Positions 1 through 64,000 are shown, counted from the first letter of the stretch. The stretch: DNA of 64,000 nt from Callorhinchus milii (GCF_018977255.1 NW_024704771.1:3906001-3970000); one strand, 5' to 3'. Translations and numbers: made by a program. The notes: generated from the letters alone by a model not told the origin.

Positions 1-134
1 ACCTTCCTTTCAGGCAGTGCGTTCCTGATCCGAACAACTCGCTGTGTGAAAGCATTTCTCCTCATCTCCCCCTTGTTCTTTTAACATGGGTGACTGATGA
101 GCCAACTATCAGGTTAGTAAAAGAATACCCTCAC

Positions 135-2430
135 CTTCATAAGCCTGGAACACGTCACTTAAGTGAGACGCTTCCTCTATGATTTTATCTTCGACAGATT
201 TCTTCCCCATTCCGAAATCCCGGAGGGTTGATAATGTAAATCGTCGCATCTGTTTCCAGGATTCGCCATCAGCCATAACAACACCTTAAAGAGAATCCGG
301 AGAAAGGTTTTACTCCACAACGAAGAGTATAACAGTAATAAACTTAACGGAGTCCTGTAGCTCGGTGGTGAGAGCACTCGCCTCACAAGCGAGCGACCTG
401 GGTGCTATTCCCGGTCAGGGCCAAACGTTGGGCAAGTTTCCTTACTCCACACACACGCCTCTGTTCACCTGGCAGTAAGTAGGAACCTGGTGGTTGGGCG
501 ATTGACGGATCGCTTTTCCAGGGGTAATCATTGCTTCAGGAAAAAAATAAGTAACAATAAATTGGTCACTCAATCCACGGCTGTTTGTGGGACGCTGCGG
601 AACGCAATTGGCTGCCGTGTTCCTCCCACAAAATATACAGTCATTCACTTTACAGTACATTCCGTGAAGTGCTTTGAGACGTCACGAAGACCTGTTAAGG
701 CGCTACATCAAATGCAAGGATTATTATTATTATCGCCCCTTCTCACATCACTGGGACGTTTCAAAGCGCTTCACATGATATACTGTAAAGCGTAGAGACT
801 GTGTATGTTGTGAGCAAAACGCAGCAGCCAATTGCACACAGTAGTGCCCCACAAACAGCTGTGGATTTAGTGACTAATTTATTATTTTTCTTAGGAATTA
901 TTACCCCGGTTGTTGTCCATCGAACAACTGGGTGTCAATTTACTGCTAAGTAAACAGAGGCGTATGGAGTAATTTATATTATAATAGTATAATATAAATA
1001 TAACAATATAATATAATAATAACGATGTAATATAATAACATAAATATAATAAATTAACATAAATATAACCTAATACAATAGGGAAGAGGAATTACCGTGG
1101 TTTTTCCTGTGGATGCTTCTGACGTGGTCATGCGGACGTCCCATAAATTCCTCGGCATGGTTGACCAGTGCGTCCTTCACCACCTCGTAACCCGTCAGCA
1201 CCACCGTGTCCTGCTGACCCAACCGCAGGGAAAATATACAGCCATGTTTCTCCGACAACTGGAGGGAGAGACCAGTATAAGATAAAATGTAAAGTGCAGT
1301 GACTGTGTGTTTTACAGCCACGCGGGGCAAACATTAGGCAAGTTTCCTTACTCCACGCGCCTCTGTTTACCCGGCAGTAATTAGGAACCCGGTTGTTAGT
1401 CGATTGGCGGATCCCTTTCTGGGGGAAACATTCCCTCTAAAAAAATGTGGTCACTCAATGTTTGCGGGACACTGCTGCGCGCAATTGGCAGCTGCAAATG
1501 CATTTGAGACGTCTCAAAGCGCTTCACAGAATATATTGTAAAGTGGAGCGTTCTGTGTATGACGGTGTATTCTGTGGTGTATTCAATATTCATATTACCC
1601 CTGGAAAGTGATCTGCCAATCGACTAACTACGGGGCTGCTTCTTACTGCTGGATAAACAGAGGCGTCTGTGTGCGTGTGTGTGTGTGTGTGTGGTGGTGG
1701 GAGGGGGGGGGGGGTTTGGTGGGTAGAGGGGTTGTGTGTGTCTTTGTTTGTGTGGGGTGTGTGTGTGTCTGTGGTGTGTGTCTCTGTGTGTGGGGCGTGT
1801 GTCTACATGTGTGGCAGGCATGTGTGTCTGTACATGTAGGGCGTGTGTGTGCGGGGTATGCGTACGTACGGAGTCTGTGTGTGGGGAGGGGATTGTGAGT
1901 GTGGGGGGTGTGTGTGGGGGGGGGGGCGTTTGTCTGTGTGTGGGGTATGTGTGTGTGTGGAGGGGGGGCATCTGTGTGAGTGTGGGGTTTGTGTGTGGGG
2001 GGTTTGTGTGTATATGGGGTGTGTGGGGGGGGGGGGGGGAGTCTGTGTGTGTGTGTGGTGTGGACGTGTGGGTTTGTGTGTGCGGGTGTGTGTGGGGGGG
2101 TGGGGGGAGTCTGTGTCTGTGTGTGGAGTAAGGAAAAATGTCTAAGGTGTCTCCCCGCCCGGGAATGGAACCCGGGGGTCCTCTGGCTTGCGAGTCGAGG
2201 GCTCTAACCCCCCCCCCCCCCCCACTCACCTGCATCAAGGATTCGTGGAGACGGCTCAGTTTGACCTGGTGCAGGTTGCCGATGATGGGCAGGCCTGCCG
2301 GGCCAGCGGGGAAGCGGGGGTCAGTTTTACGCCCGGACGCCAGGAAGAGGAGAAGAACCATAACCAGAGAGCAGAGCAACAGGGCAGTCGTGAGGTCAAC
2401 AGCGGGCAAAGCCAAAGCCAGCAGAGCCAT
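135..2430 (-). CDS. Cytochrome P450 family 2 (CYP2), coding exons 1-3; gene continues beyond the left edge
   Basis: Exons 2430-2230 ([30 protein letters not shown]...[16 protein letters not shown]: signal anchor plus proline hinge), 1258-1096 (163 nt, [14 protein letters not shown]...[24 protein letters not shown]) and 284-135 (150 nt, [39 protein letters not shown]). All introns are GT-AG with consistent phases. The 163/150-nt exon 2/3 sizes and the WxxxRRF and LRxFGMGK motifs are CYP2 hallmarks. Confidence 0.93.
349..732 (+). mobile_element. tRNA-derived SINE with L2-type 3' tail, full length
   Basis: Head GGAGTCCTGTAGCTC..GGT.AGAGCACTCGC (A/B box-like); body TGCGCAATTGGCTGCCG...; tail AAGTGCTTTGAGACGTC...ATCAAATGCAAGGATT(ATT)n. 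Dozens of related copies occur in the window. Confidence 0.85.
1665..2125 (+). repeat. (GT)n / poly-G low-complexity tract in CYP2 intron 1
   Basis: Direct reading; it produces several spurious ORFs. Confidence 0.9.
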
Positions 2431-3894
2431 GGTGGGCGAGCAGGGAATGGGAGCTCAACTCAGCCTGACAGCATCTACCCTCACTCTATCCCTCCTCCTT
2501 TCCTCTCTCGCTCTATCCCTCCTCCCTTCCTCTCTCGCTCTATCCCTCCTCTCTCTCGATCCCTCCCAACTCCCTGTTTTCTCAGTTATAAGGACACAAT
2601 CACATGACAACATTCACTCCCTCTGCCCTTTACACACACCGCCAAACAGCTAACGCAGCATTTCTAAAGCCAGGAGGGTCCGATGGCAAAGACATACAAC
2701 TTGTAATCGCACAGTGCCGTTCAGACGGAGCAATAATTATGTCAATCCAATACAGCGCCTTATCGCATCGTTGGGACATCTCAAAGCGCTTCACCGAATA
2801 TGCTGTAATCTGGGCGGGAGGGTGGACGGCAAATCGGAGTTACATAGAGTCCACGACCGTAGTGTTTAACAAGCAATAAGTAGGAACCCAGTGGTTAGTC
2901 GATTAGCTGATCACTTTCTTTGGGCAATAATCCCTTAAAAAAATGGGGTCACTCAATCCACAACTGTTTGTAGGATATTGCTCTGCGCAATTGACTGCTG
3001 CGTTTCGCCCATAAAATACACAGTCAATGCACTTGATCCTATATTCTGTGAAGCGCTTTCAGACGACGCGAAGACGTGATAAAGCCCCATCTCAAATGCA
3101 AGGATTATTATTATCATTATTGTTGTTGTGTTCTTAAGTAGGGCACCAAACAGTGACTTGATATTCCCTTTTGTGCGATAGAATTGACAGCATTTGTTGT
3201 TTTATTGTCTCAGATTTCGCCTCTGGCACGCAAGACTTAAGTGCGACGATTTACAAGTCGGTCATTATTATATAGCCTCTCACCTAATTACATGTGGTAA
3301 GGCAAGTGGTTAAATGACGCAGCTACGGGACTCCACTGTAAAGTGTTCTGATGGTGTTTTGTAGGTGAGAGTGCAACCTTCTACCTTTTTTGTTTTGTCG
3401 AAACTTTGACCGACATTTGAGAGCTTGAGTGTACAGTTATTAGCTGTGCCCATAATAATGCAATCAATAAAGATGTGGGTGGAGGTGGTTGACCTGTGAA
3501 TCAATTATGGACACAGCTGTGAGACGTCTCACCAATGGGATGAAGCGCTATATCAAATGCAAGGATTATTATTATTATTATTACAGCAAATTCTGTCAAA
3601 TCACTTTGAGCCGTGAAAAGGCACTGCATCAAAGGCAAGGATAAGAACATTTGCAGCCGAAAGACCAAGGTCCATCCAGTTCACCTTCCACCATCCTGGC
3701 AATCACATCCACAAGTCATGTCACAAACTATATCCTGTATCCCAAAATATTATTCCCTAAATCATTTTTTTTCCGTCTGACACACGGGGAAACCCATCAC
3801 CGTGCGTTAAGAGTCTCCAAACCAAGCTGAGAATTTCATGCATCCCATCTCCACATGGAAATCACGGAGATCACAAGAACAACAATAAAATTAC

Positions 3895-4330
3895 ATTTGT
3901 ATACACCTTTCACGTTGGGAGAACCAGTGCTTTGGGACGTCCTCCCGACGTGAAAGGCGCTCTATGAATGTAATTGTGTTGTTTGTTGTTGTTGAGGACG
4001 TCAGTGTTTCAGACCCGAGCTGGGGGTCGGGATTGGAGAGGCAGGGGTTGAAGCAGGGTGGGGTAGAGGAGAAACCATTTGTGGAGATGATGTGGAGGCG
4101 GTGTGAGAGGTACGATATGAACCACTCAAGGCCAGAACCATGAAAGTTGAGGTGAGAGGAGAGGCGGTGGAGAAGGATAGAAGGGTCCACGGTGTCAAAG
4201 ACAGCACTGAGGTCAAGGAGGACAAGGAGGCAGAGGGAGCCCTGGTCGGAGATGGACAGAAGGTCATGTGTCACTTTGATCGGGATTGTTTCTGTGATGT
4301 GGGCGTCACGGAAACCCGATTGAAAGGGGG
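3895..4330 (-). mobile_element. L2 LINE fragment (RT region fused to 3' tail)
   Basis: Translation FQSGFR...ETIPIKVTHDLL...LLVLLDLSAVFDTVD..ILLHRL...LEWFISYLS is typical of L2/CR1-clade RT and is followed directly by the L2 3' terminus. Confidence 0.85.
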
Positions 4331-5188
4331 TTAAATTCAAAAATCCGTGAAAACACTCGCGAGGAGTAAACATATGGAACAGGCTCCCGAGGGAGATGGT
4401 GGAGGCAGAAATTGTCGTTTCTTTCCGAAGCAAATTAGATAAGATTTCTCGCAGGAAAATCTTGGGTTACAGCAATAATAATAATCCTTGCATTTGATAT
4501 AGCGCTTTTCACGTCTTCCAGACGTCTCAAAGTGCTTCGCAGAATATACTGTAAGGTATATAGTTTGGGACCTGACATGTGCATGTAACTGCCAGGAAGG
4601 TGGAAGACAAGCTGGAATTCTATAGATTCCCCAAGCGTAGTGTTTGCCAAGGAATAAGTAGGAACCCGCTTTCTTTGGGCAATAAACCCTTAAAAAAATT
4701 TTGACTCAATCCACGACTGCTTGTGGGACATTGCTCTGTGCAATTGGCTGCCGTATATCGCCCACAAAATACGCAGTCGATCCACTTGACACTATATTCC
4801 GTGAAGCAATTTGAGACATCACGAAGACGCAATAGAGCCCTACCTCAAATAAGGATTATTATTATTGTTGTGTTCTTACGTCGGGCACCAAACAGTGACT
4901 TGGTATCCCGTTTGTGCAATAGAATTCACAGCCTTGGTTGTTTTACTGTCTCAGATTTTGCCTCTGTCACGCAAGAGTTAAGGGCGAGGATTTAAGAATC
5001 AGCCTTGCACCAAATAGACTCGCACTTAATTACCCGAAATAATGTGGTGAAGGTGGTTGTGAATGATTTACAGGCACAGCAAATAATTGTACACTCAAGC
5101 TCTCAAATGTCGGTCAAAGTTTCGACAAAACAAACAAGGTAGAAGGTTGCACTCTCACGTACAGAACACTATTATCCCACTTTACAAT

Positions 5189-5569
5189 GGAGTCCCGTAG
5201 CTGAGTCGCTTAACCACTCGCCTCGCAAGCGAGAGAACCCGGGTTCAATTCACGGACGAGTGAAAGCTGAGGCAAGTTTCCTTACTCATCGCCCCTCTGT
5301 TTACCCAGCAGTAAGTAGGAAAACCGGTTAATGGTCGATTGGCAGATTGCTTTCCGGGAGTAATATCGCCTTCATCAAAATAATAATTTGGTCACTCAAT
5401 CCACGACCGTTTGTGTGACGCTGCTGTGTGCAATTGGCTGCTGCGCTTCACCCACAAAATATACAGTCAATTCACTTTACAGTATATTCCGTGAAGCGCT
5501 TTGAGACGTGTCACCGACGGGATGAAGCGCTTATATCAAATGCAAGGATTATTATTATTATTATTATTA
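5189..5569 (+). mobile_element. tRNA-derived SINE, full length
   Basis: Same head, body and (ATT)n tail as 349-732. Confidence 0.85.
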
Positions 5570-6886
5570 CAGAAAATTCTGTAAAATCGCTCTGAGACGT
5601 GAAAGGCGCGGGATCAAGTGTAAAGATAAGAGCATAAGAATTTGCAGCCGAAAGAGGACCAAGGTCCATCCAGTTCACCTTCCACCATCCTGGCAATCGC
5701 ATGCACAAGTCATGTCACAGACTATATACTACATAACCAAGATATTATTCCCTAAAATAATGTTTTTTTCGTCAGCGGAGTGTCTGACACGTGCGGAAAC
5801 CCATCACCATGCTTTGGAGTCTCCAAACCAAGCTGAGGATTTAATGCATCCCATCTCCACATGGAAATCACATGAATCACAACAACAACAAAATTACATT
5901 TGTATCCGCCTTTCATGTTGGGAGGAAGTCCCAAGGTTCTGGACAGTCAGTATTTCGCACCTGAGTTGGTAGGATCTGAACCATTCAAGGAGAGAACCAT
6001 GAAGGTTGAGGTGAGAGGAGAGGCGGCGGTGGAGGATGGAGTGGTCAAGAGTATCGAAGGCAGCAGAGAGGTCAAGGAGGCAGAGGGAGCCCTGGTCGCA
6101 GATAGACAGACAGAATGTCGTCGGTCACTTTGACCAGGGCTTTTTCTGTGCTGCGGGCGTCAAGTGATTGGAGGGGTTCGTGAAGGGAGTGGCGGGACAG
6201 GAAGGAATTGAACCCAGGTGTCGCTTGCAAGACAAGTGCTCGAACCACCGAGCTACAGGACTCCACTAGTTCTCACTAGTCTTCAGTTCCTTTCCTTTGA
6301 CACGGACAACAGTCTCTGTTTGTGTAGAGGTTTTACTGGGATCCATTACAAAAAGACATTACAAAGGAAATCCAAACAGGGGACCCTCTTTATCCCCAGC
6401 GCCAGATACCAAGCCCATAAACTCGCACAGCACCACGAGGAAGCTTACATTTGCAAGTTAAGTTAGAAAGAGAGCCAAAAGAGAGCGAGTGGCACCAGCC
6501 AGAGAGAGCGAGAGCGACAGACACACACACGCAGACAGAGACAGAAAGATACATAAATTCAAAGGTCAGAGATTCAAGGTTCTGAAGGAAGTCAAAGAAA
6601 GAACAAATAGCCGTGGATTGAATGGCCCAATTTTTTTTTTAAGGGATTCTTATCTCGCCAATCGACTAATAACTGGGCTCCGACTTGCTGCGCGGTAAAC
6701 AGAGGCGCGTGAGGCAAGGAAACTACTCAAGCTTTTGTTCCGCCCGAGAACTGAACTCGGATCCTCTCACTTGCAAGGAGAAGAATTAAGAAGATTAAGA
6801 GATTAAGATTAAGAGAGAAGATTTGCGCAATTGTCCATACATTTCCCTCACCCATCCACACCCTCTGAAATCATCAATAACAGTTC

Positions 6887-8332
6887 TCAAAGGTTCATGT
6901 ACGTCCTCAAGTCTCGCTCCCACGCCCTCTCCTTCGCCTCCTTCCTCCTCTGTTCCCTCCTACTCATTGTAGCCGCTCTCTTCACTCGAACAGGCATGCC
7001 CTCCGGCCCCTTCACTGCTCCTTCATCACCAGCATCAAAGTGTGTCACCTTTGCCTTCAAGTCGCTCTGGAATCCCAGCCCCCTCTGATCTCTTTTCAGG
7101 ACCGTCTTGACGGGGAATTTTTGCCCCGACCCGTCTGGCCCGAGCCCCTTCTCCCTGTCCCAGCCGCCCCGCAGCATCATTTTGAAGCCGCGGTTAGTCT
7201 CCGGGATGAAGTAGAACGTAGGGGCGGGAGGGTTCCTTGTGTTGAACAGGTGGAGTGTGGATCTCTCGTGCTCGCTCACGCTGGCCTCCTTGTACTCCAC
7301 TTCACAAACCAGACAGAATTTCTTCACCTTCGGTCTCTCCCTGTTAATCAAACGACGTGTGTGTTTTTACACTGTGTTTTTATACACGAGTCCCGTAGTG
7401 TGGTGGTAGCGCATCTGCTTCCCCCCAACAAGCCTCGCAAGCGAGAGGACCCGGGCTCGATTCCCGGGCGGGGCGAAAACTTAGGCAGATTTCCTTACTT
7501 TGCACGCCTCTGCTTACCCAACAGTACATGCTATACGTGTGATGTCTGGGGCTCTGCTGATGACAGCACAGCCCAGCCTGGCTCATCGGCAGGACCTGGA
7601 AGTGCAGACCAATCACTGGGGGCAGGGAGACCTCCCACTCGGCCCCCCGTTAACCCTGCAAGTCAAAGCCCTAATGGGTAGGGTGGTTCTAGTTGGACAG
7701 GAAGCAGAAAGCTTGCCAGGCTGTGATATCAATGGCAAGCTGTGTGGTTTTAGCTGGTTAGACTCCAGCAGTTACCCCCAATACACTTTGTGTCCCCAAA
7801 CCATGGCTCTTGCCAACCTGTGCCTAATACTTTCCGGAATTAAGTAAAGCAGGATGTATCCCTCGAGGGAGAGAGAGAGAGCGCGTTCCATTGCAACAAT
7901 CTATCTCTGGGATTTCCACGTGTAGATGGGATTCAAGGAATTCTCAGCTTGTTTTGGAAACTCTTAAGCAACGGTGACGGGTTTTCGCATGTGTCAGACA
8001 CCCGGCTGGGCAAAAAATATATAAATACCTGTGCTCTCGCTCTTGCCGTTGTCTGTTAAACTCTTCCAGGGCTGAGATTATCTCGGCGTGCCCGGCCTGT
8101 TGGGCCAACTCCAAAGCGTCCTGCCCTGTGGCATTGCACACGCCGACCCAGGCAGCCCCACACTTCAGTAGGTACCTCACCACATCCAGCTGCCCAGCGT
8201 AGGCTGCGCACATCATTGCCGTCCAGTAGAAACTGTCGTGGAAATTCAGGTCGCACCTGGCTCCCTCCACCAAACCTCGGAGAGTCTTAAGGTCCCCGTT
8301 CTGGGCGCTCATCAACATCAAGTGGCCGTTTC
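6887..8332 (-). CDS. GPANK1: G-patch domain and ankyrin repeat protein 1, last two coding exons (5' part lost in N gap)
   Basis: Exon 8332-8029 starts at the gap and encodes ankyrin repeats (DSFYWTAMMCAAYAGQ...LLKCGAAWVGVC). Exon 7340-6887 encodes a C2H2-like CxxC...H..H, a G-patch (GFKMMLRGGWDREKGLG...PVKTVLKRDQRGLGF) and the C-terminus AWERDLRTYMNL*. AG|GT...AG|G phase-2 splice joins them. Confidence 0.95.
7560..8012. repeat. Unclassified interspersed repeat family
   Basis: Shared motifs CCTGCCGATGAGCCAGG, TTGCCATTGATATC, GTTACCCCAA, TAATACTCTCCGGAATT and GGGTTTCCGCGTGTGTCAGACACCCGGCTG recur at 3770-3850, 5780-5870, 8480-8720, 17300-17620, 26490-26625, 42350-42700, 48185-48630, 49975-50125 and 57125-57170. 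Confidence 0.7.
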
Positions 8333-8357
8333 NNNNNNNNNNNNNNNNNNNNNNNNN
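8333..8357. other. Assembly gap (25 N); other gaps at 37814-37995, 45218-45242, 51042-51218 and 51407-51594
   Basis: Runs of N. Confidence 1.
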
Positions 8358-11300
8358 GCAAACCTCGAAGATGAATTGGTGAAGGAAGCGCTAAAAACCG
8401 TAAGTTTTTTTTTTAAGCCCTGGGTTGGCGACATCTGCTGCTGTGTCTTGACCATTTCTGTTTCACCATCGTGGAGTCTGACAGCTAAAGCCGCAGAGCT
8501 TGCCATTGATATCGCTGTCTGGCAAGCTTTCCCACTGCGTTTCACCCACAAGATATAACAAGGACCCCACCCGTTGGGGCTTTGGATTGCAGGGTTACGA
8601 GGATCCGAGTGGGAAATCTCCCTATCACCGGTGACTGGTCTGCCCTTCCCGGTCCTGCCGATGGACCAGGACGGCTGTGTTGGAATACTGCGGACCTGAC
8701 TGGCTCAGGACCTGGACCAGAGACCGTCACAGTGGTCCGGCTCGATTATGACACTCTGGTGGTGGGGGGGTGGGGGGGAAGCTAATAAAAAAAATTAAAC
8801 TGGAGCCTCGGGATTTTGTTGTCCAAGTTCAGACGTCATGAATTTCAACCTTTTCTCTTTCAGGGAGTGGATCTGAGGCATTACTCCAAGCAAGTGGAGA
8901 CTGAGTTACAGCACATAGAATATGCATCCATCAAGGACTGTATCCTTTTTTCGTGCAGTCCTGTAACGCATTGGTCAGATCGCTCGCCTCGCAAGCAAGA
9001 GGACTCGGGTTCAATTCCCGGGCAGGGCGAACCCTGAGGCAAGTTTCCTTACTCCGAAGGATGGCACCATTACAATATGGCACTCGGCCACGAGCGCCAG
9101 ATAGATGGAGGCTTGGGGGAGTCAGAGAATGGAGTAAAGTGTGAGAGGGAGGTGGATAGAGACTTGGGGGAGTCAGGGGAAGGATTGTGGTATGAGTCCT
9201 GACATGGGTGTTGCACCCACAACTTTCTGACTCGGGCAAGATGGCTCCCAGACTGATTGCCATCTTTGTTTTCTTTTGATTGTGAGTCCTTATCTATGGT
9301 CGTTTTCAGACATTAAGGAGAGTCAAAACATCGCCAGTCTTCATAACCAGATCACAGCCTGTGACACCATCCTGGAGGTAAGGCGCACTCTCTCTTGATA
9401 ATAATAATCCTTGCATTTGATATGACGCCTTAACACGTCTTCGAGACGTCTCAGAGGGTTTCACAACATACTTCAAAGTGGATTGACTGTATATTTACTG
9501 ATAGGTAAACTGATATTGACTGATAGGTAAACTGATAGGTGTGTGGAGTAAGGACCCTTGTCCAGGGATTTGCCCTGCCCGAGAATCAAACCCGTCCTCT
9601 CACTTGCTTCTTCGAGACGTCTCAAAGCACTTCACAGAATCTAACTATAAAGTGAATTGACTATATTTTGTGAGTGAAACGTATTGTATTCTCTCTTGTC
9701 TGTTGTCCCAGTGCCTTCGGACTTGCTTCAGACCTGAAACGCGCTGTAAAAATGTTCTTGCTTGAACAGATTTGTTGTTGTTTTTGTCCGTCTTTGCTCC
9801 TGCTAACGTCGCCCCTTCTCGATGTCTCCCGCGCGTGAACAGCGGATGGAGCAGATGCTCAGCACCTTCCAGTGTGACCTGAGCAGCATTAGCTGTGAGA
9901 TCCAGACGCTACAGGAACAGTCCATCGCCATGAACATCAAGCTCAAGAACCGTCAGTCCGTCCGCAGTGAGCTAAGTCAGCTTGTTGATGAGCTGGTGGT
10001 GCCCAGCTCCATGATCAAGTGAGTCTCAATCAAGTCTCTGCCTCTGCTCTCTGACCTCCCAGCTGTTTCTATTAATAACAACTTACATTTAGTAGAGCGT
10101 TTCGCCCACAAACTACACAGTCAATCCAGTTTAGGATATATGTGGAGTCCTGTAGCGTAGCGCTTAGAGCACTCACAAGCGAGAGGATCTGGGTTTGACG
10201 AAACCTTAGGCAAGTTTTCTTACCCCACACGCCTCTGTTTACCCAGTAAGTAGGAACCCACCCGGTTGTTAGTCAACTGGTGGGGTAAAAACTCCTTCAA
10301 AAATATAACAATAATAATTTAGCCAATTAATCCATGACTTTTTGAGACGTTACTGTACACAATTGGCCGCCATGTTTTGCCCACAAGGGTCTTGAGACGG
10401 GCCTTGAAGAGAGCAAGGGAAGGGGTGACATGAAGGGACTTTGGGGTGGAGTTCCAAAGGGTGGAGGCAGCGAGGTCCCCCGATGGTAGGGCAGGCTGGG
10501 GTGGGGTTCGTAGAGCAGACCGGGGCCTGCTGAACGGAGGGAGCAGACAGGTCTATGTGGAGTTAACAGGTCACAGAGGTAAAGTCATGCTCTTTGTTGC
10601 ATTTCAGTATCATTCTGGAATCACCAGTGACGGAGCAGGAATATCTGGAACAGCTTCATGAGCTCAACAACAAGATCAACTACGTGAAGGAGCAGTCTTT
10701 CAAGGAGACTTTGGCTTGCTCTGACGTGCAGGATATCCTCGACCGGCTCAAGATTAAGGTGAGCCTATAAACGCAAGCTGTGTCGTGCGCCCAAAAAACT
10801 CTTCCTCTATCCCCCTGCCTTGTCCCCTCCTTCCCCATTTTCAGGTCCGCCTGAAGACCTTCCTCTTGACCCACACTAAACTCCCTCTACGTCACACCAT
10901 TCCTCTTGACCCACACTAAACTCCCTCCACGTCAGACCATTCCTCTTGACCCACACTAAACTCCCTCCAAGTCACACCATTCCTCGTCAGGCTCCACTGG
11001 CTCTTTAGCACAGAATGGATCGAATTTGAAATCCTCTCGTCTACCAATCCCTGCATACCCTTGCACCTCCCTACCGCTCCGACCTGCTTGCTCCCCACTC
11101 CACCGCCTGTTCGCTGCCACTGCTCGGCTGGCTCTGGCCTCCTGCTTGTCCCTCGTCCCATCCACTCCACTATCGGTGGCCACTCTTTCAGCAACTATGC
11201 CCCAAAGCTTTGAAACTCTCTCCCCCCACCTTGCACCCTCCTTACTCTCTCTTATACCACGGCTGAAGACCTTCTTCTTCGAATGTGCTTACAGGCACCT

Positions 11301-14300
11301 CACCCCCGGCTCAGCATCAGGCTATGCCAGTGTTAAGCGTCTTGAAACGCTGCCCACGTGAAAGGCGCTATGTCAATGCAAGTTGCTGTTGTTGTTGTTG
11401 GCTCAGTTGGTAGTCAAAGGGTGTGGGTAAAAATCCACATGGGGACTTTGAGGTCACAGACTCCAGTGAAGGGAGCCCTGAATTGGCAGAGTTGCCACTC
11501 CTTTGGGTGTGATGTTAAACCGAGCTCCCGTCTGTGCCTGTTTAGGCGGACAATAAAGATCACAACACCGCTACATTCCCCCGGATAAGGTTGGTCACTC
11601 ACTTCACGGCGGTTCAGCCACTGCACCTGAGGCTCGTTGTGCTGTGAGACGTCTCAATGACGCGATAAGGTGTTATACCAAATGCAAGGATTATTATTAC
11701 TGTATTTAAACGTTTGATCTTGTTTCAGGCCGTCACAAAGATCCGGGAGTTCATCCTCCACAAAATCTATTCTTTTCGCAAACCCATGACCAACTACCAG
11801 GTTCCTCAGAACGCACTCCTGAAATACAGGTCAAATTTACTTTTGGTATCTGTAATATAATAGTGTTCGTGTTTCCCAGCTTTTAATTCCTTTCCTTGTG
11901 TATGACTTGTACACTACAAATTTACACAGCGTTAAATTGTAAAAATCAAAACAACTCTTTTCAGAGCGGTCCAACTGGCGGCCCGCGGGCCACATCCGGC
12001 CCCCTCCGCTTCCTGCATTTCATCTGGCCAGTCCGCTCCCTCCATAACCTGTAAAGGTTACGTTTCTGGAAGGAACCAGAAAAAATATTGCTCGTGGGTC
12101 CCACGGACTTTTCTCAAATCCGGCCCTCAGCAGCCCAAAAGGTTGGACCCCCCCCCCCCCATTGGTTTAAATTATAAAGCTATAAAATCTAAACGTAAAC
12201 AATTTCTTACTCCACACGCCTCTGTTTACTGTGGTTGTTAGTCGATTGGCAGATAGCTTTCCTTCAAAAATAGACCAATAATAATTGGGTCAGTCAATCC
12301 ACGACTGTATGTGGGACACTGCTGTGCGCAATTGGCTGCCACCTTTCGCCCACAAAATTGTCACTCCATTTTTCAGTGTATTCTGTGAAGCACTTTGAGA
12401 AGTCTCGACGTGATGAGGCACTGTGTCGAACGCAAGGCTTGTCATTGCGTTGGAGGCATGAGTAAGGATCAGCCGAGCATTGAACAGAGCGCGTGGCATC
12501 TTGATCTGACTGTCCTTCTCGCTTTTCAGATTTTTCTACCAGTTTCTCATGGCGAACGAGCGTCACGTAGCGAAGGAGATCCGGGATGAATACGTGGACA
12601 CCATGAGCAAAATCTACTTCTCCTACTTCAAATCCTACACTAGCAGACTGATGAAAGTGCAGGTCAGATGTTTGGTGACGTTATACTGTGATCAATCAGC
12701 CATTTCCTTGTGTTTCTCCTTGTCCCTCGTCCCCTCCATTCTATCTTCGGCGGCCATACTTTCAGCCACTAGACCCTGAAGTTTCTCCCCCAATCCTTCC
12801 GCCTTGCCCCCGATCTCCCCTCCTTTAGATCATGAGTGAAGATGTTCCTCTTCAACCATGCTTACAGTCACCTCCCCTCCCTCCCCCGCTGGTCCGGCTT
12901 TGGGCTCCGCCACTGAAGCGCTCCGAGTTTCTAGCCTGCGCGAAGGGTGCTGTGTAAATGCAAGTTGTTGTTGTGGTTCCTCTTGCAGTAACCTACCTCA
13001 CTGTGCCCTGTTCCGCAGTATGAAGAGGTGGCTGACAAAGACGACCTGATGGGTGTTGAAGACACAGCAAAGAAAGATATCCTTCCCCAGATTCTACAGT
13101 AAACCGCACACAAGTCATATCAGTTGGAACCATACATTTAGTATGACTTGTGCAAAGTATGTGTTGTGTCAGACTTACGCTGAGTGTAACGGGACTCGGG
13201 CAAATGTACGACTTAGGTGATTATATGATTTTTTTTTACTGAATTACGGTATTCCAAAGAATCTTATTGTAAGGCAGTAAGAGTCAATCTCTTCCCCCAC
13301 CACCACCACCATCTCCCTCCGCTCCTTTTGGCTGCGGAGGGCTTTGAAGACGGAAATATAAGTTGTCATTGTTGCATTGTCTCATTTAATAATAATAATA
13401 ATCCTTGCATTTGATATAGCGCTCTTCACGTCGGGAGGACGTCCCAAAGCGCTTCACAGAACACACTGCAAAGTGAATTGACTGTATATTTGTGGGCGAA
13501 CGCGGCAGCCAATTGCCCACAGCAATGTCCCACAAACAGTCGTAGATTGAAAATGACCAATTTATTATTGTTTTTGGTTTGGGATGGATTATTATTAGGC
13601 TCTGTGTGGAGTAAGGAAACTTGCCCGAGGTTTAAGTTGCCATATCAAATAGCCGAGCCTCACTATTCCTCTGTGACTACAACTTAACATTGGGAACCTG
13701 CTGAGGAAGGTAAAGGTGACCTGGAAACAGAGTGTGAGGCAGGAGTCCACAACTTACTGCAATGATTTCTGTTGTGAGTGGAACTCAGGCGTGTGTGTTT
13801 TCTTTTCAAGAGCAAAGGATGCATTTCTCCTTAACCCCTTACGCTTTTTCTCCAAACCGTCGCTGAAAAACCGCAACACCATCTTCACGCTGGGGAACCG
13901 GGGGAATGTGATCGCGTCCGCTGAGCTGGAGGGTCCCATCATCGTCCCTCATGCAGCGCAGAAGAACGACTCGCGGGTAACGCAGGGAATTTCTCTGGCG
14001 ATTGCGTGTCGTCAAGTAGTCAGTGGGGAGAGGGGTGATAGTGATGTATAATAATTCTTGCATTTGATGCAGCACTTCATCACGGTCTTCGAGACGTCTC
14101 AAAGCGCTTCATAGAGTTGTTGCTGGCGCTCCGATGCAGCGCTGTGCGCATTTGGCTGCCGCGTTTCATACACAAAGCACAGTCGATTCGCTTTATAGTA
14201 TATTCTGTGGAACGCTTTGTGACGTCTCAACAGCGCGATAAAGCGCTTTATCAAATGCAAGGATTATTATTATTGTGTTGACTGTTCTCGCTGCTGACAG

Positions 14301-17300
14301 CCGTTCTCCTCTGCCCTCCAGTACCCGTTTGAGAGTCTGTTCCGTAGCCAGCACTACGCCCTGCTCGACAACAGCTGCCGGGAATACCTCTTCCTCTGTG
14401 ACTTCTTCATGGTGACGGGCAACTCGGCACAGGACCTCTTCAACGCCATCATGGGCAAAACCCTCACCATGTTCCTGGTGACTGTGCCATCCAGTCGAGG
14501 GATCCTATGTGTGGGGGTGGGGGGGGGAGGGAGGGCGAGGGAGGACTGTTTCTCTTCAAGGAGTGATGCTGGGTCAAGCAGATTATTATTATTAATTTGA
14601 TATTAGATTTATTTATTTAATATTTGATATATATTTGCTTTGAGGCGACTTTCGAAGACGTGATAAGGCGCTATAATCAGATGTAAATATTACATAGAGC
14701 TTTATCATGTCATTAAGACATCTCAAAGCACTTCACATTCACATAATATACTGTAAAGTGGAGTGATTTTGTGGGTGCAACACGGCAGCCAGTCGCGCTC
14801 AGCAGTGTCCCACAAAGCCACGGATTAAGTGACTAAATTATTCTTATTTATTTTGAGGGGGATTATTACCTAGTGGAAAGCGATCCGCTAATCGACCTAA
14901 CATTTGGGTTCCTACTTACTGCTAGGTAAACAGGCACGTGGAGTAGGGAAAGTCGCCTAAGGTTTCGCCCCTCCAGGGAATCGAACCCAGATCCTCTCGC
15001 TTGTGAGCTGAGTGCTCAGATGCACATTGTCGAAGATGTAGATCCTACCTACGTCCAAGATAATATATTATGTCAGAATAGAGCTGAGTTAAGGGGTTTT
15101 ATGAGAGGGATTCTTAATGGGACCCACACCTGAGGCATTGCAGTCGGGTGATTGTGTTATAATGGGGGGAGGAATGCCACGTTTCACCCACAAATCATAC
15201 AGTGAAGCGCTTTGAGAGGTCTCAATGATGTGATAAGACGTTGTATCGAATGCAAGGATTATTATTCCGTCAGGATTGCAGGATAAAAGCCCTCTTGTTC
15301 CTTTGCTTTAGAAACACATGGACAATTACGTGGCGGATTGCTTTGACAGCATCGCTATATTCCTCTGCATTCACGTCATCCTCCGCTTCAAAACCATCAT
15401 GGCCAAGAGAAACATCCCGTCAGTCGATAGGTGAGTGGAGTCAACGGGAAAGGTTTACAACATTTGTTTTTAAAAACACAATGGCCGACTTTTGGGTCAT
15501 CGGCTGCCGCTGATGTCACTTACTACCAGCTGAGCGTATGTAACATATGCCGCTGATCATTACTGATGCGCGCAGGGTCCGCAAAGTGGCATTAGTGGCG
15601 CTTCCTGCCGTGCAGGAAAGTGACGTCAGTGGTGACCCAGAGGGAAGGAAGGTAGAGGAGATCTCCCCCTGTGTTTATAGCTGGTTCACCCCCTATCCTC
15701 CAAAATGGAGGGACAATCACTTAGACCTGGTGAGAATTATTTAGCAGAGACTGTGAGTTAAGGCTGGGGTGTGTGTATCGAATGGAGNCCCCCTCAGTGT
15801 ATGATGAGGATAACTGCTGTAGTTTGACCAGTTAAGGCCACTTTCCCAATGCTAAAGGCAGCAGAAGAGAGTTTGAGTTGATGACTGTGATCTTTTCAGG
15901 TACTGGGGCACACTGCTGGATATCCTGTGGCCAAGGTTTGAACATGTCCTGGAGTTAAACATTCAGAGCATCCGCAACACCGACCCTCAGAAGCTCGGGG
16001 CACTGGACACTCGGCCACACTATGTAAGGGCTCTCTTTAGTTCGCACCCTGGTGTCTGTTTCTAAAGGTTGGGTTTTCAATTGAGGGTAGAGGCTTCACC
16101 ATCAGCAATAGCGCCTACAGTCTTTCTGCTCCCAACCTCTGGAACTCCAGCCCACAGTCCATTCACCTTGCTCTCTCCCTTGAAGACCCAACTCAAGACC
16201 TCCTCTTCGACTAGAGAGCCTTCGGTCGCTCTGGTATCCCTGCCTCCACCCTTCCTGATCCCAACCCCCAGCTCGGATCCAAATCCTTGGGACTTTGGAT
16301 TCAGCCTTGGGACGTGTGAAGGTCTTCAGACGCAATCAGAAGATGGGGAAGAAAGGGGCAAGACGGGGGGATTGAGGAGAGTGTTGGACAGTTTTGGGGC
16401 TCAAAGCCCAGCCACCGATGGTGGAATTGAGACCACGAAGGACAAGCAAGAGGTTCGGAGCCCGCCAGGTAGAGGCACCGTCTAAGAGGTAAGCAGGTCA
16501 GAGAGGTAGAGAAGTTGCCAGGGCATGAAGGGATTTGAAGATGAGCGTGAGGATAAGGCGCGAGATCAAATGTAAGGATGATGATTATTATTAAGTTGTT
16601 TCTTCTCCAGGTCACCAGAAGATACGCCGAATTTTCATCAGCAATTGTCAGCATTAATGAAACCTATCCCAACGAGAAGACTCACTCATTACTTGGACAA
16701 CTGCAGGTCTGTGGCAAGTTATGTTAAACTGAGGTCCTGCCTGACCCTGTTCAGGTGGCTCCACTGAATCATAGCATCTTAGAGCATAGAAGGAGGCCTA
16801 AGGTTTTGCCCCGCAGGGACTCAAACTGGGGTCCTCTCGCTTGTGAGGCATGTTAACCATTACGCTGCTGGGCTCTCCTTGATAGTGAGAGCGCCTGGCA
16901 TGGAACAAAGGTTGTTATTATTAGTATAAGTTCCATGTGAAACGCAATGAGGATTTGCATTTACATGGTGGTGAGGGGGTTGTGTGTTCGTGCACCTCGT
17001 GTCCCTCTGTGGCGGCTGACGTGTGGGTGGTGAAGAGAGGGAGGTCTCCCAGTGACGGCTCTGTCTCTCACTCAGGTAGAAGTGGAGAATTTCGTCCTGC
17101 GAATGGCTGCCGAGTTTGCTTCCCGGCGGGAACAGCTCATCTTCCTGATCAACAACTACGACATGATGTTGGGCGTCTTGATGGTGAGTCCGGTCATTCG
17201 CCTTCACCGGGGGTTTGTGGGGGTGCGAAACAGGAGAAGGTGGCAGAGGGGAAGTGACCTTAAATTGGATTTTTTTTTTTTGGTCAGCCTGACACACACA

Positions 17301-20300
17301 GAAACCCGTCGCCGGGTGTCTGACGCTCGCGGAAACACATCACCGCGATCAGCCGGGTGTCCGAAACACGGAAACCCATCACCGTGCTTAAGAGCATCCA
17401 AACCAAGCTGAGATTTCCATGCATCCCACCTACGTGTAGAAATCCCAGAGATAGATCGTTGGAATGGAACGTGCACTCCTGCTTAATTAATTCCGGAGAG
17501 TAATGGCGCAGGTTGCAAAGAGCCAAGGCTTGGAAGGACCCCAGAGTGAGTGTTGGCGTAACTGCTGGAGTCTGACCAGCTAAAATAACATAATTTGCCA
17601 TTGAAAGCTTGAGTGCCCTGGAATAATATGGACCCTATAGACCCGCCGAGCTTAGGAACCGGACTAGAAACCGTCACAGAGGGCTGGCTCGATTCCGACA
17701 ATCTCTTGCGAAGCATGTCATCTTGAAGCCGGTCCATTTCCCAGGAGATTCTGCTTGCCTTGCCCCTGCCCCTCCACCCCCACCTCCCCCCTCCACCCAA
17801 GGAGGATACTCAAGCCAAACCCTAAACTGAGTACCAAACTGTTTTTCTCCTGCACAGGAGAGGGCCACGGACGACAGTAAAGAGGTGGAAAGCTTCCAAC
17901 AGCTTCTCGGGGCCAGGAACCAGGTCAGTGATTTCATACCCTCTTCCCCACAGCTTTGCTCATCTAACAACTTGTGTATATGAGTGGAAGCCGCCTTTAC
18001 CAGTCGCCGGTTAAACTAAACGAAATGCCCAGCCCCGATTCATTTGGGTTCTTGCCCGCTTTAAATCTGCCTATTAATTCGGACAAAAATTTGGTTACTC
18101 CGGACAAAATGGTGGCCGCTGAATCTATTCGCTCGCGACTTCCGGTGTGACTCAGCGGCTCCAGGATGGAGATGGGTGCAGTCCAAGATTGATTGACAGC
18201 AGACTCCAGCCAGTCACATGCAGCTCCAGGCTGTCAATCAGTGAAGGAGCGGAGAAGGATAAGGGGGCAAGTCAAATCATGGTTGATTGACGGGCTGGAG
18301 CTGCTTGTGATTGGCGGACCCGCCTCCGCTCTCCTGGTGAGCGGGAAGAGGTACATTGGTTAACCTCAGACGCTGCTTAAGCCGGACATGGCTGCCCCTT
18401 GTGTGTCCGTCTTAAGTGGCTTCCGCTGTATCCAGATAATATTTCAGATACTTGGCCTCGGAGGAGGGCACACTAAATCTTACGTCAAGACCGGGCCTGG
18501 GCTGTGAACGGAAACGAGGACTAATCCCATTTGCCCTCTCCAGGAGTTTATCGAAGAGATTCTGTCTCCGCCTTTTGGGGGAATGATCGCCTTTGTGAAG
18601 GAAGCGGAGGTTCTGATAGAAAAGGGCAACATTGAGAAGCTGAAAGCAGAGGAAGGTAAGATTGTGGGGCGGTGTCTCGCCTCTGGTCCATGTAATGTTT
18701 ACATCGCAGAACCAGGCCATTCAGCCCATCAGGTCTGTGCTTCACCACTCAGGCAACCCACAATAATATAATAGTCATTTAATAATAACAGTAAATTGAC
18801 TGTATATTTTGTGGGCGAAACGTGACAATGACTCACAAACAGTCGTGGATTGAGTGACCAAATTATTATTATTTCTAATAATTGCGACACGAGGGTGAAT
18901 AAGAGTGTGTTAGCGACTAAGCTGGGCTGAGACCTACAACTAAGCTTATACCTAATCCTGACTCAGACATAGGCCGTGAATACAACAACAAGGTTACATA
19001 ACGTCTTTCATGTCGGGAGGACGTCCTAATGTACAGCATTTCAGACCCGAGCAGGGGTCGGGGCGGGGGGGGAGAGGGGAGGGGAAGGGGGTGACCGATC
19101 GCATGGTCGAAAAGAAGGTTTTTTCAGGCGGGACTTGAAGGAGGCTAACGGGGGTGAGGTGGAGTAATTGAATAATTAAAATTAATTAAAGTGAATTGAA
19201 ATGAATACAACAAGAAATTCCATTTAAACAACGCCTTTCACGTCGGGAAGAAGTCCCGAGGCGCTGGACAGGCAGGGACTTGGACCCGAGCAGCGGGTTG
19301 GGATCAGGGAGGGTAGGGGTAGGAGGGAAGGCGCGGTTGAAGTGGAGCGTCTTGAGACTGGCTTTGAAGGAGGCAAGAGAGGGGGGGAGGCGGAGGGACT
19401 GTGGGATGGAGTTCGGAGGTTGGGGGCAGAGAGGCTGATGAAGGGGGACACGGAGCCTGCCGGAGCGAACAAGGTCGATATAGTTAGCCACAGCAACAAA
19501 ATTACATGTGTCATCAGGAGGATGTCCCAAGGCGCTGGACAGACAGTTTACGGACCTGAGCTGAGGATCGGGGTGGGGGAGGGCAGGTGGGGAAGCAGGA
19601 AAATCGAAAGCACGGTCGAAGAAGTGGGCCTTGAAGGTGACGAAGGAGGGGGCGAGACGGAGGGACTGCGGAATGGAGTTCCGGAGGGTGGGGCAGAGTG
19701 GCGGAAAGCCCGCCCGCCGATAGTGGCGCGAGCAAGGCATGAAACAGGCCGGAGCCCGCTGAGCAGAGGGAGCGAACAGGGTGGTAGGGGGTTAGGAGAT
19801 CGGAGAGGTAGGGGGGGGAGCAAGACTGAAGGACCAGGATCTTGAACTGTATCCTGTGTGTGATGGGAAGCCAGTGGAGATGGGTGAGGATAGGGTCCCG
19901 GAGCCGAGCGCAGGAGAGGACACGGGCTGCAGAGTTCTGGACGATCTGCAGCCTGTGGAGGGAGGAGTTGGGGAGGGAGAGAGGTAGTGAGTTTGCACAG
20001 TCGAGCCTCGATGCAGATCACAGAGGTAGGAAGGAGCAAGGGCTTTGAAGGCGAGGACGAAATATATCGATACTTTTAAATACTGCACATTTTAAACTTC
20101 CTCCTCTGTCTGTTTGTTTCTCGCGTGGCTCAGGCCGGGTTGTGCAGTTAGTTCGGGGCTTTGCGGCCACCTGGAAGCAGGCAGTAGAGAATCTCAGTCA
20201 AGACGTCATGAGATCTTTCACCAACTTCAAGAACGGGACAGGAATCATACAGGTAATCATTCCAATCCTTTCTGGGTGTATTGTAGCAAGAGCCAGGGGG

Positions 20301-20975
20301 CTCTGTGCGATTACGTGTCGCTGTTGACGACAAAGCATTGCTCTTGAGGCTGTGCTCCATTCAAGGCGGAGAGAATACAGGAAGAACGCACCAGAGTTTC
20401 GGGGCGTAGTGGTCGAAAGAGCCGCCACTAATGGTGGAACGGAGGGCACGGGGCACACGCAGAAAGCCACAGCCAGTCGTCGGAGACAGTGGGCTGTGGG
20501 GTAAGCGGGTCGGAGAGGTAGGGAGGGGCGAGAGTGCGAAGGGATTTGAAGACGAACGTGAGGATCTTGAAATTGATCTGTTGGGCGATAGGGAGCCAGT
20601 GAAGCCCGGCTAGAATTGTTTGAAGGGGGTACGGAGTTTAAGGTGTGATAGGGAGCCAGTGGAGCCCGGCTAGAACTGGTGTGAAGGGGGTACTGAGTTT
20701 AGTACGAGTGAGGATGTGGGCTGTGCCGTTTTGGATTAAGTGGATTTTATGGACGGTGGAGCTGGGGAGACCGGCGAGGGGGGCATGGAATAATTATACG
20801 GCTCAGACTTACATTACTGTGTTTGCAGGGAGCTCTGACCCAGCTCATCCAATACTATCACCGTTTCCACAAGGTCCTCTCTCAGCCGCCCTTCAAGAGC
20901 CTGGTGGTGAGGTCTGAGCTCATTAACATCCACCACCTTATGGTGGAGGTCAAAAAGCACAAGCCCAACTTCTAG
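8358..20975 (+). CDS. VPS52: Vacuolar protein sorting 52 (GARP/EARP subunit), 18 visible exons; N-terminal exons lost in N gap
   Basis: Exons 8358-8399 (partial, ANLEDELVKEALKT), 8864-8939, 9310-9377, 9843-10018, 10608-10758, 11729-11829, 12530-12662, 13019-13076, 13843-13976, 14322-14477, 15312-15430, 15900-16023, 16611-16706, 17076-17183, 17858-17923, 18544-18655, 20134-20252 and 20829-20975 (ends ELINIHHLMVEVKKHKPNF*). They splice into one open frame closely matching vertebrate VPS52 as recalled. Confidence 0.97.
8940..9309 (+). other. U12-type (minor spliceosome) GT-AG intron in VPS52
   Basis: Donor GTATCCTT at 8940; branch-like TCCTTATC at 9287-9294; TTTTCAG acceptor ending 9309; frame preserved (T+AC = Tyr). 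Confidence 0.75.
10861..10984 (+). repeat. Tandem repeat, 40 bp x 3
   Basis: TCCTCTTGACCCACACTAAACTCCCTC.ACGTCACACCAT repeated three times within an L2 remnant. Confidence 0.9.
11962..12150 (+). mobile_element. hAT/Charlie-like MITE
   Basis: CAGAGCGGTCCAACT.GCGGCCCGCGGGCCACATCCGGCCC start and CCGGCCCTC...AAAGGTTGGACCCC end. Reverse partial copies lie at about 23305-23435 and 27765-27840. Confidence 0.6.
13077..13842 (+). other. U12-type AT-AC intron in VPS52
   Basis: Donor ATATCCTT at 13077; perfect branch TCCTTAAC at 13828-13835; AC acceptor 13841-13842. Splicing gives ...TAKK-G-FFSKPSL..., matching conserved VPS52. Confidence 0.9.
17982..18430. mobile_element. Probable Tc1/mariner (Tigger-like) MITE in a VPS52 intron
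   Basis: Left end (ta)TGAGTGGAAGCCGC and right end TTAAGTGGCTTCCGCTG(ta) are imperfect inverted termini with TA flanks. Internal inverted repeats are present. A short right-end copy lies at about 45750-45810. Confidence 0.5.
19000..20060 (-). mobile_element. Nested L2 LINE 3' fragments in a VPS52 intron
   Basis: SRLDCANSL...[15 protein letters not shown]...LHWLPI..RIQFKIL motifs plus repeated L2 tails. Confidence 0.8.
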
Positions 20976-21577
20976 AGGCCATGAGGGGTCTGTTCACCAA
21001 CATCAGGACTGTCCATGGTAGGTCTCGGGGATAAAACAGAACTAAGTTGCTGTGACGGTTTACTGTGTGGGTCAGTGTGTATCCTCGTGGGCGGGTTTCA
21101 CCGCTCCTTTATCCGCGGAGCGCTGATGTTCAGCCTGGGAGCGAGTGTAGCCCCTGACTGTACAGGTTCTCTACTCTCCAAGGCCTCTGTTAGAATATGT
21201 CAAACCTTGTTTTAAATTAAACGGTTTGTGGTGAAGAAAATGCCTCCAATTGTTGTGTTGTCCTCGCGAGCGAGAGGACCCGGGTTCGAGTCCACAGACA
21301 GAGCAAAACCTTAGGCAAGTTAACTTACTCCGCACCACACGCCTCTGTTTATCCAACAGCTCATAGGAATCCAGTTGTTAAGTCGATTGGTGGATTTTTT
21401 AATCACATCTTCAGCCGGTCTTGAAGTGAATTGACCATATATTTTGTTAGTAAAACGCGGCTGCCAATTGTGCACACCAGTGTGGGTTGAGTGACTAAAT
21501 TATTATTACTTTTTATTTGTTAGGATTCTTACCCCCGGAAGAAGAATCTTCCAATCGAATTACAACCCGTTTCCTAC

Positions 21578-21893
21578 TTAATAATAATAATAATCCTTGC
21601 ATTTGATGGAGCGCTTTTCACGTCGGGAGAGGACGTCCCAAAGCGCATCACAGAACACACTGTAAAGTGAATTGACTGTATATTTGTGGGCGAACGCGGC
21701 AGCCAATTGCGCACAGCAATGTCCCACAAACAGTCGTGGACTGAAAATGACCAATTTATTATTGTTTTTGGTTTTGGAGGGATTATTATTAGGAGTGTGG
21801 AGTAAGGAAACTTGCCCGAGGTTTCGCCCTGACCGGCCTGGAATTGAACTCGGGTCTCTCGCTTGCAAAGCGAGTGCTCTAACCACTGAGCTA
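21578..21893 (-). mobile_element. tRNA-derived SINE, young subfamily copy
   Basis: Nearly identical to the reverse complement of 53471-53798 and to partial copies at 13390-13625, 22290-22500 and 35325-35460. Confidence 0.85.
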
Positions 21894-23640
21894 CTTACTG
21901 CTAGGGAAACAAGAGGCATGTGGGGTAAGGAAACTAGCTAATGTCAGTGATTTTACACAAGCTCGTTAATTGCTTTTAATTCCAACTGATAAATGTATAC
22001 ATCAGTGCATAGCCATTAAAAAGAACTATTAAGCAAAATAACATAAACGGTACAATTCAGATTTCTATTCTCTTCACAATACAGAAACAATTAGGAGCTT
22101 TACACTCAACACAGAGCCTTATTGTGACTGAGACATCCCAGAATATGCTTGTGCCGTGTATTTACTTGGCTAGCATGGCAGCCAATTTTACACACAGGAA
22201 CATCTCGCAAACAGACTACAAGTGGGTCCATCTTAAATTCCCCACGGATTCAACGAAATAAAACTATAATTTTCGGATTTCAAACACCAAATAATAATAA
22301 TAATCCTTGCATTTGATATAGCGCTTTTCACGTCGGGAGGACGTCCCAAAGCGCTTCACAGAACACACTGTAAAGTGAATCGACTGTATATTTGTGGGCG
22401 AACGCGGCAGCCAATTGCGCACAGCAATGTCCCACAGACAGTCGTAGATTGAAAATGACCAATTTATTATTGTTTTGCTTTTTTGGAGGGATTATTATCC
22501 AAGATATTCAAGCTCACAGAGACTGCTGCCCTTTACAAAGAATGTATATAGCAATGATGGTTGTTAGCAGTAAAGTAAAATTGCCAATCTGCCCACAAAA
22601 TACAGTCGCTCCACTTTACTGCGAAGCGCTTTGAGACATCTCGAAGTTGTGGTAAGGCGCTGTATCAAATGCAAACATTTTTATAAGATAGTTATTTCAC
22701 TTGTGCTTGTAAAAAGATAACTCTTCCCCCCCCCCCCCCTCCCACCCCCCCCACCCCGGTACAAAAATAAAAAATGACAATATTGTTGCATAATTAGAAT
22801 TTCAAAAATTGTTAACTCAATACAAACCACATGAAAAAATTGTTAACTCATTACAAACAGAAAGTAGGCGTTAGATTTTGGAAGGGCGGATGCACATTCA
22901 AAAGCTGACTATGTTAATTATGTTGAGCGGTGTACGGTTGTCTTTTAAGAAAGCTCCTACTACAGAGAAAATGCAACTAAATCGGAATAGGAATTTGAAT
23001 GGAATATAAAGAAGTTTTTGTGTCTATTGTATAGAGTCTATCTAACCAAAACTTGGCAAGAGTTAATATATGGATACCTCACGCGAAGTACAGTTCACCA
23101 GAATCCTTCAACCGAAAGCGGGGGCAAAGATGTATTCGGTTCTTTGGTGCAGACTTAGACTTAGCTTGTCCAAAGGACGGCAACTCAAACATATGCAGCG
23201 CACTTCCCAGCTCTGCGCTGGAGCATCAGTCTAGACCAAGGAGATCCAATGGCTGCTGAGGGCCGGATGCCCTGTTCGAGAATCACCTGCTGGCCGCATA
23301 AGCAATAAGTGTTTCCCTTCCAGAAACGTAGCGTTTAACATTTACAGGTTATCGAGGGAGCGGGTGGGCCGGACGAAATGGAGGCGGGGGGCCGCATTGG
23401 GCCTCGGGCCAACAGTTAGACCAACCTGATCTAGACCGGTCATTGATGTGCGGAAGGGAGACAGACATCGGATGGTACGGGTGGTGGTGGGGGTTGGGGG
23501 AGATGGAGAAGAGTAGAGCGGGCCAGTTCAGGTCCTTGGGGCCAGTTCAGGTCCAAGGAGGCCCCACGTATTTGTAGATACAAGCTGTCAGTTGTGAGGT
23601 GTGTATGATGAAACCACTACGCTGTCCGAGCGTAATATAC

Positions 23641-26600
23641 TTTTGCATTGCTTAAGCAATTTCTCTGCAAAGGGAAAGAGACAAAAGTTAAATTCCCTCG
23701 TAGTTACATACCAACTACTGAATTCTGGACAGCGTTAGGCACAGGTTGGCGAGAGGCAAGGCTGGGGGGGGGAGGGGGTGGAGACCCCAGAGTGTGTGCT
23801 GTGAGGGTGTAACTCACTTCACGGCCTGGCACCTCCCCATCTCTGTGAGCTGCTTCCACCTCACTTCACTACCCACCACCTTTGCTCAGCTGGCTTCCAC
23901 CTCCTTCCTGTCCCTCGTCCTCTCCCTTCCACCAGGGAGGGGAGCAAAGGCACCATCAAAAAGTAACAATATCTATATCGTGCCCCTCACTGTCGTGTTT
24001 GACAGTGGTGGAGCGGGACACCGAGCCTGGGGTGGAGAAGGTAACAGCAAGTATTGTCGAAGAGGAAGGTCACTTCAGGTGTGATCTGAAGATGGGGAAG
24101 GGGGCAAGGCGGAGGAATAGAGGGAGATTGTGCCAGAGATTTGGGGCATAGTGGCTGAAAACGCAGCCACAGATAATAGAAGAGGGCACGATGGACAAGC
24201 AGGTGGTCGGAGCCGGTCGAGTGAGTGGAGCCAGCGGGTTGAGGGTAAGTAGACCCGAGAGGTAGGGAGGTGCCAAGGCATGAAGGGATTTGAAGATGAG
24301 CGTGAGGATCGATCTGTTCAGTGACAGGGAGCCAGTGGAGCCTGGCTAAAAACCCATCGAAGTGGAGGGTCTTGAGACATGCCTTAAAAGAGGCAAAGAA
24401 GAGAGCGAGTCAGAGGGACTGTGCGATAGACTTCCAAAGGGTGGGGCAGAGAGGCTGAAAGCCTGACCGCTGATGGTGTGGCGGGCAGGGTGAGGGACAC
24501 GTGGAGCAAGCCGGAGCCCGCTGAGCGGAGGGAGCGGACAGGGAATGCACAGTGAACCCAGAGCTCTCTGAATCCAGGCAGGAGCAGGACTTACTTTGCC
24601 TAATGTGGCTACGCCAAAGAAGTAGTGCTAGTGCTATTACTGTTGCTAAACCACCAATAAGCACAACGATAAAGGCCGTCTTGAAATTCCCGTCATCTTT
24701 CCTGTCATTGATGCTGTATTGGAATTGATCTGCATAGAGAGGGGAGGAGTGGAGAGGTTGGTAGTCAGTTTCTGGAGTAGAATTTACTTAATAATAATAA
24801 TGCTTACATTTGATATAGCGCTTGAGACGACTCAAAGCACCTCGGAGAATATTATGTATCGTGTAGAGATTGTACGTTTTGTGGGTGAAACGCAGCAGCC
24901 AATTGCGCTCAACGGTGTCTCATAAACAGTCGGGGATTGAGAGACCGAATTTTTATTAGTTTTATATTTTTGAAGGGATTATTAATCCCAGAAAAGCAAC
25001 TAAAAACCTGGTTCCTATTTACTGCTGGGCAGACAGAAACTTGCCGGGATTTGAACACACTTTGCAAGTGCTCTAACCACCAAGCTACAGAACTCCACTC
25101 ATTATCAATAATAAAGCTTGCATTTGATATAGAGACTTGTCACGTGATTGAGACGTCTAAAAGCGCTTCACAGGATACACTGTAAAGAGAATCGACTGTA
25201 TATTTTGTGGGTGACACAAAATATAGCCAGTTGCGTACAGCAGTTTCCCACACCCAGTCGTGGATTGAGTGACCAAATGATTTTTTTTTTGTAGGATTAT
25301 TACCGCGAAAAAGCGATCCGCCAATTGCCTCACAACTGGGATCCTACTTACTGCTACATAAACATAGGCGTGTGCGTGGGGTACGGAAACTTTCCTAAGG
25401 TTTCGCCAAGCCGGGGAATTGAACCCAGGTCCTCCCACTTGCCAGGCGAGCGCACTAACCGCTGAGCTACAGACTCTACAATAAAGAGAGTTTCTCAAAC
25501 AGACCTGATAATTGGAAGGCGACGTGTTTCTCTGATCTCAGGAGTTGGTTGTTGATGACGCACACAACTTTGTGGTGAGCGTCTTTCTTCAGCCGAATAA
25601 TTCTCTCCACACGATAAAAACCTTCGTCCGAACGCTCAACCCTCGGAGCATCAGTCAGCAATGGTAACTTATTCGTCTGCTCGTCAAACCACTCCACACT
25701 GGGCTTTGGGTGCCACCTCTCAGACACACACTTCAGCAACACATCCTCGGAGCTGAGATCGATCAGTTTGATAAATGGCTGCTGGCCGACGGCTGCGGAA
25801 ATTAAAGGAAAACTTCAGAAAACGTGTTGCGGAGGTCCAGCAAACCCCAACCCAAATGCTTAATAATTACTTGGTCACTCAATCCACGACTGACTGTGGG
25901 GAAACTGCTGTACCCATTTATCTGCCATGTTTCGTCCACAAAATACATAGTAAATTCACCTTACAGTATATCCTGTGAAGCCCTTTGAGACTTTTCAGTG
26001 GCGTGATAGGCTGCTATAATCAAATGTTATGTCAGATTATTATTATTGTACGCTCAGCCCCAAGGAGACGGCAATAATAATATTCCTTGCATTTCATATA
26101 GCAACTCATCATGTCTTCGAGATGTCTCAAAGGATATACCGTAAGGCGACTTGACTGTGTATATTGTATGCAAATGCGGCAGCCGATTTTGCACAGAGAT
26201 GTTCCACAAACAGTCGTGACCAAAGAAGGCGCTGGACAGTCAAGGATTTGCACACGAGCTGGGAGTTGGGATCAGGATGGGTGGAGGGCAAGGAGGGTGG
26301 GGTCAGAAGGGTGAACGAAGGCAGGGTCAAAGAGAAAGGAGAATTTATCTCACATCCCCAAGAACAAGTCGGTTGCTCTGACCCTCCCCCTCAATAAGGA
26401 CAGGGAATCCTCCCACTCAGTTCCTGTTAACCCTGAAAGCTTAAGGTCTCCAGAATTAGGTCAGCGGGGTGTGACCCTCCAGGGAGAGAGAGCGCATTTC
26501 ATTCCAACAATCTATTCTCCGGGTATTTCCGTGTGTAGGTGGGATGCGTGGAATTCTCATCTTGGTCGGGAGACCCTTGAGCGCGGTGACGGGTTTCCGC

Positions 26601-28097
26601 GGGCGACGGACACCCGGCTGACCAAAAAAAAAAGAGTTAAGTCAAGAACAAGACAAGAAGCTTTCTCTCACCTCCAATTTTCAGGGTAACAGGCGAAGTC
26701 AGGGTTTTGTTGAATTGGTTCACTGAGCAATAATACGTTCCCTCGTCCTTCACAGTCAGGTTCTTTAGCAACAGGGACATTTTTCCGGCAGTGAACGACG
26801 CTGTGAACAGGCTTGTTCTCTGGAAGTAATCCGGATCCTGTCTTTGGAGCTGGTCCCTCCCGTCTCTGTACAAATGGACCGGACGCTCGCGACTGGATCT
26901 GAACCATTGCACCACAATGTCGGCCGCCACCTTCCGGGGCGACAGCTGGCATTCCAGGACTATCTCCTTACCCACCGTGCCCACCATATCGTACCCCGGG
27001 GTGGCCAATATGGGTTCTTCTTCATCATCATCTGGAGGATGTACAAACAGAGGAGCCCGTGAGTGAGAGAGAGAGGCCATTCGGCCCATTGAGTCTCTGC
27101 TGGTGTTAATCCTATCCCCCTGCTCTCTCTCCCCCTCGTGGTGCTCACTTTCCACTCCATCCTGGAGCTCTCGACTCTAACCCTATTCACCTGCTCTTTC
27201 CCCCTCACCCTCATTGTGTCTGTGCTGGTTCTCAGCCCCCAAACCCACACCCCCACACTGGACGCTCTACTCTAACCCAAATCCCCTGCTCTACACCACA
27301 GAAATATTAAAATGTTACTTGATATTAATATATAAAGCATTTTCAGCTCTTTACATCCAGAAACTTTTCAACATCAGGTGAACGTATTTAAAAATATAAC
27401 AACAAAAGATTACATTTACACAGTGCATTTCACATCGGGAGGATGTCCCAAGGGGCTGGACTTTCAGGGATTTGAACCCGAGCAGTGGCTTGGGATCTGG
27501 AGGGGTGGAGGGCAGGGAGGACGGGGGAAGGAGGGTGACTGAAGGCACAGTCTCAAAGAAGAAGGTCTTAGGACGTTCCACGATGGAGGTAAGAGATGGA
27601 GCGAGGCGGGATGGAGTTCCAAAGGGTATTTGCATTAACCTTTCCTTTCGACAATAAAAGCCTTGCATTTGACGCAGCATCTTTCATGGCAAGGGGATGT
27701 CTCAAAGCGTTTCGCAGCCTCTGCTGTAAAGTGTAGTAAGTGTAGTGCAATTCCTAAGCCGGGTTTGCCAGATGAATCGGGCGAGGGGTGTGGGGGGCCG
27801 GATGTGGCCCGCGGGCCGGCAGTTGGACCACTCTGTTCTAGGTGAATGCAGTGGCCCAGTCACTTACAGTAACTTCCCGATGACTTAAATGGTAGTGACT
27901 AGTTAAGCCAGTTTAACGTGGTCATAATCTTGATTATTTTAATATTTACTTGAATATTTTACGGGAAAACGTACGCAGTGTCATATAACGGAAGGACTAT
28001 TATCATTATTATTTCCTCTCCACCCCAAGGCTGACGTCTCACCAGAAGCTGAAGCTCTGCTCAGAAGGACGATGAGAAAGCAGTATTTTAGTCCCAT
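23641..28097 (-). CDS. Butyrophilin-like / B7-family Ig receptor (signal peptide, IgV, IgC, TM, short tail)
   Basis: Signal exon 28097-28043 (MGLKYCFLIVLLSRASAS); IgV 27031-26672 (IVLECQL...VQWFR...PVHLYRDGRDQ...QDPDYFQRTSLF...SLLLKNLTVKDEGTYYC); IgC 25792-25505 (LKCVSERWHPKPSVEW...VVCVINNQLL); TM exon 24729-24595 (AFIVVLIGGLATVIALALLLWR). All introns are phase 1. The tail exon 23664-23641 (KKLLKQCK) is tentative and the stop position is unresolved. Confidence 0.85.
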
Positions 28098-28826
28098 TGT
28101 TGAAAGCTTCACTGCTGCTATTTTCAGTGCGTTCATTACCAGATAAAGCTGTAACAAACAAGAGACATGGAGTTATAGCGCGCACTAAAACCTCTGCTGT
28201 GATAATAATATAATTATAATCCTTGCATTTGATATATGGCCTTATCACGTCTTCAAGTGCTTCAAGGCGGGCAATACACGGCAGTCAATTGCGCACGGCA
28301 GTGTCCCACAAACAACTGTGGATTAAATATACACATATTTTGAATATATATATGTATATATCAAAGCAGTAAGAGCCCCAAATAATCATAATGTGGTCAA
28401 CTCAATCCACGACCGTTCGCTGGACACTGCTGTACACAATTCGCTCCCGAATGTCGCCCAGAAAAGAAAAGTCACTAAACACATTTACGATATATTCCGC
28501 GAAGAGCTTTGAGAGACGTAATGAGGCCCTGTATAAAGTTTCAAGGATCGTTAAAACAAACGGCCCGTTTCTGTGCATTGCCTAATTATTATTCATTTAT
28601 TACGTTATCACTTATTTATCAATGCGCAATTATTGCAAACCCGCGGCCTGTTTCAGTGTATTACGGATCCGCAGCCTGTTTCGGTTTATCAGTTTAAACA
28701 CAGACTCTTCCTGTTTCCTTACGATCTACTTACAAAAGTCACACGTAGGGTGCGGCTGCTCTGGTTGCACAACGTTTTGGCCTGAGGGGCGGTTCGTAAC
28801 GCCCAGGGACCTCCAGAGGCTTGTGT

Positions 28827-28866
<40 letters not shown>

Positions 28867-28989
28867 TGGAGAAAGGGTTAATGACCCTCCGATCTGGCGG
28901 TGGTGGGGAAGAGAGGGAAAGGGAACCACCTCTGACCTTCTCCGCACAAACAGCTCTCAAAACAGAAACCAACGCAGGCTCCGCTGTGC

Positions 28990-30620
28990 AGAGAGGGGAA
29001 CGCCCCCACCCCTTGCAATAAAAAAAACACATGGCACAAGATTCGCTTTTCCAAATGCATCTCCCGGGAAATCGGGGGCAGACATGGCCGGAAGCGCACC
29101 CGCCCGCAGTAACAATGATAATCCTTGTGTTTGATATTCAACAACAACAACAGAATTACATTTGTAAAGCGCCTTTCGCGTCGGGAGGACGTCCCAAGGC
29201 ACTGGACAGACAGGGTTACGGACCCGAGCTGGGAGTGGGGGGGGGGGGGGGGAACCGGGGCGGAGGAGCAATAATAATTTTCATTTATATAGTGCCCTCC
29301 ATCCCAGGCAGTGGGGAAAAACAGGGAGATCGAAAGCCCAGTTGAAGAGGAGGGTCTTGAGGTGGGACTTGAAGGAGGCTTAAGGAGGGGGCGAGGCGGA
29401 GTGACCGGTGGGGGGGTGATGGAATTCCAGAGATTGGGGGGGCAGAGTGGCTGAAGGCTCTCCCGCCAATGGTGGGGCGGGTGGATTGGGGAACGCAGAG
29501 CAAGTCCGAGCCGATTGAGCAGAGGGAACGGGCGGGTTGGTAGGGGGTGAGGATGTCGCGGAGGTAGGGTGGGGGGAGGTACTGCACAACAACAACAACA
29601 ACTTGCGCTTTTCCAATCGCCCGCCACGCAGGGCAGTGTCTCAGAACGCTTAGCAGCGGTGGAGCCTGACAGTGGTGGCTGTAAACACGGTCGAAGAGGA
29701 AGATTAGAGTTAGGGTTAGGCTGGACTTGAAACAGGGGAGAGAGGGGGCAAGACGGAGGGACTGAGGGAGAGCGTTCCAGAGCGTTTCGGGGCGTAGTGG
29801 CTGAAAGCCCAACCTCCGATGGTGGGCGGAGGGCGCGAAGGACGAGCAGGAGGCCGGTGCCAGTCGAATGGAGGTGCCGGGTGGTGGATCGGGGAGTGAG
29901 GATGTCGGAGAGATAGGGATGGGTACCAGAGAGTGAAGGGATTTGAACCCAAGTGTGAGGATCTTGAAGTCGATCCATTCGGTGATGAGGGGCCAGTGGA
30001 GCCCGGACCAGAACTGGTGAGATGTGGGGACGGAGTTTGGTCCGGATCAGTATGCAGCGGCAGAGTTCTGAATGAACTGGATCTCTTGAATAGTGGAGCT
30101 GCAGAGACCGGGCGAGGAGTGCGATGGAGTGTGCACGAGGGTTTCGGGTACGGTAGAATTGTGTGTCGGGGCGGGGGGGGGGGTGTGGGGGGTTTGGGAT
30201 CAGGGAAGTTGGAGGGCAGGAGGATTCCCGAAGGCGCGGTTGAAGAGGAGGTGCCGTGAAAGAGGGCAAGGAGGAAGCAAGGCGAAGGGATTGTGGGGAT
30301 GAAGTTCCAGAGGGTGGGGGGGGTAGGGAGCCTGAAGGCCGGACCACCGATGGCGGGTGGTATGGAACAGGTAGGGGTCTGCTGAGCGGAGGGCGTGGAC
30401 AGGTTGATAAGGGGTTAGCAGGTCGGGGAGGTAGGAGGGGGGCAAGGCCATGGAGGGTCTTGAAAGCGAGGATGAGGATTCTGAACTGGATCCTCTGAGG
30501 GATGGGGAGCCCTCCGGGCGAGGAGGGGTAATGACGGGGGTCACAGAGCCTGATGCGGAGAGAGGACACGAGCTGCACAGTTCTGGATGATCTGCAGCTC
30601 GTGGAGATAAGCGTTGGGAA
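28990..30620 (-). mobile_element. Cluster of degenerate L2 3' fragments
   Basis: Repeated [27 protein letters not shown] and LWNALPQSLRLA motifs in shifting frames. Confidence 0.8.
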
Positions 30621-31204
30621 GGTCAGCTTCAAGACATCTCAAAGCGCTTCACGGAATATACTGTAAAGTGTAGCGACTGTGTGTTTTGTGGTCAAAGCAC
30701 TGGCAGCCAATTGCGCAGAGCAGTGTGCCACAAACTCTCGTGGATTGAGTGACCAAGTTATTGTTTTTTTTGAAGGGATTATTTTCCCGTTAATTGACTA
30801 ACAACCTGGTCGATAAACAGAGGCGTACGGGGTAAGGAAACTTGCCTCGGGTTTCAACCTGCCTGGGAATCGAACCTGGATCCTCTCGTTTGCGAGGCGG
30901 GTGCTCTAACCTCTTTGCTACAGGTCTCCCATGTAGGCAAGATCTTCTCGATCGTGGAGTCCTGTAACTCAGAGGTTAGAGCGCTCGCCTCGCAAGCGAG
31001 AGGATCTGGCTTCCATTCCTAGGCAGGGCCAAATGTTGGCCAAGTTTTCTTGCTCAACACTCGGTTTACTTGGCAATAAGTAGGAACTCGGTTCTTAGTC
31101 AATCGGTGGACACCCGCGCACCACACTCGCACCCACACCCTCTCCCCCCCCCACCCCCACGCACTCACTGACTCCCCTTCCCCCTCACGCAACTCCAGCT
31201 GATG

Positions 31205-31440
31205 TTCTCCTCAGCAGAAGCCTCCAGGGTTTGGGTGACCAGCCCAGTGCCAATAGTGCAGCTCCTCTTCAACATATCTATACGTTCCCTCTTGGTGACA
31301 TCATCCGCAGACCTGGGGTCAGCTTCCACATGTACGCGGACGACACCCAACACTATACTTCTGCCTCCATCCGCTATTCCAGCACCGCTCGCTGTTCTGG
31401 CAGAATGTCTGTCAGACATCAAGTCCTGGATGAGAGCCAA
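31205..31440 (+). mobile_element. L2 RT catalytic fragment
   Basis: PLGDIIRRPGVSFHMYADDTQHY (YADD motif). Confidence 0.8.
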
Positions 31441-33755
31441 CGTCAGTACCTCCAGACCTCAGGTGGCTGAAGGCTCTCCCGCCAGTGATGGGGCGGGTGG
31501 GTCGGGGGACATGGAGCAGGCCAGAGCCGGCTGAGCGGAGGGAATGGGCGGGTTGGTAGGCGGTTAGGAGGTCGCAGAGGTAGGGTATGTGAGGACCGGG
31601 ATCTTGATCTGGATCCTCTGAAGGATAGGGAGTCAGTGGAGTCGGGGGAGATGGGGTTACGGAATTTGGTGCGGGAGAGGACATGGGCTGCAGAGTTCTG
31701 GATTATCTGCAGCGTGTGGAGGGAGGAGTTGGGGAGGTGATGAAGGCATGAACAACAGTTTCAGCAGCCTGAGAGGTGAGGTAGTGGCGGATGTTGAGGG
31801 AAGGCAGAGCGGGCCATGGCTTGAATGTTGGGGAGCAAAGACAGTTTAGGGTCGAACAAGACACCTGGGTCGCTGACTGGCTGGCGAGTTGTAGTGTGCA
31901 ACCATGGAGGTTGATGCAGCCCAGAGCTCTCCCCCCGCACTAGGCTCCGTGACCCTATCGGCCCCACCATCATCCGACTCTACTGGTTTCCCGTCACACA
32001 GGCTCAACGTGACACAATGGACACAATCGTTCACATCCCTATCTTTCCCTGAGGATATGTTTTCTTTCAGCACATCCCCCCACCGGGTCAACAAAAACTA
32101 GCACTTATGGAGCAATCCATCACACAGGATAACGTCTCAGATTGCTTGACATTAGCCTTGGGGCCTCTCGCTTCAGAGGCCAACGCGTGGTCCACTGCAC
32201 TGAAGGATGCCACAGATAGAGGAAGAGTGTTTGAGAGTTTAAGGACACGGGAACTGAAAGCACAGACAATGATGGTGGAACAAGCGCACGACCTTTCACG
32301 TCCTCCATCGCAGTTCTCAATGCCCTATTAGATTATAATATCTTCTCTCCTCTCAACCCTCTGCGCTCTGCTTAAAAAGCACAGCCGTGTGGCATCCATT
32401 TTTATGTCCTTCAACCCGACTTCACAGGTCAAATTTCTTGCTATTGTTCTCTTTGGTTAAATGCACACCACACGCCTACACGGCGCATTTGTAGAATAAT
32501 ATAATCCTTGCGTTTGATACGGCTCTTTCTCACCTCTCCGAGACGTCTCGGAGCACTTCACAGAAGTCACCGTAAAGTGAATCGACTGTATACTTTTGAG
32601 ATGCAAAGCGGAAGCCAATCGCAGTGGCACTCCACAAACAGGCGTTGGGTTGAGTGACCACTAACTGCGAGATGAACAGAGCCCTGTGCAAATCTGCCTG
32701 ATGTATAAAAAGGGAGAGGTTATGTTTCAAGTCACTTTTGTTTTAACCCCCTCATTCTCCCCCAATCCCAATGGTCTTCCCACGGGCTCCCACCCCCCGG
32801 CTATCGCTGTTAAGTGCTTTGAGATGTTTCCGAACCGAGTAAACAACCGACCAGGCTCCGGATGCCCTTAAATCTTTAGCTTTGAGGCCTGTGTAGAGGG
32901 AAACTTTATTGTGACATTAACTTCCTCTGTTAGCTTTCTGCAAATCTGTAGTGAGCGTTGAAGCAAGTCGCTCACACACCTTTCACAGCGCTTTTCTTTT
33001 TCACACACCGTTGTGGCTCAACAACAATTTCTAAGCCCTGCGTGAAGGGTTAGCGTCTCAGAGAGCTTGACAGTGCAGACCATGATCCCAGGACGGGGGA
33101 AGGATCTGAAGATAATAATAACCTTTGCCTGTGATACAGCACCACATCACATCGTCAAAATGTCTCAAAACGCCTCAAAGAGTATACTGTAAAGTGAATT
33201 GACTGCGTATTTTGCGGGAGAAACCCGGCAGCTAATTGCACACAGCGGTGGCCCACCAACAGTTGTGGATGGATTGAGTGACCAAATTATTATTTTTCAT
33301 TTTTTTTTGACTAACAATCGACTAAACAACCGGGTTCCTGCTTATTGCGAGGTAAACAGAGGGGTGCGGGGTAAGGAAACTTGCCCAACATTTCGCACCT
33401 GTCCAGGAATCAACCTCAAGTCCTCTCGCTTGCGAAGCAGGTGCTCTAACGGATACGCTACAGGACTCCACATCCTGTGAAACGCTTTGAGATGTCTTGA
33501 TGACATGATAAGGATATCATTTACTGGAGACTGCGGAGAGTTCGATGCCTACATAAAGGGGTGGCTGAGCCCTGTGGAAGCTCTGGCTCTGTGTCTTTCT
33601 GTTGCCCAGACTGTCAAGGATCAGGGACCTGCTCTTAACGCCTCATCTGAAGGGCAGCACCTCCGACAATGCGATGGTCCCTCAGCGATGCATTGCCTAA
33701 TTTTACGCTCTTCAAGATGCTATTCTGCATGAAGGGCGCTGCAGTATAAAGGATA

Positions 33756-34110
33756 ATGCCGTTGATTGAGAGGATACAGAGGAGGGCAATAAGAATGATT
33801 GAGGGGATGGAGAGACTGGACCATGAGCAGCGACTAGTTAAACTGGGCATGTTCACGCTGGAGATGAGAAGGTCGAGGGACGATATGATTGTGGCCTTTA
33901 AGATTCTAAAGGGACTAAATAACGTAGGACATGATCAGCTGTTTTATCTTGTACTGAATAACGGAACCAGAGGACACGGCCTGCGATTGAAGGGGGTAAA
34001 TTCAGAACAAATCTGCGGAAACATTACTTCAGTGAGCGAGGAGTAAAAGTGCGGAACGGGAGATGGTTGAAGCAGAAAGTGTCGATTCTTTGAAGAACAA
34101 ATGAAATAGA
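33756..34110 (+). mobile_element. CR1 LINE 3' fragment
   Basis: IERIQRRAIRMIEGMERLDHEQRLVKLGMFTLEMRRSRDDMIVAFKILKG...TRGHGLRL is the CR1 ORF2 C-terminus. Confidence 0.85.
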
Positions 34111-37100
34111 TCTTGTGTCAGTCAGCAAGTCCCGTGGCTCAGCGGTGAGAGCGCTCGCCTCTCAAGCGAGAGGACACAGAGGAGGGGAAACCCAGAATAT
34201 TGCTAAATATTGCTGAATTTTATTATTCCGGAAGCATTGTCAATGGGAGGAAGTAAGGAGTGAGTGGGGACTCTTGTTTCCAAATTGCTTCATTCCGCAC
34301 CACACAGGATGAGGCAAACAGAATCTCCAGTACAAATCAGATACACACCCATTTCCCCACAGCCGGTTCTAAAACCGTGGTATTATATGTATTGGATCTT
34401 CTCCACCCTCTCTGTTCCCTGTAGACCTTGTTCGCAGAGATCTCAGTACGTTGCTGACTGCCTGGTTCAGTCACTCGCACTCTCCTTTGATGTAGTGCCT
34501 TCAAGAGTCTCAAAGCGCTTCACATAATACACTGTAAAGTGAATCGACTGTGTATTTTTGGGGAACTCCGCTCTGCACAATTCGCTGCCATGTTTCGCCC
34601 ACAAAATATATAGTCAGGATACGGTTGAGGGTCAAACAAGACCCCAAGTTCTTAACCGGCTCAGTGAGTGTTTAGGGAGGGTTTAACAACTGGAACCTTT
34701 GCAGTGGACTCTTGGCTCTACGTTCAGTAACTGCTGTTGAAATGTCACTAACAGGAAATTAAAATTAATTGACATAGCAGTCGAAACACAAAAATATCAA
34801 TCTCATTTTACATTGCTCAGCCAAGTTACAGTGATCCTACATTTAAAACTCCTCAAATAAACTTTTGTCACTGCGAGGAAAAAAAGAACATCAATTCAAT
34901 TCTTTTGCCGACATTTAAGTTTGATCACTTCATTTGACTTTGAAGTCACTGTACATTATCTACCATTGCGAAAATGTTACAAGAATAAGTGACACTAACT
35001 TTCAGCCCACAATGAGAGCTTTCAGACAACTACAAAAATTATTTTTTTTAAAAATGCTGACGTGAGCCAACAACGTACCAGACTCTGGACTCCCTGAAAT
35101 GTCGACTGTTTGCTCTTGAGGCCAGTTAGAGAGAACGTTAACTTCCTCGTTATCGTTCTGTACGGAGTCGGAGTCGCCAATCCGTAGTGTTCAGCAGAAA
35201 CAAACTGCTCACAAACAGCGCCTCTCACAGATCGGGTTAGAAACCTTCAGCAAAGTTTCCTTACTCCACACGTAGGAAGCCGGTTGCTCTAATAATAATC
35301 CTTGCATTTGATATAGCACCTCATAATAATAATAATAATAATCCTTGCATTTGATATAGCGCTTTTCACGTCGGGAGGACGTCCCAAAGCGCTTCACAGA
35401 ATAGACTGTAAAGTGAATTGACTGTACATTTTGTGGGCGAACGCGGCAGCCAATTGCACGCATCAGTGCCCCACAGTCGCGGATTGAGTGACCAAATTAT
35501 TATTACTATTATTTGGGGGGGGGTGGGGGAGGAGCGATTTTTACCCTCAAAAAACGATCCGCTGATCCTACTTACTGCAAAGCTGAACAGAGGCGTGTGG
35601 GGTAAGGAAACTTACCTAAGGTTTCGCCCCTCCCGGGAATCGAACCTGCATCGTCTCGCTTGCGAGGCGAGGGCGCTAAGCACTGCGCTACAAGTTTCCA
35701 CCGAGGGACCCATCGAGCCAGTTGTGAAAGAGGACATGGGAGTCCGAGGCGATCGGAAGCTTGTGAATGGAGACAGCTGAGAAAGATGTCGAAGAATATA
35801 CAGCACAGAAACAGGTTACTCGACCCAACCGGTGGTGTTTATATTCCACACGAGTCTCCACCCACTCCTTACTCCCCTCCCATTGACAACACGTACATAC
35901 AGTGTGAAAAAACCCAGTGTGGATATGATCGCAACCCCCCCCCCAGCTCACAGTCCAAACCCCTGACTTTCCAGCACTGCGGGTGGGACGTGCGGCTAAA
36001 GAATCTGAGTGTGAAGGATGCCTCTTTTAACCAGAAGTAAGCAGGAACCTGGTTGTGAGTTGGTTGGCAGATCGCTTTCTGGGGGGGTGATCAACCCTGC
36101 GAGAAAAAAAAAATAATAATAACTCGGTCACTGAATCCACAACCGTTTGTGAATCACTGCTGTGCGCAATTGGCCGCCACATTTTGCCCACGAGTATATA
36201 CAGTCAATTCACGTTACAGTATATTCTGTGAAGCGCGTGGAATTATACAGCACAGAAGGAGGCCATTCGGCCCATCGTGCTGGTGTCAGCTCTTTGAAAG
36301 ATCTATTCGAATTAATCCCACTTCCCCGCGCTCTCCCCATAGTCCCGCAAATCTGCCCTCCCCAAACCCCCAAACGCATTTGAGACGGTGGTTGACTTGA
36401 TAAGGCACAATATCGAATCCAACAACAACAAAATTACATTTGTGTCGCGCCTTTCACATGGGGCGGCCGGACCAAGGCCCTGAACAATCAGCGTTTCGGA
36501 ACCGAGCTGGGGGTTGGAGTCGGGGAGGGTAGAGAGAGGGAGGGAGGGGGCGAGGCAGAGGGACTGCGGGATGGAGTTCCAGAGGTTGGGGACAGAGTAG
36601 GCAGAAGGCCCACCTGGCGAGGGTGGGGCTACATCAGAGATGTGTGGAATAAGGAAATCCGGCTAAGGTTTGACCCCGGCCAGGAATCGATTAGTGTGGA
36701 AAGGAGGACGATCAAAGGCACAACTGAAGAGGAGGGTCTTGAGATGGATCGTGAAAGAGGCAAGGGAGGGGCAAGGCAGAGGGACTGTGGGATGGAGCTC
36801 CAGAGGGTAGGGGCAGAGCGGCTGAAGGCCTGCTTGACAATGGTGAGCCGGGGCGAGGCAGGGGGACGTGATGCAGGCCGGAGCCCACTGAACGGAGGGC
36901 GTGGGCAGGATGGTAGGGGGTAAGGAGGTCACGGAGGTAGGGGGGGGAAGCAAGCCATGGAGGACTTTGAAGGTGAGGACCAGGATCTTGAACGGTATCC
37001 TCTGTGTGATGGGAAGCCAGTGGAGTCGGGCGAGGGTGGGGGTGATAGGGTCACGGAGCCTTTTGTGGGAGAGGGAATGGGCTCCAGAGTTCTGGATGAT

Positions 37101-38085
37101 CTGCGGAGTTGGGGAGGCCGACTAGTAAAGAGCTTTGCATAGTCAAGCCTCGCTGTAAGGAAAGCCTGTATGAGGCTTTCGGGGACCTGCGGTGTGACAC
37201 TGTGGTGGAGCCGCGCGATTTTGCAGAAGTGTGGAAAAGGCAGAGCGGGTTATGGCACAGATTTGTGGTAGAAAGGATAGTTGAGGGTCAAACAAGGTGC
37301 CAAGGTTCCGGACTGGAGACACCAACAAAACCAACAACAAAATTGCATTTGTAAAGCCCCTTTTACGTCGGGAGGACTTCGCAAAGCGCTGGATAGTTTT
37401 GGACCCGAGCTGGGGTGGGGGGGGAGGGGGGGGGTCGGAGTGGGGGAGAGGAGGAGGGCAGTGGGGGGGGGGAAGCAGGGAGATCGAAAGCCCGGTCGAA
37501 GAGGAGGGTCTTGAGTAGGCAGAAGGTCCGCCCAATTAGTGGGGCTACATCAGAGATGTGTGGAATAAGGAAATCCGGCTAAGGCTTGACCCCGGCCAAG
37601 AATCAACCCCGGGTCCACTCGCTTGCGAGGCGAGTGCGTTAACCACGGCGCTCCGAGACTCCGCAACCTTCCGACTCAAGAGGCGAGAGAGTGCGACCAC
37701 CTGAGCCAGACTGACCGACCCACCCACCCACTCAACCAACCAACCAACCAATCAATCAACCAACCAACCAATCAATCAACTAATCAAGCAATCAATCTAT
37801 CTATCTATCAACCNNNNNNNNNNNNNNNNNNNNNNNNNNNNNNNNNNNNNNNNNNNNNNNNNNNNNNNNNNNNNNNNNNNNNNNNNNNNNNNNNNNNNNN
37901 NNNNNNNNNNNNNNNNNNNNNNNNNNNNNNNNNNNNNNNNNNNNNNNNNNNNNNNNNNNNNNNNNNNNNNNNNNNNNNNNNNNNNNNNNNNNNNNCTAAC
38001 CAACCAATCAACCAACCAATCAATCCTTGTAGGAATTACTATTGGTCCATTTGGAAAACGTATTGGTTGTGGGGGGGGGAACAAG

Positions 38086-38117
38086 CCCCGCCTCCCTCCC
38101 CAAGTTGGCGCATGCGC
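38086..38117 (+). promoter_or_regulatory. Candidate promoter of butyrophilin-like gene 2 (GC box plus NRF1 site)
   Basis: CCCCGCCTCC at 38086-38095 and the palindrome GCGCATGCGC at 38108-38117, about 420 nt upstream of the acceptor (38532) of the ATG-containing exon. Confidence 0.45.
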
Positions 38118-38605
38118 AGCAGTCTATTTCCGCGTTCAGAGCTGCAAGTGACCTGTGGCTTAGAAGGAGCTCCTCCTCAACACGTCCTCCTCACTGCAAG
38201 ATCAGGGCCATCACCCCCCATCACCACCAGCACCACCACCTCCACCACCACCACTCTCTCTGGGTCTCTCACAAGCCCATGAACATGTTTGTGTGTGTGG
38301 GTCCCACCAGTCAGGACAACCCAATGAGGAAATAGCACAACCCAGAAAACTGGGTGGACTTTGATGCTTTCTGTGAGTAGATGACTTGGCTTGAAAGCGA
38401 AACGGCTGTGGGTCTGCGATAAGCTCAGACAGACGATCATACGCCACCGTGTCCCACCAAGTTGTGGATGGAGTGACTAATTTATTATTTGGCGGTGTGC
38501 AATGTAAACTCTGGGTTCCTTGTTTCTTACAGCTTTACCGCAGAGAGTAGTAGCTCTCTGGTACCTGTTCAGACTAAAAATCCCACCAGCAAAGCTTTGG
38601 GGTCA

Positions 38606-41600
38606 ATGGATCCGAAGTTCTACTTTCTGATGTTCCTTCGGTCGATGCCTTCAGCCTTTGGTAAGAAAAAGAACTCCGCCTTTTCTGACTTGCATGCGTT
38701 TTGTCTGTCCAGCTACATTCAGGTGAGATGTTTGAAACCAGGGTCCCAACTGCCCGGAAACAAATCAAATGTTCACCAGAGGCTAGCATTTATTAATAAA
38801 TACATTAATAAATATCTGGTAAATATCATTACCAGGGATGAGGGACTTCAGCTATGTGGAGAGACGAGAGAAGCTGGGATTGTTCTCCTTAGACCAGAGC
38901 GGGTTGAGGGGAGATTTAATAGAGGTGCTCAAAATTACGAGGGATTTTGATAAAGTAAATTAAGAGAAACTGCTTCCCGTGGCGGGTTGGTAACCAGAGG
39001 ACACAGATTTAAGACGATTGGCGAAAGAACCAGAGGGGAGGCGAAGAGAAGCATAAATTATGAGAACAGGTTGCATAAACGTGGTCAGTATTCCCTTGAG
39101 TTTAGAAAGTTGAGGCGTGATCCAATTGAGGTTTTTTAAAACAATTCAGAAGGGCAGTTACAGAGAAACTATTTCCTCTGATGGGGGAATCCAGAACAAG
39201 GGGGCATCTTCTTAAAATGAGAGCTAGGCCATTTAGGGATGGAATTAGAACATGATATCTCAGGATACAGTGCATAGTTTGGGACACAACATGTCAAGTG
39301 ACTGCCAGGAAGGCAACCTAGATGGACCTTGGTCTTCTTTTGTCTAGCAAATTCTTATCTTCTTATATTAGGACCCAAAGGGTATTGGAAATTTGGAACT
39401 CTCTTCCCCCCCAAAAAAAGTGGTGGATGCTGGATCCGTTCACATTTTCAAAACTGTCGGATATTGAGGGAAACGGGAGCAAAGACGGGTAATTGGACTT
39501 GAGGGACAGATCAGTCGTAATCTTGTAGAATGGCGGAAAAGGTTCGAGGGGCTGAATGGCCTCCTCATGTAGCTACGCTTCCAGTTTCCTACTTACTGCA
39601 AGATAAACACAGGCATGTGTAGGAAGTAAGGAAACCTGCCTAAGGTTTTGCCCCGACCGGGAATCGAACCCGGATCCTCTCGCTTGCTGACCACTACACT
39701 AACGGGCTTCTCTGGTTGTGGATTCCCTAGGCTTCATCGTGAGAACGCCGGAGAACGCGGTGGTGGGCATTGTTGGGGGACAGGTTGTGTTGGACTGCCA
39801 GCTGGTGCCGGCTGAGCTACCGGCCAACGTGGAGGTGCGGTGGAACAGATTAAAGTTGGGGGAACCCGTCCATCTGTACAGAGAAGGGAAGGACCAGCCC
39901 ACGCTGCAAGATCTCAGCTATGCCCACAGGACGGAACTGTACAAATCGCAGTTCAGGAATGGCAACGTGTCCCTGTTGATTAAGCAGCTGACGGTGCAGG
40001 ACGAAGGGGTCTACAGCTGTCAAGTAGCTTCCGGTCAAGAGAGAAAAGATAATAAAGTCATGCTGAAGATCGCAGGTGACGGAAAGCTCCCTCTGCCAGT
40101 GCCTGTCCACTGGCTCCCTATTGCCAAACAAATCGATTTCAAGTTCCTGGCCAACCGTCCCCCAAACTAAACCGTTCGCTCACTCCATGACTGTCAGCGC
40201 GACAGTGCTGCGGTGCAGACCAGACCGGCTGCAGGTTTCACCCACAAAACACACAGTCACTACACTCACCGGTAAATCCTGTCAAGCGCTGCGAGATGTC
40301 CAGGCAACGTGATAAGGCACTGGATGCGGAGCCCTGTAGCAGCGGGTTGGTTAGAGCACTCTCCTCGCAAGCGAGAGGACCCGGGTTCGGTTCCCGGGTG
40401 GGGCGAAAGTTTCCGTACCCCGCACGCCTCGGTTTGCCTAACGCTAAGTAGGAACCCGGTTGTTAGTCGAATGCTTTCTGGGGGTAAAAACCTCTCTCCC
40501 CCCCCCCGAAAAAAAATGGTCACTGAATCCACAACTGGGACACCGCTGCGCGCGATCGGCTGCCGAGTTTCGCTCACAGTCGATCCGCCGCGAAGCGCTT
40601 TTGAGACGTCCCGACGACGTGACGGGGCGCGATACCAAATGCCGGGCTGCCCGGAAAGAGTTAACTGGCTGCAGCAAAGCTGCTCAGAGCAATGACCGAC
40701 CGGGAGTGGATTACACGGGTCTGGGAACCTGCTTAACCTGCCCAGGTTCAGTCACGTCAGGACTGTACCAAGAGTGGGCCAGTAGGGGATCTGTGGCGTG
40801 TCTCGCCTTGGCCCAGAGCCCGATGAGTCTCTCCGACCCTGAGCCCAGCCCCGGAGCGAGCAGACGTGCATGGGGGCAGACGAGAGGGGGTGGGGGGGGG
40901 GGGTGGGGTGGGTGGTGGTGTGGGGGAGCCTGCGAAGGCAGCGATGCATGCGGGTCGACGCCGGGCGAGAGACACCTGCCCGTTCCCCTTCCTGACGCAA
41001 TCGCTGGCTCCCCCAGCTCAGGACACACCTGTGGGAGGTGGGAGGGTCAGGGAGGCACCCGGTAAAGGTGTGTTTGCTGTCAGCAGCCGCCGCGCTCCAC
41101 CGCGGAGTCGGAGGCACCTTTAAGGTCCGGGCGCTCGAATATTTGCTCGGAGCAAACACGAACTCTTTCCAGCTGATTCCTCTGGTTTGGGGGCAGACGT
41201 GGCTGTTTGGAGAGAGAGAGAGAGAGAGAGAGGGAGCGAGAGAGCGAGCGCGCGGGGAACAAGGCAACTTTGCTTCTTCCCACTGGGAGACGACGGGAGG
41301 TTTGGTCTGAACTGGTTTCAAGGTTGGTTCTGCACTTCAGCCGCGGCTTTGGTCTCTTTCTGTTTCTGTCCGAGACTTTCGCCGGGTTCCTCTGGTGCGG
41401 GAGGAGAGGAGGAGGAGGAGGAGGAGGGGGGAAGAGGAGGAGGAGGGGGGGGGGGAGGAGAGGTTGTGTTTGCACGTAGTTCAGGAGCTGTGGATAGAGA
41501 CAGCTCTGACGCGTGAGATATAATAATAATAATAATATTCCTTACTCTCGGTATTTAGCGTCTTATCACATCGTTGAGACACGTTGAAGGGCTTTCCTCT

Positions 41601-41620
41601 CTCTCACTCTCTTTGTATCC

Positions 41621-41651
<31 letters not shown>

Positions 41652-44600
41652 CTACTCTCTGTCCCTTTCTCTCCCCCGGTCTCTCTCTGTCGTTATCTTT
41701 CTCTCTCTCTCTCTCTGTACCTCTTTCTCTCGTCTCTCATTCCCTTCCTCTGCCTTTCTCTGTATCTCTCTCTCTCTCTCTCTCTAATCTTGTCTCTCTC
41801 TTTCTGCGTGAGTGTGCGTCTCTCTCTCTCTCTCTCTCTAATCTTGTCTCTCTCTTTCTGCGTGAGTGTGCGTCTCTCTCTCTCTCTCTCTCTCTAATCT
41901 TGTCTCTCTCTTTCTGCGTGAGTGTGCGTCTCTCTCTCTCTCTCTAATCTTGTCTCTCTCTTTCTGCGTGAGTGTGCGTCTCTCTCTCTCTCTCTCTAAT
42001 CTTGTCTCTCTCTTTCTGCGTGAGTGTGCGTCTCTCTCTCTCTCTCTCTCTCTCTTATTTGGACAATCTCTGGCCAAACCGGTTCGATTTTTTTTCCACC
42101 TCTTCCAACCGATCCGACGCTGAAACGCTTCAAGGCGCCTCAAGCAGTGTAGTGACTGTCCTTCATATCCTCCGCAGCCGTCTGATGCCCTTTAAGAAAA
42201 AAAAAAGGGTGGCGCCGGCTCACGGGTTAAATGGCCTCTCCTATCCCGGGAGCGAACTTTTTACGAAGGTGATAAATTTGGCAATGGAATGACGTATTCC
42301 AGGGCACGCGCTGCTGATGACGGCACGGCCCGGCCCGGCCCGGCCCGGCCCAGCCCGGCCCATCGGCAGGACCCGGAAGGGCCGACCAGTCAACGGCAAC
42401 GGCAACGAGTCATTCCCCCCCCTCGGCTCCGGTTAACCCCTACAAACCAAAAGCCTAACTGTCCCATCTGGAGAATCGGTGGGAAATCAGTGATAGCAAT
42501 GGCAATCTGTGGCTTTAGCCGGTTGGACCCCGGCCGTTACCCCAACGCACGCTCTGGGCTTCCCCCCCTCCACCGCCCACCCCAAGCCTCGGCTCTCGCC
42601 GACCCGTGCTTAATACTCTCCGGAATTAGGTGAGCAGGATGCCTCCCTCCAGGGAGAGAGAGAGAGAGAGCGCACGGAGACTCTTAAGGAACTGTGGCGT
42701 GGATGAGGGGTTAAACTTCTCTCCCCGGTTGCGCCCTGTTCCGGACGTGTGCTCAGATCTCCAGGTCTCCCAGTGCCGTGTAAATGTTGTTGTTGTTGTT
42801 GTCAGAGGGGAAAAGAGAAGGGAGTTTTCCCTCTTCCCCCTCCCCACACACACGCATCACCCCACACACACACGCACCCCACACACGCACCCCCACACAC
42901 GCACACCCACACACACACACACACAGACCCACACGCGTCTCTGTTTATCCAGAACAATCCGAATAATCCTGTGCACAGAATGGCCGCCGAGTTAACCCCT
43001 TCCCCCCCCCCCCTCCCCGGGCCTGTCGTTCCAGCTCCTGGTCCGCCAGTGAGGAAGAGGAGAGGACCGGAGGGGCCGTGACGATGACGGAATCGTGCCG
43101 GGTGTGCGGCGAGCGGCTGCGGGGGAACCGTCGGCGCTGGATCTTCGGCCAGGCGGGGTCGGTGGACCTGCGGGTGGTCCTGTCCCACGTGCTGGCGCGG
43201 GCGGTCCGCAGGGACGGGCGCGGCGAGTTCCTGTGCGGGAAGTGCGTCTTCGTGCTGGAGCGCGTTTACCGCTACGACGCGGTGCTGGCCCGGGTCCAGG
43301 CGCTGTCCATCGAGAGAGTCCAGCGCCTCCTGACGGAGCGGGACAAGCTGTGCGGGGACGTGAGGCGCTCTTACCTCCGGCGCCACCCGCAGGGTTCCGA
43401 GCCCCCCTGGACCGGGCAGGAGACGGCGGCCGACAACGCCGAGCCCCCGCACGTGCCTTACAACCTCCTGCTCCAGGACGACATGGCGCTCAGCTGCTTC
43501 GAGAGCTGGTCGGAGCGCGGCGAGGGGACGCCCCTCGGGCACCGGCCCTGCCGCCACCCGCTCTGTCGCGGCTGCCACGCCCTGCGCGTGCCCGACTCGG
43601 ACTACGAGTCGGTGTGCAAGGTCCCGCGGCGTCTGGCCGGGGGACGGCGGACGCCCCCCTTCCCGCTGTCCCGGGATAAGTCGCGGAGCATGCCGCTGGA
43701 CTGGCTGTTCAGCCCGAAGCGCTCGCGCGCCCACTCGGCGTCGAGCTCCTCGTTCGGGGGGAGAACGAGGAGCGAGGAGGGGGTCTTCGAGGAGGAGGTG
43801 GAGGAGGAGGGGGCGAGTGGGATGCCTGGACGCCCCTCGCCTCCGAGCGCTCGCTCTTCCCGCTCAGCCGGAGTCTCTCCCTCATCGCGTCTCGCCCGCT
43901 CCGCCCTCCGCCCGGCAGCAGAATTCCGGTCCGTCTTCCCAGCGGGGCTTCCTCCCCCCGGGGGGCCGGGACCCCCACCCCAGGGCCGCAGCCCCCCGAC
44001 CCCAGCGAGGACCTGGAGGAGCTCCGTGAGCAGATGGCCGACATGTACCTGCCCCTGAACATGGAGGTGCGTAACCACGGCGACCGCGAGACCTTTCCCT
44101 CCTTTCTCTCGCTCGCTGTCATTCATTGTCAAGTGTAGTGACTGTGTATTTTGCACGGGTCAGATGCACGGTTGCCCCCCCAAAAAATCTGCTCTGGTTA
44201 GTGCGGCATCACATGGCAACTTGTCCCTCTGCTCCACCGGCCGCCACACAGAGACACCTTACCAGTCGTTACCAGGTACCAGGATCAGCTGATTTGAACC
44301 TCCCTGACCCGGGGAAGGCCGAGAGCGAGCAGTCTCACGGCTTCCCCATCCCTGCACGGCCCCAGCGAGGACCTGGTTATTGGCCTTCTCTCTTTGGTTT
44401 CTACCTTTCAGAAGTTCTTGGCGAAGGAGAAAAGGTTTGAGGAGCTGGAGGTGAAGGTCGGACAGCTGAGCGGACGCCTCGAGGTGGCGAGGACCCAAAG
44501 CCGGACGAGGGACTGTGAGCGGGTGAGACCCCGCGAGGCCCTGCCCGCCTGCCCACGCCAACCCCTGGGCTCCCGCCGCGCAGTGGTTAACACGCTCGCT

Positions 44601-47600
44601 CCGCAAGTGAGAGGAAACCGGGTTCAATTCCCGGGCAGGGGACCCTTGCATTGAGACGTCTCAAAGCGCTTCCCAGAATAGACTGTAAAGCGTAGTAGCT
44701 GTGCGTTTTGTGGGTGAAACGTGGGTAATAAATAATCTCTCCCCCCCCCCCCCCAAAAAAAAATGCCCGACTGTCTGTGGGACGCTGCGGTGCGTAATTT
44801 GGCTCCGGTGTTTCGCCCACAAAACACAGTTAATCCACTTTACGGTACACTCTGCGAAGTCTCGACGACCAACGCGAGGGTTGTTATACCCTCCTCCGCC
44901 CCCTGCGCGACGGATGCCCAGCGGGAGACCCACCCTGTACCCCCACCTCAGTGTGTTTCTCCATAGGAGCCCCTTCCCCGAGAGCCAGGGGCCCCACCAG
45001 GCGACCCCGGGCCCCGGCGTGAAGGGAGGGCGAGAGTCCGTCTGCTCCAGGAGCTGCTCAACAAGGAACAGTTACTGCAGGTGATGGTGATGGGGGGGAA
45101 AGGGAGTGTTGGTCTCTCGCTCTCACTCTGTGTCTCTCGTTCTCTCACTTTCTCTCTCTCCACGTTGCACTTTCTGTTTCTCGCTCGTTCTCTCACTCTC
45201 TCTCTCTCTCTCTCTCTNNNNNNNNNNNNNNNNNNNNNNNNNTCTCACTCGCTTTCAAATCCCTTCACCCTCTGGCATCCACCTACCTCTCTGAGCTGCT
45301 TTCTCCCCACTCTACTTCCCGTTGCCTCCACCTCGACTGGCTCCGGCCCCCTGCTTGTCCCTCCGTTTCACTCATCGGTGACCAGGCTTTCAGCCACTAC
45401 GCCCCAAAACTCTGGAACACTCTTCCTCTATCCCTCCCCCCTCGCCCCTTCCTTCTCCATCTTCATGTCGTGCCTGAAGACCTTCCTCTTCGACCATATC
45501 TACGGTCACCTCCCCCCCGCCCATCTCGGTGTCGTGCTCCTCCACTTTCAAGCGCTTTGGGACGCTGCCCTGGATGAGGGACGCTACATAAATGCAAGTT
45601 GTTATTTCAACAAAATTACGTTTATACGACGCCTTTCACGTCGGGAGGACAACCCAAGGAGCTGTAGTTAAGGATTTTCGCCCAAGCTGGGGTTTCGGAT
45701 CAGGAGGGGTGGAGGGCAGGGAGTGTGAGGGTGGAAGGGTGATTTTGGTTAAGCTTGGACGCCTCTTAAGCCGGACAAAATGGCCAATACGTTCTGCTTA
45801 ACAGTCTTCCACTGTGTGATAAAATCCACGTGTGTTAATCATCAGCTGTTGGCCTGAATCCCGTGATCCAGTTGACTGGCCACAGAGGCTCGATGGTGGA
45901 GCTGGGGTGCACGTCTAAGGGCTGGTACCCAGAACCGAAGGTGATGTGGCTGGACGGACACAAGGAGGAGTTGCGGAAACGAGAAGTGACGGAAAATAAG
46001 GTGGAGATGAAAAGGATGGAGTTTTATGAAGTGAACAGCAGTGCTGTGGTGATGCAGGACAGTCAAAACATATTCTCCTGTGTCATTCGCAACGATCTCC
46101 TGAATTCAATGAAAGGCGTCACCGTCCAGATATCAGGTCTGTTATAAATCCGTGTGCAGTTTTGGTCTCCTCATTTAAGGAAGGATGTACTTGCCTTGGA
46201 GGGGGTGCAACGTAGATTTACTCGGTTAGTACCAGGGATGAAGGGGATGAGTTACAAGGATAGGTTGACCAATTTGGGCCTATACTCTCTAGAATATAGA
46301 AGAATTAGAGGGGATCTTATAGAAACCTATAAGATCATCAAAGGCCATGATAGAGTAGAGAGTGGGAGATTGTTTCCCCAATTGGAGAGACTAAAACCAG
46401 GGGTCACAACCTTAAAATCAGAGGCAGCCCTTTTTCAATGAGTTGAGGAAGAACTTCTTCACTCAAAGGGCGGCGAATGTATGGAACTCACTACCCCAAA
46501 GGGCTGTTGACGCTCAGTCCTTGAACATATTCAAGACTGAGATAGATAGATTTCTTATTGCTGAAGGGATTAAGGGATATGGGGATAAGGCGGCGTCAGG
46601 TTATTAGCTGGAGTTAGATTAGAAGATCAGCCATGATTGAATGACGGGGCAGAGGCTCGAAGGGTTGAATGGCCTCCTCCTGCTCCTATATGTTATCTTA
46701 TAAATCAATCCCTTTATTTTTAGCTGTAATCTCGCTGCAACTTCAGGCCCATTTGGCCAAGTTATTATCTCGCTTATCCTCCCGCCTCCCCCTCCCACAT
46801 AATTCTCACAAGTGGAGTCCTGTAACCCAGTGGTTAGAGCACTCGCCTCGAAAGCGAGAGGACCTGGGTTCAATTCCCAGTCAGGGCGAAACCTAGGCAA
46901 GTTTCCTTCCTCCACACACACACACACGACTCTGTCGGCCTAGCAGGAGTTAGGAACCCGGTTGTTAGTCGATTGGCGGATCGCTTTACCGTAATAATCC
47001 CTCCAAAAAAAATCCCAAATACGGTCACTCGATCCACATCTCTGACGTAGCCCCGTTTGTGGGACGTTTCTGTGCGAAATTGGCTGCCGGGTTTGGCCCA
47101 CAAAATACGCAGTCACTCCACTTGAAGCTGTGATACGCGCAATATCAAATGCAAAGATTATTACTGTATAATGTTATTCATCGCTCCCCTCCTCCCCTCT
47201 CTACAGGACAGTTCTTCCCCAGTGTCTGCGGCTGGCTCTCGGCATTCTGGGTTATTTTCGTGCTCTTCCTGTTAGTGATTCTGCTCGCGGTGTACTTGCT
47301 GTGGAGACTCAGAAAATTGGTCTCGGTTAACAAAGGTAAGTCTGGAGCTTGGGGATTTAGGCCAAGGTTCGAGCCCGACTGGAGAACTGGGGGCGAAATG
47401 GGGTTGGGGTGGTGCCAAGAGCGTCTCGAGCTCATAGTCTAGGCTGATGAGATGAGACGTGAAACCTCGCTCTCCATCTGTGCCCGTTCAGGCGGGTGTG
47501 GAGTCCTGTAGCGTAGTGGTTAGAGCGAGAATACCTTGGCAAGTTTCCACACTTCTGTCTACCTAGCAGTAACAACGACAGCAATTTGCATTTATATGGT

Positions 47601-49787
47601 GCCCTTCCCCGCCCGCGGTAGCTTCCCGGAGTGCTTGACAGTGACGGAGTCTGACCTCGAGGGAGGGAGGGAGGGAGGGAAGGAGGAAGGTGACCATAAG
47701 CTCGATCCAAAAAAGGAAGGTCTTTAGGCGGGGGGGCATTGAGGGAGAAAGTGGCTGAAGGCGGAGGAGGGGACGAGGGATGAATAGGAGCCGAGCGGAA
47801 GCAGTGGGTGGGGGAGTGGGGGTAAGTGGGCGCCCAGTTGTTAGTTGATTGGTGTTTTATACCCATGATTGACAGACACGTCTTGTTTTTCAGAGCTGAA
47901 AAAGAGACCTTCTGTAAACGGTAAGTTAAGATCACTCCCCCTCCCCTTTAATGTCAGGTCTCGGAAACCTCCAAGCAATCACCCATCTAGACCGTATCTT
48001 ACCGTATCTCGCCATCTTCCTGGTGGGGGGAGGTAAGCGGGGTTTCCTGTGAGCCGAACTGGCTCTAGGGTGACACACTTGGCAAGGGAATGTCAGAATC
48101 CAGCCAGGCCAGGCCTCTGTGGAGGTCTCTAGTCTGGTTCCAGAGCCTGGAGGGTCCACAGTATTCCAGGGCACTCACTGCTGATGACACCACAGCCCGG
48201 CCTGGCTCATCGGCTCATCTGGAAGGGCCGACCAGTCAGGGAATCATCCCACTCAGCTCCTGTTAACCCTGCAAGCCGAAGCCCCAACAGGTCGGGTGGT
48301 CCTGGCTGGACGAGCAGCGGGAAAGGCTGGCCAGACAGCGATATCAGTTGGTTAGGCTCGAGCAGTTACCCCAACACACATGCTGGGCTTTCCCCACCCC
48401 CACCCCCCAAGCCTTGGCTCTCCAACCCGTGCCTAATACTCTCCGGAATTGGGTCAGAAGGATGCCTCCCTCCAGGGTCAGAGTGCGGATTCCGTTCCAA
48501 CACTCTGTCGCTGGGATTTCCAGGTGTAGTGGGAAGCCTGGAACTTCTCAGCTTGGTTTGGAGACTCTTAAGCAACGGTGACGGGTTTCCGCGTGTGTCA
48601 GACACCCGACTGACCCCGAAATAAATAGCTGGTTAGACTCCAGCTCATTAACAGGCTCTGGGGTCCCCAAGCTGTGGTCACCTGTGGTTTAAGCTACTCC
48701 ACTCTAGTGGGGAAACAAAAAGCACCCAACTTCGGTCTTCATAATTGCTAACAATATTTCTTTTGAATCTCTTTTGCCTCTATCAGAATATGAAGAGCTG
48801 CAGCGTAAACTGGGTGAGTAACCAAAGCAGCGCAAGGGATCTGAGGCACTGCCCCGTGCGAACAGCTCAATGTAAATGCAAGTTGTAATAATAATAATAC
48901 TCCTTATCGCATTTTTTTCTGGACGGGATCTGAGCCATTGCTATGCTCCCGGTTCTATACAGATGGATAAAAACGTAAGTTCGGCCGGACGAACCGCCTC
49001 GTTGCAGCCGTGCTCTAACCTCTGTGCTACGGGACTCCCAACAAGTACTCGTTGTCCGTCCGAAAACGTCCAGCTTTAATTTCTGGCCAGAATCAAATCA
49101 AACGAGCGACGCAATGTGGTCCTTGGGACGTCCTCCCGACGTGAAAGGCGCTCTATAAGTGGAATCTTGTTGTTGTTGTTGTTGAAACCTGCGTGTTTTT
49201 AACTGGTTAGACTCCAGCAGTCATCACAACAACAACTTGCATTTATGCGGAGCGTCTCGGAGCACTTAACTGACGGAGCTTGACACCGAGTTGGGTTGAG
49301 AGGGGGGCGGGGAGGGGAGGGGAGATGGCCGTAATCATGGTCGAAGAGGAAGGTCTTCAGGTTTGATCTGAAGACCGGCAAGCAGGAGACGAGGCTGAGG
49401 GATTGAGGCAGGGATTGAGTTTGGGGGCGGAGTGGCTGCTGATGGAGGAGCAGAAAGCGCGAGCGGCACGGAGGAGGCCGGAGTCGGTCTACTTCTGGGC
49501 AAAGGCCGGGGGTATTGGAGTGGGGAGTAACCAGGTCGGAGAGGTGGGGAGGTGCCAGGGGGTGAAATGAGTTCCACCCATACAACGCACACTCTGGTGT
49601 TCCCCCACCCCAACCCCCCATTCACCGCACCACCACCCCACCGCCCGCCCGCCCGACCTCCAGCCTTGGTATTCGTCAATTTGTGCCTAATACTGTCCAG
49701 AATTCGGCAATGAGTGTGTCACTGTGAAGCAATTTAACTGTTATCTCTTTCCCTTGACAGAGAAAGAGCGGGCGGAGTCAGACCAAG
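38606..49787 (+). CDS. Butyrophilin-like gene 2 (signal peptide, IgV, IgC, TM, three 27-nt heptad exons; 3' end not found)
   Basis: Signal exon 38606-38660 (MDPKFYFLMFLRSMPSAF); IgV 39731-40075 (VVLDCQL...VRW...PVHLYREGKDQ...YAHRTEL...GNVSLLIKQLTVQDEGVYSC); IgC 45846-46136 (ELGCTSKGWYPEPKVMW...FSCVIRNDLL); TM 47207-47335; heptad exons 47894-47920, 48787-48813 and 49761-49787. All phase 1 with canonical GT-AG. The IgV-to-IgC link spans another gene's exons and an N gap. Confidence 0.82.
38830..39570 (+). mobile_element. CR1 LINE 3' fragments
   Basis: Two degenerate CR1 ORF2 C-terminal pieces and a CR1 3' UTR (GAGGGGCTGAATGGCCTCCTC). Confidence 0.7.
41595..42055 (+). repeat. (CT)n-rich tract with a compound ~50-55 bp unit (CTAATCTTGTCTCTCTCTTTCTGCGTGAGTGTGCG) x5
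   Basis: Direct reading of the sequence. Confidence 0.9.
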
Positions 49788-50692
49788 GTATGTGAGAGCT
49801 TTCATCCCATTAACATCACGTTAACCTACAGCTTTTTAACCTACCACCTAAGTGGGGTTTCCTTGGGGTTGAACTGACCCCCCAAGGTAACATGTTTGGC
49901 AACAGAACGTCAGCGTCGAGCCAGGCCTCTCCGTCGCGGTCTCCAGTCCGGTTTCCTGAACAGGATGCATCCCCTCCATGGAGACAGAGGGTGGATTCCA
50001 TTCCAACTATCTATCTCTGGGATTCCTGAGTGTACTAAGTGGGATGTATGGAACTCTCCGCTTGATTTGGAGACTCTGAAACACGTGGAAACCCATCACC
50101 GCGCTTCCGACACCCGGCTGAGCAGGAGAAAAAAGCTCAAAGTATTAATAATACCCCTTTGCTCGGGGTTAGCCTGGCTCGGTCACCAACGTCCTCTCGC
50201 CTCCGAGTTAGATGGTTCTGGGTTTCAGCCCCACGTGGGGACTTCGAGCTCACAGTCCAGGCTGAGGCTCCATAACTGCTCTGGGGGGAGCCTCGCATTG
50301 TCAGGAGCGCCGTCCTTTAGATGAGACATTAAACAGGTCCTGTTTGCTGTGCGGTGTTTTCTGTGGAGCGCTTTGAGATGTGAGGAACCTAAGGATTATT
50401 ATTTATTATTATTATTACAGGACTTCAGACGTTGTTGCATCAGCTCTCTCCGTCACTCTCCGTGTCACTCACACGCTCGTTCTGTCTCTTACTCACTCGC
50501 TGCTCTCTCTCTCTGTCCCTCACTCGCTTTCTCTCTCGTCTTTTCTCTCTCTCTCTCTCCCTGTCACACTCTGTTTCTCCCGCACTCATTCTCTCTCTCT
50601 TACTGCGTCTCTCACTCATTTTCTCTCACTCTCTGTATCTCTCTCTCACGCCCACGCTCTGTCTCTCACTCTACGTCTCTTTCACTCACTCA

Positions 50693-50738
<46 letters not shown>

Positions 50739-53700
50739 GTCGCTCCCACTCCTTCTCTCCTACTCACTCTGTCTCTCACTCTTTCTGTGTCACTCGCTCT
50801 CTGTCACTCACTCATTTTCTCTCTCACCCTATACCCCTCGGGTCTCTCGCTCGCTCGCACCGGCTCTCGTGTGACAGCCGTGTGTACAGGCTGTGTGCGC
50901 GCGTGTGTGTGCGTGTGTGTGTGTGTCAGCGTCGCTCACACCGGCCCCGTGTGACAGCCGTGTGTACAGGCTGTGTGCACGCGTGTGTGTGCGTGTGTGT
51001 GTGTGTCAGCGTCGCTCACACCGGCCCCGTGTGACAGCCGTNNNNNNNNNNNNNNNNNNNNNNNNNNNNNNNNNNNNNNNNNNNNNNNNNNNNNNNNNNN
51101 NNNNNNNNNNNNNNNNNNNNNNNNNNNNNNNNNNNNNNNNNNNNNNNNNNNNNNNNNNNNNNNNNNNNNNNNNNNNNNNNNNNNNNNNNNNNNNNNNNNN
51201 NNNNNNNNNNNNNNNNNNCACCAGACTGACTCGCGGAGACCGTTCCCCAGAGGCTGTGACCGATGATCTGGTGGAGAAGCTGCGAGAGAGGTTGAAGGAA
51301 CGGGAAGCGGCACTGGAGGTGAAGGGGGGTCCTCAAGCCTCTCCCTCACGCGTGTCTCTGACCCACTTGTCTGTGTGTGTGTGTGTGTGTGTGCGTTTGT
51401 CTCCCCNNNNNNNNNNNNNNNNNNNNNNNNNNNNNNNNNNNNNNNNNNNNNNNNNNNNNNNNNNNNNNNNNNNNNNNNNNNNNNNNNNNNNNNNNNNNNN
51501 NNNNNNNNNNNNNNNNNNNNNNNNNNNNNNNNNNNNNNNNNNNNNNNNNNNNNNNNNNNNNNNNNNNNNNNNNNNNNNNNNNNNNNNNNNNNNNACTGTA
51601 TGTGTGTGACTGTGCGTATGTGTGCGTGACCTGCTGTGTGCGTGACTGTGTGTGTATGTAAGACCTACTGTGTGTGTGACTGTGTGTGTGTGTGTGTGCG
51701 TGTGCGCGCGCGCGTGTGATCTGCTGTGTGCGTGACTGTGTGTGTGTGTGTGTGTGAGAGAGAGACCTACTGTGCCTGTGTGTATGTGACTCGCTGTGTG
51801 TGTGTGACTCACTGTGTGTATGGTGCGTGACTGTGTGTGTCTGTGTGTGTGTGTGTGAGACCCGCTGTGTGCGACTGTATGTGTGTGACTGTGCGTATGT
51901 ATGTATGTATGTATGTATGTATGTATGTATGTGTGCGTGACCCGCTGCGTGTCCGTGTCCGTCTTTCTCTCGCGCAGAGAGCTGCTGATGACAGGTTCGC
52001 TGCTCTGGAGGAGAAGGAGGCAGAGACTCGGAGGTTGCGGGCGGCGCTGAGGGACGTGGAGTGTGATGTGAGCCGCCTCAGCCTGGTCCTCGCTCACAAC
52101 CAGCAAATGATTAACGTGAGGAGCCGTGCGCCGTGCGTGTGCGTGCGTGCGTGTTTGCGTGCGTGTTTGCGTGCGCGTGCGTCAGGGGCACTTTGAGCTC
52201 GCAGTCCAGGCTGATGCTCCAGTGCGGCGCTGGGGGGGGGGGTGAGGAGGGGGAGAGGAAGAACAGCTTTGTCAGAGGTGCCGCCCTTCGGACGAGAACT
52301 TAAGCCTCACTCCCCATCTGCGGCGAAGTCGCTGTGCGCGGACCGTCTGCCCGCAAAGACGCGCAGTCACCGCACTTTGCACGGAAAACCCGGCGAAGCG
52401 CTTCGAGACGCCCCCCTCCCGAGGCTGGTTCCGGGCGAATCGCGTCGCCTGTTACCTGAGCAGTAGGCAGGAGCTCGCTCGGCCGATCGCTTTCCGATCG
52501 GGGTTAATGATAAATGATCAATAAATAATAATAATAATTTGCTCTCTCAATCCACGGCCGTTCGTGGGACGCCGCTGCGGGCGATCGGCTGCCGCGTTTG
52601 GCCCACACGATACGCAGTCAGGTCACTCGACGGTGTATTCTGCGAAGCGCTTTGAGACGTCGCGACGAGGTGATAAATCTGAGCCCCCTCTCACCCCCCC
52701 CCCCCAACACCCGCCCTCCATCTCTCACTCTCTCTCTCTCTCTCTCTCTCACACCAGCTGCTGAATCAGACGCTGTCTCAGAAGACGTCTGTCCTGAGCC
52801 AGACCGAGACGCTGTGTAAGGCGGTGGCTCAGACGGCTCGGGAGGTGGACGGGAACCGGACGGCGGCCCTGAGGGAGAAGGACGCCATTATCGCCCGCCT
52901 GCAGGAGGCGCTGGAGAGCAGAGGCAGGGACGTGGCGGTACGGCCAACGCAGTTACAGGAGGAGGCCATTCAGTCCCTCGAGCCTGTTCCGCCATTCTAT
53001 ACGATCATTGTTAATCTGCACCTCAACTCCAACTCCTGTCGCTGCCTTTTGCCCCATATCCCTTGATCCCCCGACCTGACAAAACTCTTATCGACCTCAG
53101 TCTCTCTCCCTCTCGCGCTGTGTTGCTCCCTCAACCGTGTGTTTTTTCTCAGTGTTTCTCTCTCTCTCTCTCTCACACCCCCTCACTCCCCAATCCACCA
53201 CCCGGCACCTCCGCTCGACTGGCGCCGGCCGTCCTGCTCGTCCCTCGCGCCCTCCGCCCCACCATTGGATTCAGCAGCTACGCCCCGAAACTCTGGAACT
53301 CTCTCCCTCAATCCCTCCTCCTCCTCCTCCTCCTCCTCCTCCTCTCTGCGCCCTCACTCCCTCTTTTTAACTCACCCCTGAAAACGTTCCTTTTCGACCG
53401 TCACCCACACCCACCCCCAACCAACTCAACCCACCCCAACCGCCAGCTCGGAGTCAGGCTCCGCCACTGTGGAGTCCTGTAGCTCAGTGGTTAGAGCACT
53501 CGCTTTGCAAGTGAGAGACCTGAGTTCAGTTCCAGGCAGAGGGCCAAACCTTGGGCAAGTTTCCTTACCCCACACAGAGCCGAATAATAATCCCTCCAAA
53601 ACCCCAAACAATAATAAATTGGTCATTTTCAATCTGCGACTGTTTGTGGGACATCGCTGTGCGCCATCGGCTGCCGCGATCCCCCACAAATATACAGTCA

Positions 53701-54328
53701 ATTCGCTTTACAGTGTGTTCTGTGAAGCGCTTTGGGACGTCCTCTCCCGACGTGAAAAGCGCTATATCAAATGCGAGGATTATTATTATTATTATTATTA
53801 AGTGCTCTGAGACATTGTCGTTGTGTGTTTCTCTTTCACTATTGTGTTTCTCTCTTGTGCTGTTTCTTTCTCCCTCACTATCTCACTGCTTTTCTGTCAC
53901 GCGCTGTTTCTCTCACTGTGTGTCTCTGTTTCAGTTGCTTTCACGTTCTCGCTCTCCGATTCTCTCTCACTGACGCTCTCTCACTCTGTTTCTCTCACAC
54001 AGTCTCTCACTGATTTTCTCTGTGTGTGTGTGTGTCTCTCTCTGACTCTCTCTCCCTGATATGTCTCTCGCTCTCTCTCTCTCTCTCTCTGATTTTCTCT
54101 CTCTGTCTCTCTCTCTCTCTGTCTGACAGGCACTGACAGACTCGGTGCTGGGTCGGGGTCTGAGCGGGGCACCTGACGTCTCGGACAGTCTGCGTGCGAG
54201 TCTGAAGGACAAGGAGAGTTTGCTGAGCCGGTGTCTGGAGGAGCAGAAACAGAGGAGCAACGAGCACCAGGCACAGGTGGAGGGGATGCTCAACACCATC
54301 GCACACAAGGAGCAGAGAATCCAGGTAT

Positions 54329-54359
<31 letters not shown>

Positions 54360-56325
54360 CGGGGACGGGGACGGGGGGGAGAGAGAGAGACGAACAGGCG
54401 GGCGGAGAGAGGGAAGCAGACAGAGAGAGGGAGGTGGACAGAGAGAGGGAGTCTCAGACTATATAGAGGTGCTCACTGTTAATATCAGATTATATAGAAG
54501 TGTCACTGTTAATATCAGACTATATAGAGGTCTCACTGTTAATTTCAGACTATATAAAGGTGCTCACTGTTAATTTCAGACAAAATAGAGGTGTCACTGT
54601 TAATACCAGACTATATAGAGGTGCTCACTGTTAATATCAGACTATATAGAGGTGCTCACTGTTAATATCGGACTATATAGAGGTGCTCACTGTTAATATC
54701 AGACTATATAGAGGTGCTCACTGTTAATATCAGACTATATAGAGGTGCTCACTGTTAATATCAGACTATATAGAGGTGTTCACTGTTAATATCAGACTAT
54801 ATAGAGGTGTCACTGTTAATATCAGACTATATAGAGGTGCTCACTGTTAATATCAGACTATATAGAGGTGTCACTGTTAATTTCAGACTATATAGAGGTG
54901 TCACTGTTAATATCAGACAAAATAGAGGTGTCACTGTTAATATCAGACTATATAGAGGTGTCACTGTTAATATCAGACTATATAGAGGTGTCACTGTTAA
55001 TTTCAGACAAAATAGAGGTGTCACTGTTAATTTCAGACTGTATAGAGGTGTCACTGTTAATACCAGACTATATAGAGGTGCTCACTGTTAATATCGGACT
55101 ATATAGAGGTGTCACTGTTACTACCAGACTATATGGAGGTGTCGTTAATATCAGACTATATGGAGGTGTCGTTAATATCAGACTATATGGAGGTGTCGCT
55201 GCCACTGTTGTCATTGTGTCCCCTGTTCCCCTCCTGCAGAAGCTGACCGAGCTGTACAGTCAGACACAGGCTGCCCGTGAACAGGAAGCGCAGGCTCTAA
55301 CACAGCGTCTGGCCGACAGGGAGCAGGAGATGGAGGGTCGAGCCCGGGCCGAGTCCATCACAGCCCAGGAGCGCCGTGCTGAGCGGGCGCAGCTCCAGGC
55401 ATTGCTGGACAACGAACACCAAACGGTTCTGGTGAGGCTTGTGACCGTTGGTTGAGGCTGTGAAGTGTATTAATTGTGCGGTGTCTCTCCGGTGACTGCC
55501 GTTAATCCCCCCCCCCCCCCCCCACCCCCCCCCCGTCTGTGCCCCACTCGCACGGCTGTTAAAGATCTCTGCGGCGCTGCTCGGGGGGGAAAAAAAGCTC
55601 TCCCGCTCGTCTCCTGTCCGGCAATCGACCAGATAACATGTCTGTTTGTAGGGAAGTGGTTGCTCAAATGCAATTGAGCTTCTGCTTTCACCCACCAAAC
55701 TCACAGTCACTGCACCTGGCTGCAAATTCCGTGCCGCGCTTCAATGGCGATGCTGTTTCAGAGCACTCGCCTCGCAAGCCGGAGGACCCAGTTCAATTCC
55801 CCGGGCGGGCTGAAACCTTAGGCAGGTTGTCTTACTCCGCGCGCCTCTGTTTTTTCTCAGCAATAAGTCGGAAACCGGGTTGTTAGTGGATTGGCGGATC
55901 GCTTTCCGGGGGGGGGGGGTAATAATTCCTTAAACAAAATGGGGTCGCTCAATCCGCGACTGTTTGCGCGACGCCGCTCCGCGCACTTGACTGCCCACGG
56001 TCGGTCCACTTTGCAATATATTCCGCGAAGAGCTTTGAGACATCTCGAAGACGCGATAAGGCAATATTGCTGTGCCATATGCAAGGATCATTATTATTAT
56101 TATTTGCCTGGGGTCTGGGAGCAGGAATTCTGGCTGTTTTTTCCCCTCGCTTACCCTGGAATTTAGCCTCAAACCCCTCCCTTGCGGCCGCCACGTGATA
56201 CTTTTCTCCGACTGACGCAGGATCTGTTGGACGCTTCGCAAGAGAAAGATCGCCTCCTCTCCAGACTTCAGGAGCAGCTGCAAGACAACATGAGGCTGAA
56301 ACTGACCATGAAGCAGACCCTTTGA
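43084..56325 (+). CDS. Myomegalin/PDE4DIP-family coiled-coil protein of the short SMYLE (MMG8) type; one frameshift in exon 1 as assembled
   Basis: Exon 1 43084-44066 (MTESCRVCGERLRGNRRRWIF...DGRGEFLCGKCVFVLERVYRYD...CRGCHALRVPDSDYESVCKVPR; ends MADMYLPLNME after a frame change near 43809-43813). Further exons: 44412-44522, 44967-45080 (LLNKEQLLQ), (gap)-51318 (LVEKLRERLKEREAALE), 51978-52115 (RAADDRFAALEEKE), 52758-52937, 54130-54324, 55240-55431 and 56221-56325 (MKQTL*). All phase 0. Motifs are collinear with the alternative N-terminus and coiled coil of human myomegalin as recalled. Confidence 0.85.
46150..46695 (+). mobile_element. CR1 LINE 3' end
   Basis: QFWSPHLRKDVLALEGVQRRFTRLVPGMKGMSYKDRLTNLGLYSLEYRRIRGDLIETYKI plus 3' UTR GATCAGCCATGATTGAATGACGGGGCAGAGGCTCGAAGGGTTGAATGGCCTCCTCCTGCTCC. 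Confidence 0.9.
46816..47170 (+). mobile_element. tRNA-derived SINE
   Basis: Head GGAGTCCTGTAACCCAGTGGTTAGAGCACTCGCC through to the ATCAAATGCAAAGATTATT tail. Confidence 0.8.
50190..50415 (+). mobile_element. Deu-domain SINE (SacSINE1/AmnSINE-like) remnant
   Basis: CTCGCCTCCGAGTTAGATGGTTCTGGGTTTCAG...TCCAGGCTGA...GCATTGTCAGGAGCGCCGTCCTTTAGATGAGACATTAAAC resembles the DeuSINE head and core. Related remnants lie at about 11480-11580, 33600-33700 (-), 52190-52300 and 60200-60400. Confidence 0.6.
50440..51041 (+). repeat. (CT)-rich low-complexity tract followed by an 80 bp tandem repeat running into an N gap
   Basis: GTGTGACAGCCGTGTGTACAGG unit starts at 50869, 50949 and 51029. Confidence 0.9.
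53471..53798 (+). mobile_element. tRNA-derived SINE, young subfamily copy
   Basis: GGAGTCCTGTAGCTCAGTGGTTAGAGCACTCGCTTTGCAAG head; L2-like tail GAAGCGCTTTGGGACGTCC...CGACGTGAAAAGCGCTATATCAAATGC plus (ATT)n. Confidence 0.85.
54451..55198 (+). repeat. Minisatellite, 30-31 bp unit GTCACTGTTAATATCAGACTATATAGAGGT, about 24 copies
   Basis: Direct tandem array without spacers in the intron between myomegalin-like exons at 54324 and 55240. Confidence 0.95.
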
Positions 56326-57637
56326 GGTTTTTGCGCGTCTCTTTATAAATCGGCCCATTTCGCTTCAAGGCGGTGGGCGTCCTGTGGCGTAGTGGTTAGA
56401 GCACTCATCTCGCAAGCGAGAGGACCTGGGTTCGATTCCCGGGCAGGGTGACTCCTTACTCCACGCACGCGCCTCTGTTTATCTGGCAGTAATAAGCCGA
56501 ACCCGGTGGTCAGTCGATTGACGATCACTTTCCTGGGGCAATAATTCCTTTAAGAGAAATTGGTCGCTCAATCCATGACTGTTTGTGGGTCACCGAAGTG
56601 CGCAATTAATTGCCTGTCGTGTTTCGCCCACAAAATACACAGTCAATTCGCTTCACGGTATATTTGTGAAGTTGTTTTGAGTTGTCATCTCCACAACAGA
56701 TGCAAGGATTATTCCAAGCACTGAGGACGATACCTGTGTGAGGGGGGGGGGGGGCACTGTACGAGTCGGTGCCGTCGTCGTTGGAATTTCTCCCCAGCGG
56801 TGTCAAATTCCCTTTGGTTTCAGATCGCTTGTGGGGGCTGCGTGAGGCCTGAGGCGGGGAGGAGGTGAGATGGTGCCAAGAGTCAACTTAAAGACAGGGA
56901 CCGAAGAGAGGGACAATCAAATGGAGTCGGGTCAGGCCAAAATCCTCGAACGTCCATTTGCGGATCGACCGCTGACCTCCCAATAACACTACCTCACTGC
57001 CGTTGAGGGAATGCTCTGTGTTCTCTGTTGATCCGGGTAATCGTGAGATAATAATCCTTGCATTTGATACAGCGCCTCGAGACGTCCCAAAGCGCTTCGC
57101 AGAATACGCTGCCGAGTGAGTTGCATGGGTGATGGGTTTCCGCACCGGTCAGATACCCGGTTGACCAAAAAACAGTGTTATAGGATCTATACGGATGCAA
57201 GGATTGTTATTGTAATAATAATAATGCTTTTTGGTGATAAATGCAATGGTGCCACACCGGGGGGGGGGGGGTGGGGGTGGGGGGGGGTGGTTGGGGCGGT
57301 GCTGTGGGTACACCACACTCAATCTGTTTGGGTAGAATTATTTATTTGGGAGAGGGGGTGGGAAGAAGACTGTTTTTTTTTTGCAATTCAGGGAATTATT
57401 TACTGCCAGTTCTGCAGGGAGAGGGAGTAAGTGTGTGTGTGTGCGTGTGCGGGTGTGTGTTTCGGGGTGGGGGTGGGGGGGGGTGTGTGGTTAAAGTGTT
57501 AACAGGATATTTGTCACGATGTACGAAATAGCTGATAAGTGCCCGAGTATCCCCGTATTTTAAAGAAGTGAATTAAAAACACTCCGTTTAACTTGAGTGA
57601 AGACTGTTTACTGAGCTGAACGCTCCATATGAAAAAA

Positions 57638-57643
57638 AATAAA
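57638..57643 (+). terminator. Candidate polyadenylation signal for the myomegalin-like gene
   Basis: AATAAA in a unique AT-rich stretch about 1.3 kb after the stop at 56325 and before the TRIM promoter region. Confidence 0.3.
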
Positions 57644-58518
57644 CGCGTGGTCACTGCTTGTGGGACACTGCTGCTGCGCTTCTCCTGCAAAACACACAGT
57701 CACTATACGTTACAGTGCATCCCGTGAAGGAGCTTTGAGACGTCTGGACGATGTGATCAGGCTCCATGTCAAATGCAAGGATTATTATTATATGGCGGCA
57801 GAGGGAGACGACGACAACAACTTGGATTTATATAGCGCCTCTGAGTCTCAGAGCGCTTCGCAGTAACGGACCCCGGGGCCGAGCCCCCGGGGGTGGGGGG
57901 AGAGAGGGGGAGGAAAGTGACCAAAGGCGCGGTCGAAAAGAAAGGTCTTCAGCGGAGTTACCTGAAAGTGGGACGAGAGAGGGGACGAGGCGAAGGGAGC
58001 GAGGAAGGGATTTCCCGATGACGGTGTCACAACGCCTTGGGGATGGCGGGAGGCGACGGTAGGCGCGGTCGAAGAGGAACGTCTTCGCCCGAAGAGTGAG
58101 GAGGAGGAGGAGGAGGAGGAGGAGGAGGGGGCAAGGCAGAGGGACTGAACAACAAAAACAACTTGCATTTTTTTTTTACAGCTTTTTTTACAGGGATTTG
58201 TAGATGAGCGTGAGGATTTGTTCAGTGATAGGGAGCCGGTGGAGCGAGAACTGGTGCAGTGGGGTATGGCGTTTAGTGAGGGCGGACGATTTCTGGATCA
58301 CAGGAGAGAGGGAGAGAGGACCTTATCACAGTCGGAATAGATTAGATTACATTCCAGTACAGACTCCCTCCCTCCCCCATCCCTCCCACCCCCCCTCCAC
58401 CACCCCCCACCCCCCCCCCCCCCCCCAACCCGACGCTGGGTTATATTCTCTGCGCTTACCCAATGTCAGAGAGCGTTGCTGCTGAGGACGGCAAATGTTC
58501 TCTCAGCTCTTTATCAGC

Positions 58519-58553
58519 GAAACCGAAAGCTTTGCGAAACCAGGAAGCAGAAA
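58519..58553 (+). promoter_or_regulatory. Candidate interferon-stimulated response element (IRF site cluster) upstream of the TRIM gene
   Basis: GAAACCGAAAG at 58519-58529 matches GAAANNGAAA. Further GAAAC and GGAA half-sites follow within 25 nt, about 800 nt before the TRIM ATG. Confidence 0.5.
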
Positions 58554-59044
58554 CAGTCCGATCCTAAGAGTGGGTCGAGCGCCGAGTTCCACTCATTCAT
58601 CCACTCGCTAACGCACAAACTCTCTGAACACGCACACCCACCCACACACACACACACCCACACACGCACACACACGCACACACACACTCACCCACACAGT
58701 GACTCACTAACTCACTCAGCCGTTCACTGGCCAACTCACACCGTAACTCGGTCACTCGCTGACATCTCACAGTAGCACACGGACACACACACACGCGACA
58801 ATCAGTTGCACACGCACACTCGTCACGTCACAGTGGCACACACACACACAGGCACTCACTCGCTAGCGCTCACAGTTACACACTGGCACACAGCAACACG
58901 CACATATCACACGCTAAACTCCTCACCCCCCCCCCATCACTCATTAACACGCTCGCTAACACACTCAGTGTTAATGACGCACTGACACAGTTACGCACGC
59001 AAACACCGAGTTACACACACGCATTAATACTGACCGTTACGCGC

Positions 59045-59328
59045 AGCAGCACACACTAACGCGCTCACTAACACGCTCACCAACACACGGCAGCACACAC
59101 TAGCACGCTCACCAACACACGGCAGCACACACTAACACGCTCACTAACACACAGTGGCGCACACTAACACGCTCACCAACACAGAGCAGCACACACTAAC
59201 ACGCTCACCAACACACGGCAGCACACACTAACACGCTCACCAACACACAGCAGCACACACTAACACGCTCACCAACACACAGCAGCACACACTAGCACGC
59301 TCACCAACACACGGCAGCACACACTCAG
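59045..59328 (+). repeat. Minisatellite, 32 bp unit GCACACACTAACACGCTCACCAACACAC(A/G)GCA, immediately before the TRIM ATG
   Basis: Period 32 (e.g. 59221 and 59253), about 8 copies; the last copy ends a few nt before ATG 59331. Confidence 0.85.
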
Positions 59329-59330
59329 CC

Positions 59331-62300
59331 ATGGCATCTGGCTTACCCGCGGGCTCTTTCAGCGAAGAGCTGAGGTGCCCGGTCTGCGTTGACCTCTTCA
59401 CGGCTCCGGTCACCCTGGCGTGTGGGCACAGCCTCTGCCAAGCCTGCATGGATCGTGGCTGGGAGGCGGGCAAACATCTCTGCCCAAAGTGCCAGGAGCC
59501 CATCGCTCACCATGACCTCAAGGTCAATGAGGTGCTGGCCAGGCTGGCGGAGAGAGCCCGGGCGCAGGGGCAATGCCAAGGGCCGAGAGAGGGCGAGCAT
59601 CGCTGCCCACTGCACAATGAGGACCTCAAGCTCTTCTGTGAGACAGACCTGCAGCTGATCTGCGTGGTGTGCAGAGATGGCTTACAGCACCGAGATCACA
59701 GCTGCCGGCCTCTGAACGACGCCGTGGATATCTTTAAGGTACCCCCCATCACACCAGTCTTCGCCAGGCTCAACTGGCTCCCCATCACGCACTAAACTCC
59801 GCACCCTCATCACCCCAGTCCTCACCAGGCTCCATATCACACGCTAAACGCCTCACCCCCATCACTCCAGTCTCTCACAGGGCTCCACTCCGCTCCCTAT
59901 CGCCGAATGGGTTTTCAGGATCATCTCACTCGTTTTCAAATCCCTTCGTGCCCTGGCACCTCCCAACCTCTCCGGCCTGCCTACCCCTCCCAACCCAAAG
60001 CCTCCGATCCACCGGCCCCTGGCCCTTCCTGCATGTCCCTTGTGCCCTCCGTCCCACCACCGGTGTGGCCGCACCTTCAGCAGCTACGCTCTGAAATTCT
60101 GGAACACTCTTCCTCTATCCCTCTGCCTTGCCCTTTCATTCCAGTCGCGCCCCCCCCCCCCCCCACCCCGTCACACACACAGATACATCCATATGATTCT
60201 CATCTCTGAGTCAAAAGGGTTCAAGCCTCCAAATCTAAGGTGTCTTTGCTGCATTCTCAGAGTGCTGTCCTTTGGACGAGGCATTAAACTAAGATTGCAC
60301 TGTGTTCCGGGAGGACATTAATGATCTCCAAGGCGTTACGAGAAGATAGAAGAGATCTTTTCCCTTCCAACCCCCACTCAGGTGTCGTGACCAAACATTC
60401 CACACCCCCAAACCACCACCCCCCCCCCCCCACCCCCAGATGAAACAGCTCGCTCACTTGTTTGCAGGAAGTTGCCGTGCACAAATTGCGGCTGTCGCGT
60501 TCGCCGATAAAGCACGACTGCTAACCGCACGAGGTGTGCGTCTTCTGCGCAGCCCTTTTGAGAACTTTTTAGTGTTCTGTAGCGTCGTGGTTAGTCGACT
60601 GGCGGATCGCTTTCCCCGGTTGATGATCCCTTCAAAAAGATAAATAATAATTTAGTCGCTCAATCCACGACCGTTTGCCGGATACTGCTGTGCGCAATTG
60701 GCTGCCGCCGCGCTCTCCTACAAGATATACGCTTTGCACGATCTCCTGTGAAGCGCTTTGAGATATCTGAACGACGCAATGTAAAGATTATTGTATTATT
60801 ATGCTCTGTGACCGGGCAGCAAATGTTAATAACAATACAATTGTAATTTCAGCACAATCTGAATGCCACCATCGACTCGCTCAGAGCCTGCCAGGCAGCA
60901 GTCCTGGAATCCGAACTCAATCACGAGCAACATATGCGTACAGTAAAAGTGAGTTCTCTTGTATAGCGCCTTTCGGGTCGGGAGGGCATCCCAAGGCACT
61001 GGGCAGTCAGTCATTTGGACCCGAACTGGGGGTCAGGATTGGGGAGGGTGGAAGGCAAGGGGGGGAAGTAGGGTGATCGAAGAGGAGAGTCTTGAGATAG
61101 GTTGTGAAGGATGCAAGGGAGAGAGAGCGAGGCAGAGGGACCGTGGGATGGAGTTCCAGAGGGTGGGGGCAGAGTGGCAGAAGGTCCGCCTGCCAAAGGT
61201 GGCAGGTGGACGTGAAGCCGGCTGGAGCCCGCTGAGCGGAGGGAGCGGGCAGGGGGGTTAGGAGGTCAGAGAAGTAGGGGGCAGCAAGACTATGGAGGGC
61301 TTTCAAAGTGTGGAACAGGATCAGCGATTCAACCCGAGCTGGAGTGGGGAATGGGGGAAAGCGGGGCGATTTAGAGTATGGTCGAACTGTATCCTTTGTG
61401 TGAAGGGAAGCCAGTGGAGTTGGGTGAGGATGGGGGTGATAGGATCACGGAGCCTGGTCCGGGAGAGGACATGGGCTGCAGAGTTCTGGACGATCTGCAG
61501 CCTATGGAGGGAGGAGTTGTGGAATCAGGAGAGCCTCAGTCAACTGTTCGACCGCAGAAAGTTAGCTCTCATCTGAGACTTGACGTCTGACAGACATTCG
61601 GTCAGGACGGCAGTGGATCTGGAGTCGAGGGTGGAGGGATAGAGAGATACAGTTGGGTGTCATCCGCATTCATGTGGAAATTGACCCCGTGTCTGCGGAT
61701 GATGTGGCCAAGAAGGAGCACGTAGCAGAGGACCAAAGTCAGACCTCTCCATGATCTGATCAAACACAAGGATTATTATTAATGTTGTATTATCATTGGT
61801 ACTATTTGTAATTGCTGCTGTTATTAATATTATCGTTTTTTTTTATTCCTTAATATCTAACAAACGTCTGCGCTTGCTCCCCTCGCTCCCTCCTACCTCT
61901 CCAACCTACTATCCCCCTACCTACCTGCCCGTACCCTCCGTTCCTCCGGCTCTGGTCTGATCCACGTCCCCCGCCCCAATCGTCCTACCATCGGTGGTCG
62001 GGCCTTCAGCCTCTCAGCCCCGAGGCTCTGGAACTCTATCCTCCAGTGCCTTCGCCGCTTCCTCCCTCTCCTCCTTCAAGGCCGGTCTCAAAACCTTTCT
62101 CTTTGACCTTCAGCCTTCAGCTCCGCTCTCGACTCTCTACACCCTCCTCGCTCCCTCCCTTCCCTCCCCTCACCCTGACCATTTCCCCCCTCCTCGCTCC
62201 CTCCCTTCCCTCCCCTCACCCTGACCATTTCCCCCCTCCTCGCTCCCTCCCTTCCCTCCCCTCACCCTGACCATTTCCCCCCTCCTCGCTCCCTCCCTTC

Positions 62301-64000
62301 CCTCCCCTCACCCTGACCATTTCCCCCCCAATGCTCGGGTCATGACCCAACTGTGCAGCGCCTCGGGACGTCCTCCCGACGTGAAAGGCGCTTTATAAAT
62401 GGAATCTTGTTGTTGTTGTTGTTGTTGTTGTTGCGCGCAGGAGCAGGCCGGCCGTTTGCTGAACCACATCACGGCCGAGTTCTCTCAGATGCGGCAGATC
62501 CTGGACGAGAAAGAGGCGCGTTTGATCCAGGAGCTGAAGGACAGAGAAACGGACGTGCTGAAAGCGACCGGTGAAAGTCTCTGCCTGATCGAGAGCGACT
62601 TGAGAGCCATCGAGCACGAGTTAGAGAGCTGCTGGAAGAGGTTCAACGAACCAAACCCGATGACCTTTCTGAAGGTAGGGAGATGGTTTCGAAAGCGAAG
62701 GATCAAAATAATAATCGTCGCGTTTGACGTAGCACCTTATCACGCTTTCGAGACGTCTCGAAGTGCTGCGCCTGAATAAAGGGGAGTGACTGTGCATTCG
62801 GTGGGCGCACGTAGGGTTTCGCCCACAAATATACGGTCGGTTCGCTTTGCAGCATAGTCCGTGAAGCGCTTCGAGACGTCGAGAAGGATTGCGAGGATTA
62901 TTATTATACACTTGCCGAAGCGTTCCCCCCCGCCTGGGAATCGAACCCACGTCCTCTCGCTTGCGAGCCACGTGCTCCAACCAATGCTCTCCAGGGCACG
63001 GATTATCAGTTTAATATAGTAACGTACTAACCTTCGCCGACAAGAGGTTTGCTCTGCGTGTTAATTCACAAATTTGAAATTGGAATGCATTTACTTGTTC
63101 GTTTCGTTGCAGGGCGAGTCTTCGCGGACCAGCGGGTAAGATTCCTTGTTTTGTCATCAATCTCCGTCCTCTTATTCCGACGGCTGATTTCAAGACACGA
63201 TGGTTTCTGGGTTCTTAATCTCACGTCAACCCCGTTTTGTTATTGCAGAAGAACGGCAAACTACAAATGTCTGTCCCTGGTCCCCAGCGAACTCCCGCTT
63301 GGGCCGTTCACAGGTCCCTTGCAGTATAAAGTGTGGAAGGAAATGTTCAGTCTTATCAGTCCGGGTGAGTGACGGAGGAAGAGGGGGGGTTGCGAAACCG
63401 CCGGATGGAGTGAGGAAGGCAGGGAATAAGTAACTGGGAGTGGGAGGGAACGTATAAGTAGGGGAGGGAGGGTGGGAGTATGTAACCAGTGGGTTGAGGG
63501 AGTTTGTGACCGAGAGCAAAAGAGAGTGAGTGTGTGAGTGCATAATAGAGAAGGAACGAATAAATAGACAAACGAGAGCGAGCGTGCGAAAGAGTACGTG
63601 GGAGAGGGAACGAGGGAGCGAGTGAGTTCGTAAACTCAGGGAGAGAATGAACGGACGAATGAATAAGAGAGAGAGAGCACGGGTTATGAACAGGGATGAG
63701 TGAGTGTGCGAACGGGTGTGTGGGAGAATGAAGGAGCGAGGGAGTGAGAGAGTGAGAGTGAGGATCGATTCAGCGTGCGAGATGCCCGTGAATCCTAACT
63801 TTTAATTCTTCTCGACCTTTTTCCCTCTTGGCTCCGAACACAAAAGTCCCGGCATTCATGACCCTGGATGCCAGAACAGCCCACCCGCATCTCATCGTGT
63901 CCGAGGACCTGATTAGTGTGAGGTATTCCGATGATTTCCAGGTGCTCCCGGATACCCCAGAGAGGTTCGATGAGTGTGTCAGTGTCCTGGGATCTCAGGG
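59331..64000 (+). CDS. TRIM E3 ligase, RING-Bbox2-coiled coil-PRY/SPRY (TRIM39/TRIM69/XNF7-like); continues beyond the right edge
   Basis: Exons 59331-59738 (C3HC4 RING CPVC...CGHSLC...CPKC; B-box CPLH...[13 protein letters not shown]...H..H), 60853-60948 (96 nt), 62441-62674 (234 nt), 63113-63135 (23 nt), 63249-63364 and 63847-end ([16 protein letters not shown]...PDTPERFD). The 96/234/23-nt series is typical of class IV TRIMs. Confidence 0.93.
60950..61735 (-). mobile_element. L2 LINE fragments in TRIM intron 2
   Basis: Minus-strand [21 protein letters not shown] (YADD decayed) at about 61650-61730, plus 3' ORF2 and tail motifs. Confidence 0.75.
62142..62328 (+). repeat. Tandem repeat, 46 bp x 4 (pyrimidine-rich)
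   Basis: CTGACC recurs at 62175, 62221, 62267 and 62313. Confidence 0.9.

What the first reader, a model, noticed from the sequence alone, without database searches (positions are those of the whole stretch)
38606..56325. Butyrophilin and myomegalin-like exons interleaved on the same strand: real architecture or a repeat-driven block swap
Seen: the order is BTN signal+IgV (38606-40075), myomegalin-like exons 1-3 (43084-45080), BTN IgC/TM/3 heptads (45846-49787), then myomegalin-like exons 4-9 (~51219-56325). Each gene sits partly inside an intron of the other. Myomegalin-like exon 3 (..KEQLLQ) and exon 4 (..LVEKLRERLKE..) are adjacent segments in human myomegalin as recalled. All myomegalin-like introns are phase 0 and all BTN introns phase 1, so cross-splicing would shift frame. 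Same-strand interleaving of two multi-exon genes is very rare in vertebrates. Caveat seen in the sequence: three (CT)n tracts (41595-42055, 45186-45242 with a gap, 50440-50860) form an A-R-B-R-C-R-D layout. Swapping blocks B (42060-45185) and C (45243-50440) makes both genes contiguous, which is a classic assembly ambiguity. Misassembly is therefore at least as likely as true interleaving.
Basis: partly seen in the sequence, partly recalled or inferred. Interest (0 to 1): 0.8.

Follow-up and report, generated by a model that had tools for sequence, protein, structure and literature searches.

The report
Two shark genes apparently interleaved
In this elephant-shark draft assembly a butyrophilin-like immune gene and a small myomegalin-related gene appear to have interleaved exons, but a transposon cut in two at the block edges and unread gaps at the decisive joins make a misplaced 5.8-kb contig the likelier cause.

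Summary
Window = Callorhinchus milii. A BTN-like gene (7 exons, all phase 1) and a 9-exon gene (all phase 0) lie in the stated order. The second gene is not myomegalin itself. It is the ortholog of zebrafish si:ch73-95l15.5 (zf-AD-like + SMYLE_N, about 680 aa).

Corrections:
- Exon 4 starts under the 51042-51218 gap.
- The "heptads" are 27-nt exons.
- Cross-splicing would add stop codons, not shift the frame.
- The three CT tracts are only 65-74% alike, with at most 25 shared exact bases, so they cannot drive an assembler swap.

New evidence: a SINE-like element is split. Its head ends at 40148, 73 bp after the IgV exon. The first base after the 25-N gap (45243) continues it at the same element position. 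So IgV and IgC were once about 680 bp apart, and 40149-45217 (promoter plus exons 1-3) sits between the halves.

The join at 40148/40149 is gap-free. The two joins specific to the interleaved order both fall in gaps. Two sharks have the 9-exon gene followed by the same TRIM gene, with no BTN exon inside.

Estimated likelihoods: misplaced contig (deletion allele or partial duplicate) about 0.45; real interleaving about 0.3. Long reads or three PCRs would decide.

The parts
38606..38660 (+). BTN-like exon 1 (ATG, leader), donor phase 1
   Evidence: ATG...TTTG|GTAAGA
39731..40075 (+). BTN-like IgV exon, phase 1-1, 345 nt
   Evidence: V-set 7.6e-13; 100% identical to UniRef A0A4W3JJ90_CALMI
40106..40148 (+). 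Head piece of a SINE-like element (model positions 154-196), cut off at its 3' side
   Evidence: nhmmer E 8.7e-06; no remainder of the element follows 40148
40149..45217 (+). 5.1-kb block lying between the two halves of the split element. Contents: SINE pieces, R1, CpG-rich promoter, and exons 1-3 of the SMYLE_N gene. It ends in a CT run.
41597..42055 (+). R1: CT-rich tract with a 54-bp tandem array (41765-42051). It lies inside the block, not at its edge.
43084..44066 (+). SMYLE_N-gene exon 1: ATG, zf-AD-like CxxC...CxxC, SMYLE_N domain, SRIP motif at 43917-43928. Frameshift in a G5 run at 43807-43811.
44412..44522 (+). SMYLE_N-gene exon 2, 111 nt, phase 0
   Evidence: aligns to shark orthologs
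44967..45080 (+). SMYLE_N-gene exon 3, 114 nt, phase 0, ends ...KEQLLQ
45113..45217 (+). R2: CT-rich tract at the end of the left contig
45218..45242 (.). 25-N gap. It hides the join between the block and contig Y.
45243..45606 (+). Rest of the same SINE-like element (model positions 196-539), starting at the first base after the gap
   Evidence: E 6.7e-59. The joined flanks align as one hit over positions 154-539, 227.8 bits.
45243..51041 (+). Contig Y, bounded by gaps on both sides. It carries the IgC, TM and three 27-nt exons, then R3 and an 80-bp tandem repeat.
45846..46136 (+). BTN-like IgC exon, 291 nt, phase 1-1
   Evidence: C2-set_3 3.4e-20
47207..47335 (+). BTN-like transmembrane exon, 129 nt, phase 1-1
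   Evidence: hydrophobic run WLSAFWVIFVLFLLVILLAVYLLW
47894..47920 (+). 27-nt cytoplasmic mini-exon 1
   Evidence: matches the ELFLRPTSV-type exon of the Hypanus BTN
48787..48813 (+). 27-nt cytoplasmic mini-exon 2 (EYEELQRKL)
49761..49787 (+). 27-nt cytoplasmic mini-exon 3 (EKERAESDQ). No further BTN exon follows.
50467..50825 (+). R3: CT-rich tract
51042..51218 (.). 177-N gap. It hides the join between contig Y and the exon-4 piece, and the 5' end of exon 4.
51220..51318 (+). Readable part of SMYLE_N-gene exon 4 (33 codons). It lies on a 188-bp piece between two gaps.
51407..51594 (.). 188-N gap in intron 4, TG-rich on both flanks
51978..52115 (+). SMYLE_N-gene exon 5
52758..52937 (+). SMYLE_N-gene exon 6
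54130..54324 (+). SMYLE_N-gene exon 7
55240..55431 (+). SMYLE_N-gene exon 8
56221..56325 (+). SMYLE_N-gene exon 9, stop at 56323-56325. Same C-terminus (...TMKQTL) as the shark orthologs.

Best explanation
The interleaving is most likely not the true layout of the functional genes. Shown: both genes are real. Inferred: in the ancestral order, probably still present in the sequenced animal, they lie in tandem on one strand. That order is BTN-like leader, IgV, an intron of about 680 bp holding one SINE-like element, IgC, TM, three 27-nt exons, and then the upstream region and 9 exons of the SMYLE_N gene, followed by a TRIM gene. The sequenced DNA also held a second version in which the IgV side is joined at 40148/40149 directly to the SMYLE_N gene's upstream region. 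This could be a deletion allele lacking about 5.8 kb, or a partial duplicate of the BTN 5' end. The assembler built that shorter join into one contig. The piece it lacks, contig Y (45243-51041), could then not be put back inside a finished contig, so the scaffolder parked it in the next gap, which lies in intron 3 of the SMYLE_N gene. That produces the pattern IgV / e1-3 / IgC-TM-mini-exons / e4-9.
For: 1. Split element. Model positions 154-196 end at 40148, and positions 196-539 begin at 45243, the first base after the gap. Joining the two flanks gives one continuous alignment (227.8 bits against 18.2 + 193.5 for the separate pieces) with a single extra base. Eleven other copies run straight through position 196.
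2. The two joins that exist only in the interleaved order (block to Y, and Y to exon 4) are exactly the two covered by N. The join expected under this explanation (40148/40149) is gap-free.
3. Contig Y starts within 1-3 bp of the breakpoint and shows no CT run, although the other side of the 25-N gap ends in (CT)11. The gaps at 37814 and 51407, by contrast, have the same microsatellite on both flanks.
4. Without the block, BTN intron 2 is about 676 bp. The paralog on the minus strand has about 855 bp.
5. Every exon of both genes has strong splice sites. Read in the other gene's phase, they contain stop codons. A fixed interleaving would therefore damage both mRNAs. Same-strand overlaps are selected against (PMC2330155).
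6. Heptranchias perlo and Carcharodon carcharias have the same 9-exon gene followed by the same TRIM gene. Neither has a BTN exon inside the gene or within 10 kb upstream.
Against: - No independent copy of this genome could be reached, so the order was not observed directly.
- The gap lengths (25 N, then 177 + 188 N around a 188-bp piece), if they are true mate-pair estimates, fit the assembled order. They would be violated if Y belonged 5 kb upstream.
- An overlap assembler would normally leave some IgV-side sequence at the left end of Y. None is there.
- One other copy of the element (16554-16318) also begins near position 192, so the chance of a coincidental abutment is about 1-3%, not negligible.
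- The BTN-like gene lacks further mini-exons and a B30.2 exon under either order.
Confidence: 0.45

Rival explanations
1. The assembled order is real and single-copy. A 5.1-kb block carrying the SMYLE_N gene's upstream region, promoter and exons 1-3 was moved into a SINE-like element in BTN intron 2. This could have been a duplicative insertion followed by loss of the original copy together with the BTN 3' end. The two genes are then truly interleaved on one strand and each must splice over the other's exons.
For: - The 40148/40149 join is in gap-free, non-repetitive sequence, at a place where an assembler has no reason to make a false join.
- Gap sizes of 25 and about 550 bp suggest that mate pairs place Y snugly between its neighbours.
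- The tail of Y shares more non-trivial 9-10-mers with the TG-rich sequence around exon 4 than with any of 304 other windows. This is weak, low-complexity evidence.
- The CT tracts cannot explain a false swap.
- The missing BTN 3' end is explained by the second step.
- Same-strand embedded and partly overlapping gene pairs do exist: 30 and 33 pairs in human (PMC2330155).
Against: - The two joins specific to this order are unread.
- Y begins exactly at the breakpoint.
- All 5 BTN exons inside intron 3, and exons 2-3 inside BTN intron 2, keep strong splice sites and would introduce stop codons if included.
- The layout is absent in two sharks.
- It needs at least two events.
Confidence: 0.3
2. 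The 5.1-kb block exists twice. One copy was inserted into BTN intron 2. The original copy still sits in front of exon 4. The draft assembly collapsed the two near-identical copies into one. The working SMYLE_N gene is then contiguous, and the BTN gene merely hosts a partial duplicate in an intron.
For: - The split element fits a duplicative insertion.
- The left contig ends, and Y begins, at the right edge of the block, as expected at a fork.
- Exon 4's 5' end and the rest of intron 3 are missing from the assembly.
- The frameshift in exon 1 could belong to a decaying copy.
Against: - The gap between Y and exon 4 is given as 177 N, not 5 kb or more.
- No diverged second copy or remnant is seen in the window.
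- An assembler usually flags a 5-kb unit at double depth as a repeat.
Confidence: 0.12
3. One reading: a repeat-driven swap of 42060-45185 with 45243-50440, caused by three interchangeable (CT)n tracts.
For: - CT-rich tracts of 100 bp or more are rare elsewhere in the window: none in 1-36000.
- One of them ends at the 25-N gap.
Against: - The tracts are 65-74% alike, and the longest shared exact run is 22-25 bp.
- R1 and R3 are read through without a gap.
- The split element puts the left edge at 40148, not in R1, so this swap would leave the element broken.
Confidence: 0.04

Closest known systems
si:ch73-95l15.5 orthologs ('SMYLE_N domain-containing protein'), e.g. Heptranchias perlo and Carcharodon carcharias, 708 and 733 aa
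   Same: - N-terminal CxxC...CxxC (zf-AD-like) and SMYLE_N domain
- SxIP-type motif (SRIP here, SKIP in the sharks)
- Coiled-coil rest and the same C-terminus ...TMKQTL
- 9 coding exons, with a TRIM gene just downstream
- 41-44% identity over 100% of the model
   Different: - Here intron 3 as assembled is 6.1 kb and holds five BTN exons. In the sharks it is about 1.0-1.4 kb and empty.
- Exon 1 has a frameshift in a G run.
- Exon 4 is partly unread.
Myomegalin (PDE4DIP), including its MMG8/SMYLE form (1116 aa; PMC13678657)
   Same: Shares the SMYLE_N domain (Pfam PF18615, 1.3e-18). Frog myomegalin matches the N-terminal 28% of the model at 47% identity.
   Different: About 680 aa with its own stop codon. 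No CM1 or other myomegalin domain was hit in the ten open-frame pieces scanned, which did not include the exon 4 or exon 9 pieces. It is a separate, older paralog that sits next to TRIM, BTN and MHC-type genes.
Butyrophilins of cartilaginous fish (Hypanus sabinus BTN2A1-like, Heptranchias perlo BTN1A1-like)
   Same: Leader, IgV, butyrophilin-type IgC, TM and 27-nt cytoplasmic exons, all phase 1. 38-39% identity over 94-96% of the model.
   Different: Only 3 mini-exons and no PRY/SPRY exon. The relatives have about 6 mini-exons and a B30.2 domain.
Same-strand embedded or partly overlapping protein-coding gene pairs (PMC2330155)
   Same: As assembled, two same-strand genes share introns without sharing exons.
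   Different: Here two of the three defining joins are unread. Known pairs are under-represented and mostly not conserved.
Allele-specific or duplicate contigs parked beside their true site in diploid draft assemblies (general knowledge, not tested here)
   Same: A contig bounded by gaps on both sides whose edge coincides with a structural breakpoint, next to a gap-free 'short' version of the site.
   Different: Read depth and mate pairs, which define such cases, could not be examined.

Membership tests
Butyrophilin (BTN/BTNL) | Signal peptide plus IgV domain | tested here: met
   V-set 7.6e-13; leader exon, phase 1
Butyrophilin (BTN/BTNL) | Butyrophilin-type IgC domain | tested here: met
   PF22705 C2-set_3, 3.4e-20, above the cut-off
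Butyrophilin (BTN/BTNL) | Single TM followed by a run of very short in-phase cytoplasmic exons | tested here: met
   129-nt TM exon and three 27-nt exons, all phase 1, matching the Hypanus protein
Butyrophilin (BTN/BTNL) | C-terminal B30.2 (PRY/SPRY) domain | tested here: not met
   the only PRY on the + strand (63858-64000) belongs to a TRIM gene with its own RING, B-box and coiled coil
Myomegalin / PDE4DIP proper | SMYLE_N (EB1-binding N-terminal) region | tested here: met
   PF18615, 1.3e-18
Myomegalin / PDE4DIP proper | Long protein (over 1100 aa) with CM1 and further myomegalin domains | tested here: not met
   no such Pfam hit in the scanned pieces (exons 4 and 9 not scanned). The stop at 56325 matches the C-terminus of the 680-790-aa orthologs.
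si:ch73-95l15.5 orthogroup | zf-AD-like N-terminus plus SMYLE_N, length about 680-790 aa, full-length similarity | tested here: met
   147 hits; sharks at 41-44% identity with 100% coverage. zf-AD scores 27.6 bits, just under the cut-off of 28.
si:ch73-95l15.5 orthogroup | Same 9-exon structure and the same downstream neighbour | tested here: met
   9 tblastn blocks in L001 and L003; TRIM RING/B-box 5-6 kb downstream there, 3 kb here
True same-strand interleaved gene pair | All joins between alternating blocks read in continuous sequence | tested here: not met
   only 40148/40149 is gap-free. The other two joins lie under N.
True same-strand interleaved gene pair | Same layout in related species | tested here: not met
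   absent in two elasmobranchs. No second holocephalan was available.
True same-strand interleaved gene pair | Independent reads or transcripts that span the layout | not testable with these tools
   no independent C. milii record could be reached

The most novel reading that the evidence does not exclude
Two intact multi-exon protein-coding genes are truly interleaved on one strand in the elephant shark. The layout would have arisen when a 5.1-kb block (promoter plus exons 1-3 of a conserved SMYLE_N gene) landed inside a SINE in intron 2 of a butyrophilin-like gene. Each gene would then have to skip the other's strong, out-of-phase exons.
Probability: 0.28. Interest if true: 0.65.

Novelty: not a real feature. 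Interest (0 to 1): 0.3.

Why it matters
If the order is an artefact, the locus is a clear worked example. A transposon split across a gap reveals where a floating contig belongs, and gene models built on this assembly are truncated for that reason. The Ensembl 174-aa BTN fragment and the NCBI 373-aa LOC103190625 model are both affected.

Either way, the join at 40148/40149 points to a real structural variant or duplicate in a BTN/TRIM immune-gene neighbourhood.

If the order is real, it would be a rare natural test of how the splicing machinery keeps two same-strand genes apart when each carries the other's strong exons in its introns.

The work also identifies the second gene. It is a conserved, unstudied paralog of myomegalin with conserved linkage to a TRIM gene across about 400 million years.

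Tried and rejected
1. I considered the PRY/B30.2 sequence at 63858-64000 as the missing last BTN exon, which would have nested the whole second gene. Rejected: a RING/B-box exon (about 59360-59790) and a coiled-coil exon (62399-62640) precede it, and the same TRIM gene follows the ortholog in both sharks.
2. A second pair of element pieces abuts in model coordinates (58281-58191 with 49566-49226). Rejected as chance: 58281-57812 is one complete copy. About 1.2 such pairs are expected among the 94 pairs tested.
3. I looked for remnants of lost duplicate copies: IgC or TM in 40076-43083, and e1-e3 in 49788-51406. None was found.
4. I looked for conserved non-coding sequence upstream of the shark ortholog that might show which block is ancestrally upstream. 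Only shared transposons were found.
5. I mapped the SINE piece at the block's left edge (40165-40324) to look for a matching head near the end of Y. None was found, and 5'-truncated copies are common.
6. I tried to find independent C. milii records. The exact-product look-up of exon 1 found nothing. A homology search with the NCBI model returned only itself. Three isoform look-ups in other species were not on record.
7. Literature: no paper mentions the gene name. One BTN survey lists C. milii but says nothing about this locus.
8. I did not try to read or infer the letters under any N stretch.

Full report
**Source and layout.** The window is Callorhinchus milii: a UniRef entry from that species is 100% identical to the IgV and IgC exons. 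N stretches lie at 8333-8357, 15788, 37814-37995, 45218-45242, 51042-51218 and 51407-51594. The finding therefore spans four readable pieces:
- X = 37996-45217
- Y = 45243-51041
- Z = 51219-51406 (188 bp)
- W = 51595 onward

**The butyrophilin-like gene.**
- Pfam gives V-set (7.6e-13) and the butyrophilin Ig-C family C2-set_3 (3.4e-20).
- The best relatives are BTN2A1-like of Hypanus sabinus and BTN1A1-like of Heptranchias perlo, at 38-39% identity over 94-96% of the model.
- Those proteins have about six 9-residue cytoplasmic exons and a PRY/SPRY domain. Here there are three 27-nt exons and nothing more.
- The PRY sequence at 63858-64000 belongs to a TRIM gene whose RING/B-box and coiled-coil exons lie at about 59360-59790 and 62399-62640.

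**The second gene.**
- Exon 1 (ATG at 43084) hits Pfam SMYLE_N (1.3e-18) and, just under the cut-off, zf-AD.
- A 676-aa spliced model finds 147 relatives. Most are named 'uncharacterized protein si:ch73-95l15.5' and are 680-790 aa long. Coverage is 100% and identity 41-44% in sharks.
- The gene is therefore a separate paralog of myomegalin, not myomegalin itself.
- The shark proteins end in ...TMKQTL, as the window's exon 9 does.
- Exon borders were refined. Exon 2 runs to 44522. Exon 1 ends at 44066 and has a frameshift in a G5 run (43807-43811), which the NCBI model XP_007909670 reads through.
- An SxIP-type motif (SRIP, 43917-43928) is conserved with the sharks' SKIP (read from the sequence).

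**Gaps, tested first.**
- 45218-45242 is intronic for both genes.
- 51042-51218 removes the acceptor and about six codons of exon 4. The readable 33 codons align to residues 407-439 of the Heptranchias protein, whose exon 4 starts at 401. The two visible AGs give phases that do not fit exon 3.
- 51407-51594 is in intron 4, and both flanks are TG-rich.

**The CT tracts.** They exist, and long CT tracts are rare elsewhere in the window. But they are only 65-74% alike, with at most 22-25 identical bases in a row. R1 and R3 are read through without a gap. A repeat-driven swap at these tracts is therefore poorly supported.

**A split transposon.** This is the new evidence.
- A SINE-like element has about 30 pieces in the window. 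I modelled it from five full copies (547 positions).
- The piece at 40106-40148, starting 31 bp after the IgV exon, covers positions 154-196 and then stops. No remainder follows.
- Piece Y opens at its very first base (45243) with positions 196-539.
- Joining the two flanks in a script gives one continuous alignment over positions 154-539, at 227.8 bits, with one extra base at the joint.
- Eleven other copies run straight through position 196.
- Calibration: of 94 same-strand pairs within 10 kb, two abut within 3 positions. The other pair is explained by a complete copy at 58281-57812.
- One more copy starts near position 192, so I put the chance of coincidence at about 1-3%.
- Consequence: the IgV side and the IgC side were once joined, giving an intron of about 676 bp. 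The minus-strand paralog has about 855 bp. The stretch 40149-45217 lies between the halves. It holds SINE pieces, R1, a CpG-rich promoter (GC 72-75%, CpG observed/expected 0.95 at 43000-44000) and exons 1-3.

**What this means for the order.** Of the three joins in the assembled order:
- 40148/40149 is gap-free and lies in non-repetitive sequence, so it is probably real DNA.
- The other two joins, which are the only ones specific to interleaving, both lie under N.
- Y starts exactly at the breakpoint, with no CT run to match the (CT)11 on the other side of the gap. The gaps at 37814 and 51407 show the same microsatellite on both flanks.

This is what one expects if Y is a separately assembled piece whose true place is inside X at 40148/40149. 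Such a piece arises if the animal carried a shorter version of the site as well, either a deletion allele or a partial duplicate of the BTN 5' end.

Against this reading: the gap sizes (25 N, then about 550 bp to W) fit the assembled order if they come from mate pairs. The tail of Y also weakly resembles the TG-rich sequence around exon 4.

**Biology.** All internal exons of both genes are multiples of three. Inclusion in the other gene's mRNA would keep the frame but bring in stop codons, in IgC, TM, mini-exon 1, e2 and e3. All of these exons have strong splice sites. A fixed interleaving would therefore be costly. Same-strand overlaps are under-represented in animal genomes but do exist (PMC2330155).

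**Comparison.** In Heptranchias perlo (L001) and Carcharodon carcharias (L003):
- The ortholog has the same nine coding blocks.
- Intron 3 is about 1.0-1.4 kb.
- A TRIM gene follows 5-6 kb downstream.
- No BTN exon lies in the gene or within 10 kb upstream.
- The nearest BTN found in Heptranchias is 1.3 Mb away, next to a PPT2-like gene.

The layout is therefore derived in the chimaera lineage, or it is an artefact.

**Verdict.**

| Reading | Estimated likelihood |
|---|---|
| Misplaced contig Y; functional genes in tandem | about 0.45 |
| True single-copy interleaving | about 0.30 |
| Collapsed second copy of the 5.1-kb block | about 0.12 |
| Other | remainder |

No independent copy of this genome could be reached, so the question stays open until long reads or three simple PCRs are run.

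Noticed in passing
window 28094-24413, minus strand: A second, diverged BTN-like gene lies head-to-head with the first. IgV is at 27032-26670 (45% identical to the + strand IgV), IgC at 25814-25497, and a TM-like open frame at about 24700-24560. No B30.2 was found.
   Followed up: partly
window 59360-64000, + strand: A TRIM gene: RING and B-box at about 59360-59790, coiled coil at 62399-62640, and a PRY start at 63858 that runs off the window. The same neighbour follows the SMYLE_N gene in two sharks, so the linkage is old.
   Followed up: partly
window 43807-43811: The exon 1 reading frame shifts in a run of five G. The NCBI model XP_007909670 reads through it. This is either a homopolymer read error or a real defect of this copy.
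   Followed up: partly
window 54454-55201: A 30-bp tandem array of about 25 copies, 92% alike, in intron 7 of the SMYLE_N gene.
   Followed up: no
window 41765-42051 and 50851-51041: Two local satellites: a 54-bp unit (5.4 copies, 94% alike) inside R1, and an 80-bp unit (2.4 copies, 96% alike) that runs into the 51042 gap.
   Followed up: no
window 21366-21389, + strand: Part of the N-terminus of the Ensembl-derived BTN fragment (GIQLLSRL) maps here, 18 kb upstream of the IgV exon and inside the span of the minus-strand BTN gene. This suggests a long upstream transcript start or a model artefact.
   Followed up: no
hits P0053 and P0112: In Polypterus and Bagarius the ortholog is annotated as fused to an MHC class I gene and to PPT2 respectively. 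This hints that the gene is MHC-linked in bony fish too.
   Followed up: no
whole window: Very high load of one tRNA-like SINE family (94 nhmmer pieces in 64 kb) and of the 'HWLPI' SINE-like element (31 pieces).
   Followed up: partly
window 44584-44610: The NCBI model ends in a small alternative exon (WLTRSLRK, then stop) in intron 2 instead of exon 3. The likely reason is that exon 4's acceptor is unread.
   Followed up: partly
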